A stretch of 24,267 nt of DNA, from positions 1 to 24,267 of the forward strand of contig CAYSRK010000298.1 of the NCBI GenBank assembly GCA_964433385.1, in the 5' to 3' direction. The position numbers and the translations under genes are program-made. The stretch comes from an uncultured Spirochaetales bacterium. GTDB taxonomy: Bacteria > Spirochaetota > Spirochaetia > JABMQR01. The notes below the pieces were generated by a model. That model was not told where the DNA came from and did not search any database. It saw nothing but the letters and a program-made list of their open reading frames with translations. Positions 1 to 24,267 of the stretch are shown here, piece after piece; positions within the stretch are counted from its first letter, which is position 1, and the number at the start of each line of letters is the position of its first letter.

Positions 1-2
1 GG

Positions 3-353
3 TTCTACGAAGGCTGGGCTTTCAGCATCAACCGCTACACCGATGTGCCGGATGCCGCCCTGAAGGTGCTTGAGGTGATGTTCGACTTCCCGGTCCAGAA
101 GCTTTTCAACCTCTCCCAGGGGCCGCTGCAGGCGCATGTGGATGTCTATTCAGACCCGGACGTGCTGGCGAACAACCCCAACATGGATATCATCTATGAT
201 GTGGCCGTCACGGCAAAGCCGCCGCTCCCCTCACCGAACTATGTGGAAATCTCCGATATTCTCCGGCGCCAGATCCACAGCGTCCTGACCGGACAGAGCC
301 AGCCGAAGGCAGCGCTTGATCAGGCTGCGAAGGAAATCAACGCCATCAGGTAG
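3..353 (+). CDS. ABC transporter extracellular solute-binding protein (carbohydrate/CUT1 type), C-terminal part; 5'-truncated by the window
   Basis: The frame is open from position 3 (FYEGWAFSINRYTDVPDAALKVLEVM...). The C-terminus PxSPNYVEISDILRRQIHSVLTGQSQPKAALDQAAKEIN is typical of family-1 sugar-binding proteins, and two permeases follow. Confidence 0.85.
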   Translation, partial: FYEGWAFSINRYTDVPDAALKVLEVMFDFPVQKLFNLSQGPLQAHVDVYSDPDVLANNPNMDIIYDVAVTAKPPLPSPNYVEISDILRRQIHSVLTGQSQPKAALDQAAKEINAIR

Positions 354-396
354 AGGTACTACGGTATTTTTAAGCAGAACTTGCGGAATAATTGAG

Positions 397-424
397 GCAC
401 ATGCCCCCGAATCGGGGGCTGTGC
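397..424 (+). other. GC-rich stem-loop between the binding-protein and permease genes (likely mRNA stabiliser or attenuator)
   Basis: GCACA-T-GCCCCCG-AAT-CGGGGGC-TGTGC; no U-tract follows. Confidence 0.55.
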
Positions 425-478
425 TGTATACTTCTGCAGTGAAAAGAACAGGCGGACTGCAGCAGGAGGAGTACGGAC

Positions 479-1642
479 ATGCTATCTGATAATGTAGCTG
501 TGTCCCTGTTGGGGATCATTGCAGCGTTTTTTGGAATATATCTCCTTCTGGCTATGGGGATAACGATGCTCAGGCGGGCCGCAGCCCTCTCGGGCGGCAG
601 CGGGGCGCTCAAAGCGGCAGTCGTTGCTGACGGGGCGCTCTATATCCTCGCCCTTGCAGGATTTCTCATCCGTCCCCGTATCGCCTTCTATCCCGCCGCA
701 GCAGCAATAGCACTCAGTTTTATTCTTGGAGCAGCGCTGCGCAAACGCACTTCCGGCCGTACGCTCACCGAGCATGAGCTGGGAATCTTTTTTCTGCTGC
801 CCGCCTTCCTGGGCGTAATTGCCCTCTACTACTACCCGATTACCCAGACGCTCATCTACAGCCTGCATGATATGAAGTACTCGGCTGACTGGACACAGAG
901 TGCCTTCATCTGGTTCAAGAACTACGCGTACGCCTTTGAGTCGGAGAATTTCCGCAGAGCCTTCGGCTTTACCGGCTACTTCACTCTGGGGACGGTTACG
1001 CTGAGCTTTCTTCTCGGGCTGGGCATGGCGCTTACCTCCTACTGGATAAAGGGCACCTTCAGCAGCTTCGTCAAGGCAGTCATCGTTATCCCGTGGGCTA
1101 TTCCTATGATCATAACCGCCTCCATCTGGCGCTGGCTCCTCAACGCGGAAGTCGGCCCTGTCGCCCTGCTGCGGCAGTGGGGGATTATTGATCAGGTTCC
1201 CGTATTTCTCTCCGATCCGCTGCTGGCCGTCCACAGCGTCATCCTTGCAGACGCCTGGAAGTGGGCTCCTCTTGTGGCGATCTTCCTCATCGGCGCCCTG
1301 GCCACCATCCCGGAGGAGATGTTCGATGCGGCGAAGGTGGACGGAGCCGGTGCTTTTCGGAGATTCAGATCGATCACCCTTCCCATGATAGCCCCGACAA
1401 TTTTTGTTGTACTGATGTTCAGGACCATGGAAGCGCTGCGGATTTTCGATATTGTCTACGGCATGACCGGAGGCGGACCGGGGATAGCAACCGAAACGCT
1501 GAGCACCTTTTCCTACAAGTACTACTTCTCCTATTCCCGCTTCGGTACAGGATCGGCATACGCCATGGTTGTATTTGTCATCATTTTGCTGTTCAGCTTT
1601 CTGTATGTGAACAGAATGTATAAAAATCTGAGGTTCCGCTGA
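479..1642 (+). CDS. Carbohydrate ABC transporter permease (MalF/UgpA-like) with an extra hydrophobic N-terminal extension
   Basis: RBS AGGAGGAG upstream; many TM segments; EAA-like loop ALATIPEEMFDAAKVDGAGAFRRFRSITLP. Confidence 0.93.
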   Translation: MLSDNVAVSLLGIIAAFFGIYLLLAMGITMLRRAAALSGGSGALKAAVVADGALYILALAGFLIRPRIAFYPAAAAIALSFILGAALRKRTSGRTLTEHELGIFFLLPAFLGVIALYYYPITQTLIYSLHDMKYSADWTQSAFIWFKNYAYAFESENFRRAFGFTGYFTLGTVTLSFLLGLGMALTSYWIKGTFSSFVKAVIVIPWAIPMIITASIWRWLLNAEVGPVALLRQWGIIDQVPVFLSDPLLAVHSVILADAWKWAPLVAIFLIGALATIPEEMFDAAKVDGAGAFRRFRSITLPMIAPTIFVVLMFRTMEALRIFDIVYGMTGGGPGIATETLSTFSYKYYFSYSRFGTGSAYAMVVFVIILLFSFLYVNRMYKNLRFR

Positions 1643-2496
1643 TGAACAGTGCCGCTACACATCGTCTGAAAAGAAAGGCTGACAAGGTGCTCTCCCATAT
1701 TACCGGGCTGCTGATTGTTCTCTTCTGTATCGGTCCGCTGCTGTGGATACTCACCACATCCTTCAAGCCCATGGGAGCTGAATTTCAGACCCCGATTGAG
1801 CTGTTTCCCTCCAAGCCCTCACTGCAGGCCTACCGGACGGTGCTTGTGGACCTCAAGTTCTACAGCCCGATTCTCAACAGCTTTATCGTTTCCTCCGCGA
1901 TAACCGTGCTCGGATTGTTCGTTGCGGCGCTTTCTGCCTACGCGATAGCCAGACTGCGCATCAAGTACAAGATTCAGTCGCTCTTCCTGCTCCAGATAGG
2001 AGCCATGATTCCCCCGGTCGTCACGATTGCCCCGACGTTCGTGATCATCCGCTCCCTCGGCCTGCTCAGTTCGCTCCCCGGGCTCATTCTTCCCCATATT
2101 TTTTACATGACACCCATCGCAACGTGGCTTCTGGCAACCTACTTCGCTGAAATACCCTTCGAGCTTGATGATAATGCGCGCATCGACGGCTGTACGAACT
2201 TTGAGATTTTCTGGAAGATCATCCTTCCTCTCGGCGCCCCGGGACTCTTCTCAGCTGGAATATTCGCCTTTCTCGGTTCCTGGGGTGAGTTCATGCTTGC
2301 CTCTTCAATCACCATGGGGGTGAAGGGAGTTCAGACGGTTCCGGTAGCCATCCTGAACTTCTCCTTTGAACACAGGACGCAGTGGACCTGGATATCGGCG
2401 GGGATCATGCTGTCCCTAGTACCGATCCTGCTCCTGGTCATACTCTTCCAGAAAAAGGTAATCAGGGGACTGACAGCAGGCGCGGTGAAAGGCTGA
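1642..2496 (+). CDS. Carbohydrate ABC transporter permease (MalG/UgpE-like)
   Basis: TGATG stop/start overlap with the upstream permease; EAA loop IPFELDDNARIDGCTNFEIFWKIILP; C-terminal FQKKVIRGLTAGAVKG. Confidence 0.95.
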   Translation: MNSAATHRLKRKADKVLSHITGLLIVLFCIGPLLWILTTSFKPMGAEFQTPIELFPSKPSLQAYRTVLVDLKFYSPILNSFIVSSAITVLGLFVAALSAYAIARLRIKYKIQSLFLLQIGAMIPPVVTIAPTFVIIRSLGLLSSLPGLILPHIFYMTPIATWLLATYFAEIPFELDDNARIDGCTNFEIFWKIILPLGAPGLFSAGIFAFLGSWGEFMLASSITMGVKGVQTVPVAILNFSFEHRTQWTWISAGIMLSLVPILLLVILFQKKVIRGLTAGAVKG

Positions 2497-2516
2497 GGTG
2501 AAGAAACAGTATCGGG

Positions 2517-3548
2517 CTACGGCGCCGCTGCGGTGGACTTCCTGATAATAAGATCAACCGGAAACTTCTTGACCACCCGATTCTGATACTCACGCTCGAT
2601 CCTCTCAAGAATCAGTTTTCCGGCCTGCATTCCGATACTGTAGGCTGGGGGACCGATGGTAGTCAGCGGCGGGTTGAAGGATTCGCTGCCCGGCTCGTTG
2701 TTGAACCCGATAACCGAAATGTCATCAGGGACCGAGAGTCCGGCAGCGTAGGCGCTTCCGATCACTCCCATCGCCATCGTATCAGTTATCGCAAAGACTA
2801 CTGTGGGACGGGGGTTCAGGCGAAGCAGATCTTCCATGGCATGCCAGCCTCCGGCGGCAGTCCAGTCGCCCTGCCTGAAGTAATCCTGCGGCACATTGAT
2901 GGCAAGCTCGTCCAGGATTCTCCTGATCAGCTCGACCCGCATGCGGGCGTGAACTGACCGTTCATACCCGGTAACTATCCCGAAATTCCGGTGGCCGAGG
3001 TTTATGAGGTGTGAGAAGGCGGTCTTTATGCCGTGGTAGGCGTCTATGAGGAACATGTTGATATGTTCGTGGGGAATATCCCGGTCAATAACCAGCACCT
3101 CCGTGCTGTTTTTGAAGATTTCGAACGGAATGTCATGTTCGCTGCTGCCGACCGAACCGACGTAGACGATTCCGCTGACCCGCTGCCGTACAAGGGCCTT
3201 GCTGATCTCAATCTCCTCAAGCGGATCCTCCTGGGAGCTGCAGATGATGACCTCGTAGGGCGAATCCTTCATGGCGTCGTAAAAACCGCGGGTTATCCGC
3301 GCAAACGCGAGATTTGAGAAGTTCGGGACGACCATTGCAAGGAGATTGCTCTTGGCTGTCTGCAGACCCCGAGCTATCAGGTTGGGATGGTAGTTAAGCG
3401 TCTGAATCGACTCCTGAATCTTCCGGAGGGTTTTCTCTTTCACCTTTTCCGGATGGTTGATCGCCCGCGAGACGGTTGAAGCGTCCACTCCGACACTTGA
3501 TGCGATATCCTTCAGAGTGACCGGGGATGCTGCCTTTCTACTTTTCAT
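2517..3548 (-). CDS. LacI-family transcriptional regulator
   Basis: HTH VTLKDIASSVGVDASTVSRAIN, hinge YHPNLIARGL, periplasmic-binding-like effector domain ending PPLTTI...LIIRKST. Start set at the ATG at 3548 (MKSRK); the ORF-track start at 3590 is possible but less likely. Confidence 0.93.
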   Translation of the reverse strand: MKSRKAASPVTLKDIASSVGVDASTVSRAINHPEKVKEKTLRKIQESIQTLNYHPNLIARGLQTAKSNLLAMVVPNFSNLAFARITRGFYDAMKDSPYEVIICSSQEDPLEEIEISKALVRQRVSGIVYVGSVGSSEHDIPFEIFKNSTEVLVIDRDIPHEHINMFLIDAYHGIKTAFSHLINLGHRNFGIVTGYERSVHARMRVELIRRILDELAINVPQDYFRQGDWTAAGGWHAMEDLLRLNPRPTVVFAITDTMAMGVIGSAYAAGLSVPDDISVIGFNNEPGSESFNPPLTTIGPPAYSIGMQAGKLILERIEREYQNRVVKKFPVDLIIRKSTAAAP

Positions 3549-3670
3549 ACACAGCCTACAAGGAAGAAGATCGTACTGCCGCAGCCGCAAAGCGCTGCCG
3601 GTTTAAACAGGGCGGAACCCCTGCCGCTCAGAGCAGTGCGTAAGACTGCCCTGAATCGTCATAATGATCA

Positions 3671-3699
3671 ATATTACCCGCGGCGGGACTCTTGCGCAA
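3671..3699 (-). promoter_or_regulatory. Predicted sigma70 promoter of the lacI-family gene
   Basis: Minus strand TTGCGC-N17-TAATAT. Confidence 0.55.
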
Positions 3700-3714
3700 T
3701 CCTCTCTGCCGGGT

Positions 3715-4749
3715 TTACCAAATGTAATGTTCGAGCGAACGGACTTTGCAGATCAGCTTCGGAAGCCGGTCGATGGTGACAAAACCCGGGGGCGCGTTTA
3801 TGACGTCCGGGATCCGGTTGACAATCTGGGAACTCGTTCCGAGCAGCGTGGGCGGATTGTCGTTGCGCATATGGATCTCGGGAACCCCCCTGATGTACCA
3901 CTCATTGAAGTCGACCTCGCCCTCATCGTAGGCCCTGCCGGTCATAGTACCCTTGAAGAGAATACCTTCAGCTGTATCGATTTCTATAGTGATATCGAGA
4001 CCGATGACATCCCCGGGAGGAATCATGGTGCCGCGGCTGCGGCAGGGAACGGCGTGGTCTCTCGTAAGCGGCGTGACGATTTTCCGGAAGGCTTTCGGCG
4101 TCAGTCCGAGCTCGGCTATCTGGTTCTCTAGGTCCATCCGCAGAAAGTCGACCTCGTCCCCGATGGGGAACTTCTCGCCCGCATCGATCATCGCCTGGAT
4201 CTCATCCAGCTTGCGGCCGACGGCGTAGAAGCCGGCCACCATCTCTCCAAGCGCGTCGACGTTCACGCTTACCTGTCCCTCGATCGCATCTATCCTCTGC
4301 GAAGCGCCGGTCAGGTGGGTCACAATCGTAGCCCAGAAGATATCCTGCATGCCTGACCCGGTCACGGTCACCCCGTTTTCCTTGGCAATCCGGTCAAGCT
4401 TCGCGGTAACGGTGGGGGAGGCTGTCCAGGGATAGGAGGCTTCCTCTGATGTCGTTATCACATTCAGTCCTGCCTCAAGGCACTTTTTGACATGGGGATA
4501 GATGATATCCATCGATGTGGCAAGAGCCATGAGCGCGATATCGGCTCCCGTCTCCGCCAGGACGGCGTCAACATCATCCCTGATGCATACGTTGAGCTTG
4601 CGGTCAAGCCCGAGCACATCGCCTAAATCCTCGCCCACGTGGGTTATGTCTACAGCATCGGTAATGATGACTCCTTTTTCCAGCATGAACCGGGCAATAT
4701 CCTTGCCTACCGTCCCCGCTCCATATACCAGTGCCTTTACTTTCTCCAT
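3715..4749 (-). CDS. NAD(P)-dependent amine dehydrogenase (native AmDH / 2,4-diaminopentanoate dehydrogenase Ord-like family)
   Basis: N-terminal Rossmann YGAGTVG; ITTSEEASYPW with Glu102; VTVTGSGMQDIFW; C-terminal NDNPPTLLGTSSQIVNRIPDVINAPPGFVT typical of the family; RBS AAGGAG. Confidence 0.8.
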   Translation of the reverse strand: MEKVKALVYGAGTVGKDIARFMLEKGVIITDAVDITHVGEDLGDVLGLDRKLNVCIRDDVDAVLAETGADIALMALATSMDIIYPHVKKCLEAGLNVITTSEEASYPWTASPTVTAKLDRIAKENGVTVTGSGMQDIFWATIVTHLTGASQRIDAIEGQVSVNVDALGEMVAGFYAVGRKLDEIQAMIDAGEKFPIGDEVDFLRMDLENQIAELGLTPKAFRKIVTPLTRDHAVPCRSRGTMIPPGDVIGLDITIEIDTAEGILFKGTMTGRAYDEGEVDFNEWYIRGVPEIHMRNDNPPTLLGTSSQIVNRIPDVINAPPGFVTIDRLPKLICKVRSLEHYIW

Positions 4750-4773
4750 ACTGCTGCTCCTTGGTATGCAAAA

Positions 4774-4787
4774 TACAAACGATTGGA
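4774..4787. promoter_or_regulatory. LacI-type operator O1
   Basis: TACAAACGATTGGA, a pseudo-palindrome with central CG, just downstream of the predicted AmDH -10. Confidence 0.6.
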
Positions 4788-4791
4788 TTTA

Positions 4792-4820
4792 ATAGTACAC
4801 CGTTTGCACGATGATGTCAA
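4792..4820 (-). promoter_or_regulatory. Predicted sigma70 promoter of the amine dehydrogenase; its spacer and -10 overlap operator-like site O2 (4795-4808, GTACACCGTTTGCA)
   Basis: Minus strand TTGACA-N17-TACTAT, near consensus. Confidence 0.75.
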
Positions 4821-4918
4821 ACGAAAAGCGCCCCTGCGCCGCCGTCTTCATAAGGCTAATATTAAGCATTTACATGAAAAACAGTTGTCTGCAAAACAGA
4901 AGAGCATTCGCTGTTTTT

Positions 4919-4948
4919 GCCACCCTGCTCCCTGGAAAGCAGGGTGGC
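4919..4948. repeat. Perfect 11-bp inverted repeat in the divergent promoter region
   Basis: GCCACCCTGCT-CCCTGGAA-AGCAGGGTGGC. Confidence 0.7.
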
Positions 4949-4978
4949 CGGAACACGCTTTTTATGAGCGCTTTCAGT

Positions 4979-5007
4979 TTGTCAAACGAGGGGAAGTGTG
5001 GTATGAT
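4979..5007 (+). promoter_or_regulatory. Predicted sigma70 promoter of the corrinoid protein-mttB-RACo operon
   Basis: TTGTCA-N17-TATGAT with an extended -10 (TGn). Confidence 0.72.
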
Positions 5008-5020
5008 TACCTGAAAAAAA

Positions 5021-5034
5021 AGCAAACGTTTGTA
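5021..5034. promoter_or_regulatory. LacI-type operator O3
   Basis: AGCAAACGTTTGTA with a perfect core CAAACGTTTG, a few nt downstream of the predicted +1. Confidence 0.7.
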
Positions 5035-5082
5035 CAAAGCTTCACCGGTTCCGCTCTGCGGTACGGCGAAGGAGGAGAAGGA

Positions 5083-5733
5083 TTGAAGGAACAGCTGTTT
5101 GCCGAACTGGCAGAAACCGTGCATACTTTTGACAGAGAGCGGGCTGAGAAGCTCGCGTTAGAGAGTATCGCTGCGGGAATAGACCCGTTGGAGACGCTTG
5201 AGGCGCTCACAAAGGCGATACGGGAGATCGGGGACCTCTACGATTCCGGGGAGGTGTTCCTGCCCGAGCTGATAGCCGCCTCAGAGGTAACCTCGGCTGC
5301 ATCGGCCCCGCTGGAAGCGGAAATTGAGCGGTGCAACATGAAGAAGCAGAGCATGGGCCGGGTCGTCATCGGGACGGTGTTCGGCGATATCCATGACATC
5401 GGAAAGAACATGGTTGCGACGCTGCTGCGGGCATCGGGTTTTGATGTGTACGACTGCGGAACGAACGTAAAGTCCGATCTCTTCATAGAGCGCATCCGCA
5501 GGGAACAGGCCGACCTGCTGGCCCTCTCCGCCCTGCTCACCACTACTGCCGAGGAGCAGCGCAGGACCATATCCGCTCTGAAGGAGCAGGGGCTGAGGGA
5601 CACGGTCGGTATCATGGTCGGCGGCGGAGGGATTACAAAGAAGTTTGCCGACGACATCGGGTCTGACGGGTATGCGGCAACCGCCTCAGGAGCGGCAGCG
5701 CTCGCGAAAAAGCTCTTAGGCCTCGCTGACTGA
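5083..5733 (+). CDS. Corrinoid (cobalamin-binding) protein, MttC/MtbC-like
   Basis: N-terminal cap domain; GTVFGDIHDIGKNMV (DxHxxG), SALLTTT, IMVGGG. TTG start at 5083 after AGGAGGAG. The ORF-track extension to 4639 runs through the promoter region and overlaps the AmDH gene. Confidence 0.93.
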   Translation: MKEQLFAELAETVHTFDRERAEKLALESIAAGIDPLETLEALTKAIREIGDLYDSGEVFLPELIAASEVTSAASAPLEAEIERCNMKKQSMGRVVIGTVFGDIHDIGKNMVATLLRASGFDVYDCGTNVKSDLFIERIRREQADLLALSALLTTTAEEQRRTISALKEQGLRDTVGIMVGGGGITKKFADDIGSDGYAATASGAAALAKKLLGLAD

Positions 5734-5770
5734 GGTCTTTGACCGGCAACAGAAAAGAAGGAGTTACGGC

Positions 5771-7213
5771 ATGGGAAGAAGGGGAGTGGAACCGGTTATT
5801 GCCCCGGTTGAGATGCTGAGCGCCGATCAGGCGGAACAGGTGCACCGGGCAACGCTGCGGGTCCTTGAGCGGACCGGGGTGAAGATGGAGCACCCCGAGG
5901 CGCTGAAACTGCTGGGAAGGCACGGCTGCACAGTTGATGGGGAGTCCATGCTGGTGAAGTTTCCTCCGGAACTGGTCGAGGAGTGCCTGAAGCTGGTTCC
6001 CCAGCGCTACACCGTCACTGCCGCGCTTGAGGAACATGCACTGGAGTTCTCCACCGAAAGACTCTACTTTACCCATACCTCGGGCATGCAGTCGGTCGAC
6101 CTTGAGACGATGGAGCAGAAAGTTCCCGACAAGGGAGAGTATATCGAGGCCATTCGGGTCCTTGATGCGCTTGAGACAATCGATATGCTCGGCTGCTACC
6201 CCTACTTCGGGTTTGAGGGAACCGAGTCCAAAATGGAGATCCCGGCCGGGGTGGCGCTCAACCTTACCTACTGCGGAAAGCATCAGGCGGCTGCCTGTTC
6301 CAACGATTCTGAACTGTTCACCTTCCAGATGGCTGAAGCGGCCGGGCAGGAGGTTTCGGCCACAATCGGTTCTTCTCCCCCGCTTACCTGGGGGGAGAAG
6401 GCGATAGAATCGGCCTTCCGCATAGCGAAAGCCGGATATCCTCTCTCCACGGTAGACGGTGCCATGATGGGCGGGACCGGGCCGGCAACCCCCATCGGTT
6501 CGGTGGTTATGAGCAATGCGGAGCAGATGGCCATGATAGTGCTGACTCAGCTGCTCAGTCCGGGGCACCGGATGCTCATAGGCCACTTCTCCGCCCCGTT
6601 GAATATGAGGACCGGGTCCCCCGCCTTCGGTCAGATAGGAGCCTCTATCAGCAACACCCTCTTCAACCAGATGTGGCGCCGCTACCGAATTCCGTTCAGC
6701 AACGGCAGCCCGGGTTACGTCAACGCCAAGACGATCGACTACCAGGCCGGGTATGAGAAGGGGATAGCCGGCATCCTTTCCGGCCTCTCGGGAGCGAGCC
6801 TTATGCTTTTCCACTTCGGTGTCTCAAGCGAAGTCAGCGCCCATCCGCTCCAGGCGGTCCTTGATGACGATGTTGCCCGGATGATAGCGCGCTTTCTGCG
6901 TGGTGAAGAGATCAGCGAGGAGACGATTGCCGAGGAGCTGATCAACGAGGTCGGGCCTATTCCCGGTCACTACCTCAGCCGGCCGCACACGATGAAGTGG
7001 TTCAGGAGAGAACAGTGCATTCCCAAATCAGCCGACACCCTCACCTACGCCGACTGGATTGAGAAGGGTAAAAAAACGGCGAGGGACTATGCCCTTGAGC
7101 GAATGCAGGCCATTCTGGCTGCCCCGGAGAAGATCTATCTCAGTTCCGGTCAGCTTGCCGACATCGAAAAAATACTTGAGGATGCCCGCCGCTACTACAG
7201 GAACCGGGAATGA
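5771..7213 (+). CDS. mttB: Trimethylamine methyltransferase (MttB) superfamily protein, pyrrolysine-free
   Basis: N-terminal LSADQAEQVHRATLRVLERTGV; GPATPIGSVVMSNAE; NAKTIDYQAGYEK; C-terminal INEVGPIPGHYLSRPHT...W; no in-frame TAG; RBS AAGGAG. Confidence 0.88.
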   Translation: MGRRGVEPVIAPVEMLSADQAEQVHRATLRVLERTGVKMEHPEALKLLGRHGCTVDGESMLVKFPPELVEECLKLVPQRYTVTAALEEHALEFSTERLYFTHTSGMQSVDLETMEQKVPDKGEYIEAIRVLDALETIDMLGCYPYFGFEGTESKMEIPAGVALNLTYCGKHQAAACSNDSELFTFQMAEAAGQEVSATIGSSPPLTWGEKAIESAFRIAKAGYPLSTVDGAMMGGTGPATPIGSVVMSNAEQMAMIVLTQLLSPGHRMLIGHFSAPLNMRTGSPAFGQIGASISNTLFNQMWRRYRIPFSNGSPGYVNAKTIDYQAGYEKGIAGILSGLSGASLMLFHFGVSSEVSAHPLQAVLDDDVARMIARFLRGEEISEETIAEELINEVGPIPGHYLSRPHTMKWFRREQCIPKSADTLTYADWIEKGKKTARDYALERMQAILAAPEKIYLSSGQLADIEKILEDARRYYRNRE

Positions 7214-9081
7214 ATACCTCCGGCCAGCGGCAGTCCAGGCGTTTCACCGTTGTTCCCGACGGTGCAAAGACGCTCCTCACGCTGCTCAATGCCCAGGGGG
7301 CGGACATACAGGCGCCCTGCGGCGGGCTTGGAGTCTGCGGAAAGTGTATCGTCCGCATACTATCAGGCTATGCGGGTGAGCCTGAGAGCGCCGAGCGGGT
7401 ACTGCTCTCCGCACAGCAGCTCTCCCAGGGGTTCAGGCTCGCCTGCAGAACCGCGGTTCACGAACCGCTGGAGGTCGAGGTTCCCCATTCCGTGGCTGAA
7501 ACTGCGGGAAAGGGGCGCTTGAGGGTACGGGGAAGCCGGGGAAGCGGTGGCGGCTGGACGGAGAAGCGGGCTGTCCTTCTTGATGAGCCGCAGCTCGGCA
7601 GCCGGGAGTCGGAGCTTGCCCGCCTGAGACGCGTTATTCCCGGGCTTTCGGCGCAGGTCGATCCTGCAGCTGTCGCTGAACTCGCTGCGGCGCTTACAGT
7701 CGGCAGAACCGTCACCGCCGTAACGGCAGCCGGTGAAGCCGGGCAGCAGCAGCTCCTCGGGTGCGAAGCCGGCGATACCTCCGGAATCCTTCTCGGCTGT
7801 GCCGTCGATATCGGGACTACCACCGTGGCTGTCTATTTGGCTGACGTCAGGAGGCAGACTGTCATCGGTTCACTGTCGCAAGCCAATCGGCAGGGCCGCT
7901 TCGGAGCTGATGTCATCTCACGGATTGATCAGTTCAGCCGCGAAGGCGGGACTGAACTGACCAGCCTCGTCCGAACCCAGGTCCGGACCATGATCGAAAC
8001 GCTCTGCAGCCGCTGCAGCGCGGAACCTCGCCAGGTATACTCCGTAGTCTGCGTAGGAAACCCCGCCATGCTGCACCTGTTCATCGGGGCTGACCCGTCC
8101 GGAATTGCCCTGGCCCCCTTCACCCCGGTTTTTACCGAACAGCTGCTGTTTCCTGCCCGCACGTTCGGGCTCGGAGTAAGCCCTGCGGCAGCGGTCTGTC
8201 TGCTGCCGGGCGTATCAGCGTATATCGGATCTGATATCACCGCAGGCATCTTCTCAAGCGGGATGGATGAGGAGGAGGGGCCTGTCATGCTTATCGATAT
8301 CGGGACAAACGGTGAAATGGTGCTTACCCGCGGTGATGCCTACTGGACCTGCTCTACCGCCGCCGGCCCGGCTTTCGAGGGGGCTCGCATTCACTGCGGC
8401 TGCGGAGGCGAGGCGGGCGCGGGTGACTCGTTCTTCCTGGATGAGGAAGGCAACTGCTTATTCACCACAATTGGGGGAGAGGCTCCAACCTGCATCTGCG
8501 GGGCAGGCCTGGTCGATATCGCAGCCGCCCTGCTGAGGGCGGGAATAGTGGACCGGCGCGGAAAGCTTCGAGGTTTCAGCGAGTGGTCAGAGCATGCCGC
8601 CGCCCCCGATGAGTATAAGCGGCGGCTCTCATCCCGCTGGACCGAATACCAGGGCAAGGCGGCATGGACTGTAGTTCCTGAAACCGGGATCATCATTACC
8701 CAGAAGGATATCCGTGAGCTGCAGCTCGCCAAGGCAGCGATTGCCGCCGGCATCGAGATACTGCTCAAGGAGGCGGGTATAGAACCTGAATTGCTGCAGA
8801 AGCTGTACATAGCCGGCGGGCTCGGAAGCTCTATTCGCAGGGAGAGTGCCGCATCGATCGGGCTCTTTCCCGCCGGCCTGCTGGAGAGAACCGCAGCGCT
8901 CGGCAGCTCAGCCGGTTCGGGCGCGGTCTCAGCGCTCCTTGATCCCGGTTCCTTCTCCCAAAGTTACTTCCGCTGCTCCGCTGCAGCCTATATCGAACTC
9001 TCGGCCCGTCCCGATTTCTCCCGGATCTTTGCCCAAAGCATGTTCTTCCCGCCGCAGGAGCCGGAGGCTACTCCGGCATAA
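7210..9081 (+). CDS. ASKHA-type ATP-dependent corrinoid reductive activase (RACo/DUF4445) with an N-terminal [2Fe-2S] domain
   Basis: APCGGLGVCGKC...RLAC; VDIGTTTV; IDIGTNGE; STAAGPAFEG; ITQKDIRELQLAKAAI; ATGA overlap with mttB. Confidence 0.92.
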   Translation: MNTSGQRQSRRFTVVPDGAKTLLTLLNAQGADIQAPCGGLGVCGKCIVRILSGYAGEPESAERVLLSAQQLSQGFRLACRTAVHEPLEVEVPHSVAETAGKGRLRVRGSRGSGGGWTEKRAVLLDEPQLGSRESELARLRRVIPGLSAQVDPAAVAELAAALTVGRTVTAVTAAGEAGQQQLLGCEAGDTSGILLGCAVDIGTTTVAVYLADVRRQTVIGSLSQANRQGRFGADVISRIDQFSREGGTELTSLVRTQVRTMIETLCSRCSAEPRQVYSVVCVGNPAMLHLFIGADPSGIALAPFTPVFTEQLLFPARTFGLGVSPAAAVCLLPGVSAYIGSDITAGIFSSGMDEEEGPVMLIDIGTNGEMVLTRGDAYWTCSTAAGPAFEGARIHCGCGGEAGAGDSFFLDEEGNCLFTTIGGEAPTCICGAGLVDIAAALLRAGIVDRRGKLRGFSEWSEHAAAPDEYKRRLSSRWTEYQGKAAWTVVPETGIIITQKDIRELQLAKAAIAAGIEILLKEAGIEPELLQKLYIAGGLGSSIRRESAASIGLFPAGLLERTAALGSSAGSGAVSALLDPGSFSQSYFRCSAAAYIELSARPDFSRIFAQSMFFPPQEPEATPA

Positions 9082-10423
9082 CGGCGTCTATGCGCTCCTG
9101 AAGCGCCTCCCGGCTGGGAATGATGGAGGAGAAGGCGAGCTCTCCGTTGATATAGATGCTCGGCAGCTGCGTCACCCGCATCTTCTGTGCCCTGACGATA
9201 TTCTCCATCGAAGCAGAAGCCTTGTACTCCACTACATCGATACGGTCACCGTAGGTCTCCTTCGCATCCATGGCAGACTGGTACATGTAGGTGCAGGCGG
9301 CGCAGGTGACTGAATCTATGGTGAAGACCTCGATAAGCGGACGTTCAAGAGCACCGTAGTCGGGCAGGCTCACCGCAATATCCTGACTCTGCCGCTCGTA
9401 CCCGGCGATCAGGCGGCGGGTCTGCTCAGTTTGGTGAACCGCCTGTTCGCAGCCGACGCAGTTTTCCACAGGGGTATCGTAGGGCATATCGCACCCGGGG
9501 GAGATGATCAGATTCCGATGGTCTACGGCGTCGAGCTCATCAATGACGACTTTCATATTGTCCTGCTGGCTGCCGAAGAGCATGACTGAGGCGAGCGGGA
9601 TATTGCCGCCGAGGACGACGTTATAGCGGTCGGTTACCGCTTTGGTCGCGGCGAAATCGAGGTTTTCATCCACGGAAATACCGTCAGGCTCGGTTCTGCA
9701 CATGACTTCTATGTTTTTCGTCGCATCCCCGCAGACGAAGAAGCTGGAAAACCGTCCGAGTTCCCGGATACGGGAGTGGAGCTTCAGGTAGGGTTCGTGC
9801 ATGAACTGGGTGAAGTGCTTCGGCGATATCTGGGAAATAAGCGGATCAACCGGGGCAAGAATGTCGGCGCCGGCTTCAGCGTAGTACTCTGCCATAGCGA
9901 CGGCAATCTCTGTGGTCCAGCTGAGCAGCCGGGTCACATAATCGGGGTCCTTGATGAAATCCATGAAGATGTTCGTTCCCCGCAGGTGGGAGGCAAGGGT
10001 AAAGGGACCGCAGAAGAGACCGTAGATGGCCGTCGTGTCCCCGACTGCCTCGCTGAGCGCTTTTGCAGCAGCAAGGGCAAGCGGAATGCGCCCGGCCTCC
10101 CGGCTTGGGATACTGTCCGGAATATCCTTGCCGGAGGAGAGCGGATGGGTGGTCACTGTGGCAGGGGAGTCCTTTGCCCACATGAGATCACAGCCGAGAG
10201 CCTCTGCTTCGATCTGCAGATCAAACATGACCGTCTGTCCGTCAGGCCTGTAAAGCTGGTGCGCCTTCAGCAGCGCCCGGTTCAGGGTCTCAAGTTTTGT
10301 GTAGACCTCCTGCGCATCGGCGCCGATCAGTTTTCCGGCATGCACGCCGGCAAACGGTACCCAGGGAACTGCATCGGCCTGTTCATGTCTGAATACCGCA
10401 TATATACGTTCCTTTCCTGTCAT
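9068..10423 (-). CDS. MtaA/CmuA (uroporphyrinogen decarboxylase fold) methyltransferase-family protein fused to a C-terminal thioredoxin-like domain
   Basis: UroD-fold motifs FDLQIEAEALG, GPFTLASHLRG, FFVCG, GGNIP, ISPGCDMPYDTPVEN. The last ~100 aa read EVFTIDSVTCAAC...VTQLPSIYING, a thioredoxin/glutaredoxin pattern with CxxC and cis-Pro. RBS AAGGAG. Confidence 0.85.
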   Translation of the reverse strand: MTGKERIYAVFRHEQADAVPWVPFAGVHAGKLIGADAQEVYTKLETLNRALLKAHQLYRPDGQTVMFDLQIEAEALGCDLMWAKDSPATVTTHPLSSGKDIPDSIPSREAGRIPLALAAAKALSEAVGDTTAIYGLFCGPFTLASHLRGTNIFMDFIKDPDYVTRLLSWTTEIAVAMAEYYAEAGADILAPVDPLISQISPKHFTQFMHEPYLKLHSRIRELGRFSSFFVCGDATKNIEVMCRTEPDGISVDENLDFAATKAVTDRYNVVLGGNIPLASVMLFGSQQDNMKVVIDELDAVDHRNLIISPGCDMPYDTPVENCVGCEQAVHQTEQTRRLIAGYERQSQDIAVSLPDYGALERPLIEVFTIDSVTCAACTYMYQSAMDAKETYGDRIDVVEYKASASMENIVRAQKMRVTQLPSIYINGELAFSSIIPSREALQERIDAVMPE

Positions 10424-10479
10424 CTTCTGCTCCTTGTACTGCTGTTCCTACAGGCAGTGTACGGCATCTGGGGGAAAAA

Positions 10480-10493
10480 TGCAAGCGTTTGTA
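10480..10493. promoter_or_regulatory. LacI-type operator O4, upstream of the MtaA-like gene
   Basis: TGCAAGCGTTTGTA, matching O1 and O3. Confidence 0.65.
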
Positions 10494-10555
10494 TTAATGT
10501 TCAGCAAAATAGTCAGATTAGTATTATCGGGGTGCAGTAATGAATTGTTTCTTAC

Positions 10556-10569
10556 ATCAATCGATTGTA
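10556..10569. promoter_or_regulatory. LacI-type operator-like site O5
   Basis: ATCAATCGATTGTA with a perfect core CAATCGATTG. Confidence 0.5.
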
Positions 10570-10570
10570 A

Positions 10571-11122
10571 TTATACGGACTGCGGCGGCTGAGGGGTGAG
10601 CAGTTTTTCAAAGAGTCCTGATATGACTTCAGTTACTGCCTCCTGTGAAGGGTCGGTACGGAATCCTCCCGCCTCCCGGTAGGCCCGGTCGGGAGTGAGC
10701 CCGCCTTTGATCGCGTTGACCTGGCGAGTGAACGCCTGATCCTCCCCGAGAATGTGGGTAATCAGCCAGCTTGATAGGAATGCGAGTACGTCGACCATGC
10801 CGTTTCCTTGACCGCTGCGCAGAGAGTGGAAGCAGATGTCGATTTTCCTGATGAAACTGAGGTGGGCAGCCTTATGCCGGGAGGCTGACTGCACGGCGAT
10901 ATCGAGAAGATCCATCCACTCCTCTTCGGTTCTGAAGTGGGTATCGGCAAACTCTGTGAGCCGCTCCCGCAGCTTCTCCGTCTGAGAAGCGGAGGAACTG
11001 CTGCCGGATGCAGCAAGGCCTGCTGCATCATTGAGGATCTCTATGAGGCTCCGGTGCTGCGCATCAACTAAGGCTATCCCTGTTTCCAGAACAGGATTCC
11101 AGCTGATAATCTCTTTAGTCAT
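10571..11122 (-). CDS. Bacteriohemerythrin (stand-alone)
   Basis: W...ETGIALVDAQH; THFRTEE (HxxxE); HKAAH (HxxxH); WLITHILGED (HxxxxD). All di-iron ligands are present. 8-bp overlap with the kinase stop. Confidence 0.92.
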   Translation of the reverse strand: MTKEIISWNPVLETGIALVDAQHRSLIEILNDAAGLAASGSSSSASQTEKLRERLTEFADTHFRTEEEWMDLLDIAVQSASRHKAAHLSFIRKIDICFHSLRSGQGNGMVDVLAFLSSWLITHILGEDQAFTRQVNAIKGGLTPDRAYREAGGFRTDPSQEAVTEVISGLFEKLLTPQPPQSV

Positions 11123-14100
11123 GACTCTCGTACTCCCCTGAGGATTTCCGTATCAGATTCTGCACAAGATCAACCGCCTTCTGATATTCATACCGGCTCA
11201 GCGCCCTGCCCAATGAGGAGGCGGCGCTGCCGAAGAGTGCGCTGAACAGGGTGCTGTTTTCTTCAAAAACCGCATTGGAGGAGGTGTCGTTTTTTTCCAG
11301 CAGCGCCACGAAGCGGCTGAGCAGCGGCTGGTGCTCCTCTATCAGGTGCGGGTCACCCTGAGCGGCAGGGGTAGCCGGCTGCTCGAGCGGGGGAGGCAGT
11401 ATCGGCGCCAGGGAGGCGACCATCCGGTTGAAATCAGCGATGAAGCCAAAGACAAGCGGAGAGAGCTCCTCCGCCTCGGCACCGCCAGCGATACTGTTCT
11501 CAAGCACCCCCGCAGCTTCCGAAAGCACACGCATGCCCAGGGTCCCGGTGAGCGATCTCAGGTTGTGCACAAACCCGCGCAGGGAGGGGTAATCTCCCTC
11601 CCTGAAAGAGGCCTCCATCAGTTCCCCGTCTTTTTCGTGTTTCCTGAAGAACTGCTCGACCATTTTGCGGTAAAGCTGGGCATCTACCATCAGATACTTG
11701 AGGCCGCAGACGGTATCTATACCGGGAATCTGCTGCAGCCGGGAGAGAAGTTCCCCGGCAGGCTCAGGGTTCGCCGCGGTCGGTTCTGGGTCAGATGCCG
11801 CTTCAGCAGTCTTTTCCTTCAGGGGATCGGCAGCAGGAAGCCAGGCAAGAAGCCGTTCGTAGAGAACCTCCGGTTCCACTGGTTTGCTGATGTGATCGTT
11901 AAGACCGGCATGTATGCTCTCCTGCATATCTTCGGAGAATGCCTGAGCTGTCATGGCAAGAATGGGAACCGAATCCCAGCCCGGAAGGGTGCGGATGATC
12001 TTTGTCGCTTCATACCCGTTTATTCCCGGCATCCTGATATCCATGAGCACCAGGTCGTAGCGCTTAGCCCTTGCCAGTTCAACGGCCTCACGTCCGTTGG
12101 ATGCCACATCGGGCCGTATGCCGGCACCCCGCAGAAGCTGGCAGGCAAGTTCCTGGTTGATCTCATTGTCTTCGACCAAGAGCACTGACACGTTCCCGGC
12201 GGCTGCTTTCAGCCGCTCCGCCATGCGGTGTTCCCGACCGTCCTTATCCTGCTCCTCCGCGCTCTGCTCAGGGAGCACTCCCTCACGGCGTCGGGTTTCA
12301 ACGGAGCGTTCGGGCGGCAGGGGAAGGGTGAAAGGAATTTCCAGGATAAACTCCGAACCGGCGCCCTCCACGCTCTCGACGGTTATGGATCCGCCCATTA
12401 TCTCCGCCAGTCGCCTGCTGATGGCAAGCCCGAGTCCGGTTCCCCCGTAGCGGCGCGAGGCGGAGCTGTCACCCTGCTCGAAGGCCTGAAACAGGGTCTT
12501 AACGATATCAGGGGAAATGCCGATGCCCGTATCCTGTACACTGAACTGCAGCAGGATACGCTCCTTATCCTGTGAGAGAACCCGGCCTTTCACCCGTACA
12601 CTGCCGGCATCGGTGAATTTCACAGCATTTGAGACGAGGTTGAGCAGTATCTGGGAGAACCTTCGCCCGTCTCCGACAACCGCTTTCGGGATGCTGAGCG
12701 TGCTGGCCGAGAGATCGAGACCCTTCAGGTGGGCCTGTTCGGAAACGATTTCCAGGACCCGGCTGACTGTTTCGGCGGGATTGAAGCTCTCCTCAATCAG
12801 GGTCATCTTGTCGGCGTCGATTTTTGAGACATCAAGGATGTCATTGATGACTTTCAGGAGGGGAGCAGCGGAGCTGAGCAGCTTCTTGAGCTTCTCCCCC
12901 TGGCTCACAGGCAGCGGATCCTGCTGCATCAGGTAGGCGTATCCGAGAACAGCGTTCATCGGGGTACGGATCTCATGGCTCATGTTGGCCAGGAAGGTGC
13001 TTTTCGCCCTGTTCGCAGACTCGGCCTTCTCCCTTGCCCGTTCGAGCTCCCTCGTACGTGAGGCAACTATCTCCTCAAGGTGGAGCCGGTACTCATCAAG
13101 CGTGCGGGTGGTTTCCATGACGTCAGTTATGTCATGAATGATCCCCAGGACAGCCTCAGGAGTCCCTTCATCGTCAAACTGCGACTCGCCCTGCAGTTCC
13201 GCCCAGCGGGTATGCTCTCCCTGGAAAAAACGGCTGGTTATCTTGAACGGGACCCCGCCGAGAGCTCCCTCCCAAGCCCGGACGAGAGCGGGCAGGTCTT
13301 CCGGGTGGATGTAACGCGGGAAGAGGTCGGCATGGATTTCCCGCTGCCGCGGGATGCGGAATATATTCCGCGCTTCTTCAGATATGAAAAGCGTATCTTC
13401 CTTGATATCGTAGTACCAGTGTCCCGTGTGAGAAATTGCCTGCGCCCGCTCGAGAAACTTCTCATTGCGGCGCAGCGCTTCAACAGCGGTCTGCCGCTCG
13501 CGGTTGAGCAGCACTATGCTGATCTGGTCGGCAAACTGTCCGGCGAAGGTCTTCTCATCATCCTTCCACACTCTCTGGGATTCGAGGGTCGAGAGGATGA
13601 ACACCCCCCTCAGCCTGCCGCCGAAGGCTATCGCTGAGAAGAGCACCGAAGAGATTCCCTGGGAGAGTAAAAAATGGTTCTTGAAGGTTTCGTTCATGCC
13701 GGTGAAGCGGGGGATGTCTGTAACGGCGATCGTCCTGTTCTCGATGAGCGAGTCGAAATTGATGGAGAAAGTATCAAGCTTGACATCGGGAAGGCTTCTG
13801 TGCAGGGCATTCCGCGGTTCATAGATGTCGCTGCAGACGGCGCTGCGATTGTCTTCGCTGAACATCCAGATCGAAATCCGGTCAACGGCAAAGACCTCGG
13901 CGAGCATCTCGGTCAGCTTCGGGGAGATGGTGCCGCCTGGCCTGTTTTCACGTTCGGCCTCAGCAACCGCGGCAAGTATTTTCGGATAGGTCTTAAGCCT
14001 TCTGAGGTAGGCTGCCTGCTCCCTCTCCTGCCGCTCCGTTCTGGTGATATCACGCCAGGTGGCGTGTATCAGGAGGTTTCCGTGATGCATGATCGGCTGG

Positions 14101-15548
14101 ACTGCGACATTCACGATCCGCAGCCTGCCGTTTTTTGTCCGGTGACGGGTCTTGAATGCCTGTAAGCGGCCCTCAGGAATCGCTTCAAGGTGCTTCCTGA
14201 CCTCATCCGGGGACTGAAGAGCGTCCACGTCTTTAATGCAAAGCCGCAGGAACTCCTTCCGGGTGTATCCAAGCCGCCGGCACGCATTTTCGTTGCAGTC
14301 GATAAACCGGCCTGTTTCCGGTTCCATGAGAGCAATGGAATCCCGCGATAACTGGTAGATTGTATTCAGCAGCAGCTCCCGTTCCTTGAGACTCTCCAAG
14401 GCCGCCTTCCGTTCGATCACAGCAGCAATCCCATCGGTGATTGCGACAAGCAGCTCAAGCTCCTCCGGCAGGAGGAGCTCCCGATGCCTGTCGGTTCTCC
14501 CTTCTGCTGCGGACACGGCGACGGTGAGCGTCTTCCCGGTGGCGGGTCTGCGTTCAGCCGAATAGAGCACAGCTGAGGCATCGAAGCCGGCAGTACGGTT
14601 TTGTCTGTGCGCATAGGATATTTGCGCTTCCAGTTCCGAGGGCTTGCACAGCCCGTCATGCAGGGCTTCAAGCGCTGCCGAACAGAGTTCATCCAGGGAA
14701 CGCTCAACCTGGGCAGAAGCCATGAAACGGTACAAGGCTTCCTGGCGAACGATATGGCGCTTCAGCATGAGCTGCTCATCCTCGAGCGCCGCCTTGGTCC
14801 GCTTCAGTTCATCAATATCGCTGATGCTGGCAATGACCGCCCTCTGCCCTTCGTAGGTGATGATTGAAGCGGTTATCAGGAGCCAACGCCATGAGGCATC
14901 AGCAGAATGATAGTGTATTTCCCAATTGACCACCCGCTGTTTCCGCTCAAGATTCTCTAAAAGTGCGATGATCTGCGGATTGCTTCGAATCTGTTCAACC
15001 AGATTCGCATAGACATCAGGAGCCGATACGTGAAATGTCTCCTCGCACTGCCTGTTCATGTAGAGGGGTTTTCCGTCCTCAAGGCTGATGATCAGGATCG
15101 GGAAGGGGGCTGTGTCAAGCAGGTCTTGCTGCCTCCGCTCACTGTCGCTGAGTTTTCTGTTTGCGGTGACAATGTCGGTAACATTCCTTACAAGCGCATA
15201 GACCAGCCCTGAGGGGGCATGGGCATGCATCCTTGCCTCGTAGTGACGCTCCTCCCCATCCTTGGGAAGGGTATAGTTGAAGCTGACGGTTTCATTGCCC
15301 TGCAGAGCACGTTCAAAACTGTCGACAAACGTCTCCCTGAGATGGGACAGCAGGATGCTCTCCAACGGTCTGTTGAGAAAGCTGTCCGGATCCGTGAAGA
15401 GCTGTGAGGCATCCCGTGCGCGGTAATCGATGATCCTGCGCTGCCGGTCGAGAACGAAAAAGAGGTCGGGAATCAGGGTGAACAGGTTCTCAAACATGGC
15501 GACGGACGCCCCGGACTGTTCTCGATCTTTACTGCCTTCAGAACTCAT
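11115..15548 (-). CDS. Cytoplasmic hybrid sensor histidine kinase (about 4 PAS/PAC + GAF, HisKA, HATPase, REC, Hpt)
   Basis: H-box FLANMSHEIRTPMN; N-box QILLNLVSNAVKFT; G1 DTGIGI; G2 GGTGLGLAIS; REC LLVEDNEINQ...LMDIRMP...KP; Hpt VHNLRSLTGTLG; no obvious TM helix. Confidence 0.93.
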   Translation of the reverse strand: MSSEGSKDREQSGASVAMFENLFTLIPDLFFVLDRQRRIIDYRARDASQLFTDPDSFLNRPLESILLSHLRETFVDSFERALQGNETVSFNYTLPKDGEERHYEARMHAHAPSGLVYALVRNVTDIVTANRKLSDSERRQQDLLDTAPFPILIISLEDGKPLYMNRQCEETFHVSAPDVYANLVEQIRSNPQIIALLENLERKQRVVNWEIHYHSADASWRWLLITASIITYEGQRAVIASISDIDELKRTKAALEDEQLMLKRHIVRQEALYRFMASAQVERSLDELCSAALEALHDGLCKPSELEAQISYAHRQNRTAGFDASAVLYSAERRPATGKTLTVAVSAAEGRTDRHRELLLPEELELLVAITDGIAAVIERKAALESLKERELLLNTIYQLSRDSIALMEPETGRFIDCNENACRRLGYTRKEFLRLCIKDVDALQSPDEVRKHLEAIPEGRLQAFKTRHRTKNGRLRIVNVAVQPIMHHGNLLIHATWRDITRTERQEREQAAYLRRLKTYPKILAAVAEAERENRPGGTISPKLTEMLAEVFAVDRISIWMFSEDNRSAVCSDIYEPRNALHRSLPDVKLDTFSINFDSLIENRTIAVTDIPRFTGMNETFKNHFLLSQGISSVLFSAIAFGGRLRGVFILSTLESQRVWKDDEKTFAGQFADQISIVLLNRERQTAVEALRRNEKFLERAQAISHTGHWYYDIKEDTLFISEEARNIFRIPRQREIHADLFPRYIHPEDLPALVRAWEGALGGVPFKITSRFFQGEHTRWAELQGESQFDDEGTPEAVLGIIHDITDVMETTRTLDEYRLHLEEIVASRTRELERAREKAESANRAKSTFLANMSHEIRTPMNAVLGYAYLMQQDPLPVSQGEKLKKLLSSAAPLLKVINDILDVSKIDADKMTLIEESFNPAETVSRVLEIVSEQAHLKGLDLSASTLSIPKAVVGDGRRFSQILLNLVSNAVKFTDAGSVRVKGRVLSQDKERILLQFSVQDTGIGISPDIVKTLFQAFEQGDSSASRRYGGTGLGLAISRRLAEIMGGSITVESVEGAGSEFILEIPFTLPLPPERSVETRRREGVLPEQSAEEQDKDGREHRMAERLKAAAGNVSVLLVEDNEINQELACQLLRGAGIRPDVASNGREAVELARAKRYDLVLMDIRMPGINGYEATKIIRTLPGWDSVPILAMTAQAFSEDMQESIHAGLNDHISKPVEPEVLYERLLAWLPAADPLKEKTAEAASDPEPTAANPEPAGELLSRLQQIPGIDTVCGLKYLMVDAQLYRKMVEQFFRKHEKDGELMEASFREGDYPSLRGFVHNLRSLTGTLGMRVLSEAAGVLENSIAGGAEAEELSPLVFGFIADFNRMVASLAPILPPPLEQPATPAAQGDPHLIEEHQPLLSRFVALLEKNDTSSNAVFEENSTLFSALFGSAASSLGRALSRYEYQKAVDLVQNLIRKSSGEYESHD

Positions 15549-15612
15549 GCACTGTTCTCCCTATCAGAAAATCCGGCAGCCGGAGCGGTCAGGCAGCCTT
15601 GGATACTCTGCA

Positions 15613-15641
15613 ATTATGACAAAAATTCCCTGTGCATGCAA
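15613..15641 (-). promoter_or_regulatory. Predicted promoter of the kinase-hemerythrin operon
   Basis: Minus strand TTGCAT-N17-CATAAT with an extended -10 (TGn). Confidence 0.6.
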
Positions 15642-15689
15642 TGATATCCTTGTCCGCTTCCTGGCAGCCGTGGCGGCCAAGTCGGGTAC

Positions 15690-15718
15690 TGGAATGAAAT
15701 TCTCCGCCTTGGTATGAT
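15690..15718 (+). promoter_or_regulatory. Predicted extended -10 promoter of the adenosyltransferase
   Basis: TGGAAT-N17-TATGAT preceded by TGn; the -35 is weak. Confidence 0.4.
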
Positions 15719-15753
15719 GGCTGCATCCTACTGAGAGAATGCGGGGAGAGCGT

Positions 15754-16308
15754 GTGAAGAAGGGAAGAATCGAGTTTTCCATGGTTACCACCCGCGGCGG
15801 AGACCGGGGGGAGACGTCACTCTACAACGGTGAACGCCGCAGAAAGGATGATTTTATCTTTGAGGTGCTCGGAGACCTTGATGAACTGAACTCCGCGCTG
15901 GGTGTGGTTCGGGCGAAGACAGAACTGCCCGAGCTTCTTGCTGTGCAGAAGCAGCTGCTCGTCGTCGGCGGAGTTGTCGCAACCCCGAAGCAGAGCGCCG
16001 AGTATACGGGTATACCGCACCTGCGCCCCGAGGCGGTCGAAGAGCTGGAAAAACGGGAGCGCGAGCTGCTTGACCGGGCTGTACTGTCAAGTTCTTTTAT
16101 CTGTCCCGGTGAGACTGTCGTCTCCGCCGAGACGGATGTAGCCCGCACGGTTGCCCGTCGCTGTGAGCGGAGGGTCGTCACCCTCATCCGTGACTACGGC
16201 CGCAGCGACTTGATTGACGCGCAGCACTACCTGAATCGGCTTTCGGATTATCTGTTTATCCTCGCACGGGTCCTCGAACAGCAGGCTGACCTTGGCGGCG
16301 GGATCTGA
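15754..16308 (+). CDS. Cob(I)alamin adenosyltransferase, PduO type
   Basis: TTRGGDRGETSL...RRRKDD..FEVLGDLDELNSALG and ARTVARRCER...YLNRLSDYLFILAR. GTG start at 15754 after GGAG; ATG 15739 or ATG 15781 are alternatives. Confidence 0.92.
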   Translation: MKKGRIEFSMVTTRGGDRGETSLYNGERRRKDDFIFEVLGDLDELNSALGVVRAKTELPELLAVQKQLLVVGGVVATPKQSAEYTGIPHLRPEAVEELEKRERELLDRAVLSSSFICPGETVVSAETDVARTVARRCERRVVTLIRDYGRSDLIDAQHYLNRLSDYLFILARVLEQQADLGGGI

Positions 16309-16320
16309 GCGTGGTAGAAT
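16292..16320 (+). promoter_or_regulatory. Predicted deoC promoter, overlapping the end of the adenosyltransferase gene
   Basis: TTGGCG-N17-TAGAAT with an extended -10 (TGn). Confidence 0.55.
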
Positions 16321-16366
16321 AGATACGGGCTTCAACGGCTGAGCGCTGGAACCAGGGAGGAAGAAG

Positions 16367-17032
16367 ATGGAAAATAAAGCTGCTTACATTGATCACACCA
16401 TACTGAAGGCCGATGCCGTAAAAGAGCAGGTTCTGCAGGTATGTCGTGAGGCGAAGGAGTTCGGTTTTGCCGCGGTATGCGTGAATTCAGCCCGGGTTCC
16501 GCTCTGCGTCGAGGCTCTTGCCGGCTCATCGGTAAAAGTCTGCGCGGTGGTCGGTTTTCCCCTCGGGGCCATGCTGACCGAGGCCAAGGCGTTCGAGGCT
16601 CAGGCAGCCGTTGCTGCAGGCGCGCAGGAGATCGACATGGTCATTAATATCGGCGCTCTCAAGGACGGTGATGATGCCTGGGTGGAGGAGGATGTCAGGC
16701 AGGTGAAGATAGCCTGCGGCGACAGCCTGCTGAAGGTCATCATTGAGGCATGCCTGCTCACAGAAGAGGAGAAGGTACGTGCCTGCCGTCTGGCCAAGCG
16801 GGCGGGTGCCGATTTTGTCAAAACCTCCACCGGGTTTTCCCTCCATGGAGCCACCCCCGAAGATGTCGCCCTCATGCGCTGTACGGTGGGTGATGATATG
16901 GGAGTGAAGGCCGCCGGCGGTATCCGCACCCTCGCCGATGCCGAAATCATGATTCGTGCCGGCGCGAACCGGCTGGGAACCAGCGGCGGGGTCGCCATAA
17001 TGAAAGGCGAACCGTTTGAAACGAGCTACTGA
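16367..17032 (+). CDS. deoC: Deoxyribose-phosphate aldolase
   Basis: [51 protein letters not shown]; RBS GGAGG. Confidence 0.97.
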
Positions 17033-19032
17033 GCGGTCTGCTTTTCTGCGGCGGGTCCGCTGAGCAAAGCGAGGACCTTGCGTATCTTTACCGGGCGGCG
17101 GTCAAAGTCCCTGCGGCGACAGACCTGCTCGCATGCTCCGCTGCATCGGCTGCAGGGAAGGTCCTGCTCGGCCGGCCGATCCTCCTTCTGACGGTATCCG
17201 ACGATGTCTCGGTCGAGCTGCCGTTGTGCCCCGAGCACGTTACCGGCCTCAAGCCGCCGCATGATCCCCCTGATATCAAGTTCTGCCGGGCATACGGCGG
17301 TGCAGGGGGCATCCTCACACCAGAGACACCGCGATGCCCGATCATGCAGGAGAATCTTCTCTGACTCCTCCTCCCCGATTGCGTTGCGTGCGGGGATGAT
17401 CCGTCCACTGCTGTCCGAGCGCAGCGGAGGTCCGGTTACCTGGTAGAGGGTGACCCGGTCTTCTGCATGCACCCGGTGGCGGTACTCCTCCAGGCCGCGG
17501 GTTCTGAGGACCATGTTCGCGGCGCTGATGCCGGAGATGGTTACGGCCGGGCTTCCCGTACCCATTACCGTGCTCTCTCCGCAGATAAACAGGCTGTCCC
17601 ACCGGGTTGAGGCATGCTGGCGCCTGAGCAGGTCCTGGCCCATCTGCTGCTTGGGACCGGCCACGCAGCCATGCTCCTTGAGCGTATAGCGCTCTATCGT
17701 GGTCGGCGTCGCCAGGGTGGAGTACCGCAGGCCTGTTCTGAACCCGGGAAAATGGGATTCGAGAATCGAGAGCAGACGCTCGGTTTCCCGTTCCTTGGCT
17801 GCAGCGTAGGCAGGACTGCGGTACTGCGGGTCATCCGGAGAGGGCCAGCTGTCCAGCTGAGGCCCGATAGCCGTTACCAGGTGCTCTCCGCGGGGACAGA
17901 TGGAAGGATCGGCGAGGGAGAAGATGTACGCAGTAACCTCCTTCTCGTCTATCTTCTCCGGGTTGTCGGCAAACATCTCGATCGGCAGGGTGCCCTCCGG
18001 GATAACCGTCTCATCGACAGCGGCGTAGATGACGACGCTCGGATAGGTCATGGCCAGGGCTTCGATACGCTCAAGCTCCCCGGGACTGCGGTGCTCCTCG
18101 GGTATAAGCCGGGTGTGCAGCTGTCTGAGGGTCCCGCCGTATATGATCTGATCCGCCGATATCTGGACGAGGGCATCCGGTTCTCCCCACGGCGTGTGCT
18201 TCCGGGCGAGGACTCCGGCAGGCTTGCCCTGGGAGAAGATCAGTTCAAGCGCCCGCGTACTGTAGAGTACACTTCCGCCCCGGCGCTCCAGTGCCTTCTC
18301 GAGTTTGCCGGGAAGCTGCTGGGTTCCCCCCGCCGGGTAATAGCTGCCGCCGTAGTGGTTGTCCATGAACATCGTAACGGCAAGGATCGCCGGGGTTTCA
18401 TCCATGGTGGTGTAGCAGTAGGTGGAGGTGAGCTTGCTGAAGAACCGGGCGACCTCCTCTGACCTGACGAACCGGCGCAGCAGGTCACCGGCACTCTTTT
18501 CAAAGAGCCTGAGGAGCTTGAGATTACGTACAGGGTGGCGCAGAAAGAGTTTTCTTCCCTCCGCAGCCGGGATCTCGGAAGGGGCGGTGCAGATCGGTTC
18601 GGCAGTGATCACGTTGAGGTAGAGGTCCTCCATATAGCGGTAGAAGGCCCTGATGCCCCTGATATCGCGGGGGAACAGCTGCTCAAGCTGTTCCATGAAC
18701 AGATCAATATCGGTACAGAAGGTGATCGGATGTCCGTCGTAGATGACCCGGTAGAGGTGTTCATGCTTGATGATGTCGATCGGTTCATCAAGCTCGTTCA
18801 TGACGAACCGGTGGGGGTTGAATCCTCTCGATCCGAAACCGTAGAGCATGGCGGTTCCCTGGTCAAAGGTCCTGTCCTGCCGTCGGAACGCTCCGCAGGA
18901 GCCTCCAGGCTGGAAGTGCTGCTCGATCACGGTTACCCGCAGTCCCCGCTTGGCCAGCAGGGCAGCGGCTGTAAGTCCCCCGAGACCCGAGCCGATGACT
19001 GCTATGTCTGTCTGAATAGATTCTTTTTCCAT
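17026..19032 (-). CDS. Phytoene desaturase (CrtI/CrtISO-like) FAD oxidoreductase fused to a C-terminal DPD/GltD-type 2x[4Fe-4S] domain
   Basis: VIGSGLGGL...[11 protein letters not shown]...FDQG; [26 protein letters not shown]; then [18 protein letters not shown]...[14 protein letters not shown]. Start at ATG 19032 after AGGAG. Confidence 0.82.
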
Positions 19033-19145
19033 GCTCTGCTCCTGCGCACGACATCCGGCTTTACTCAGAGTAAGCATGCCGAAGGAGAGCAGAAAAATCA
19101 ATCGCGGCTGCAGCCGGACCGGTGGGGATTTTCACGCGCCCTTGA

Positions 19146-19174
19146 TAGCCAACCGGCGGCAAATGGGGTATGAT
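19146..19174 (+). promoter_or_regulatory. Predicted tdk-pdp promoter (possibly a leaderless transcript)
   Basis: TAGCCA-N17-TATGAT; the ATG lies only 8 nt after the -10 and no SD is present. Confidence 0.45.
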
Positions 19175-19182
19175 GATCTATT

Positions 19183-20334
19183 ATGGCCTACACTGAGACA
19201 GATGCGCAGACAAGCAGTTTCCTCAAGAGCCTCGGGTTTCCGACGGTCCAGGTTCATGAGGCGTTTACCCACTTTGATTTTTCCCGTCCCTCAAGGCGGG
19301 TTCTGGTTATCGGGCCGATGGGTTCAGGCAAGACCGAGTACTCGGCCAGGGTGTGGCGGGATGCGCAGGTAGCCCTCTCGAAGAGCGAAAAGATCAGGCA
19401 GCAGACTTCATCGGGGAGGGTGGATCGGCGGAAAGTCTTTTTCATCAGAACCCTGCTCGATGATGTCCGTTTTCCCGACTATCCCGAGGATGCTCTGGCC
19501 TACCGGGGCGGGTACGTGTGCTGCGGGGAGAATATTGCGCGCATCAGGGACTCCTTCGCCCTCGAACAGGCGCTTGAGGAGTTTCCCGACATCGGGACCT
19601 GGATAATCGATGAAGCTTCGTTCTACGATGAGCGGCTGGCCTATGTGGTGCGCAACGACAGTCTTGAGCGGGGTACCCTCTATATCTTTCCGACGCTGAT
19701 TCTCAACTTCCGCAAGGATATCTTCAACTCCACCGCCCGGCTCATGCTCGATATTGCGACCGACGTCATCCCGCTGACCGCCTACTGCGAGCATCCAGAC
19801 TGTCTGGAGAACTCCTTCTACACCTACCGCTACTACTCAGTGGGGGGCAGGGAGTGCCCTGCACTCTTCTTTGATCCGCTGATCATAGTTGGCGGGGACC
19901 GAAAGAAGGAGGATCCCCTGCAGCCCAACTACTGCTCCCGCTGTGATGAGCACCATTACCTGCCGGGGAAAGAGTACACCTACTTCACCCTCAAGCCGCT
20001 GGGAGAGCAGGCGGCTTCAGGGAATTACGGACCGCTGAAGCAGGAGCTCAACAGCCTGAAACGTACGATGGAGCAGTCTCTGCTCTATGCGCATATGGAG
20101 AGGAAGTACCAGGACGATACCGACGGTGAGGTGAACATGAATGCGCTTCTGCCGGCCTGCATCGCAGAGAAGGCTCTCATCTACCTCTTCTGCGAGCAGA
20201 ATTTGATCCCGGAAGAACTCCTTCTGAAACTTGTCAACGAACTGTCGCTTGACCGGGATTACATGAGAAGAACCCTGCTGGACAACCGGCGCACAGTCAA
20301 CCTGGACCAGCCGCTGCTTGAGGGGCTGTACTGA
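19183..20334 (+). CDS. tdk: Thymidine kinase, long spirochaete type
   Basis: Walker A GPMGSGKTE; Walker B WIIDEASF; LILNFRKDIFNST; Zn-lasso AYCEHPDC...YCSRCDEHH; ~100-aa C-terminal extension. Confidence 0.88.
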   Translation: MAYTETDAQTSSFLKSLGFPTVQVHEAFTHFDFSRPSRRVLVIGPMGSGKTEYSARVWRDAQVALSKSEKIRQQTSSGRVDRRKVFFIRTLLDDVRFPDYPEDALAYRGGYVCCGENIARIRDSFALEQALEEFPDIGTWIIDEASFYDERLAYVVRNDSLERGTLYIFPTLILNFRKDIFNSTARLMLDIATDVIPLTAYCEHPDCLENSFYTYRYYSVGGRECPALFFDPLIIVGGDRKKEDPLQPNYCSRCDEHHYLPGKEYTYFTLKPLGEQAASGNYGPLKQELNSLKRTMEQSLLYAHMERKYQDDTDGEVNMNALLPACIAEKALIYLFCEQNLIPEELLLKLVNELSLDRDYMRRTLLDNRRTVNLDQPLLEGLY

Positions 20335-20387
20335 CGGCAGCAGGCTGTGATTATCCCCACGGAGAACGTTCGAAAGGAGGATGTACT

Positions 20388-21698
20388 ATGAGAATTCCCG
20401 ACATCATCTACAAAAAGCAGCACGGGCAGGCTCTCTCAACCGAGGAAATTGCCTACTTCATCAGAGGGTATACCGACGGCAGCGTTGGTGATGACCAGGC
20501 CGCCGCTCTCTGCATGGCGATCTGGTTCAACGGGATGGACTACCGGGAGACGGCGGACCTGACCCAGGCTATGGCTGATTCGGGCGATACCGTCGACCTT
20601 TCGGGGATAGACGGCATCAAGGTCGATAAGCACAGCTCAGGGGGGGTAGCTGATACGACGACGATAGCTGTTGCCCCGCTTGTTGCCGCCTGCGGCGGGC
20701 TGCTGGCGAAGATGTCCGGCCGCGGGCTCGGTCACAGCGGTGGAACCCTCGATAAGCTGGAATCGATTCCGGGCTACAATGTGAATCAGGAGATGGAGGA
20801 TTTCATCAGGATCGTCAACACGTGCGGCGCCTCAATTATCGGCCAGACGGGTTCCCTCGCTCCGGCCGATAAGAAGCTCTACTCCCTGCGGGATGTAACC
20901 TCCACGGTGGATGCGATGCCGCTGATCGCTTCGAGCATTATGAGCAAGAAGCTCGCCTCCGGAGGCGACCGCATCCTTCTGGACGTCAAGTGGGGCAACG
21001 GGGCGTTCATGCCGACCGTGTCACAGGCGGAGGAGCTTGCCCGCATTATGGTGGAGATCGGCCGGCATGCGGGAAGGCCGACGAAGGCCATGATAACCGA
21101 CATGAATCAGCCGCTCGGAAACGCTGTCGGCAATGCGTTGGAGGTTGAGGAGGCAGTCCGGATCCTGCGCGGCGAGCTGAAGGGGGATCTGCGTGATCTC
21201 ATTGCGGCGCTCTCGGTGGAGATTCTGGTGATGGGCGAGATCTACGGAACAGCGGAAGAGGCCCGGCTGCGGGTGGATCAGGCCCTGCTTGACGGTTCAG
21301 CCCTGCGCAAGCTGCAGCAGATGATTGAACTGCACGGAGGAAACCCCGCTGTCTGCGATGATCTCGACCTTCTTCCCAAGGCCCAAAACCGGGTAACCGT
21401 CCGCAGCGGCCGGTCGGGGTATATCACGGGAATGGAGGCTGACCGCATAGGGCTGGCGACGGTCATGCTTGGAGCAGGAAGGGAAAAGAAAACCGACCCC
21501 ATAGATCCTGCCGTCGGGCTCTGGCTGAACAAACGCATCGGTGACCCGGTGGAGACCGGAGAACCGCTGGCTGAGTTCTACATCAATGATACCCGCAGCA
21601 GGGATGAGGCGCTCGCTCTCTTTCTCAGCGCGGTCCACATCGGAGATGAACAGCCTGCGGCGCAGCCGCTGATCGTAAAGGTTGTGGAAATGGTTTGA
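20388..21698 (+). CDS. pdp: Pyrimidine-nucleoside (thymidine) phosphorylase
   Basis: VDKHSSGGVAD, KMSGRGLGHSGGTLDKLESIPG, LASSIMSKK-type motif IASSIMSKKLA, ITDMNQPLG; RBS AAGGAGG. Confidence 0.96.
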   Translation: MRIPDIIYKKQHGQALSTEEIAYFIRGYTDGSVGDDQAAALCMAIWFNGMDYRETADLTQAMADSGDTVDLSGIDGIKVDKHSSGGVADTTTIAVAPLVAACGGLLAKMSGRGLGHSGGTLDKLESIPGYNVNQEMEDFIRIVNTCGASIIGQTGSLAPADKKLYSLRDVTSTVDAMPLIASSIMSKKLASGGDRILLDVKWGNGAFMPTVSQAEELARIMVEIGRHAGRPTKAMITDMNQPLGNAVGNALEVEEAVRILRGELKGDLRDLIAALSVEILVMGEIYGTAEEARLRVDQALLDGSALRKLQQMIELHGGNPAVCDDLDLLPKAQNRVTVRSGRSGYITGMEADRIGLATVMLGAGREKKTDPIDPAVGLWLNKRIGDPVETGEPLAEFYINDTRSRDEALALFLSAVHIGDEQPAAQPLIVKVVEMV

Positions 21699-21723
21699 CA
21701 GGGTGTATCGCGAAAGATACAAT
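21695..21723 (+). promoter_or_regulatory. Near-consensus sigma70 promoter of the BMP gene; the -35 overlaps the pdp stop codon
   Basis: TTGACA-N17-TACAAT; contains the inverted repeat TGTATC-N6-GATACA at 21704-21721. Confidence 0.8.
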
Positions 21724-21755
21724 GGATTGTGAAAATTAACCAAGGAGGATATCCA

Positions 21756-22826
21756 ATGAAGAAGCTTGTTGGAGTTCTATGTGTTCTCTCTCTGGCAGCA
21801 GGTCTGCTGTTTGCGGGCGCGGAGGCTGATGATGCCGCGAAAATGAAGGTTGGAATGGTGACCGATGCCGGCACCATCGACGATAAATCGTTCAATCAGG
21901 GAACCTGGGAGGGGGTTCTGATGGCCGCTGAGGATTTTGATCTTGAGACGAAGTATCTCAAGCCGAGCGGAACAACCGAGGCTGACTACCTGCAGGAAAT
22001 CGGCAACCTCTACGATGCGGGATTTACCTTTATGGTAACCCCGGGATTCAAGTTTGAGACCTCAATTTTCCAGGCTCAGACGAAGTATCCTGATGCAAAG
22101 TTCGTCCTTCTCGACGGATACCCGCACAGCGGAGATTATAACCCGGTAGTTAACGACAACACGGTCTCGATCTTTTTCGCTGAGCACGAGTCCGGTTTTC
22201 TTGCCGGTCTCGCAGCTGCGCTGCAGCTGAAAACCGGCGATTTCGGGTTTGTCGGCGGTATGGAAATTCCGGCGGTGCAGAAGTTCAACTGGGGTTTCCA
22301 GCAGGGCGTGCGCTATGCCAACGAAAACTACGACACAAGCATCACCATGAAGCCGCAGAATGTAATTTATCAAGGAACCTTTGACGATGTGGCTGCCGGC
22401 CAGCAGATTGCGGCTTCCATGTACGACCGCGGGGTGAAGGCTATTTTTGCCGCAGCCGGAGGGGTCGGCGTAGGCGTCATAAGCGAGGCCAAGTCCAGAG
22501 CGGCGACCGGCAAGGAAGTCTGGGTTGTCGGAGTTGATGTTGACCAGTACCCTGAAGGAATCTACAGCGGGGACAAGTCGATCATCCTTACCTCGGCGAT
22601 GAAGAAGATTGATCTGGCGGCGTACGACATGATCAAGGCCGAGCTGGACGGAAATTTCCCCGGGGGAGAGATTCTGACCCTTGATGCGACCAACGACGGT
22701 ATCGGCATTCCGGCTGAGAACCCCAACCTTGACGATGCGGTTGAGGCCAAGGTGGCTGAGACCTTCGCCAAACTGAAGGCGGGTTCACTTACTGTATCCG
22801 ATGAGCGGGGCGACCTGATCAAGTAG
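21756..22826 (+). CDS. BMP family (PnrA/TmpC-like) ABC substrate-binding protein, probably nucleoside-binding
   Basis: Signal peptide MKKLVGVLCVLSLAAGLLFAG; VTDAGTIDDKSFNQGTWEG; FAEHESGFLAG; AAAGGVG; VGVDVDQ; TSAMKKID. ATG 21756 follows AAGGAGG. Confidence 0.93.
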   Translation: MKKLVGVLCVLSLAAGLLFAGAEADDAAKMKVGMVTDAGTIDDKSFNQGTWEGVLMAAEDFDLETKYLKPSGTTEADYLQEIGNLYDAGFTFMVTPGFKFETSIFQAQTKYPDAKFVLLDGYPHSGDYNPVVNDNTVSIFFAEHESGFLAGLAAALQLKTGDFGFVGGMEIPAVQKFNWGFQQGVRYANENYDTSITMKPQNVIYQGTFDDVAAGQQIAASMYDRGVKAIFAAAGGVGVGVISEAKSRAATGKEVWVVGVDVDQYPEGIYSGDKSIILTSAMKKIDLAAYDMIKAELDGNFPGGEILTLDATNDGIGIPAENPNLDDAVEAKVAETFAKLKAGSLTVSDERGDLIK

Positions 22827-22863
22827 CTGCTGTTCTGTACATGCAGATATCCTGATTTAGTGA

Positions 22864-22900
22864 AGCCGGGCTGTACCTGCTGCAGCCCGGCTGTTTATTT
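22864..22900 (+). terminator. Intrinsic terminator after the BMP gene
   Basis: AGCCGGGCTG-TACCTGCTG-CAGCCCGGCT followed by GTTTATTT. Confidence 0.75.
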
Positions 22901-22932
22901 CCCTGAGAAGCCTCTTCCTGTCTCTGACCGTA

Positions 22933-22960
22933 TTGCCAAAAATTACCGGTGTGCTATAAT
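22933..22960 (+). promoter_or_regulatory. Predicted promoter of the kamA-like gene
   Basis: TTGCCA-N16-TATAAT with an extended -10 (TGC-TATAAT). Confidence 0.72.
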
Positions 22961-23082
22961 GCAGCCCGGTTACAGATGTATGCGGTCCGAACAGGAAGCT
23001 GCAGCTGAATACGGCAGCGGGACATGTGCCCCTGCCCGGTGTTCCGAAGACCCGGAATCAGCAGTTCCGGCAGGAGACGCCA

Positions 23083-24267
23083 ATGAAACTCCATCCTGTA
23101 AAGGAGGCTGTCGTCGTTGAAAACGACGAGCCTCCACCTTCAGCAGAACCTCCCTCAGCTATTTCCTCCATCTCAGATGACATGCTTCGGGAGGTCTCGA
23201 TCCGCCTGTTCAGGAAACGGTTCTTTCCTGATATCACCCGTAAAACGTGGAACGACTGGAAATGGCAGTACGCCTCACGGATCAGGACGCTCTCCGGGCT
23301 GTCCAGGATACTCTCCCTCTCTCCGGAGGAGAGCTCAGTCCTGCGCGCTCAGGGAGAGAGGAATCCGGAGCAGCTTCATCTGCCCTTTTCCGTTACCCCC
23401 TACTACCTGAGTCTCATAGACCCCGAAGACTCGGCGGACCCGATCCGCAGGACGGTCATCCCGACGCTGCATGAGCTGAGGGTCAGCGAAGGCGAGTTCA
23501 GCGACCCGCTTGATGAGCACAGCGATTCACCCGTTCCCTCCATCGTTCACCGCTACCCGGACAGGGTACTCTTTCTGGTAACCAGCAGCTGTGCCGCCTA
23601 CTGCCGCTACTGTACCCGCTCGCGGTTCGCCGGGGGCCATACCACGATGATGCGCCGCCACTGGGATACCGGAATCGAGTACATCAGGAACCATACCCAG
23701 GTCCGGGACGTGATCGTCTCAGGCGGGGACCCCCTTACCCTGAGCGATGAGGAGCTGGCATACCTGCTTGACAGCCTTTACCGGATACCCCATGTGGAGA
23801 TGGTGCGGCTCGGTACCAAGGTGCCGATGGTGATGCCCCAGAGGATTACCGGCGACCTGGTAAAAATGCTCAGACGATACAAGCCGCTGTATATGAGCAT
23901 CCACGCAACCCACCCGCGAGAAATAACTGCCGCGGTTTCAGCTGCCTGCAGCCGTCTGGCTGACAGCGGCGTGGTGCTCGGCAGCCAGACGGTTCTGCTC
24001 AAAGGGGTAAACGACTCATCGGATACTCTCAAGCGGCTGTTTCACCGTCTGCTGAAGATCCGGGTCAGGCCCTACTACCTCTATCAGTGTGATCCAGTAG
24101 TCGGAACAGCACAGTTCCGGACAACGATTGATGAGGGTAAGGAGATCATGCGGCAGCTGCGGGGGTTCACCAGCGGATACGCGGTTCCCCAGTATATCGT
24201 CGATACCCCGGGCGGGGGGGGGGAAGGGGCCGATCCTCCCCCGTTTCAGCGCCGGCCGGGGCGGGGG
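23083..24267 (+). CDS. kamA: KamA-family radical SAM protein (lysine 2,3-aminomutase-like); 3'-truncated, with an apparent +1 frameshift at 24214-24223; not in the ORF track
   Basis: Hand translation from ATG 23083 (AGGAG RBS): WNDWKWQ, TPYYLSLID, HRYPDRVLFLVTSSCAAYCRYCTRSR (CxxxCxxC), SGGDPL, RLGTKVP, IHATHPRE, QTVLLKGVND, RPYYLYQCD, GFTSGYAVPQYIVDTPGGGG. Confidence 0.92.
   Translation, partial: MKLHPVKEAVVVENDEPPPSAEPPSAISSISDDMLREVSIRLFRKRFFPDITRKTWNDWKWQYASRIRTLSGLSRILSLSPEESSVLRAQGERNPEQLHLPFSVTPYYLSLIDPEDSADPIRRTVIPTLHELRVSEGEFSDPLDEHSDSPVPSIVHRYPDRVLFLVTSSCAAYCRYCTRSRFAGGHTTMMRRHWDTGIEYIRNHTQVRDVIVSGGDPLTLSDEELAYLLDSLYRIPHVEMVRLGTKVPMVMPQRITGDLVKMLRRYKPLYMSIHATHPREITAAVSAACSRLADSGVVLGSQTVLLKGVNDSSDTLKRLFHRLLKIRVRPYYLYQCDPVVGTAQFRTTIDEGKEIMRQLRGFTSGYAVPQYIVDTPGGGGEGADPPPFQRRPGRG
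23103..23135 (+). other. Strong hairpin in the first codons of kamA
   Basis: GGAGGC-TG-TCGTCGTT-GAA-AACGACGA-GCCTCC (6+8 bp with a 2-nt bulge). Confidence 0.65.

Follow-up and report, generated by a model that had tools for sequence, protein, structure and literature searches.

What compound is broken down by a set of genes that brings together a sugar-type importer, a LacI regulator, a corrinoid methyltransferase and an amine dehydrogenase, and how far does the set reach? We considered these questions for the window, that is, the whole stretch of 24,267 nucleotides analysed here, which is one entire contig (C298) of the fragmented MAG of an uncultured Spirochaetales bacterium. The nine genes listed in the first-pass annotation are all present as intact open frames of the families it named, and they are given below in order along the contig together with the predicted operators.

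3..353, plus strand: C-terminal 116 aa of a CUT1 (SBP_bac_1) binding protein, with 83% identity to residues 337-451 of the complete protein from the related locus L002
479..1642, plus strand: CUT1 ABC permease 1, MalF/UgpA-like, 387 aa (PF00528; NCBIfam GlcT/UgpA/MalF matches)
1642..2496, plus strand: CUT1 ABC permease 2, MalG/UgpE-like (PF00528, BPD_transp_1; GlcU/UgpE/MalG matches)
2517..3590, minus strand: LacI-family repressor (LacI HTH and Peripla_BP_3), downstream of the AmDH gene and co-transcribed with it
3715..4749, minus strand: predicted NAD(P)-dependent amine dehydrogenase of the native-AmDH family (AmDH; PF19328, DAP_DH_C/Ord-like)
4774..4787, no strand: predicted LacI-type operator of the AmDH promoter, TACAAACGATTGGA, 25 bp upstream of the AmDH start
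5021..5034, no strand: predicted LacI-type operator upstream of the corrinoid protein-MttB-RACo operon, AGCAAACGTTTGTA
5083..5733, plus strand: cognate corrinoid protein, B12-binding_2 and B12-binding (TIGR02370, 184 bits)
5771..7213, plus strand: pyrrolysine-free MttB-superfamily methyltransferase (MT1; PF06253, 236 bits)
7210..9081, plus strand: RACo-type reductive activator of corrinoid proteins (Fer2, RACo_middle and RACo_C_ter)
9068..10423, minus strand: URO-D/MtaA-like methyltransferase fused to a thioredoxin-like CxxC domain (UroD-Trx; PF01208 and Thioredoxin_3)
10480..10493, no strand: predicted LacI-type operator upstream of the UroD-Trx gene, TGCAAGCGTTTGTA, an exact match to the consensus
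10556..10569, no strand: second operator-like site in the same intergenic region, ATCAATCGATTGTA, with 2 mismatches and weaker than the other sites

An SBP_bac_1 binding protein with two MalF/MalG-type permeases (permease 1 has orthologues of 387 aa in L002, L004 and L006) places the importer in the CUT1 class (TC 3.A.1.1), and the best solved relatives of the full binding-protein orthologue are MalE3, TMBP and SmoF. No ATPase gene for this importer was found in the spirochaete cluster, whereas the Chloroflexota versions have a MalK-type ATPase. The corrinoid protein starts with TTG at 5083 behind an AGGAGG site, not at 4639, and carries the DxHxxG cobalamin-binding motif as 'GDIHDIG'; the adjoining MttB is one open frame of 480 aa without in-frame UAG that covers positions 25-482 of the PF06253 profile; and RACo matches PF00111, PF17651 and PF14574, each above cut-off (2Fe-2S ferredoxin, middle and ASKHA ATPase C-domain). 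Exact contigs from an RNA library fell, over positions 1-20000 of the window, solely on the binding protein, AmDH (two) and MttB genes, which makes four contigs in all, each of them short; the library was small and may include DNA.

Beyond the left end of the window the gene cluster continues on two further contigs of this MAG, C5 and C255. Their genes encode an MtmB homologue free of pyrrolysine, another corrinoid protein, a methyl-THF transferase that binds pterin and an ABC importer of the Bmp type, together with a XylB-like kinase, an amidohydrolase of cog0402, two Zn-ADHs, an AKR, an FTR homologue and another UroD. We place the contigs end to end on the strength of two split genes, namely MtmB (C255 ends with residues 367-445, C5 starts with residues 1-338) and the binding protein (C5 ends with residues 11-326, at 2197-3117, and C298 starts with residues 337-451), and the resulting order agrees with L002 and L006. 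The two MtmB pieces are 91% (residues 1-338) and 85% (residues 367-445) identical to the L002 protein (PF05369), in which a Met aligns with the pyrrolysine of 1L2Q; such homologues form two subtypes, 40% identical, one in Spirochaetota and Bacillota and the other in Chloroflexota. The pathway outlined by the first-pass annotation consists of real genes, but the system is about three times larger and includes another MT1, another corrinoid protein and a methyltransferase to THF; the pterin-binding enzyme that was thought absent is encoded on C255. Nucleoside-salvage genes lie near the cluster, in the window as well as in L004.

Sites resembling TRCAANCGNTTGYA occur in the window at 4774, 5021, 10480 and 10556, all of them intergenic, and the whole cluster has eight predicted operators at six promoters and none in coding sequence. 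In the genome of 2.7 Mb, where 0.47 exact copies would be expected, there are four, three of them in the cluster. Moreover, the operator positions are kept in four related loci, L002, L004, L006 and L011: the site at 4774 has equivalents in L002 (8883), L004 (15043), L006 (8979) and L011, that at 5021 in L002 (9077), L006 (9204) and L011 (7466), and that at 10480 in L002 (14850), L004 (14821) and L006 (16154). Because operators stand at every promoter and are conserved in these four loci, the prediction that the cluster genes form one LacI regulon is supported at the sequence level, as the first-pass annotation had proposed from a shared operator. In the Chloroflexota and Bacillota clusters a GntR/UTRA regulator replaces LacI.

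Comparison of gene neighbourhoods indicated which genes travel together, and the conservation of neighbouring genes that the first-pass annotation had set as a check is borne out. In Spirochaetota and Chloroflexota, MttB orthologues with identities of 49% or more are in every case next to orthologous CUT1 genes and a corrinoid protein, none below about 47% identity is beside a CUT1 importer, and MttB and CUT1 are linked in 21 of 22 genome-loci. Over these 22, the binding protein was counted in 21, the kinase, amidohydrolase, Zn-ADH and AKR in 12 each, the FTR and MtmB-like genes in 11 each and the aldolase in nine. In Chloroflexota (L008, L014), MttB, AmDH, importer and catabolic genes share one co-directional operon. 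The system is not confined to spirochaetes: Chloroflexota and Bacillota have it as well, and among Spirochaetota it is rare. The UroD-thioredoxin fusion is found in the spirochaete versions alone.

AmDH has MsmeAmDH (6IAQ, E 4e-74) as its best solved relative, and the structural features of native AmDHs, a DapB-like N-domain, a DAP_DH_C domain and the catalytic Glu, are all found in it, the Glu lying in 'TSEEASYPW', which aligns with 'SEEMLYPW' (Msme) and 'GEEAFYPW' (Cfus). Assignment as the 2,4-diaminopentanoate dehydrogenase Ord was rejected, with a score of 131 bits against the NCBIfam equivalog cut-off of 400 and no ornithine-fermentation genes in the cluster. Since the AmDH orthogroup is tight (at least 68% identity over three phyla, with no further relative above 50%) and each of the 11 members whose context could be read belongs to this cluster type, the sequences support AmDH as a dedicated member of the pathway. 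The expected tie between AmDH and MttB held less well: AmDH is found most constantly not with MttB but with a module of kinase, aldolase, amidohydrolase, ADH and FTR, and clusters in Bacillota contain AmDH but no MttB in the 20 kb read. In other lineages an FAD oxidase and a CCG iron-sulfur protein fill the slot of AmDH between aldolase and amidohydrolase; this pair resembles glycolate or lactate dehydrogenases and may oxidise a hydroxyl rather than an amine, and therefore a common operon slot need not mean a common reaction. A survey of this family from 2024 found no clear metabolic role for the one AmDH group that it examined by genomic context (PMC11164908), and the present cluster gives the first genomic hint of the cellular function of "native amine dehydrogenases".

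Two further identities were tried and rejected. MttB resembles the glycine betaine methyltransferase MtgB (E 3e-42, about 30% identity), in which R312 and H348 bind the carboxylate and F356 makes a cation-pi contact (PMC13080624), but a HMMER alignment to 2QNE, from which the numbering offset of 16 was also taken, puts Ser, Phe and Val at these positions. UroD-Trx does not qualify as an MtaA/MtbA methylcobamide:CoM methyltransferase, because Phe takes the place of the Zn-ligand His ('FFVCG' against 'LHICG' in 4AY7); both Zn-ligand Cys are kept, and the 'FFVCG' pattern and the thioredoxin CAAC are invariant in four orthologues.

Taken together, our best explanation, to which as a whole we give a probability of roughly 0.55, is that the window holds the right-hand third of a LacI regulon of about 33 kb and 25 genes, split by the assembly over C255, C5 and C298, and that this regulon serves the anaerobic breakdown of a methylated nitrogen compound bearing a sugar or polyol. 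On homology and gene context, the compound would enter by the CUT1 importer, to which the Bmp-type ABC importer (C255) may add; the two pyrrolysine-free MT1s, MttB of the window and the MtmB homologue of C5/C255, would each demethylate a positively charged N-methyl centre, with their own Co(I) corrinoid protein as methyl acceptor; the pterin-binding MT2 (C255) would pass methyl groups to tetrahydrofolate; and RACo would re-reduce corrinoid protein inactivated as Co(II). The methyl groups would probably be oxidised to formate, since the genome encodes MTHFR and formyl-THF synthetase (FTHFS) and acetyl-CoA synthase (ACS) was not detected in it; the genome is 79% complete, and a missing ACS is therefore no proof of absence. 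AmDH would then deaminate the unmasked amine oxidatively to a carbonyl, and the resulting aldose or ketose would go to AKR, Zn-ADH and the XylB-like kinase and, in most relatives, through a DhnA-type aldolase to triose phosphate. Most likely, then, this spirochaete shares with distant anaerobes a gene set that imports a methylated sugar-like nitrogen compound, demethylates it with vitamin-B12 enzymes and deaminates it. We found no paper describing this system, in line with the earlier remark that no characterised system has this combination.

The oxidoreductive pentose route employs enzymes of the AKR, Zn-ADH and FGGY kinase types, and the AKR, two Zn-ADHs, XylB-like kinase and DhnA aldolase fit the sugar- or polyol-like amine that the first-pass annotation had in mind. 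An N-methylated amino-polyol fits best as substrate class, for example the mono-, di- or trimethyl-aminopentanetetrol head groups of methanogen lipids; archaeal lipids contain N-mono-, di- and trimethyl-aminopentanetetrol and an O-methyl variant (PMC6423904, PMC2686161). Against lipid head groups, no phosphodiesterase that would release them is present. A plain amino sugar or amino-polyol gives no reason for the cog0402 amidohydrolase or the FTR homologue, nor for Bmp or ECF importers, which have relatives that bind purines, nucleosides or vitamins; these genes point to an N-heterocyclic part or a second substrate. Known quaternary-amine methyltransferase systems take off one methyl group. To our knowledge, quaternary amines are the sole substrates of known pyrrolysine-free MT1s, and therefore removal of the last methyl groups by these enzymes is chemically unproven. 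On balance, the overall interpretation of the first-pass annotation is partly supported.

The main rival to an amino-polyol is a methylated nucleoside-like compound, that is, a methylated purine-type nucleoside or an aminated N-heterocycle with a sugar or polyol chain, such as m7G, m1A (cationic) or m6,6A from RNA turnover. It would be taken up by the Bmp, ECF or CUT1 importers, the MT1s and UroDs would take off N- and O-methyls, cog0402 would deaminate the ring and the sugar would be broken down by way of kinase and aldolase. The amidohydrolase speaks for this, being closest to MTA/SAH (its best solved relative), 5'-deoxyadenosine and 8-oxoguanine deaminases, as do the Bmp binding protein, whose solved relatives take purines, nucleosides or atrazine, the nearby salvage genes, and the ECF importer that the Bacillota versions use, with an S component of faint QueT likeness. 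ECF importers are a type known for vitamins and nucleobase precursors. However, the conserved set lacks a nucleoside hydrolase or phosphorylase and a pathway-dedicated AmDH would have no role; ribose is not usually broken down by AKR, Zn-ADH and a XylB-like kinase, the CUT1 binding protein is similar to binders of disaccharides and glycosides, and the FTR homologue is again left over. We therefore regard a nucleoside-like substrate as possible but unlikely.

Less probable still is that the substrate is the deacylated head group of a choline- or betaine-type lipid (glycerophosphocholine, for instance, or glyceryl-trimethylhomoserine) that enters by a UgpB/SmoF-like CUT1 system. MttB and the MtmB homologue would demethylate the choline or betaine, AmDH would act on the ethanolamine- or amino-acid-like remainder and the kinase on glycerol. 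SmoF, among the binding-protein relatives, binds deacylated sulfolipid, the permeases are UgpA/E-like, and the aldehyde:ferredoxin oxidoreductase and GlcD/GlcF-like oxidase carried by some clusters would suit C2 products; moreover, MthB, a characterised MttB member, uses phosphocholine and yields the once-demethylated amine (PMC12155760), and MtqB uses choline and tetramethylammonium (PMC13044021). Against this, no glycerophosphodiesterase or ether-cleaving enzyme is in the conserved gene set, the kinase is XylB-like (344 bits, cut-off 380) rather than GlpK-like (145 bits), the MtgB carboxylate ligands are not retained in MttB, and the amidohydrolase, FTR homologue and Bmp and ECF importers are not accounted for. 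Least probable of all is a mosaic of unrelated operons (sugar importer, amine dehydrogenase, quaternary-amine methyltransferase) in which AmDH does not act on the MttB product, which would agree with the AmDH clusters that have no MttB within 10 kb and with the spirochaete locus L013, with MttB and importer and no AmDH nearby, but not with one operator at all six promoters in positions kept in four relatives, the strict MttB-CUT1 linkage or the single operon of L008 and L014.

Read as a pathway for a methylated amino-polyol-like compound, the regulon resembles several known systems in part. With the native amine dehydrogenases MsmeAmDH (6IAQ), CfusAmDH (6IAU) and AmDH4, and with Ord, the window AmDH has the DapB-like Rossmann domain, DAP_DH_C domain and catalytic Glu in common, but it belongs to a close-knit subfamily of its own, linked to a cluster of corrinoid and sugar-catabolic genes. 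UroD-Trx has the URO-D fold in common with MtaA/MtbA (4AY7) and with MtaA-like proteins from mlp gene clusters (PMC10418091) and keeps two of the three Zn ligands, both of them Cys; it differs from MtaA/MtbA in the C-terminal thioredoxin-like CxxC domain fused to it. MtqB/MtqC of Methanococcoides methylutens Q3c, the sole pyrrolysine-free MtmB homologue with shown function, acts on quaternary amines (PMC13044021); MtqB and the spirochaete protein are both MtmB-family members without pyrrolysine (Met in the L002 homologue), each beside its own corrinoid protein, whereas the spirochaete system is in a bacterial host, would pass the methyl to THF and not coenzyme M, and has its gene inside a sugar-type catabolic regulon. 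Finally, MtgB/C/A (glycine betaine) and MtpB, MtcB, MtyB and MthB/C/A/K of Eubacterium limosum likewise use a pyrrolysine-free MttB-superfamily MT1. Like the spirochaete system, they combine it with a corrinoid protein of its own that has the DxHxxG motif, an MT2 that binds pterin and methylates THF, and a reductive activator dependent on ATP. In contrast to these quaternary-amine:THF systems, in which importer and regulator are betaine-type, those of the spirochaete system are sugar-type (CUT1, LacI or GntR), and it is coupled to an MtmB-family second MT1, an amine dehydrogenase and a sugar-type carbon pathway.

All genes named in the first-pass annotation were present in the window as intact frames and belonged to the families it had assigned to them, and C298 is a complete contig of a fragmented MAG (413 contigs, 79% complete).

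3-353: C-terminal piece of a CUT1 (sugar-type ABC importer) binding protein
479-2496: two MalF/G-type permeases
2517-3590, minus strand: LacI regulator
3715-4749, minus strand: nat-AmDH/Ord-family dehydrogenase (AmDH), closest to MsmeAmDH (6IAQ, E 4e-74), catalytic Glu kept
5083, a TTG, the real start: DxHxxG corrinoid protein
5771-7213: pyrrolysine-free MttB homologue
7210-9081: RACo
9068-10423, minus strand: URO-D/MtaA-like protein fused to a thioredoxin-like CxxC domain (UroD-Trx)

The cluster is three times what the window shows. Loci with close MttB orthologues (72-78% identity) contain, upstream of the binding protein, a divergent operon with genes for a corrinoid protein, an MtmB-family protein and a pterin-binding methyltransferase; in this genome these genes lie on two other contigs, C5 and C255. 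The binding protein gene is split, the remainder after the C5 part opening C298, and the MtmB homologue carries Met at the pyrrolysine position.

C5 (3.1 kb): N-terminal 338 residues of the MtmB homologue, second corrinoid protein, binding protein residues 11-326
C255, end: C-terminus of the MtmB homologue
C255, downstream of MtmB: Bmp-type ABC importer and pterin-binding methyltransferase to THF (MT2)
C255, opposite-strand operon converging on the importer and MT2: Zn-ADH, FGGY kinase, cog0402 amidohydrolase, second Zn-ADH, FTR homologue, AKR, second UroD (332 aa)

We found a candidate operator, the 14-bp palindrome TRCAANCGNTTGYA, before these genes, giving a regulon of eight operators, six promoters and about 25 genes in total.

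Window 4774: upstream of the AmDH gene
Window 5021: upstream of the corrinoid protein-MttB-RACo operon
Window 10480 and 10556: upstream of UroD-Trx
C255 5289 and 5431: upstream of the Zn-ADH/kinase/amidohydrolase operon
C5 1812: upstream of the operon of corrinoid protein 2 and MtmB
C5 2087: upstream of the importer

Exact matches to TRCAANCGNTTGYA numbered four in the 2.7-Mb genome against 0.47 expected, three of them in this gene set, and four related spirochaete loci (L002, L004, L006, L011) had operators at equivalent intergenic positions. The sites were absent from the Chloroflexota versions, which have a GntR/UTRA regulator instead. A genome-wide search for more regulon members yielded one further exact site (C300:2187, L098). 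It separates a metallo-beta-lactamase-fold gene from that of an AraC regulator, with a CUT1 binding-protein paralogue (39% identity) and a GH38 alpha-mannosidase alongside, and is probably a match by chance or cross-talk. Exact matches to window positions 1-20000 in one small metatranscriptome were confined to four short contigs, covering the binding protein, AmDH (two) and MttB, which weakly supports transcription of the cluster in the environment.

The remainder of the window holds several other genes. At 10571-15548, the gene for a 183-aa stand-alone bacteriohemerythrin overlaps the end of that for a 1477-aa hybrid histidine kinase, which has several PAS domains as well as GAF, HisKA, a receiver and Hpt; this pair directly adjoins the oxygen-sensitive corrinoid genes, has no upstream LacI-type operator and is not kept beside the cluster in relatives. 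Inside the kinase gene, a 40-bp stretch (12953-12995) showed four- to five-fold higher contig depth and many loose ends in two metagenomes, likely reflecting a conserved kinase motif common to many organisms and not a repeat within this genome. At 15739-17032, 5 kb from the corrinoid system, are a PduO-type cobalamin adenosyltransferase and a DeoC-family aldolase; tblastn gave no match between this DeoC and the DhnA-type aldolase of Chloroflexota and Bacillota, so they are not orthologues. The last part (17026-24267) encodes a 691-aa amine-oxidase/CrtI-like flavoprotein whose C-terminal domain is a 4Fe-4S domain of the dihydropyrimidine-dehydrogenase type. After it come a thymidine-kinase-like protein, a pyrimidine-nucleoside phosphorylase, which adjoins the MttB operon in L004 too, a Bmp-type binding protein and a lysine-2,3-aminomutase-like radical SAM protein. 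In addition, a second, distant MttB-family gene (120 bits) lies elsewhere in the genome on a 2.8-kb contig (G000:C320:58-1353, L099).

To examine conservation, 80 loci with an MttB alignment were taken from species-representative genomes and their neighbours were scored by tblastn. Every locus with MttB at least 49% identical, all from Spirochaetaceae/Sediminispirochaeta and Anaerolineae/Caldilineales, had the orthologous CUT1 binding protein (44-86% identity), permeases and corrinoid protein, and none of those at 47% or below had the orthologous importer set, so that the link between MttB and importer is strict. The first-pass annotation had read these genes as one amine pathway in one regulon, and we consider this partly supported: the gene families and the MttB-CUT1 linkage stood, while the identity of the substrate is a proposal only.

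When all neighbours were clustered over 22 genome-loci, the binding protein was present in 21, the kinase, amidohydrolase, Zn-ADH and AKR in 12 each, FTR and the MtmB-like protein in 11 each, the DhnA-type aldolase in nine, GntR in seven, LacI, AmDH and RACo in six each, and UroD-Trx in five; an FAD oxidase occurred in seven, accompanied in six by a CCG protein. The operon order is fixed: kinase, aldolase, a variable slot, amidohydrolase, Zn-ADH, FTR. The slot is filled by AmDH in L008, L014, L017 and L104, and by the FAD oxidase with a CCG iron-sulfur protein in L018-L022, L025, L026 and 'Ca. Formimonas warabiya'. In the last of these, the cultured strain DCMF, the core cluster spans CP017634.1:3,227,685-3,248,554. 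The Bacillota versions (L101-L103) had the core module, with no MttB anywhere in the region examined; therefore MttB and the CUT1 importer are an add-on to a more widespread core. AmDH was carried by L102 and L103, the MtmB-like protein also by L102, and presence of AmDH did not track MtmB subtype. L101 and L102 use an ECF importer, whose S component matched nothing in Pfam or NCBIfam and, in the Atlas, only an unnamed ECF-S cluster with a faint QueT likeness.

Seventeen protein clusters of AmDH relatives had at least 68% identity, and beyond them identity dropped to at most 50%. The AmDH is dedicated to the pathway: all 11 members with readable context lie in this type of gene cluster. Its sequence in the spirochaete, in a Chloroflexota member and in a member of the Clostridia is 68% identical, and no subfamily member was found in 400 other sampled Spirochaetota genomes; being rare in the phylum and highly similar across phyla, the gene seems to have spread horizontally. 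Native amine dehydrogenases are valued biocatalysts. Our literature searches on their natural role found nothing, and in a 2024 survey genomic context gave no clear metabolic function for the AmDH group examined (PMC11164908).

We propose that the compound would be imported and that the two substrate:corrinoid methyltransferases (MT1s) would each move methyl groups onto their own corrinoid protein, from which the pterin-binding MT2 would pass them to THF, with RACo repairing inactivated corrinoid protein. Oxidation to formate would be the probable fate of the methyl groups, since the 79% complete genome has MTHFR and FTHFS and no ACS was found in it. The AmDH would turn the freed amine into a carbonyl, and the carbon would be handled by the AKR, the Zn-ADHs and the XylB-like kinase (344 bits against the XylB cut-off of 380), followed in most relatives by the DhnA-type aldolase. 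The oxidoreductive pentose route uses enzymes of these types (AKR, Zn-ADH and an FGGY kinase), and this set fits an amino-pentitol or similar compound. In Chloroflexota (L024:17366-18676; equivalents in L008, L014, L016) a single protein joins the pterin-binding methyltransferase to a glycine-cleavage H (lipoyl carrier) domain; 'Ca. Formimonas warabiya' (L101:15830-20799) has Pterin_bind, FAD oxidase, CCG, GcvH and UroD as separate genes. These arrangements and the spirochaete UroD-thioredoxin fusion hint at dithiol chemistry during methyl transfer. Moreover, tungsten-type aldehyde:ferredoxin oxidoreductase genes end several versions of the cluster (L012:16281-17510; operon ends of L018 and L019), which points to oxidation of an aldehyde product to an acid.

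As for the substrate, archaeal lipids contain N-mono-, di- and trimethyl-aminopentanetetrol head groups and an O-methyl variant (PMC6423904, PMC2686161), and methylated aminopentanetetrols are a candidate that would engage every methyltransferase type present. An amino-pentitol leaves the amidohydrolase, the FTR homologue and the Bmp and ECF importers without explanation. The main rival, a methylated nucleoside-like compound, draws on these same leftovers, since the nearest solved relative of the amidohydrolase is MTA/SAH deaminase, relatives of both importers bind purines, nucleosides or vitamins, and the FTR homologue also keeps it alive; however, the conserved set has no nucleosidase and the AmDH is given nothing to do. 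An MTA/5'-deoxynucleoside 'DHAP-shunt' covers the deaminase, kinase, aldolase, ADH and UroD, but neither the AmDH nor the two N-methyltransferase homologues, and was rejected. Scavenging of methanofuran or methanopterin, considered because of FTR, was dropped as those cofactors have no N-methyl group and the aldolase is DhnA/ADH-synthase-like, which we take not to be the furan-synthase type. Ornithine fermentation by an Ord enzyme was dismissed for the AmDH (131 bits against a cut-off of 400, wrong context).

Returning to the amino-pentitol, the most novel version of this pathway, to which we give a chance of only about one in eight, is a horizontally spread anaerobic route in which the MttB- and MtmB-type pyrrolysine-free MT1s would act in series on one sugar-like amine, putatively the methylated aminopentanetetrol head groups of methanogen lipids, and the nat-AmDH would release the nitrogen. 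The bacterial FTR homologue and neighbouring Zn-ADH would act on an N-formyl intermediate, so that demethylation would be partly oxidative and energy conserved via formyl-THF. If true, this would be the first physiological role for nat-AmDHs and for FTR outside H4MPT metabolism, and the first case in which a single organism fully demethylates and deaminates a quaternary amine in the absence of oxygen.

By linking two different MT1 families, a pair of corrinoid proteins and a THF methyltransferase with an amine dehydrogenase and sugar-type carbon breakdown, the cluster suggests that a methylated amine is used completely without oxygen for carbon, nitrogen and C1 units, and offers a testable physiological context for native amine dehydrogenases, pyrrolysine-free MtmB homologues and bacterial FTR homologues. 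Since it occurs in MAGs labelled sediment, aquatic and fen and in a cultured dichloromethane fermenter, it may divert methylated compounds from methylotrophic methanogenesis.

To our knowledge, characterised MttB-superfamily systems take a single methyl off a betaine or choline-type compound. Literature searches for the present gene combination gave no paper, in agreement with the first-pass view that it is undescribed, and the main text of the 'Ca. Formimonas warabiya' proteomics paper does not mention that organism's copy of the core cluster. Glycine betaine was rejected as substrate, since identity to MtgB is low and the MtgB carboxylate ligands are not kept, and the MttB homologue is therefore not MtgB. 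Likewise, UroD-Trx is not a canonical MtaA because the zinc-ligand His is missing, with Phe at that position in the UroD domain; both Cys are kept, and its CAAC motif does not vary in four orthologues. The only characterised relative of the MtmB-family MT1 is MtqB (PMC13044021). Overall, the cluster would work like the MtgB/MthB-type quaternary-amine:THF methyltransferase systems, with more parts: besides a second MT1, from the MtmB family, it has an amine dehydrogenase, transport and regulation of the sugar type, and a full carbon pathway.

Follow-up and report, generated by a model that had tools for sequence, protein, structure and literature searches.

The window analyzed here is the whole contig stretch of 24,267 nucleotides (positions 1 to 24,267 of CAYSRK010000298.1) from an uncultured Spirochaetales bacterium, with freshwater sediment as its source. 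It contains a gene for a dehydrogenase of the native amine dehydrogenase (nat-AmDH) family, referred to below as AmDH, together with genes for a regulator, an importer and corrinoid-dependent methyl transfer. The features around AmDH are as follows.

3–2496, plus strand: CUT1-type ABC importer, with the 3′ end of the binding-protein gene at 3–353 and permease genes at 479–1642 and 1642–2496
2517–3590, minus strand: LacI-family regulator, 124 nt downstream of AmDH and on the same strand
3715–4749, minus strand: nat-AmDH-family dehydrogenase, an ORF of 344 amino acids
4774–4787: predicted LacI-type operator, core CAAACGATTG at 4776–4785, 27 nt upstream of the AmDH ATG and directly 3′ of the predicted −10 box
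4792–4820, minus strand: sigma-70-like promoter of AmDH (TTGACA, 17 nt, TACTAT), 10 of 12 matches, a consensus match only
4979–5034, plus strand: promoter-like site (TTGTCA, 17 nt, TATGAT with TG) and second operator, before the corrinoid/MttB operon
5083–5733, plus strand: corrinoid (B12-binding) protein
5771–7213, plus strand: pyrrolysine-free MttB-family methyltransferase of 480 amino acids (PF06253, E 5e-70)
7210–9081, plus strand: RACo/RamA-type reductive activase of corrinoid proteins
9068–10423, minus strand: MtaA-like (URO-D family) methyltransferase with a C-terminal thioredoxin-like domain
10480–10569: two more operator copies (cores 10482–10491 and 10558–10567), upstream of the MtaA-like gene

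The AmDH ORF fills 3715–4749 exactly, as an earlier note on this DNA had it, but the strand must be corrected to minus; the plus-strand frame over the same interval is packed with stops. The importer binding-protein gene begins on another contig of the same genome (C5) and is complete in the related locus L001 (14334–15656); its product is most like binders of trehalose/maltose and of sulfoquinovosyl-glycerol. The MttB-family protein is taken to be pyrrolysine-free because its 480-residue ORF is uninterrupted, and it scores 260 bits against the cut-off of 525 set for true MttB. The neighboring methyltransferase gene of the earlier note is thus real, while the methylamine specificity ascribed to it is unproven, the gene encoding a pyrrolysine-free member of the MttB family. 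Four short metatranscriptome contigs from one library match the AmDH and MttB genes at 99% identity or more, with DNA carry-over possible, and are a weak hint that both genes are expressed; stretches that lack such contigs carry no meaning.

The AmDH product carries a Rossmann GAGTVG motif of the GxGxxG type close to its N terminus (residues 10–15), the segment ITTSEEASYPW with Glu102 and Glu103, and GSGMQDIFW at residues 131–139, all as first read from the letters. Glu102 is the catalytic glutamate, aligning in HMMER alignments with E108 of CfusAmDH and E104 of MsmeAmDH (numbering from Supplementary Data 5 of PMC11164908). In a phmmer search of the PDB the protein matched 6IAQ (MsmeAmDH; E 3.8e-74), 6IAU (CfusAmDH; 1.1e-54) and 7R09 (1.4e-36), and residues 141–332, C-terminal to the Rossmann domain, matched PF19328 (Pfam DAP_DH_C) with 27.8 bits against a gathering score of 23.3. 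The AlphaFold model (pLDDT 87.6) gave Foldseek TM scores of 0.88 to both 6IAQ and 6IAU and of 0.90–0.91 to 7R09/7ZBO, the next unrelated folds reaching 0.59 at most. The resemblance to nat-AmDHs is not a matter of chance, and the family assignment proposed earlier is borne out by the agreement of phmmer, Foldseek and Glu102 at pocket position P3.

The best match in both sequence and structure is MsmeAmDH (PDB 6IAQ; group G3, Elisee et al. 2024), which at ~41–45% identity shares the two-domain fold, the catalytic glutamate and 13 of 21 pocket positions (P2–P4, P6–P8, P11, P15 and P17–P21), as mapped by pairwise HMMER alignments in which P15 is ambiguous because of an insertion. The AmDH pocket consists of T78, S101, E102, G133, M134, Q135 and F138 (P1–P7); W139, V160, V162, N163, L167, V171 and Y175 (P8–P14); and P195/V200, D201, F202, M269, G271, T301 and T305 (P15–P21). 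It departs from MsmeAmDH at P5 (Met here, Tyr in MsmeAmDH), P10 (Val, Trp), P12 (Leu, Phe), P13 (Val, Leu), P14 (Tyr, Gln) and P16 (Asp, Thr), as well as in a five-residue acidic insertion between P15 and P16 and in Asp206. To our knowledge, MsmeAmDH has no known physiological role. Only Phe at P17 fits the published G3 pattern of Trp P10, Gln P14, Thr P16 and Phe P17 (PMC11164908), the other three positions being Val, Tyr and Asp here. The G4-type enzymes CfusAmDH (6IAU) and MATOUAmDH2 (7R09) share the fold, the NAD(P) site, the catalytic glutamate and Gln P6, Trp P8 and Asn P11 with AmDH, but the tyrosine stacked against the ring of the substrate (Y168 in CfusAmDH, Y171 in MATOUAmDH2) and Tyr173 are aliphatic in AmDH, and His181 (P14) of the G4-type reference is Tyr.

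Relatives of AmDH form a tight and rare clade with 68–85% identity, whose members come from Spirochaetota, Thermotogota, Chloroflexota and a single Bacteroidota MAG. In the tree its 22 sequences occupy one branch (SH-aLRT 100%, stem 0.46) whose sister is a pair of sequences that includes one from Natronobacterium gregoryi, a species whose enzymes were placed in G3 (PMC11164908). Among the G3 enzymes that have been tested, the two most closely related are Natronobacterium L0AKI4 and L0AKZ3, and their rows in the 2024 lysate-screen table read ‘nd’ throughout (PMC11164908). A search of 6 same-order genomes and of 250 genomes sampled from the phylum found no clade member, a result that speaks to rarity only. 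Glu102 is invariant in 22 of 22 members, and the pocket is characterized clade-wide by Met at P5, Ile/Val at P10, Leu/Phe at P12 and Tyr at P14. P10 and P12 are thus aliphatic in the AmDH of the window (Val and Leu) where relatives carry aromatics, non-clade sequences having Trp/Tyr/Phe at P10 and Tyr at P12 (53 of 57); the P13 residue of the clade, Val, is also the commonest one outside it (39/57). The inserted P-x-G-D-E-V, around I196–V200, is invariant, and the acidic residues in or beside the pocket loops (Asp198, Glu199 and, beyond the insertion, Asp206) are shared by all members, though the insertion loop has pLDDT <50 in the model. In the cofactor site R1 is Asp34 in all 22 members and R2 is Val/Ile/Leu, which fits the published NADH rule and thus marks an NAD-type motif; AmDH therefore probably prefers NAD+, whereas MsmeAmDH is cited as NADP-dependent.

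The group G2 enzymes, AmDH4 and the 2,4-diaminopentanoate dehydrogenase Ord, belong to the same superfamily and share its Glu-dependent chemistry, but AmDH lacks their carboxylate- and amine-binding residues, stands in another gene context and scores 131.3 bits with the NCBIfam Ord equivalog NF040740, for which the cut-off is 400. Of the nat-AmDHs matched in the PDB, AmDH4 scores lowest (68 bits vs 253 for MsmeAmDH), and its ligands N135, R161, H197, H264 and Q266 are replaced by Q135, V160, P195/V200, M269 and G271, with the loss of the Arg, His and Gln that bind substrate. The claim that the enzyme is not Ord holds on both counts, and the motif given for Ord in the earlier note fits the published G2 signature (P4–P6 = G, I/V, N), where AmDH has G, M, Q. 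None of the 81 gathered sequences was a true Ord, all scoring 125–180 bits against the 400-bit cut-off.

An exact LacI-type palindrome is positioned just downstream of the −10 box at both divergent promoters, that of AmDH and that of the corrinoid/MttB operon, where the core is CAAACGTTTG at 5023–5032. The degenerate core CAANCGNTTG occurs in four copies in the window against 0.35 expected, a number reached in 0 of 100 shuffles, and all four are intergenic and lie at promoters of the cluster. A clean signal came only from this degenerate core; strict palindrome scans did not find the operator, and a 12-mer search allowing mismatches gave no significant result. Genome-wide the core is not enriched (17 copies vs ~41 crudely expected), and only the extended form T[GA]CAANCGNTTG[TC]A picks out the regulon. 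Elsewhere in the genome the operator is present at the promoter of the importer and of a non-Pyl MtmB homologue (C5:2089), and at two sites (C255:5291 and 5433) before an operon encoding a Zn-ADH, a xylulokinase-like FGGY kinase, a TRZ/ATZ amidohydrolase, a further Zn-ADH, an Ftr-like protein and an AKR. The motif recurs 39–46 nt upstream of AmDH in related loci L001, L003, L005, L010 and L014, and in the first four of these the LacI gene stays beside AmDH. It is missing from the Caldilineae and Thermotogae loci, one of which (L018) has a GntR regulator nearby, so the evidence for co-regulation covers the Spirochaete-type loci and L014 only. These observations support the assignment of AmDH to a local LacI regulon with a putative operator. 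Co-regulation with a corrinoid methyltransferase, as suggested earlier, is upheld by the operator at both promoters, in related loci and at the other operons, while the identification of that partner as a methylamine methyltransferase is not; the genomic clue has more behind it than the earlier note supposed.

Conserved more widely as a partner is the non-Pyl MtmB homologue, encoded just beyond the window, which has no in-frame UAG and is for that reason considered to lack pyrrolysine. It aligns with MtmB (1L2Q) over its full length (E 7e-41). The closest known system is MtqB/MtqC of Methanococcoides methylutens Q3c, a non-Pyl MtmB acting as tetramethylammonium/choline:corrinoid methyltransferase (PMC13044021), which is likewise pyrrolysine-free and paired with a corrinoid protein; unlike it, the partner here is bacterial, is tied to sugar-type import, AmDH and sugar-catabolic genes, and has no archaeal CoM branch. 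Characterized pyrrolysine-free relatives of MttB and MtmB use quaternary amines and not free methylamine (PMC13044021).

The same gene set is found beside AmDH in three phyla. Spirochaete loci retain AmDH, the LacI gene, the importer, the corrinoid protein and the non-Pyl MtmB, with the MttB set optional. In two Caldilineae loci (L015 and L018) and on a Thermotogae contig (L100), AmDH is near an FGGY kinase, a DhnA aldolase, an amidohydrolase, a Zn-ADH, an Ftr-like protein, an AKR, a corrinoid protein and an MtmB homologue. Among 70 control loci of non-clade nat-AmDHs (1.19 Mb), by comparison, there was no match to MtmB, MttB, corrinoid protein, FGGY kinase, amidohydrolase or Ftr-like protein. 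The MttB set is absent from L005 and L011, and the visible neighbors differ in L013 and L014, which makes the pathway modular; AmDH may serve only one module of it. An AOR gene adjoins AmDH in three Thermotogae MAGs and immediately precedes it in an operon of a sister lineage, a hint that the AmDH product is an aldehyde.

Taken jointly, the reading that the gene encodes a cytoplasmic member of the nat-AmDH family, closest to group G3 with its MsmeAmDH-type enzymes, and that this dehydrogenase removes nitrogen by deamination within a LacI-controlled catabolic regulon is one that we moderately favor. The reaction would best be read as an oxidative deamination that uses NAD and acts on an amine intermediate resembling a sugar or polyol, its direction, place in the order of steps and substrate class being inferred. 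The CUT1 sugar-type ABC system would import a sugar- or polyol-like nitrogen compound bearing N-methyl groups; pyrrolysine-free MtmB-/MttB-family enzymes would transfer methyl groups to corrinoid proteins, and from there a pterin- or MtaA-type second methyltransferase would take them on; and the TRZ/ATZ-type amidohydrolase and the Ftr-like protein would take off amidine or formyl nitrogen substituents. AmDH would then act on the remaining primary amine, with Glu102 holding the ammonium while hydride passes to NAD+, and hydrolysis of the imine would yield a carbonyl and NH4+. The product, most likely an aldehyde or keto-sugar, would be handled by the AKR, the Zn-ADH, the xylulokinase-like kinase and the DhnA-type aldolase or, in Thermotogota, by a tungsten AOR. 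Characterized non-Pyl MttB/MtmB enzymes leave tertiary and not primary amines, so demethylation alone is no obvious source of the AmDH substrate. None of the compounds considered fits all genes: choline (to ethanolamine), inosamines, rhizopines, N-methyl aminoglycosides, mycosporine-like amino acids, ribitylamine from flavin or lumazine breakdown, methylated nucleosides and betaine-lipid head groups. More specifically, and as a tentative proposal that we hold somewhat more doubtful than not, AmDH would carry out the deamination in an anaerobic pathway, horizontally mobile and not described before, in which MtmB/MttB enzymes harvest methyl groups first and the skeleton passes to the AKR/polyol dehydrogenase, kinase and aldolase.

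Other roles for AmDH were weighed against the same genes. It is unlikely, given that the conserved importer is of sugar and not nucleobase type and that amidohydrolase and AmDH lie in separate operons in Spirochaete genomes, that the TRZ/ATZ-type amidohydrolase hydrolytically cuts an alkyl- or polyol-amine from an N-substituted heterocycle (e.g., a methylated purine-type nucleoside or base) and that AmDH deaminates the leaving group. The amidohydrolase does follow AmDH directly in both Caldilineae loci (gaps of 26 and 53 nt), and it scores best with the group of MTA/SAH deaminase, 8-oxoguanine deaminase and AtzB; alkylamine release is known in that group, for example from N2,N2-dimethylguanine hydrolase (PMC13054789). 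A nucleoside-type BMP ABC system after the MtmB gene in this genome and a xanthine-dehydrogenase-type Mo enzyme next to the MtmB homologue in L018 point the same way.

We regard it as improbable that AmDH acts on a secondary N-methyl amine (R2CH-NH-CH3) and frees methylamine for the neighboring MtmB homologue; the earlier note had raised methylamine and secondary amines as possible substrates. The Leu reported to restrict the size of the amine partner is bulkier than the Val present at P13, and natural enzymes with small P13 residues aminated cyclohexanone with methylamine, but P13 is Thr and not Val in 9 of 10 methylamine-active enzymes, and Val is not specific to the clade. Likewise, the most conserved partner is the MtmB-family gene with its corrinoid protein, and MtqB shows slight demethylation of monomethylamine; set against this, the homologue is without pyrrolysine, and the sole characterized non-Pyl MtmB prefers choline and tetramethylammonium.

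That AmDH works reductively, converting a keto- or aldo-sugar that the cell has taken up into an amine, for instance to build an amino compound or to trap ammonia, appears very improbable: all characterized nat-AmDHs were assayed as reductive aminases and the reaction is reversible (PMC11164908, PMC9325545), but the NAD-type cofactor motif, the setting of importer, repressor, kinase and aldolase, which is typical of catabolism, and the AOR beside AmDH in Thermotogae argue for the opposite direction. A true Ord of ornithine fermentation, the name given by JGI to one close homologue and the one suggested by the C-terminal DAP_DH_C domain, is refuted at sequence level by the equivalog score, the PDB scores and the missing ligands, and by a gene context of LacI, ABC importer and corrinoid methyltransferases that includes no ornithine-fermentation genes, and we give it next to no credence.

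Enzymes of the nat-AmDH family are wanted as catalysts for chiral amine synthesis, the Ord group contains the sole members with an assigned natural substrate, and for group G1 a published genome-context analysis gave no clear answer on the natural substrate (PMC11164908). The context of the present clade is unusually informative, with one repressor, one importer, two corrinoid demethylase families and a complete sugar-type lower pathway across three phyla, and the natural substrate should therefore be findable by ordinary experiments. The combination of aliphatic P10 and P12, Val at P13 and acidic Asp198, Glu199 and Asp206 is present in no enzyme tested by the 2024 survey (PMC11164908), and so the substrate range may be new, extending to polar, hydroxylated or larger amines. 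If AmDH is indeed the deaminating step of such a pathway, a nat-AmDH from outside the Ord group would for the first time have a physiological substrate. Non-Pyl MtmB enzymes, for which a single function is known so far, would gain a second one and be linked in anaerobic bacteria with the removal of nitrogen and the catabolism of sugars.

The AmDH gene lies on the minus strand at 3715-4749, encodes 344 amino acids and begins at an ATG at 4749 preceded by an AAGGAG ribosome-binding site, while the plus-strand frame over this interval has stops throughout. The translation begins with a GxGxxG Rossmann motif, and TSEEASYPW with Glu102 and GSGMQDIFW, both reported in the earlier note, are present, the former within ITTSEEASYPW, which also contains Glu103. 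The DAP_DH_C domain scores over the Pfam gathering threshold, and all top PDB sequence matches are native amine dehydrogenases (nat-AmDHs): MsmeAmDH (6IAQ, E 3.8e-74), CfusAmDH (6IAU, E 1.1e-54), MATOUAmDH2 (7R09, E 1.4e-36), TtherAmDH (7XDU, E 1.4e-28) and AmDH4 (6G1H, E about 1e-17). An AlphaFold model built from an alignment of 24 relatives (pLDDT 87.6) matches the same five structures with TM 0.80-0.91; unrelated folds come next, at 0.59 or below. The family is known, and the kind of enzyme is itself not new.

The pocket was mapped with the published 21-position definition (P1-P21, P3 being the catalytic Glu; Suppl. Data 5, PMC11164908) and residue-wise alignments to the PDB nat-AmDHs. From P1 to P21 it reads T78, S101, E102, G133, M134, Q135, F138, W139, V160, V162, N163, L167, V171, Y175, P195/V200, D201, F202, M269, G271, T301 and T305. 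Family group G2 (Ord/AmDH4) is marked by P6 Asn, P9 Arg, P15 His, P18 His and P19 Gln (PMC11164908). None of these five residues is found at the corresponding positions in the AmDH pocket alignment, and therefore the contrast drawn earlier between GSGMQD and the Ord-type G-x-G-I-N-P-G holds. Identity as 2,4-diaminopentanoate dehydrogenase (Ord) is ruled out, the NCBIfam equivalog for that enzyme scoring 131 bits vs a cut-off of 400.

Homologues of AmDH form a tight set at 68-100% identity, the next ones lying at 50% or below. Of 81 family members placed in a maximum-likelihood tree, the 22 of this clade make up a single branch (SH-aLRT 100, stem 0.46) whose sister consists of two sequences, one from Natronobacterium gregoryi; a 2024 survey places both N. 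gregoryi enzymes it tested in group G3 (PMC11164908). Clade genomes include a Sediminispirochaeta MAG (85% identity to AmDH), a Spirochaetaceae MAG (74%), three 'Thermotogae' MAGs (71-76%), a Saccharicrinis (Bacteroidota) MAG (69%) and two Caldilineales MAGs (68-69%). Six further genomes from the window's order, and 250 sampled from its phylum, yielded no member. The gene's rarity and its patchy spread over phyla suggest horizontal transfer.

Several pocket features set the clade apart. P5 is Met in 22/22 members, P13 is Val and P14 is Tyr; P10 is Ile/Val/Met vs Trp/Tyr/Phe in other family members, and P12 is Leu/Phe/Met vs Tyr in 53 of 57 non-clade sequences. An invariant P-x-G-D-E-V insertion lies within the P15-P17 loop, which is modelled at low confidence, and Asp206 is also invariant (Thr/Ser/Val/Ala/Asn in others). 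The P10 Tyr of solved enzymes stacks against the ring of the substrate (PMC9325545); since the clade does not keep this aromatic residue, its predicted substrate binding mode must differ from theirs. At the cofactor positions, Asp (R1) and Val/Ile/Leu (R2) agree with the published NADH-preference rule. The clade is new and uncharacterised, and its pocket is unmatched by any enzyme tested in the 2024 survey. In the lysate screen, the closest tested relatives are 'nd' in all their rows, which fits a specialised natural substrate but proves nothing.

In the window, the AmDH gene is accompanied by the following genes:

Plus strand: CUT1 importer, comprising the 3' end of a binding-protein gene and two permease genes
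Minus strand: LacI gene, together with AmDH (3715-4749)
Divergent from AmDH: genes for a corrinoid protein, a pyrrolysine-free MttB-family protein and a RACo activase
Convergent to the preceding three: MtaA-like gene with a thioredoxin-like domain

The 24 kb contain four copies of the palindromic operator core CAANCGNTTG, all of them intergenic, vs 0.35 expected (0/100 shuffles reach that number). One predicted operator (4776-4785) sits directly 3' of the -10 box of a good sigma-70-like AmDH promoter, another (5023-5032) follows the divergent promoter's -10 box at a distance of about 16 nt, and two precede the MtaA-like gene. In five related loci (L001, L003, L005, L010 and L014), the same operator precedes the AmDH start by 39-46 nt. 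The co-regulation with a methyltransferase proposed in the earlier note is supported by predicted LacI-type operators at both divergent promoters. Farther along (10571-15548), a stand-alone hemerythrin gene (Pfam) runs into the end of a 1477-aa ORF whose translation alone reads as a PAS/GAF hybrid histidine kinase, and both directly adjoin the oxygen-sensitive corrinoid genes. Translations alone of 15739-24267 indicate cob(I)alamin adenosyltransferase-like and DeoC-like genes, a 691-aa flavoprotein with a C-terminal Cys-rich region, a thymidine-phosphorylase-like gene, a BMP-type lipoprotein and a lysine-2,3-aminomutase-like radical SAM gene cut by the window end.

Across related loci, the most constant partner of AmDH is not MttB but an MtmB-family gene with its own corrinoid protein, located past the importer as seen from AmDH. 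The MtmB homologue (465 aa) aligns full-length to M. barkeri MtmB and has no in-frame stop, so it contains no pyrrolysine. In the window's genome it is split over two other contigs, C5 (L007 3-1076, minus) and C255 (L086 19114-19350), with a relative at L001 16782-18179; homologues of 40% identity occur in the Thermotogae and Caldilineae clusters. To our knowledge, MtqB is the only non-Pyl MtmB of known function. C5 further carries the corrinoid gene and the start of the binding-protein gene, with an operator between the two, and a whole-genome scan with the extended operator found two more places. On C255, operators at 5291 and 5433 precede an operon of a Zn-ADH, a xylulokinase-like FGGY kinase, a TRZ/ATZ-type amidohydrolase, a second Zn-ADH, an Ftr-like protein, an aldo-keto reductase (AKR) and a small URO-D protein. 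On a third contig, C300, an operator at 2189 precedes a metallo-beta-lactamase-fold gene (L087 1317-2159, minus), which has an AraC regulator and a second CUT1 importer as neighbours; L005 ends with a similar gene that is likewise accompanied by AraC. In this genome only, the MtmB homologue and a pterin-binding methyltransferase are separated by a BMP-family (nucleoside-type) ABC transporter on the same strand (L086 14395-19277).

The same gene set accompanies AmDH in other phyla. Two Caldilineae loci (L018, L015) carry GntR, Zn-ADH, FGGY kinase, DhnA-type aldolase, AmDH, amidohydrolase and a second Zn-ADH, then an Ftr-like gene, corrinoid protein, MttB, AKR and importer, with an MtmB homologue and its corrinoid protein nearby. 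A Thermotogae locus (L100) carries AmDH, AOR, FGGY kinase, aldolase, amidohydrolase, Zn-ADH, an Ftr-like gene and AKR, and further along a second AOR, a corrinoid protein and MtmB. The Ftr-like gene (L086 10548-11411; L018 13511-14383; L100 9567-10424) encodes a full-length homologue of archaeal formylmethanofuran:H4MPT formyltransferase (E 2e-40 to PDB 1M5S) within a sugar-type operon in three bacterial phyla, and its product may use an N-formyl amine as formyl donor. The same methyltransferase, kinase, amidohydrolase and Ftr-like genes were found at none of 70 non-clade nat-AmDH control loci (1.19 Mb), among which a DeoC-type aldolase occurs at one sister-lineage locus and an AOR at another. 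In a sister-lineage Chloroflexota locus (L102, 46% identity), AmDH has GntR/UTRA, a DeoC-type aldolase and an FGGY kinase nearby, so the sugar link may predate the clade; the locus also has two pairs of TPP-dependent E1 subunits and two glyoxalase-fold genes. At L103 5101-8029 (sister lineage, 47% identity), a saccharopine-dehydrogenase-like gene, an ADP-forming acyl-CoA synthetase and a tungsten AOR precede AmDH, suggesting an amine to aldehyde to acid route for this related nat-AmDH. In one Thermotogae MAG (L013 3364-7547), AmDH lies between a radical-SAM/SPASM maturase and an N-sulfoglucosamine-sulfohydrolase-like sulfatase, with an AOR upstream (731-2608), a setting unlike other clade contexts.

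Nat-AmDHs catalyze reversible NAD(P)-dependent interconversion of amines and carbonyls, the nitrogen being held by the P3 Glu (PMC9325545). The NAD-type motif and the importer, repressor, kinase and aldolase context point to a catabolic oxidative deamination by AmDH. The CUT1 binding protein resembles disaccharide and sulfoquinovosyl-glycerol binders, and the AKR, polyol-type Zn-ADH and xylulokinase-like kinase look like a route from aldose through polyol and ketose to ketose-phosphate. AOR adjoins AmDH in three Thermotogae MAGs and directly precedes it in L103, which hints at an aldehyde product. Taken with the deamination context, these features favour a hydroxylated primary amine of the amino-polyol or amino-sugar type as the probable substrate. 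This amine could be left behind once the corrinoid systems have taken off the methyl groups, or it could be split off as leaving group by the TRZ/ATZ-type hydrolase; relatives of that hydrolase free alkylamines from N-heterocycles (PMC13054789). Free methylamine is a less likely link between AmDH and the methyltransferases, because the non-Pyl MttB and MtmB enzymes that have been characterised use quaternary amines (PMC13044021).

Aquatic and freshwater-sediment metagenomes contain near-identical DNA. Short metatranscriptome contigs of at least 99% identity from one library, in which DNA carry-over is possible, cover AmDH (3710-3873, 4419-4555) and the MttB gene (5975-6127) and are weak evidence of expression. 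A published context analysis of the G1 nat-AmDHs found no conserved physiological context (PMC11164908). Outside ornithine fermentation, the gene neighborhood described here is the first physiological context of a nat-AmDH that is both conserved and defined by a regulator, and it makes the question of the natural substrate of nat-AmDHs directly testable.

Follow-up and report, generated by a model that had tools for sequence, protein, structure and literature searches.

One LacI-type operator most likely ties together the gene of an amine dehydrogenase (AmDH), an operon for a corrinoid protein, an MttB-family methyltransferase and a RACo-type activase, and the oppositely oriented gene of an MtaA-thioredoxin fusion, and is bound by the LacI regulator encoded next to them. 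Sequence comparison predicts that a single repressor governs six or more transcription units within an island of about 47 kb. The DNA analysed, hereafter the window, is contig C298 (24,267 nt) of an uncultured metagenome-assembled genome (MAG), 78.6% complete, of which 2.7 Mb were scanned; the neighbouring contigs of the island are C255 and C5. This DNA is present only in assembled contigs of metagenome runs.

The target of operator O1, AmDH (3715-4749, minus strand), is a 2,4-diaminopentanoate-dehydrogenase-like protein with the Pfam domain DAP_DH_C, and scored 131 bits with the NCBIfam Ord model, under its cut-off of 400. Downstream, the gene of LacI follows after 166 bp on this strand, and neither a promoter nor a terminator was predicted in the gap between the two. 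The target of O3 is a plus-strand operon (5083-9081) that encodes, according to Pfam, a corrinoid protein (5083-5733), an MttB-family methyltransferase without pyrrolysine (5771-7213) and a RACo-type reductive activase (7210-9081); its synteny is kept in L039 and L040. The minus-strand gene that is the target of O4, and perhaps of O5 (9068-10423), encodes an MtaA/URO-D-like methyltransferase fused to a thioredoxin-like domain (Pfam, NCBIfam), and its orthologues also have the site. In addition, the window starts with the 3' end of a sugar-type binding-protein gene (3-353) followed by two permease genes (479-1642 and 1642-2496), all on the plus strand (3-2496; Pfam).

Probable operator sites and promoters in the window

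The earlier note had read five operators, O1 to O5, from this DNA, and all five strings were found where it had placed them. When the pattern TRCAAWCGWTTGYA was searched with up to two mismatches, five matches were detected in the window compared to 0.49 expected, and none of 100 shuffles reached five; O1, O3, O4 and O5 are four of these matches. The fifth, at 21718, has no central CG and scores 6.2 bits, and was disregarded as a chance match.

The sites were scored with a matrix trained on 18 sites from five genomes, which are kin and, with L040 and L041 near-identical, represent effectively four independent lineages. The core motif TRCAAaCGtTTGYA and its A/T flanks form a palindrome of about 20 bp, in which C7 and G8 are invariant across the 18 training sites. 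The operator is, then, an even palindrome with a central CG, as is the rule for LacI-family operators (PMC4052901). The scores of O1 (TACAAACGATTGGA, 4774-4787; 18.3 bits), O3 (AGCAAACGTTTGTA, 5021-5034; 21.6 bits) and O4 (TGCAAGCGTTTGTA, 10480-10493; 21.6 bits), none of which has a strand, are partly fitted because these three and two sites on C5 belong to the training set as its five own-genome members.

Two divergent promoters had been noticed near O1-O3, and both were called by a promoter scan, each with 10 of 12 matches. The AmDH promoter (4820-4792, minus strand) has a -35 box TTGACA (4820-4815), a 17-nt spacer and a -10 box TACTAT (4797-4792), with both boxes conserved in the alignment with L038 and L039. 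That of the corrinoid protein-MttB-RACo operon (4979-5007, plus strand) consists of TTGTCA, 17 nt and a TG-extended TATGAT, and its -35 box is conserved in L039, L040 and L041. O1 and O3 lie directly downstream of these predicted promoters. O1 occupies the start site of the AmDH(-LacI) transcript, follows the -10 box at a distance of 4 nt and has its centre 31 bp before the AmDH start codon. O3 follows the -10 box of its promoter at a distance of 13 nt, at about +7 to +20, and its centre precedes the corrinoid-protein start codon by 55 bp. Counterparts of O1 keep their position in L038 (9718, 24.2 bits) and L039 (5425, 21.6 bits), and those of O3 also follow the -10 box in L039 (5178), L040 (9664) and L041 (435). 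Alignments with 55-58% mean identity have the operators and the -35 and -10 boxes as their conserved islands.

Two further elements of this promoter region fared less well. O2 (GTACACCGTTTGCA, 4795-4808, no strand) is situated in the AmDH promoter, within its spacer and -10 box, and scores -3.2 bits overall, with a perfect right half (12.0 bits) and a left half of -15.2 bits; the promoter alignment showed no conservation of it in L038 or L039, and the genome has 38 occurrences of its perfect half-site 8-mer. As a right half-site only, without conservation, O2 is probably not an operator. The 10-mer TGTCAAACGA is indeed present at both -35 boxes (4815 and 4980) as had been claimed, but only its TGTCAA part, the -35 box itself, is conserved in orthologous promoters, so that as a motif it comes down to a -35 box plus four unconserved bases by chance.

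Upstream of the MtaA-thioredoxin gene, the TTGCA arm of O4 constitutes, on the minus strand, the -35 box of a putative promoter, whose -10 box TACACT (10456-10461, minus strand), read by eye, is located 17 nt downstream of TTGCAT (10484-10479). The consensus promoter scan did not call this promoter; its layout is repeated in L084 (TATAAT) and L085 (TATACT). O4 is the most conserved island upstream of these MtaA-thioredoxin orthologues (78% and 73% identity, respectively), in which sites of 20.4 and 22.2 bits are followed after 17 nt by a TAnAnT box; in the genomes G061 and G062, the orthologues have the site on the -35 box. O5 (ATCAATCGATTGTA, 10556-10569, no strand) immediately follows the stop codon of the hemerythrin gene, at a distance of 76 bp from O4. 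It is weak: its 14.0 bits rank it 11th in the genome, at background level genome-wide, despite the fact that only about 8e-4 sites of such a score are expected in its 147-bp spacer. It has no counterpart in the upstream regions of L084 or L085, and may be an auxiliary or roadblock site, as a candidate weak extra operator. Of the five operators claimed, three thus stood (O1, O3 and O4, 18-22 bits), O5 was left weak and unconserved, and O2 was reduced to a half-site.

Site centres lie 31-140 bp upstream of the start codons, the typical range of LacI-family sites (PMC4052901), and the sites overlap a -35 box, a -10 box or a transcription start, which fits repression. It is highly probable that the LacI/GalR-family repressor encoded at 2517-3548 uses O1, O3 and O4 as operators, with O5 maybe a weak extra one.

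Extent and conservation of the predicted regulon

A genome-wide motif scan had been proposed as a check on the regulon. When it was run with the matrix on the 2.7-Mb genome, nine sites of at least 18 bits were detected compared to 1.2 expected, and six of at least 20 bits compared to 0.28; below the nine, the scores show a gap down to 15 bits or less, and no enrichment was found genome-wide between 14 and 18 bits. Seven of the nine strong sites are located in the island of about 47 kb formed by C255, C5 and the window, and the others are C300 2187 and C382 11132. The C382-type site (TGGAAACGTTTGCA) is probably another regulator's, because it recurs in relatives without this LacI. With only nine strong sites, seven of them in one island, the motif is rare and locally concentrated and the regulon therefore appears local, unlike that of a global CcpA-like regulator.

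The contigs C255, C5 and C298 abut, as two split genes show, an MtmB-like gene and the binding-protein gene; for the latter, the L039 orthologue has its residues 41-309 matched by the end of C5 and its residues 320-434 by the window's start. The binding-protein/permease operon has its operator (C5 2087) and its promoter on C5, confirming an earlier prediction of a site upstream of the binding-protein gene outside the window, and this site is conserved in L038, L039, L040 and L041.

The predicted regulon includes AmDH, probably with LacI itself, as a first unit, the corrinoid protein-MttB-RACo operon as a second, MtaA-thioredoxin as a third, and the binding protein with its two permeases as a fourth. 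The fifth and sixth are on C5 and C255: one with a second corrinoid protein, a non-pyrrolysine MtmB-like methyltransferase and probably a Bmp-type ABC transporter, the other with eight genes, for a Zn-dehydrogenase, an FGGY kinase, an amidohydrolase, a second Zn-dehydrogenase, an FTR-like protein, an aldo-keto reductase, a URO-D-like protein and an unknown protein. All three units of the original proposal were thus retained in a regulon about twice as large.

Conservation in orthologous loci, another check that had been proposed, was also analysed, and the motif was found, in genomes with the orthologous LacI, upstream of orthologues of all three originally proposed units. In four Spirochaete MAG loci (L038-L041), with LacI 61-71% identical and synteny kept, it precedes AmDH, the corrinoid protein-MttB operon, the binding protein and the second corrinoid protein. 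Perfect sites were also detected at the orthologue of the Zn-dehydrogenase operon (L096) and at Bmp orthologues (L097 and L100), with an additional weak site upstream in L097, and the corrinoid genes of L039 share their operon with a Gfo/Idh/MocA dehydrogenase gene. Comparative genomics thus backs the earlier claim that LacI ties AmDH, the MttB operon and MtaA-thioredoxin, leaving aside its looping part. Of six genomes from the same family, none yielded this LacI (34% identity in the best match) or an MttB orthologue; related genomes without this LacI have a few pattern matches even so.

The candidate repressor and its predicted binding to the sites

The candidate repressor (2517-3548, minus strand) shows the full architecture of the LacI/GalR family, with helix-turn-helix (PF00356, 55 bits), hinge and periplasmic-binding-protein fold (Peripla_BP_3, PF13377, 103 bits). 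Its true start is probably the ATG at 3548 (343 aa) and not the TTG at 3590, because the orthologues begin at this Met. It scores far below every equivalog cut-off (RbsR, 197 bits vs. 382), and aligns over its full length to CcpA, PurR and LacI structures.

We infer that this LacI binds the sites and represses, and that an effector relieves the repression. A dimer on each site would make contacts through the helix-turn-helix and through the hinge helix at the central CG, and the bound repressor would block RNA polymerase from the transcription start (O1), from just downstream of it (O3) or from the -35 box (O4), until released by the effector, which is probably either the substrate that is imported or a product formed early in its breakdown.

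The sites could also be real LacI-family operators bound by a paralogue, alone or with the local LacI, which would then have another, undetected motif. Such cross-talk is conceivable because the genome has 12 LacI-type helix-turn-helix matches, TGNAANCGNTTNCA-like motifs are family-wide and the pattern appears in genomes without this LacI; moreover, this class of motif is generic for the family (PMC4052901), and the good sites on C300 and C382 are far from this LacI. In contrast, the motif is concentrated around the gene and accompanies its orthologues in four other genomes, in one of which (L038) the LacI gene itself has a site on its promoter. Furthermore, the recognition-helix and hinge signature STVSRxINHPE, ARGLQT is common to all four LacI orthologues but absent from all 11 other LacI-type helix-turn-helix regions detected in the genome, the paralogues differing in these residues. 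The same signature was detected in homologues of 35-38% identity from Bacillota and Fusobacteria, most of them with a perfect TGCAAACGTTTGCA adjoining the LacI gene, so that distant homologues with an identical recognition helix go with the same core motif; in the one such locus inspected (L043), the site precedes an unrelated acyl-CoA dehydrogenase operon. Binding by a paralogue is therefore unlikely.

A second alternative is that general carbon control extends to the locus through a CcpA-type global catabolite regulator, with the palindromes as its cre-like sites. Among solved structures, the closest are in fact CcpA-DNA complexes (1rzr and 3oqm), with a likeness over the whole length that includes the helix-turn-helix and the ARGL hinge, identical in CcpA, and an end-to-end alignment to 1rzr with an E value of 7e-51. 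The motif, too, is similar to the general cre pattern. CcpA acts globally, at many sites, and requires HPr-Ser-P as corepressor, whereas the regulon here is local. Matches with up to one mismatch in G061 (seven) and G062 (six) are also mostly at the same locus, and the NCBIfam ccpA model (TIGR01481) gives 184 bits compared to its cut-off of 442. Together with the nine strong sites, seven in one island, these data leave hardly any credence for this alternative.

The local LacI as a dimer was also weighed against DNA looping by a tetrameric repressor, in which all five sites, O2 and O5 included, would cooperate. Paired sites do exist, spaced by 247 bp (O1/O3), 76 bp (O4/O5), 275 bp (on C5) and 142 bp (on C255), and the weak upstream site of L097 might be a further case, but most pairs correspond to one operator per divergent promoter, and O2 and O5 are unconserved. 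In structure alignments, residues 10-339 of LacI align to residues 3-331 of the 332 of CcpA, with four residues remaining, whereas E. coli LacI chains (360 residues) align only up to residue 331; a tetramerisation helix beyond the core domain is absent from the 343-aa protein. Like CcpA, this LacI is of the dimer type without a C-terminal tail and ends where dimeric CcpA and PurR end. As the tetramerisation tail is lacking, the looping suggested in the earlier note is unsupported, and we regard it as very unlikely.

Known systems and the putative pathway

The regulatory mechanism is an ordinary, textbook LacI type, and the interest is in the regulon. The local repressors of the LacI/GalR family (Ravcheev et al., 2014, PMC4052901) share with the present one the domain architecture, the CG-centred even palindrome, the regulator gene inside its own regulon with probable autoregulation and the placement of sites at about 30-140 bp, the nearest named models being RbsR, CytR, PurR and CcpA. 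The difference is in the targets, since among LacI-family groups that have a pathway assigned, 96% regulate carbohydrate use (PMC4052901), whereas those found here are MttB/MtmB-family corrinoid methyltransferase systems, an amine dehydrogenase and an MtaA-thioredoxin fusion. The two methyltransferases belong to the methylamine type, one to its MttB family and the other to the non-pyrrolysine MtmB family, and the targets are homologous to the methyltransferase and corrinoid-protein components of the characterised non-pyrrolysine systems MtgB (glycine betaine) and MtqB/MtqC (tetramethylammonium, choline) (PMC13044021), with a RACo-type activase gene (Pfam) in addition. A literature search found no paper describing a LacI-type operator for non-pyrrolysine methyltransferase systems.

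Tentatively, the operators may delimit a catabolic island, patchy among Spirochaetes, that encodes an undescribed anaerobic pathway for an N-methylated amino-sugar/amino-polyol or a quaternary-amine conjugate. The island would combine one sugar-type repressor and two orphan methylamine-type corrinoid systems (MttB and non-pyrrolysine MtmB families) with the MtaA-thioredoxin fusion, a native amine dehydrogenase, polyol/sugar-type dehydrogenases, an FGGY kinase and two ABC importers. If this is true, the substrate would be imported, demethylated stepwise, deaminated and phosphorylated, and would itself be the effector of the repressor.

To our knowledge, most MttB-superfamily members lack a known substrate, as do almost all MtmB homologues of the non-pyrrolysine type, and native amine dehydrogenases are mostly without a known physiological role. 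Not until 2026 was a first function reported for the MtmB type (PMC13044021). The operator set and the split genes join three contigs of a fragmented MAG into one locus, and the conserved operator groups uncharacterised vitamin-B12 methyl-transfer, dehydrogenase, kinase and transport genes into a concrete list for cloning and expression. This LacI would represent a second case of a family member with non-classical targets and is a purifiable sensor, the ligand of which would name the substrate.

Probable operator sites and promoters in the window

The gene order of the window, taken from Pfam scans, begins with the 3' end of a sugar-type binding-protein gene (3-353, + strand) and two permease genes (479-2496, +), followed by genes for a LacI-family regulator (2517-3590 in the ORF list, - strand) and for a dehydrogenase like 2,4-diaminopentanoate dehydrogenase (AmDH; 3715-4749, -). 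Beyond these lie a corrinoid protein gene with a TTG start (5083-5733, +), an MttB-family methyltransferase gene without in-frame stop (5771-7213, +), a RACo-type activase gene (7210-9081, +), a gene for an MtaA/URO-D-like protein with a thioredoxin-like tail (9068-10423, -), a hemerythrin gene (10571-11122, -) and a hybrid histidine kinase gene (11115-15548, -).

The earlier note had proposed five operators for this LacI, at 4774 (O1), 4795 (O2), 5021 (O3), 10480 (O4) and 10556 (O5), and all five strings were found there. The pattern TRCAAWCGWTTGYA, with up to two mismatches allowed, matched five times in the window versus 0.49 expected, a number reached in none of 100 shuffles; the matches were O1, O3, O4, O5 and an unrelated one at 21718, and O2 did not match. 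The sites were then scored with a symmetrised matrix (18 sites from five genomes, 18.8 bits), from which O2 and O5 were kept out so that both were scored independently. O3 and O4 reached 21.6 bits each, O1 18.3 and O5 14.0, and O2 scored -3.2, with a perfect right half (12.0) and a left half of -15.2; no counterpart of O2 was found in the orthologous promoter alignments. The five operators claimed were in this way reduced to three strong sites (O1, O3 and O4) and a weak one, O5, with O2 discarded. The match at 21718 (TACAATGGATTGTG), which precedes a Bmp gene, was attributed to chance because it scored 6.2 bits and has no central CG. An analogy with the Bmp genes that carry perfect sites in the related genomes G061 and G062 also failed, as these are only 25% identical to the window Bmp and their true orthologue is on contig C255.

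O5 scores at the genome background level and is unconserved, no counterpart being found upstream of the two closest orthologues of the MtaA-thioredoxin gene. About 8e-4 sites of its score are expected in its 147-bp spacer, and pure local chance is unlikely. As a speculation, O5 could serve as a weak auxiliary operator or could hinder read-through from the hemerythrin gene as a roadblock, the latter idea arising because no terminator was predicted after that gene. O5 begins right after the hemerythrin stop codon; likewise, a distal operator on C255 (L001 5289-5302), of the same sequence as O4, starts at the first base past the stop codon of the upstream MatE gene, 142 bp from the proximal operator.

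The two divergent promoters proposed earlier were recovered by a promoter scan, as TTGTCA-17-TATGAT on the + strand (4979-5007) and TTGACA-17-TACTAT on the - strand (4820-4792). O1 starts 4 nt past its -10 box and O3 13 nt past its own, and O2 falls inside the AmDH promoter, on its -10 box and spacer. The 10-mer TGTCAAACGA does occur twice, at 4815 and 4980, but it was rejected as a shared regulatory element, as its conservation in orthologous promoters is limited to the TGTCAA part, the -35 box.

The LacI gene probably starts at the ATG at 3548 (343 aa), the listed TTG at 3590 being 14 codons too early, because the equivalent methionine is the start in all four LacI orthologues. In the 166-bp untranslated gap between AmDH and LacI (3549-3714), no promoter or terminator was predicted; it is therefore probable that LacI shares a transcript with AmDH and regulates itself through O1. 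In the related locus L038, the LacI gene has its own motif copy, at 9957.

Distribution of the motif in the genome

The matrix was run over the whole metagenome-assembled genome (G000; 2.70 Mb, 413 contigs, 78.6% complete), in which the window is contig C298, with expected numbers calculated from the exact score distribution of the matrix. Nine sites scored at least 18 bits (1.2 expected) and six at least 20 bits (0.28 expected); the best site below these scored 15 bits or less, and there was no excess between 14 and 18 bits. Apart from O1, O3 and O4, the strong sites were at 1812 and 2087 of contig C5, 5289 and 5431 of C255, 2187 of C300 and 11132 of C382.

Comparison with the related locus L039 allowed the contigs to be joined. 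Its binding-protein orthologue spans one join: residues 41-309 match the very end of C5, and the window opens with the match to residues 320-434, so that some 10 residues are absent in between. Similarly, residues 1-358 of its MtmB-like protein (intact gene at L039 12319-13716) match the start of C5 (L004 3-1076, -) and residues 387-465 the end of C255 (L001 19114-19350, -), with about 28 absent. As the order and orientation C255-C5-window also agree with L039, by this reconstruction the three contigs abut as one island of about 47 kb, which thus holds seven of the nine strong sites. The possibility raised earlier that the motif is frequent across the genome was not borne out by this distribution. 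A simple pattern count in 30 relatives did not discriminate, most genomes giving 1-10 matches versus 0-9 for the control.

The C382-type site (TGGAAACGTTTGCA), which has G at position 3, was also seen in five relatives without this LacI and so probably belongs to another LacI regulon. On C382 (L003 11132-11155), the palindromes TGGAAACGTTTGCA and TGCAAAAGATTGCA overlap with a 10-bp offset and follow a TTGACA-17-AATAAT promoter before a ribose-type binding-protein gene. The flanks of the C300 site (20.1 bits) are GC-rich, and no counterpart of this site was found beside the AraC orthologue in L038. In that locus (1588-8636, genome G061), the neighbours of AmDH are genes for an AraC regulator, a GH38 alpha-mannosidase and a second sugar-type ABC system, and in G000 the orthologues of this AraC and binding protein (77-78% identity) are beside the C300 motif.

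On C255, two operator copies precede an eight-gene operon (L001 5472-14423, +), which encodes, in order, a Zn-dehydrogenase, an FGGY kinase, an amidohydrolase, a second Zn-dehydrogenase, a homologue of formylmethanofuran-tetrahydromethanopterin formyltransferase (FTR; 174 bits, under the NCBIfam cut-off), an aldo-keto reductase, a URO-D-like protein and a 314-aa protein without family match. The FTR-like gene is odd in a Spirochaete sugar-type operon. The MtmB-family methyltransferase is full-length (Pfam positions 4-450 of 450) without in-frame stop, and in this Spirochaete island its gene adjoins that of its own corrinoid protein. The first function for a non-pyrrolysine MtmB homologue was reported in 2026 for MtqB, with tetramethylammonium and choline (PMC13044021).

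Conservation and the probable link to the local LacI

When LacI orthologues were searched with one genome per species, four Spirochaete MAG loci (L038-L041) were found, with LacI at 61-71% identity, all syntenic for the binding protein, the permeases and LacI. The window's arrangement of AmDH and corrinoid-MttB-RACo genes is also present in L039; of these genes, the near-identical loci L040 and L041 lack AmDH but have the corrinoid-MttB genes, and the reverse holds for L038. The motif was present before AmDH (L038 9718; L039 5425), before the corrinoid protein-MttB operon (L039 5178, where Gfo/Idh/MocA and short-chain dehydrogenase genes come first; L040 9664; L041 435), before the binding-protein gene (L038 14611; L039 11321; L040 14535; L041 5306) and before the divergent genes for a second corrinoid protein and the MtmB-like protein (L038 14879; L039 11596; L041 5563). 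In promoter alignments of 55-58% mean identity, the conserved islands were the operators and the -35/-10 boxes. A 12-bit copy, ATCAAACGATTGGA, some 140 bp into the LacI coding sequence (L040 10142; L041 913), is probably due to chance.

Orthologues of the MtaA-thioredoxin gene were found in all four related genomes. The upstream comparison covers the two closest (78% and 73% identity), in which a site lies 80-95 bp upstream; both share with the window a TTGCA operator arm and, 17 nt beyond it, a TAnAnT box. As for the orthologues in G063 and G064, only 44 bp separate the gene from the contig end in L086, and the gene of L087 is internal to an operon, behind one for a corrinoid protein. Genome-wide, with at most one mismatch, seven matches were obtained in G061 and six in G062, of which four in each genome fall in the LacI locus or upstream of the MtaA-thioredoxin gene. 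Extra perfect sites precede the orthologue of the C255 Zn-dehydrogenase/kinase operon (L096) and orthologues of the C255 Bmp-type binding protein (L097, L100). In L039, the second corrinoid operon has aldo-keto reductase and URO-D-like genes of the C255 type as neighbours, which ties the C255 operon to the same system.

Among 60 relatives, the LacI search gave only paralogue-level matches (34% identity or less), and a scan of metagenome contigs gave no orthologue above 52% over a fragment. Matching DNA was detected in assembled contigs of aquatic and freshwater-sediment metagenomes, and one RNA run had a small share. Six same-family genomes yielded neither a LacI nor an MttB orthologue; regulator and targets come and go together.

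The window LacI is a complete family member by profile matches and aligns end to end with the CcpA of DNA complexes (E 7e-51), with the ARGL hinge inside the alignment. All four orthologues retain the signature of its recognition helix and hinge (STVSRxINHPE, ARGLQT), and the 11 other LacI-type helix-turn-helix regions of G000 have different residues there. The signature is also present in homologues of 35-38% identity from Bacillota and Fusobacteria MAGs (L042, L043 9983-15445, L044-L046 and L072), and in most of these loci a perfect TGCAAACGTTTGCA adjoins the LacI gene. In L043, the only one with neighbours examined, TGCAAACGTTTGCA lies 27 bp before an acyl-CoA dehydrogenase/ETF/crotonase/nitroreductase operon unrelated to those of the window, suggesting that this LacI clade controls non-sugar targets too, at least there. 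These correlative arguments support the local LacI as the probable binder of the motif. The central proposal of the earlier note, a local LacI acting on AmDH, the MttB operon and MtaA-thioredoxin through a shared operator, was thus supported by comparative evidence, and the predicted regulon is larger than was proposed.

Probable mode of repression and place in the LacI family

O1 overlaps the start site, as does the operator of the second corrinoid protein, directly beside the -10 box there; O3, the binding-protein operator and C255 5431 lie just downstream of the start, and O4 sits on the -35 box of the MtaA-thioredoxin promoter. Because of these positions, steric repression by bound LacI would fit. 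The site centres are 31-140 bp upstream of start codons, distances at which more than 75% of LacI-family sites are reported to lie (PMC4052901). Looping by a Lac-type tetramer, also suggested earlier, is unsupported, since in structure alignments the LacI has no C-terminal extension past the CcpA/PurR core; for the most part, the paired sites just reflect divergent promoters with one operator each.

This is a regular LacI/GalR-type local regulon, whose LacI scores under every named equivalog. A literature search found no description of a LacI operator on MttB, MtmB or MtgB operons. Carbohydrate use is controlled by 96% of the LacI-family groups with an assigned pathway (PMC4052901), whereas the predicted targets here are unusual for the family: besides genes of sugar type (transport, dehydrogenase, kinase), they include an amine dehydrogenase, an MtaA-thioredoxin fusion and two corrinoid methyltransferase systems of the methylamine type. 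The mechanism is ordinary, and the value of the finding is in the regulon map.

What the first reader, a model, noticed from the sequence alone, without database searches (positions are those of the whole stretch)
9068..10423. MtaA-like protein lacks the Zn-ligand His and carries a CxxC thioredoxin domain: unknown methyl acceptor
Seen: FFVCG (F229-x-C231) where MtaA/MtbA have LHICG; the SPGCD cysteine is kept; the C-terminal domain has C374-A-A-C377 and a cis-Pro-like LPSIYING. No pterin-binding THF methyltransferase (MtqA/AcsE type) lies in the window. Established: archaeal MtaA moves methyl from corrinoid to coenzyme M via a His-x-Cys...Cys Zn site, whereas bacteria normally use THF acceptors. 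Inference: the methyl group may go to another thiol (sulfide giving methanethiol, a low-molecular-weight thiol, or the fused CxxC itself), or the Trx cysteines may complete the metal site or provide redox control.
Basis: partly seen in the sequence, partly recalled or inferred. Interest (0 to 1): 0.7.

Follow-up and report, generated by a model that had tools for sequence, protein, structure and literature searches.

The report
Thioredoxin-fused MtaA-like corrinoid methyltransferase
This gene encodes a vitamin-B12-linked methyl-transfer enzyme from a very widespread but uncharacterised bacterial family that has lost the usual zinc-binding histidine and always carries a thioredoxin-like cysteine pair; here it lies beside an amine-demethylating system, shares a regulator site with it, and probably unloads that system's methyl group onto an acceptor that is still unknown.

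Summary
It has a URO-D/MtaA-type barrel with F229-V-C231 where MtaA has H-I-C. C311 is kept, and a C-terminal thioredoxin-fold domain carries C374-A-A-C377 and P421.

This is not a local oddity. At least 598 loci in species-representative genomes encode relatives. F229, C231, C311, C374, C377, P421 and E253 are invariant in two subfamilies that are only about 38% identical. In some Desulfobacterota C311 is a TGA (selenocysteine) codon, and the barrel and Trx parts are separate adjacent genes.

The usual neighbours are a corrinoid protein, a RACo activator, a PocR-AraC regulator and a CobW-type GTPase with an F-C-x-C motif. A pterin-type THF methyltransferase is almost never nearby.

The window copy is unusual. 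It has no CobW, lies convergent to a corrinoid-protein/MttB/RACo operon, and shares a LacI-type operator with it. A 58%-identical paralogue elsewhere in the genome has the canonical layout.

Best reading: this enzyme unloads the methyl-corrinoid (MT2) using a remodelled cysteine/selenocysteine metal or redox centre, probably onto a sulfur or selenium acceptor. The acceptor and the geometry remain untested. This scan has flagged the family before on other DNA. I found no paper describing it.

The parts
9068..10423 (-). Whole gene: URO-D/MtaA-like barrel fused to a thioredoxin-fold domain (P0001, 451 aa). ATG at 10423 is preceded by AAGGAG. The 3' end overlaps the convergent RACo gene by 14 nt.
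9419..10423 (-). Barrel domain, residues 1-335 (URO-D fold; closest solved structure is MtaA 4ay7).
   Evidence: Pfam URO-D E 3e-49. AF2 model pLDDT 91.9. Foldseek 4ay7 TM 0.89 on target.
9731..9739 (-). F229-V230-C231, in place of the H-x-C zinc motif of MtaA/MtbA.
9665..9670 (-). D252-E253, invariant acidic pair aligned with the E-E of MtaA. A possible carboxylate ligand, as in MetE/MtaA (the ligand role is from memory, not tested).
9491..9493 (-). C311, the distal Cys of the MtaA zinc motif. It is a TGA (selenocysteine) codon in seven Desulfobacterota relatives.
9071..9346 (-). Thioredoxin-fold domain, residues 360-451.
   Evidence: Pfam Thioredoxin_3. PDB 1nho and 1fo5. beta-alpha-beta-alpha-beta-beta-alpha order in the model.
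9293..9304 (-). C374-A-A-C377, invariant CxxC at the start of the first helix of the Trx fold.
9161..9163 (-). P421, invariant proline at the position of the thioredoxin cis-Pro.
10480..10493 (.). LacI-type palindrome about 57 nt upstream of the ATG. It also occurs twice in front of the corrinoid-protein/MttB/RACo operon.
   Evidence: A like site lies about 80 nt upstream of the orthologue in L014.
4774..5034 (.). Two further copies of the same palindrome (4774-4787 and 5021-5034) in the divergent promoter region before the corrinoid-protein gene.
5083..5733 (+). Corrinoid protein (B12-binding_2 + B12-binding), the likely methyl carrier. The true start is most likely TTG 5083 after AGGAGGAG, not GTG 4639.
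5771..7213 (+). MttB-superfamily methyltransferase with no in-frame stop, the likely MT1.
7210..9081 (+). RACo-type ATP-dependent reductive activator of corrinoid proteins (Fer2 + RACo middle + ASKHA domains).
2517..3590 (-). LacI-family regulator, the candidate binder of the shared palindrome.
   Evidence: the binding role is inferred

Best explanation
P0001 is a corrinoid-dependent methyltransferase from a distinct, widespread bacterial clade of the MtaA/SCMT-like branch of the URO-D superfamily.

In this clade the His of the H-x-C...C zinc site is replaced by Phe, and a thioredoxin-fold CxxC module is obligatory. The module is usually fused and is sometimes a separate adjacent gene. The four invariant cysteines (231, 311, 374, 377, with 311 being selenocysteine in some lineages), probably together with E253, form one remodelled soft-metal and/or thiol-redox centre. 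That centre is normally serviced by a dedicated CobW-type GTPase.

In this window the enzyme has been recruited to an MttB system:
1. MttB methylates the corrinoid protein.
2. RACo keeps the corrinoid protein in the Co(I) state.
3. P0001, which shares a LacI-type operator with that operon and so is probably co-regulated with it, removes the methyl group from methyl-Co(III) (the MT2 half-reaction).
4. The methyl group passes to a sulfur or selenium nucleophile rather than to tetrahydrofolate. Candidates are sulfide, a low-molecular-weight thiol or homocysteine.

Shown: the fold, the motif changes, their conservation, the gene contexts and the shared operator. Inferred: the metal centre, the MT2 role and the class of acceptor.
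For: Fold and motifs:
- URO-D fold, with MtaA as the nearest structure.
- F-x-C, C311, CxxC, P421 and E253 are invariant in 120 close homologues and in 121 of 121 members of a roughly 541-aa subfamily of Planctomycetota/Lentisphaerota-type bacteria, about 38% identical.
- In a tree of cluster representatives, the F-x-C proteins form one side of a split with SH-aLRT 99 against 40 H-x-C proteins.
- Every fused CxxC representative has F, never H, at position 229.

Link between barrel and Trx module:
- Seven Desulfobacterota loci have TGA exactly at the C311 codon, with conserved sequence continuing after it and a hairpin with a GGU loop 17 nt downstream.
- In those loci the Trx-like part is a separate downstream gene.

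Gene context in the 80 best loci:
- CobW-type GTPase in 59, PocR-AraC in 46, RACo in 41, corrinoid protein in 36 or more.
- A pterin-binding gene in only 1.
- The CobW partner has an invariant F-C-x-C motif.

Link to MttB:
- The same convergent layout is found in the 78% orthologue L014.
- An independent same-strand operon, fusion-CobW-MttB-corrinoid protein, is found in a Desulfobacteraceae genome, L082.
- The shared LacI-type palindrome gives 6 strand hits against 0.72 expected, with 0 of 100 shuffles as high. It is also present upstream of the orthologue.

Literature: in URO-D methyltransferases, Cys-rich zinc spheres go with S/Se substrates and carboxylate or absent ligands go with O substrates. 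A related bacterial Mlp2 methylated selenide, and more slowly sulfide, from methylcobalamin (PMC10418091).
Against: - No coordinates of the model could be read, so it is not shown that the CxxC lies near C231/C311.
- No metal, activity or expression data exist.
- The window copy lacks its own CobW; the genome's only CobW hit is next to the paralogue.
- Most loci of the family contain no obvious MT1. That fits an MT1 or a bifunctional role at least as well as an MT2 role.
- The genome encodes a stand-alone pterin-binding protein that resembles methyl-THF:corrinoid methyltransferases (135 bits, below cut-off), as well as MetH and MTHFR. The MttB methyl group could therefore go to THF without P0001.
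- Selenocysteine as a zinc ligand has no precedent that I know of. It points to a nucleophilic or redox role for residue 311 as much as to metal binding.
- The P0153 case, where all four Cys are lost together, is a single sequence.
Confidence: 0.45

Rival explanations
1. P0001 is an MT1 or an MtsA-like bifunctional enzyme. It takes a methyl group from a thioether, selenoether or other methylated small molecule onto the corrinoid protein, and may also pass it on. In the window it would be a second methyl-donor enzyme feeding the same carrier as MttB, with the unloading done elsewhere, for example by the pterin-binding protein on contig C255.
For: - In most of the 80 loci the fusion is the only methyltransferase next to the corrinoid protein, RACo and a PocR-AraC sensor-regulator. 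That is the usual look of a substrate-induced MT1 module.
- MtsA of Methanosarcina, a URO-D enzyme, does both half-reactions (cited in PMC10418091).
- A THF-type MT2 candidate exists in this genome.
Against: - Where a second methyltransferase is present it varies: MttB in the window, L014 and L082, and distant URO-D types in about 17 of 80 loci. The fusion, the corrinoid protein and CobW stay constant, which is the pattern of a shared acceptor-side module.
- The MttB operon in the window lacks any other MT2, and the fusion shares its operator.
Confidence: 0.27
2. P0001 is a methyl-corrinoid:tetrahydrofolate methyltransferase or another non-thiol MT2. The cysteines and the Trx domain act only as a redox switch or repair device, reducing a C231-C311 disulfide after oxygen exposure, and take no part in catalysis.
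For: - Bacteria normally send corrinoid-borne methyl groups to THF, and MTHFR is present.
- Zinc-site cysteines of MetE and BHMT are known to form disulfides on oxidation (from memory; an oxidised MetE entry, 1xr2, appears among the fold hits).
- A hemerythrin and a sensor kinase lie just upstream.
Against: - No pterin-binding fold is present.
- Invariance of all four Cys over about 38% identity, and selenocysteine at position 311, are more than a regulatory switch usually shows.
- A dedicated CobW-type GTPase argues for a metal centre.
- Known O/N-directed URO-D methyltransferases tend to lose the Cys ligands (PMC10418091).
Confidence: 0.12
3. The four-Cys/Sec centre binds a metalloid or heavy metal (As, Se, Hg) or an Fe-S cluster, and the system methylates or demethylates that element rather than an organic thiol.
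For: - Four soft ligands, with Sec in some relatives.
- Weak similarity of the Trx domain to the MTH895/ArsE-type models and to selenoprotein Trx-like models.
- The related Mlp clusters are linked to methyl-selenium metabolism.
Against: - No ars, mer or sel genes are conserved next to the family in the 80 loci.
- The regulators and transporters nearby are of the sugar or small-organic type: LacI, PocR-AraC, PTS and ABC.
Confidence: 0.06

Closest known systems
MtaA / MtbA / MtsA, methylcobamide:coenzyme M methyltransferases of Methanosarcina (URO-D superfamily; structure 4ay7)
   Same: Same barrel fold (TM 0.89 on the target, 26% identity). The two Cys of the H-x-C...C zinc motif and the acidic pair after the first Cys are kept. 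Encoded next to a corrinoid protein and an ATP-dependent reductive activator.
   Different: His is replaced by an invariant Phe. An about 90-residue thioredoxin-fold CxxC domain is added. Scores lie far below the curated cut-offs of the MtaA, MtbA and MtaA/CmuA models. The host is bacterial and is not known to make coenzyme M. The family partner is a CobW-type GTPase.
[quoted passage not shown]
   Same: Bacterial relatives of the coenzyme M methyltransferases, encoded with a corrinoid protein and a RACo/RACE protein and without a THF methyltransferase. An S/Se-directed role is proposed for them.
   Different: Mlps are about 340 aa and unfused, and keep His-Cys-Cys 'invariably' apart from some Mlps1. 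Several occur per cluster. The paper does not mention a thioredoxin fusion or CobW. In my tree the H-x-C proteins fall on the other side of a 99%-supported split. I could not place named Mlps in that tree.
MetE / core-MetE and MetH / BHMT homocysteine-activating zinc sites
   Same: MetE is a distant fold match. These are zinc sites built from Cys-rich spheres that activate a thiol for methylation. From memory, MetH and BHMT use three Cys and no His.
   Different: There is no sequence-level relationship to the MetH or BHMT domains. In this family the third and fourth Cys would come from a separate thioredoxin-fold domain.
Small archaeal thioredoxin/glutaredoxin-like proteins MTH895 (1nho) and MJ0307 (1fo5); Pfam Thioredoxin_3
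   Same: The C-terminal domain aligns over its whole length, with CxxC and the cis-Pro position kept.
   Different: CAAC instead of the usual CPxC-type motif. The domain is fused to, or encoded beside, a methyltransferase barrel.

Membership tests
MtaA/MtbA methylcobamide:CoM methyltransferases (NCBIfam NF040654, NF041608; subfamily TIGR01463 MtaA/CmuA) | URO-D type (beta/alpha)8 barrel | tested here: met
   Pfam URO-D E 3e-49. Foldseek 4ay7 E 1.6e-22, TM 0.89 on target.
MtaA/MtbA methylcobamide:CoM methyltransferases (NCBIfam NF040654, NF041608; subfamily TIGR01463 MtaA/CmuA) | Score above the curated family cut-offs | tested here: not met
   158.8 against 235.4 bits (TIGR01463), 127.5 against 400 (MtaA), 128.8 against 600 (MtbA).
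MtaA/MtbA methylcobamide:CoM methyltransferases (NCBIfam NF040654, NF041608; subfamily TIGR01463 MtaA/CmuA) | H-x-C...C zinc motif | tested here: not met
   His is replaced by F229, which is invariant. C231 and C311 are kept.
MtaA/MtbA methylcobamide:CoM methyltransferases (NCBIfam NF040654, NF041608; subfamily TIGR01463 MtaA/CmuA) | Coenzyme M as the methyl acceptor | not testable with these tools
   Needs an enzyme assay. I did not search the genome for CoM biosynthesis genes.
Type 1 MGC Mlps (PMC10418091) | His-Cys-Cys coordination sphere | tested here: not met
   F229 in place of His.
Type 1 MGC Mlps (PMC10418091) | Cluster with at least an Mlp2 and an Mlp3 plus a corrinoid protein and a RACE protein | tested here: not met
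   The window has one URO-D gene, plus MttB, a corrinoid protein and RACo.
Unnamed F-x-C / thioredoxin URO-D clade (this family) | F-x-C, distal Cys (or Sec), CxxC, cis-Pro position and E253 all present | tested here: met
Unnamed F-x-C / thioredoxin URO-D clade (this family) | Adjacent CobW-type GTPase with an F-C-x-C motif | tested here: not met
   None in the window. The genome's single CobW hit lies beside the paralogue on contig C213. It is present in 59 of 80 related loci.
Unnamed F-x-C / thioredoxin URO-D clade (this family) | Neighbouring corrinoid protein and RACo | tested here: met
   Here they belong to an MttB operon on the opposite strand.
Thioredoxin_3 / MTH895-MJ0307 small redox proteins | Thioredoxin fold with CxxC at the first helix and a cis-Pro loop | tested here: met
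   The alignment to 1nho covers residues 364-447. Secondary structure order in the model. The Pfam score of 22.2 is just below the 24.8 cut-off in P0001, and 25.2 in the paralogue.
Thioredoxin_3 / MTH895-MJ0307 small redox proteins | Reversible dithiol-disulfide activity | not testable with these tools
   Needs redox titration or an insulin/DTNB assay.
Pterin-binding methyl-corrinoid:THF methyltransferases (MtgA/MtqA/AcsE type) | Pterin_bind (PF00809) TIM barrel | tested here: not met
   No such match in P0001 or in the window's large ORFs. Matches are found only on contigs C307 and C255.

The most novel reading that the evidence does not exclude
The family is a new type of methyl-corrinoid S/Se-methyltransferase. 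Its active centre is built across two domains from four Cys (one of them Sec in some lineages) and is loaded by its own CobW-type GTPase. It either methylates sulfide, selenide or a small thiol, or passes through a methylated Cys/Sec of the centre itself, as in the Zn(Cys)4 site of Ada. Non-acetogenic fermenters such as this spirochaete could then strip methyl groups from amines or sugars and dispose of them as volatile methyl-sulfur compounds without the Wood-Ljungdahl pathway.
Probability: 0.2. Interest if true: 0.8.

Novelty: new variant of a known kind. Interest (0 to 1): 0.62.

Why it matters
Corrinoid methyltransferase systems decide where methyl groups from methylamines, betaines, methoxy compounds and methyl-sulfur or methyl-selenium compounds go in anoxic habitats, including the gut. 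In bacteria the accepted sink is tetrahydrofolate.

This family is abundant. More than 4000 protein clusters matched, and at least 598 loci were found in species-representative genomes. Hosts include Spirochaetota, many gut and sediment Clostridia, Bacteroidales, Desulfobacterota and Planctomycetota-type bacteria. The family is annotated only as 'uroporphyrinogen decarboxylase family protein'.

Its active site differs in a defined way from every characterised relative. It is tied to a dedicated G3E GTPase, which makes it a candidate for a new metal-centre assembly pair.

If the acceptor is sulfide, selenide or a thiol, the family would be a missing link for methanethiol or methylselenol formation, or for methionine formation, from methylated substrates in organisms without acetogenesis or methanogenesis. 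The window offers a clean test case because the methyl donor side (MttB, corrinoid protein, RACo) is encoded next to it.

Tried and rejected
- Geometry. The AlphaFold2 model is confident (pLDDT 91.9, pTM 0.90), but no coordinates are handed out.
- Complex prediction with barrel 1-345, Trx 352-451 and a riding Zn gave score 0.04, 'no answer'. It counts neither for nor against.
- Co-loss of cysteines. Representative P0153 has lost all four Cys at once and sits in a non-corrinoid context. A dedicated search showed it to be a single sequence with no close relatives, so it is only an anecdote.
- Separate Trx genes. I looked for them next to unfused F-x-C relatives P0130, P0131, P0133 and P0136. The gene tables list none, and P0133 and P0130 lie on short contigs. 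Separate Trx genes were found only in the Desulfobacterota Sec variants.
- SECIS. A conserved hairpin follows the TGA, but its folding energy is no better than shuffles. The Sec reading rests mainly on seven genomes sharing TGA at one conserved codon.
- Promoter and terminator consensus scan around the gene: nothing found.
- Literature. Six full-text searches combining MttB, MtaA, URO-D, thioredoxin, CobW, corrinoid, selenoprotein and methylated sugars found no description of the fusion. The nearest paper is PMC10418091. I did not open the MtoA (methoxydotrophy) papers to check their zinc motifs.
- Expression. No RNA holder is listed for this stretch. The DNA holders are aquatic and freshwater-sediment metagenomes.
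- Rejected: that the corrinoid protein has a 150-residue N-terminal extension. The long ORF from 4639 runs through the promoter and operator region.


Full report
**1. The observation**

The plus-strand translation of 9068-10423 is full of stops. The ORF is on the minus strand and gives an open 451-residue protein, P0001. Its ATG at 10423 follows an AAGGAG Shine-Dalgarno sequence.

- Pfam places a URO-D domain at residues 3-330 (E 3e-49) and a Thioredoxin_3 match at 371-443 (E 1.5e-4, just under the gathering score).
- NCBIfam's MtaA/CmuA, MtaA and MtbA models all match along their whole length but far below their cut-offs.
- Against solved structures the best hit is M. mazei MtaA (4ay7, E 1e-28). 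In that alignment 'ffvcg' lies on 'lhicg' and 'spgcd' on 'apgcg'. The tail aligns with the small thioredoxin-like proteins 1nho and 1fo5.
- An AlphaFold2 model built on 61 homologues is confident (pLDDT 91.9, pTM 0.90). It shows a barrel followed by a beta-alpha-beta-alpha-beta-beta-alpha domain. Foldseek returns MtaA first (TM 0.89 on the target), then uroporphyrinogen decarboxylases and, more distantly, MetE.

Only the strand needs correcting.

**2. A family trait, not a local accident**

- A word-indexed search scored 4130 proteins at E <= 1e-5 among the 8000 candidates it could score. The best 120 are all about 450 residues long and at least 58% identical. They are named, where named at all, 'uroporphyrinogen decarboxylase family protein'.
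- In those 120, F229, V230, C231, C311, C374, A376, C377 and P421 are invariant.
Hosts include Spirochaetaceae, Sphaerochaeta, Treponema, many Clostridia (Blautia, Eisenbergiella, Christensenella, Caldicoprobacter, Oscillospiraceae), Bacteroidales, Anaerolineae, Ilyobacter and Desulfobacterota.
- A second subfamily of about 541 residues is only about 38% identical. It occurs in Phycisphaerae, Planctomycetota, Lentisphaeria and Anaerohalosphaera. All 121 members retrieved keep F-x-C, C311, CxxC, P421 and E253.
- Among 50%-identity cluster representatives, every protein with the fused CxxC domain has Phe, never His, at position 229.
- In a quick maximum-likelihood tree of the barrels, the F-x-C proteins lie on one side of a split with 99% SH-aLRT support, together with some degenerate relatives and two H-x-C proteins. 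Forty H-x-C proteins lie on the other side (quick search, midpoint root only).

**3. Barrel and Trx module belong together, and residue 311 is special**

I sampled 301 genomes of the phylum of locus L082. Seven loci match the profile with an in-frame TGA. Read through, the TGA lies exactly at the C311 codon (A-P-G-U-D-M-P-Y-D). The conserved sequence continues behind it and F-x-C is kept.

A hairpin with a GGU loop follows 17 nt after the TGA, and its stem changes in a compensatory way in the most distant locus. Its folding energy is not better than shuffles.

In these genomes the barrel gene ends at a true stop, and the CAAC thioredoxin-like part is a separate downstream gene. One locus carries four such genes and three CobW-type genes.

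Fusion in most lineages and adjacent genes in others is the classical sign of a functional pair. A Cys/Sec pair usually marks a catalytic nucleophilic or redox residue (general knowledge). I re-derived it independently here.

**4. Usual genomic company**

In the 80 best loci, counting genes within 6 kb of the fusion:

| Neighbour | Loci (of 80) |
|---|---|
| CobW/COG0523-type GTPase | 59 |
| PocR-AraC regulator | 46 |
| RACo | 41 |
| Corrinoid protein | at least 36 |

- Nothing else exceeds 9 loci: ABC ATPase, a radical-SAM/BATS protein, a MetH-activation-domain-like protein and DUF1638.
- Three individually fetched loci show the same module.
- The GTPase lacks the canonical C-x-C-C motif but has an invariant F-C-x-C at that place in 64 of 64 sequences.
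- A pterin-binding gene is near the fusion in only 1 of 80 loci. About 17 have another, distant URO-D gene, and 2 have an MttB gene.
- Unfused F-x-C relatives sit in PTS-linked operons with a second URO-D gene, a corrinoid protein and a PocR-AraC regulator. An unfused H-x-C relative sits beside a LacI regulator and a corrinoid protein.

**5. What is particular to this window**

The plus strand carries, in order:
- a corrinoid protein, whose true start is most likely TTG 5083;
- an MttB-superfamily gene without an in-frame stop (5771-7213);
- a RACo gene (7210-9081).

P0001 converges on RACo with a 14-nt overlap. No CobW and no PocR regulator are present in the window.

A LacI-type palindrome occurs at 4774, at 5021 (just before the corrinoid-protein gene) and at 10480 (about 57 nt before the P0001 start). 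That is six strand matches against 0.72 expected, and none of 100 shuffles reached six. A like site lies about 80 nt upstream of the 78%-identical orthologue in another Spirochaetaceae genome, which has the same convergent MttB layout. The single site there is not significant by itself.

An independent Desulfobacteraceae genome has fusion, CobW, MttB-family gene and corrinoid protein packed on one strand.

The window's own genome is 2.7 Mb, 78.6% complete, and its nearest relatives are Spirochaetaceae. It holds:
- a 58%-identical paralogue in the canonical corrinoid-protein/fusion/CobW module on contig C213;
- only that one CobW;
- two MttB genes;
- MTHFR;
- a MetH-like 1300-residue frame;
- a stand-alone 297-residue pterin-binding protein resembling methyl-THF:corrinoid methyltransferases, below cut-off;
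- no AcsB hit, although the genome is incomplete.

**6. Mechanism**

Shown: the fold, the changed motif, the conservation, the fused or split Trx module, Sec at position 311, the CobW partner of the family, and the operator shared with an MttB operon.

Inferred: C231, C311, C374 and C377, probably with E253 (which aligns with the acidic pair of MtaA), form one centre. That centre is either a soft-ligand zinc site in which a Trx-domain cysteine replaces the lost His, or a thiol/selenol relay, or both. The CobW-type GTPase would load or repair it.

The only relevant paper I found states that in URO-D methyltransferases a His-Cys-Cys sphere goes with S/Se substrates. In O-directed enzymes the Cys ligands are replaced by carboxylates or lost. 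The same paper shows that a related bacterial Mlp2 transfers methyl from methylcobalamin to selenide, and more slowly to sulfide (PMC10418091). That paper does not mention the thioredoxin fusion or CobW.

On this basis I favour S/Se-directed chemistry. For this window I favour the MT2 role, for three reasons: the MttB operon has no other unloading enzyme, the fusion shares its operator, and across the family the fusion with its corrinoid protein is the constant part while candidate MT1 genes vary.

I put the composite reading at about 0.45. The main rival is an MT1 or MtsA-like bifunctional enzyme, with THF unloading elsewhere.

**7. Comparison, novelty and verdict**

P0001 works like MtaA/MtbA/MtsA, but it fails their membership tests on curated scores and on the His ligand. 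It also fails the definition of the published Mlps on the His-Cys-Cys sphere. It is a typical member of an unnamed clade, except that the clade's CobW neighbour is missing here.

This scan has flagged the same family several times on other DNA. Those notes agree with what I tested here on CobW adjacency, the missing C-x-C-C motif and the Sec variant.

I rate it a new variant of a known kind. The chemistry class is known (a corrinoid-dependent URO-D methyltransferase). The active-centre architecture and the partner set are not described.

The acceptor and the geometry remain open.

Noticed in passing
window 4639-5733: The long ORF called from GTG 4639 runs through the promoter and operator region. 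The corrinoid protein most likely starts at TTG 5083, after AGGAGGAG, giving a normal 216-residue two-domain carrier. It is only 37% identical to the corrinoid protein next to the paralogue.
   Followed up: partly
window 10571-15548 (minus strand): A hemerythrin gene overlaps the end of a 1477-residue hybrid PAS/GAF histidine kinase with receiver and Hpt domains. The pair lies directly upstream of P0001 and is separated from it by a 148-nt spacer that holds the LacI-type palindrome.
   Followed up: no
L001:541-3642 (own genome, contig C213): A second copy of the family (452 aa, 58% identical) in the canonical order: corrinoid protein, fusion, CobW-type GTPase. This GTPase is the only CobW hit in the genome.
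   Followed up: yes
L102-L108, L112-L114 (Desulfobacterota genomes): Selenocysteine (TGA) variants of the barrel with the Trx-like part as a separate gene. One locus (L112) has four tandem Trx-like genes and three CobW-type genes, plus a second URO-D gene, a corrinoid protein and RACo.
   Followed up: partly
P0271-P0389, e.g. P0317 (Anaerohalosphaera lusitana): A subfamily of about 541 residues in Planctomycetota/Lentisphaerota-type bacteria carries about 90 extra C-terminal residues after the CxxC domain. The extra part looks like a further small domain without cysteines. I did not analyse it.
   Followed up: no
L096 and L119: Unfused F-x-C relatives sit in operons with a galactitol/ascorbate-type PTS, a second URO-D gene, a corrinoid protein and a PocR-AraC regulator. 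Together with the LacI and sugar-ABC genes of the window, this hints that methylated sugars or sugar-like compounds may be substrates of this clade.
   Followed up: no
64 CobW-type partners (own contig C213 plus L015-L092): The partner GTPase has an invariant F-C-x-C motif where COG0523 proteins normally have C-x-C-C. Its best NCBIfam matches (CobW, ZigA, a CobW-related selenoprotein) are all far below cut-off.
   Followed up: partly
L098 (own genome, contig C255, locus coordinates 4549-8406): A formylmethanofuran:H4MPT formyltransferase-like (FTR) gene, an aldo-keto reductase, a distant URO-D gene and a stand-alone pterin-binding methyltransferase lie together next to a sugar-type ABC transporter. 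This may be another C1 or demethylation module.
   Followed up: no
window 15739-24267: PduO-type cob(I)alamin adenosyltransferase, DeoC-type aldolase, a 691-residue flavin/Fe-S oxidoreductase, pyrimidine-nucleoside phosphorylase, a Bmp/PnrA-type binding protein and a lysine-2,3-aminomutase-like radical-SAM gene. There is no evident link to the finding.
   Followed up: no

What the first reader, a model, noticed from the sequence alone, without database searches (positions are those of the whole stretch)
17026..19032. CrtI-like flavoprotein fused to a DPD/GltD-type Fe-S domain, sitting inside a pyrimidine salvage cluster
Seen: a complete CrtI-type FAD domain (about 510 aa), a linker, then [14 protein letters not shown] and [12 protein letters not shown] (8 Cys). 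Established: CxxCxxxxCxxxCP is the N-terminal Fe-S module of dihydropyrimidine dehydrogenase/PreT and GltD, where it precedes the flavin domain. Here it is C-terminal and attached to a different flavoprotein family. No carotenoid genes lie nearby, and the neighbours are deoC, tdk, pdp and BMP. Inference: an anaerobic, ferredoxin-linked C=C reductase or desaturase for a non-carotenoid substrate (lipid, isoprenoid, or possibly a pyrimidine base).
Basis: partly seen in the sequence, partly recalled or inferred. Interest (0 to 1): 0.65.

Follow-up and report, generated by a model that had tools for sequence, protein, structure and literature searches.

The report
Iron-sulfur-wired carotenoid-isomerase-like flavoenzyme
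This gene encodes a flavoenzyme of the carotenoid-isomerase branch with a built-in two-cluster iron-sulfur "wire"; it belongs to a widespread, uncharacterised family of anaerobes that probably does oxygen-free double-bond chemistry on a lipid, and it was inserted into the pyrimidine-salvage operon rather than being part of it.

Summary
Window 17029-19032 (minus strand) encodes 668 aa: an Amino_oxidase/CrtI-type FAD domain (17-509) plus a Fer4_20 domain (563-653) with both Cys motifs. The tail aligns to pig DPD residues 75-117.

The fusion is not unique. More than 1,400 homologues exist in anaerobes of many phyla, all named generically. This scan met the family before on other DNA.

What I add:
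- Relatives of about 960 aa carry the whole GltD-like module (Fer4_20 + Pyr_redox_2) and branch basally. The window's form looks truncated, and a further subclade kept only one cluster.
- The flavin domain belongs to the CrtISO branch but fails the CrtISO and CrtI cut-offs.
- The gene is an antisense insertion between deoC and a tdk-like gene. Relatives without it keep an unbroken deoC-tdk-pdp-BMP operon, so the pyrimidine context carries no functional weight.
- Carriage does not track phytoene/squalene synthase. It tracks a tail-less CrtI-like paralog (9 of 11 carriers versus 24 of 290 others). That paralog lies adjacent in other phyla, there with CrtQ- and CrtO-like genes.

Best reading (about 0.45): a ferredoxin-fed C=C reductase of a hydrophobic polyene or isoprenoid-like substrate. 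Rivals are an isomerase or an anaerobic dehydrogenase. Substrate unknown.

The parts
17026..19032 (-). Complete gene (668 codons plus stop) for the CrtISO-like flavoprotein with an Fe-S tail, called T in this report
   Evidence: ORF and translation; Pfam and NCBIfam; AF2 model with pLDDT 88.4 and pTM 0.92
17497..19011 (-). FAD-binding/substrate domain of the amine-oxidase/CrtI fold, residues 8-512
   Evidence: Amino_oxidase 17-509. Best NCBIfam model is carot_isom at 218.5 bits, below its 586.9 cut-off. Best Foldseek matches are 4rep, 3ka7 and 4dgk
18973..18999 (-). Dinucleotide-binding motif VIGSGLGGL (GxGxxG) of the FAD domain
   Evidence: Translation; NAD_binding_8 at residues 12-67
17365..17496 (-). 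Structured linker, residues 513-556, between the flavin and Fe-S domains
   Evidence: pLDDT of about 89-93 and a beta-strand at 527-531 in the model
17074..17346 (-). Fer4_20 domain (DPD/GltD/NfnB-type 2x[4Fe-4S] helical domain), residues 563-653
   Evidence: Pfam Fer4_20 at 33.5 bits; alignment to DPD 75-117 and NfnB 34-76
17287..17328 (-). First Cys motif [14 protein letters not shown] (C569, C572, C577, C581)
   Evidence: Translation; C569, C572 and C577 are invariant; aligned with DPD C79, C82, C87 and C91
17119..17154 (-). Second Cys motif [12 protein letters not shown] (C627, C630, C634, C638)
   Evidence: Translation; C638 invariant and C634 nearly so; C627 and C630 are lost in the one-cluster subclade
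19033..19182 (.). 150-bp divergent intergenic region shared with the tdk-like gene; it presumably holds the promoter of T
   Evidence: Gene coordinates. One weak sigma-70-like match on the + strand only. Not analysed further
16367..17032 (+). Context only: deoC, convergent with T; the 3' ends overlap by 7 bases. Upstream half of the interrupted operon
   Evidence: TIGR00126 at 282 bits; the operon is contiguous in relatives without T
19183..22826 (+). Context only: tdk-like, pdp and BMP genes, the downstream half of the interrupted nucleoside operon

Best explanation
The gene (T) encodes a flavoenzyme of the CrtISO branch of the CrtI/amine-oxidase superfamily with its own electron wire. The wire is a C-terminal DPD/GltD-type domain that should bind two [4Fe-4S] clusters. 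Inferred mechanism: a low-potential donor, such as ferredoxin or flavodoxin, reduces the outer cluster. Electrons then pass through the inner, invariant cluster (C569, C572, C577, C638) to the FAD. The reduced FAD saturates a C=C bond of a hydrophobic polyene or isoprenoid-like substrate, without O2 or quinones. T most likely works with a tail-less CrtI-like paralog, P2, which this genome encodes on another contig in a SnoaL-like - SDR - P2 operon. T is an accessory gene inserted antisense into the deoC-tdk-pdp-BMP operon and is not part of pyrimidine salvage. Shown here: the architecture, its conservation, its descent from longer forms, the insertion, and the co-occurrence with P2. Inferred: cluster binding, direction of electron flow, reductase chemistry and substrate class. 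My odds: reductase about 0.45, anaerobic dehydrogenase or hydroxylase about 0.2, isomerase about 0.15.
For: Architecture and conserved Cys motifs. The confident single-body model (pTM 0.92) indicates that the tail packs onto the flavin domain. Relatives of about 960 aa have Amino_oxidase + Fer4_20 + Pyr_redox_2, and residues 540-961 of P0135 match GltD-like models. In a tree rooted on the genome's own CrtI and CrtD, the long forms are basal, the short two-cluster forms are nested (SH-aLRT 99), and the one-cluster clade is nested again (100). In GltD, DPD and Nfn this module carries electrons from NAD(P)H towards the partner flavin (own knowledge). Desaturation with NAD(P)+ as acceptor would be strongly uphill: CRTI works best with acceptors of 0 to +100 mV (PMC3382138). 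The flavin domain scores best against CrtISO (218 bits). A true CrtISO (P0185, 800 bits) is 30% identical, and the nearest untailed relatives are near-CrtISO. P2 co-occurs with T: 9 of 11 T carriers versus 24 of 290 others in the class sample. Fisher p = 4e-8 and family-stratified CMH p = 0.001. P2 is present in 37 of 50 T-carrying genomes across phyla and lies adjacent to T in about 19 of 80 loci. The window genome's P2 is 41% identical to an adjacent paralog. Lipid-type partner genes occur nearby: CrtQ-like GT2 in 18 loci, CrtO acyltransferase in 15, a TspO-like membrane protein in 16, and SnoaL_2 plus SDR. Insertion into the operon.
Against: No member of the family has been assayed, and I found no paper on it. 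The CtmAB precedent shows that a pair of CrtI-like proteins with a ferredoxin and an NADH:ferredoxin reductase can catalyse a net oxidation (PMC4109377). The NAD(P)H module of the long forms therefore does not prove a reductive reaction. CrtISO itself needs reduced FAD for a redox-neutral isomerisation (PMC3382138), so an electron input fits an isomerase equally well. The window's clade usually stands alone, with variable neighbours. The lipid-type operons are mostly those of the one-cluster clade, which is only 45-49% identical, so its chemistry may differ. Two T carriers lack P2, one of them a single-contig genome. I could not measure cluster-to-flavin distances in the model.
Confidence: 0.45

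Rival explanations
1. T, with P2, is an oxygen-independent dehydrogenase, allylic hydroxylase or desaturase, in the manner of limonene dehydrogenase CtmAB, the delta-24 sterol desaturase or CrtN. The Fe-S tail carries electrons away from the FAD, or reductively activates the enzyme.
For: CtmAB and delta24-SD are heterodimers of two distantly related CrtI-like subunits, and CtmAB depends on a ferredoxin and an NADH:ferredoxin reductase encoded nearby (PMC4109377, PMC11061730). The T + P2 pairing mirrors this. In other phyla the operon T-P2-GT2-CrtO resembles the staphyloxanthin genes crtN/P/Q/O. Canonical CrtN in obligate anaerobes makes no pigment without O2 (PMC11611032), so an Fe-S exit would solve a real problem.
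Against: Passing electrons from C-C desaturation up to NAD(P)+ in the basal long forms is thermodynamically unfavourable (own knowledge; PMC3382138 gives acceptor optima of 0 to +100 mV). CtmAB and delta24-SD contain no Fe-S. Their covalent-flavin motif G-F-[LR]-x-[NS]-[TL]-H-A is not seen with that spacing; T has GFNPHR. 40 of 56 genomes carrying the family have no SQS_PSY synthase to supply a carotene precursor.
Confidence: 0.2
2. T is a redox-neutral cis-trans isomerase like CrtISO/CrtH. The Fe-S tail only keeps the FAD in the reduced state that this chemistry needs.
For: The best family model is carotenoid isomerase, and the nearest untailed relatives are near-CrtISO. CrtISO requires reduced FAD for a non-redox reaction (PMC3382138). 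The genome makes carotenoids: CrtB, CrtI(D), CrtD, CruF, a cyclase domain and CrtW.
Against: T scores 218.5 bits against a cut-off of 586.9. The genome's desaturase is of the CrtI type (NF058655, 680 bits), which yields all-trans lycopene and needs no CrtISO (PMC3382138). Carriage of T is not enriched with SQS_PSY: 4 of 11 carriers versus 110 of 301 overall. A full NAD(P)H-FAD-2x[4Fe-4S] chain in the long forms is heavy equipment for a catalytic priming role.
Confidence: 0.15
3. T is a new uracil/thymine (C5=C6) reductase that serves the neighbouring pyrimidine nucleoside catabolism genes, replacing PreT/PreA-type dihydropyrimidine dehydrogenase.
For: The tail is homologous to the DPD Fe-S domain. 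T lies between deoC and tdk-like/pdp in three genomes of two families. In another spirochaete lineage it lies directly upstream of a dihydropyrimidinase-like gene (TIGR02033, 400.6 bits against a 393.25 cut-off).
Against: The Fe-S domain is a generic electron module of GltD, Nfn and DPD, not the pyrimidine-binding part. The deoC-tdk-pdp-BMP operon is intact and contiguous in five relatives without T, and T is antisense to it. GcvPB and the hydantoinase-like gene are adjacent in genomes without T. That gene occurs at orthologue level (about 45% identity or more) in about 47 genomes against 11 for T, and is unlinked to T in family f7. Elsewhere T sits beside Mrp antiporter/MFS, hydrogenase or lipid-type genes. 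The catalytic domain is CrtISO-like and co-occurs with P2, SnoaL and SDR.
Confidence: 0.04

Closest known systems
CrtISO / CrtH carotenoid cis-trans isomerases (TIGR02730), and by own knowledge the related retinol saturase RetSat
   Same: Same fold and the same branch of the CrtI superfamily. It is the best-scoring model (218.5 bits) and T is 30% identical to a bona fide CrtISO. This chemistry uses reduced FAD (PMC3382138). RetSat, by my own knowledge, is a C=C reductase of this branch.
   Different: T scores far below the equivalog cut-off of 586.9. It has family-specific motifs ([30 protein letters not shown]) that CrtI, CrtD and P2 lack. It carries an Fe-S domain that no characterised CrtISO or RetSat has. 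It shows no link to the poly-cis pathway or to SQS_PSY.
N-terminal Fe-S domain of dihydropyrimidine dehydrogenase / PreT / GltD / NfnB (Pfam Fer4_20)
   Same: Homologous domain with the same CxxCxxxxCxxxCP motif; about 44% identical to DPD residues 75-117. It presumably binds two [4Fe-4S] clusters and relays electrons.
   Different: In the window protein it is C-terminal, follows a CrtI-type domain, and lacks the Pyr_redox_2 NAD(P)H/FAD domain. The second motif has four Cys in ferredoxin-like spacing. By my own knowledge, DPD uses three Cys plus a Gln there and NfnB a Glu. Long relatives still have the Pyr_redox_2 domain.
Limonene dehydrogenase CtmAB (with CtmE ferredoxin and CtmF reductase) and delta-24 sterol desaturase
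   Same: Anaerobic enzymes built from two distantly related CrtI-like subunits (COG1233). They act on isoprenoid substrates, and an Fe-S protein plus an NAD(P)H flavoprotein form the electron chain (PMC4109377, PMC11061730). T + P2, and the Pyr_redox_2 of the long forms, mirror CtmA + CtmB + CtmE + CtmF.
   Different: There the electron chain is made of separate proteins of other families (a 2Fe-2S ferredoxin). The catalytic subunits hold covalent flavin and no iron. A T-P2 heterodimer has not been shown. The covalent-flavin motif was not recognised in T.
CrtI / CrtN / CrtD phytoene-type desaturases (TIGR02734)
   Same: Same superfamily and fold (Foldseek matches 4rep and 4dgk).
   Different: 123 bits against a cut-off of 238.1. 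These enzymes pass electrons to O2 or quinones and have no Fe-S domain (PMC3382138). The genome has its own true CrtI(D) and CrtD on other contigs.

Membership tests
Amine-oxidase/CrtI flavoprotein superfamily (Pfam PF01593) | Full-length match above the gathering score, with an N-terminal GxGxxG FAD fold | tested here: met
   69.4 bits against 19.8, profile positions 1-443 of 443; VIGSGLGGL motif; fold matches to 4rep, 4dgk and 3ka7
Carotenoid isomerase CrtISO/CrtH (TIGR02730 equivalog) | Score at or above the curated cut-off of 586.9 bits | tested here: not met
   218.5 bits; a true CrtISO, P0185, scores 800.5
Carotenoid isomerase CrtISO/CrtH (TIGR02730 equivalog) | Serves a poly-cis (PDS/ZDS) desaturation pathway and co-occurs with phytoene synthase | tested here: not met
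   The genome's own desaturase is of the CrtI type (NF058655, 680 bits). SQS_PSY is present in 4 of 11 carriers against 110 of 301 overall, and in 15 of 56 carrier genomes across phyla
Phytoene desaturase family (TIGR02734 subfamily) | Score at or above the curated cut-off of 238.1 bits | tested here: not met
   123 bits
Fer4_20 domain (PF14691) | Match above the gathering score, with both Cys motifs present and conserved in orthologues | tested here: met
   33.5 bits against 25.8; aligned to DPD and NfnB; motifs conserved in 96-100 of 120 homologues
Fer4_20 domain (PF14691) | Actually binds two [4Fe-4S] clusters | not testable with these tools
   Needs iron and sulfide analysis and EPR on anaerobically purified protein
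GltD / PreT / NfnB-type NAD(P)H oxidoreductases | Fer4_20 followed by a Pyr_redox_2 FAD/NAD(P)H domain | tested here: not met
   The window protein ends 15 residues after Fer4_20. The feature is met in the long relatives P0132, P0135 and P0157
CtmAB / delta24-SD heterodimeric flavoenzymes | Two distantly related CrtI-like subunits encoded together | tested here: inconclusive
   A paralog lies adjacent in about 19 of 80 loci and co-occurs in 9 of 11 and in 37 of 50 carrier genomes. In this genome it is unlinked (contig C224), and physical binding was not tested
CtmAB / delta24-SD heterodimeric flavoenzymes | Covalent flavin on the His of G-F-[LR]-x-[NS]-[TL]-H-A, and no iron | tested here: inconclusive
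   The motif is not found with that spacing. T has an invariant H74 within GFNPHR. I had no Ctm sequence to align. The Fe-S domain is a clear difference
Retinol saturase (RetSat) | Sequence membership, and NAD(P)H- or donor-dependent saturation of a polyene C=C bond | not tested
   No reference sequence or model was available in the tools; the resemblance rests on my own knowledge

The most novel reading that the evidence does not exclude
T and its paralog P2 form a CtmAB-like two-flavoprotein enzyme with a built-in Fe-S wire. This enzyme lets strict anaerobes perform CrtI-type (de)saturation of polyene or isoprenoid lipids without O2 or quinones. In the T-P2-CrtQ-like-CrtO-like operons (with a TspO-like protein and UvdE) it would build a carotenoid-like acyl-glycolipid in genomes that have no SQS_PSY synthase at all, which would imply an unrecognised precursor route.
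Probability: 0.12. Interest if true: 0.85.

Novelty: new variant of a known kind. Interest (0 to 1): 0.55.

Why it matters
CrtI-family enzymes are normally tied to O2 or quinones, and for CrtISO and RetSat the physiological source of flavin-reducing electrons is poorly defined. A family with that source fused on gives a direct handle on how anaerobes run this chemistry. The family shows a readable series: a full NAD(P)H-FAD-2x[4Fe-4S] module, then two clusters, then one. It occurs in hundreds of anaerobe genomes from sediments, digesters and guts and includes cultured carriers (Anaerobium acetethylicum, Acetobacterium bakii, Trichococcus palustris), so it can be tested. If it saturates or remodels polyene, isoprenoid or sterol-like lipids, it bears on anaerobic lipid transformation and possibly on pigment-like glycolipids in anaerobes. 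For this window, the practical lesson is that the pyrimidine-salvage setting is an insertion site and not a functional clue.

Tried and rejected
- **Isoprene reductase IsrA.** I checked whether the family is the putative isoprene reductase IsrA. It is not: IsrA is a GltD/NfnB-type protein with no CrtI-like domain.
- **Link to carotenoid synthesis.** I tested this through SQS_PSY. It was found in 0 of 5, then 14 of 50 carrier genomes, and in 4 of 11 carriers against 110 of 301 in the class. There is no enrichment.
- **Dihydropyrimidinase-like neighbour.** It first looked like support for a pyrimidine role. I rejected it because GcvPB and that gene are adjacent without T, and the gene is far commoner than T and unlinked to it in family f7.
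- **Spurious ORF.** The 664-aa 'unknown' ORF upstream of T in L001 was a spurious antisense ORF over tdk-like/pdp.
- **Neighbourhoods of three long forms.** The contigs were too short to be informative.
- **Literature.** Searches for the architecture, for anaerobic CrtI-type Fe-S enzymes and for SnoaL/SDR/CrtI clusters found no characterised member.
- **ESM Atlas.** It gave only generic cluster names.
- **Composition.** T has about 62-63% GC against 56-59% in the flanks. This is too mild to count as evidence of transfer.
- **Promoter and terminator scan.** Nothing useful.
- **Complex prediction for T with P2.** Not run. The two whole proteins total 1,207 residues, over the 1,000-residue limit, and cutting either flavin domain would be unsound.
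Full report
**What is there.**
The finding's coordinates hold one gene on the minus strand, 17026-19032 with its stop codon. It starts at an ATG preceded by AGGAG and encodes 668 residues. Pfam finds a full-length Amino_oxidase (CrtI-type) domain at 17-509 and a Fer4_20 domain at 563-653, both above their curated scores. The tail is more than a generic ferredoxin motif. It aligns over 43 residues with pig dihydropyrimidine dehydrogenase 75-117 and with NfnB 34-76, so C569, C572, C577 and C581 correspond to DPD C79, C82, C87 and C91. An AlphaFold model built on 20 homologues is confident as one body (pLDDT 88.4, pTM 0.92), with a structured linker. Its closest solved folds are carotenoid desaturases 4rep and 4dgk and the uncharacterised 3ka7. 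No solved structure combines the two domains.

**How common it is.**
The fusion is widespread and unnamed.
- A search of 5.8 billion proteins gave 1,450 hits. The best 120 are nearly all 605-710 aa and are called only 'FAD-dependent oxidoreductase' or 'prolycopene isomerase'.
- Of those 120, 100 have the four-Cys first motif and 96 also have a second four-Cys motif. The other 20 keep only CxxCxxxxC plus CxxxC, enough for one cluster.
- In one genome per species (185,579 species), 445 stretches encode a relative. The hosts are anaerobes of Spirochaetota, Bacteroidales, Marinimicrobia, Thermotogota, Chloroflexota, Bacillota, Actinomycetota and others. Three are cultured isolates.
- In the window's own class it is patchy: 11 of 301 genomes.
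- I found no paper on a characterised member.
- The scan noted this family before on other DNA. My own tests agree with those notes.

**Where it comes from.**
An exhaustive HMMER search also found relatives of 800-980 aa. P0132, P0135 and P0157 are Amino_oxidase + Fer4_20 + Pyr_redox_2, and residues 540-961 of P0135 match GltD-like models. I built a tree of the flavin domains, rooted on this genome's own CrtI and CrtD.
- The long forms make the basal grade.
- The short two-cluster forms are nested within them (support 99).
- The one-cluster clade is nested again (support 100).

So the 'C-terminal Fe-S domain' is what remains of a whole GltD-type electron-input module fused behind a CrtI-like enzyme. 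The nearest untailed proteins are near-CrtISO: P0161 and P0168 score about 510 bits on TIGR02730. A true CrtISO (P0185, 800 bits) is 30% identical to the target. The target itself scores 218.5 bits against the 586.9 cut-off, and 123 bits against 238.1 for the CrtI family. It is therefore a separate family within the CrtISO branch, with its own invariant motifs.

**The pyrimidine neighbourhood.**
The target is convergent with deoC, with 3' ends overlapping by 7 bases, and divergent from tdk-like. In five relatives without the gene, three of them from the same family, deoC, tdk-like, pdp and BMP form one contiguous co-directional operon. In the three carriers of this arrangement (the window, a same-genus MAG, and one genome from another family) the gene sits antisense between deoC and tdk-like. 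It is an insertion that splits the operon.

A second apparent pyrimidine clue also fails. In another spirochaete lineage the gene lies just upstream of a dihydropyrimidinase-like gene (TIGR02033, 400.6 bits). GcvPB and that gene are adjacent in genomes without the insert. The gene is also far more widespread than the target and is unlinked to it elsewhere. In Bacteroidales and Marinimicrobia the neighbours are an Mrp antiporter with an MFS transporter, or a hydrogenase. I therefore give the uracil/thymine-reductase idea about 0.04.

**Carotenoids.**
No crt gene lies in the window, but the genome has a full pathway on two small contigs.
- Contig C390: CrtI(D) at 680 bits on NF058655, a phytoene synthase, and CruF.
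- Contig C225: a lycopene-cyclase domain, CrtD, and a CrtW-like ketolase.

That pathway uses a CrtI-type desaturase, which makes all-trans lycopene and needs no CrtISO (PMC3382138). Across genomes, carriage of the target does not follow SQS_PSY. Counts are 4 of 11 carriers against 110 of 301 in the class, and 15 of 56 carrier genomes overall. Genomes with no SQS_PSY match include a complete chromosome and two isolates.

**What it does travel with.**
I clustered the neighbours of 80 loci.
- A second, tail-less CrtI-like paralog (P2, about 520 aa) lies directly downstream in about 19 loci of several phyla and both tail types.
- In Bacillota, Chloroflexota and others the set extends to a CrtQ-like GT2 (18 loci), a CrtO-family acyltransferase (15), a 270-aa TspO-like membrane protein with no Pfam match (16), and UvdE-DUF1722 (10).

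The window's genome has P2 on contig C224 (539 aa). It is 41% identical over its full length to an adjacent paralog from a Clostridia MAG. It sits in a conserved SnoaL_2 - SDR - P2 operon. Co-occurrence is as follows.
- In the class sample, 9 of 11 carriers of the target have P2, against 24 of 290 other genomes.
- The pattern recurs in five families (Fisher p = 4e-8; family-stratified CMH p = 0.001). Related genomes are not independent, so these p values overstate the case.
- Across phyla, 37 of 50 carrier genomes have P2.

**Mechanism.**
Shown: the architecture, the conserved ligands, descent from NAD(P)H-linked long forms, the association with P2 and with lipid-type genes, and independence from both the pyrimidine operon and SQS_PSY.

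Inferred: the tail binds two [4Fe-4S] clusters and passes electrons from a low-potential donor to the FAD, which then acts on a hydrophobic unsaturated substrate. I favour C=C saturation (about 0.45) for three reasons. The basal forms carry a complete NAD(P)H input chain. Desaturation towards NAD(P)+ would be uphill. The CrtISO branch includes chemistry based on reduced flavin.

The rivals remain open. CrtISO needs reduced FAD without net redox, which gives an isomerase about 0.15. The CtmAB and delta24-SD precedents show that paired CrtI-like subunits with a ferredoxin/reductase chain can catalyse net oxidations of isoprenoids in anaerobic metabolism (PMC4109377, PMC11061730), which gives a dehydrogenase about 0.2.

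The invariant cluster (C569, C572, C577, C638) is the one kept in the one-cluster clade. By analogy with DPD and Nfn (own knowledge), it would be the cluster facing the partner flavin. The cluster that is lost would have faced the now-missing GltD-type FAD.

**Verdict.**
This is a new variant of known kinds (a CrtISO-branch flavoenzyme plus a DPD/GltD electron module), uncharacterised, and already met by this scan elsewhere. The substrate is unknown.

Noticed in passing
window 4639-10423: A corrinoid methyltransferase set: a B12-binding corrinoid protein (4639-5733), an MttB-family methyltransferase (5771-7213), a RACo-type reductive activase (7210-9081) and, on the minus strand, an MtaA/CmuA-like URO-D protein. 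The last has a C-terminal thioredoxin-like extension that matches the HUIPC-motif (seleno)protein model (9068-10423).
   Followed up: no
window 19183-20334: A TK1-like thymidine kinase homologue of 383 aa with a Walker A motif, IDEASF and a Cys-rich zinc motif, plus a C-terminal extension of about 120 aa. It matches the tdk model only weakly (37.5 bits against 183). It is conserved in 19 of 26 related genomes, always downstream of deoC.
   Followed up: partly
own genome contigs C390 (L082) and C225 (L084): A complete carotenoid pathway outside the window. C390 holds CrtI(D), a phytoene synthase and CruF. C225 holds a lycopene-cyclase domain protein, CrtD and a CrtW-like ketolase. This suggests a pigmented spirochaete.
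   Followed up: partly
own genome contig C224 (L086:2-2911) and L108-L115: A conserved three-gene operon: a SnoaL_2/NTF2-like protein (about 150 aa), an SDR (about 315-340 aa) and the CrtI-like paralog P2. It occurs in 33 of 301 genomes of the class and is strongly associated with the Fe-S-tailed gene.
   Followed up: partly
L071:7149-7976, L053:6351-7163, L026:7232-8014 and 13 more loci: A family of multi-pass membrane proteins of about 270 aa with Trp-rich, TspO-like motifs (NLFAPAG.TFSIWG, WIF.WHY, LPFS.YFGWITVATIAN) and no Pfam match. It is conserved next to the tailed gene, often with UvdE-DUF1722 upstream.
   Followed up: no
L016:9940-11370, L021:9946-11370, L097, L098: In one spirochaete lineage a dihydropyrimidinase/hydantoinase-like gene is conserved directly downstream of the glycine-cleavage P-protein genes (SHMT - unknown 281-aa gene - GcvPA - GcvPB - hydantoinase), whether or not the tailed gene is present.
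   Followed up: partly
window 10571-15548 (minus strand): A 1,477-aa hybrid histidine kinase with several PAS domains, a GAF domain and a receiver domain, followed by a bacteriohemerythrin gene whose start overlaps the kinase gene's end. The kinase is syntenic in the same-genus relative.
   Followed up: no
window 23026-24267: A KamA-family radical SAM aminomutase, cut off by the window end. Its best model is lysine 2,3-aminomutase, but below the cut-off.
   Followed up: no
L001:5695-7689: A 664-aa ORF with no family match proved to be a spurious antisense ORF over the real tdk-like and pdp genes. Long false ORFs of this kind are a hazard in this high-GC lineage.
   Followed up: yes
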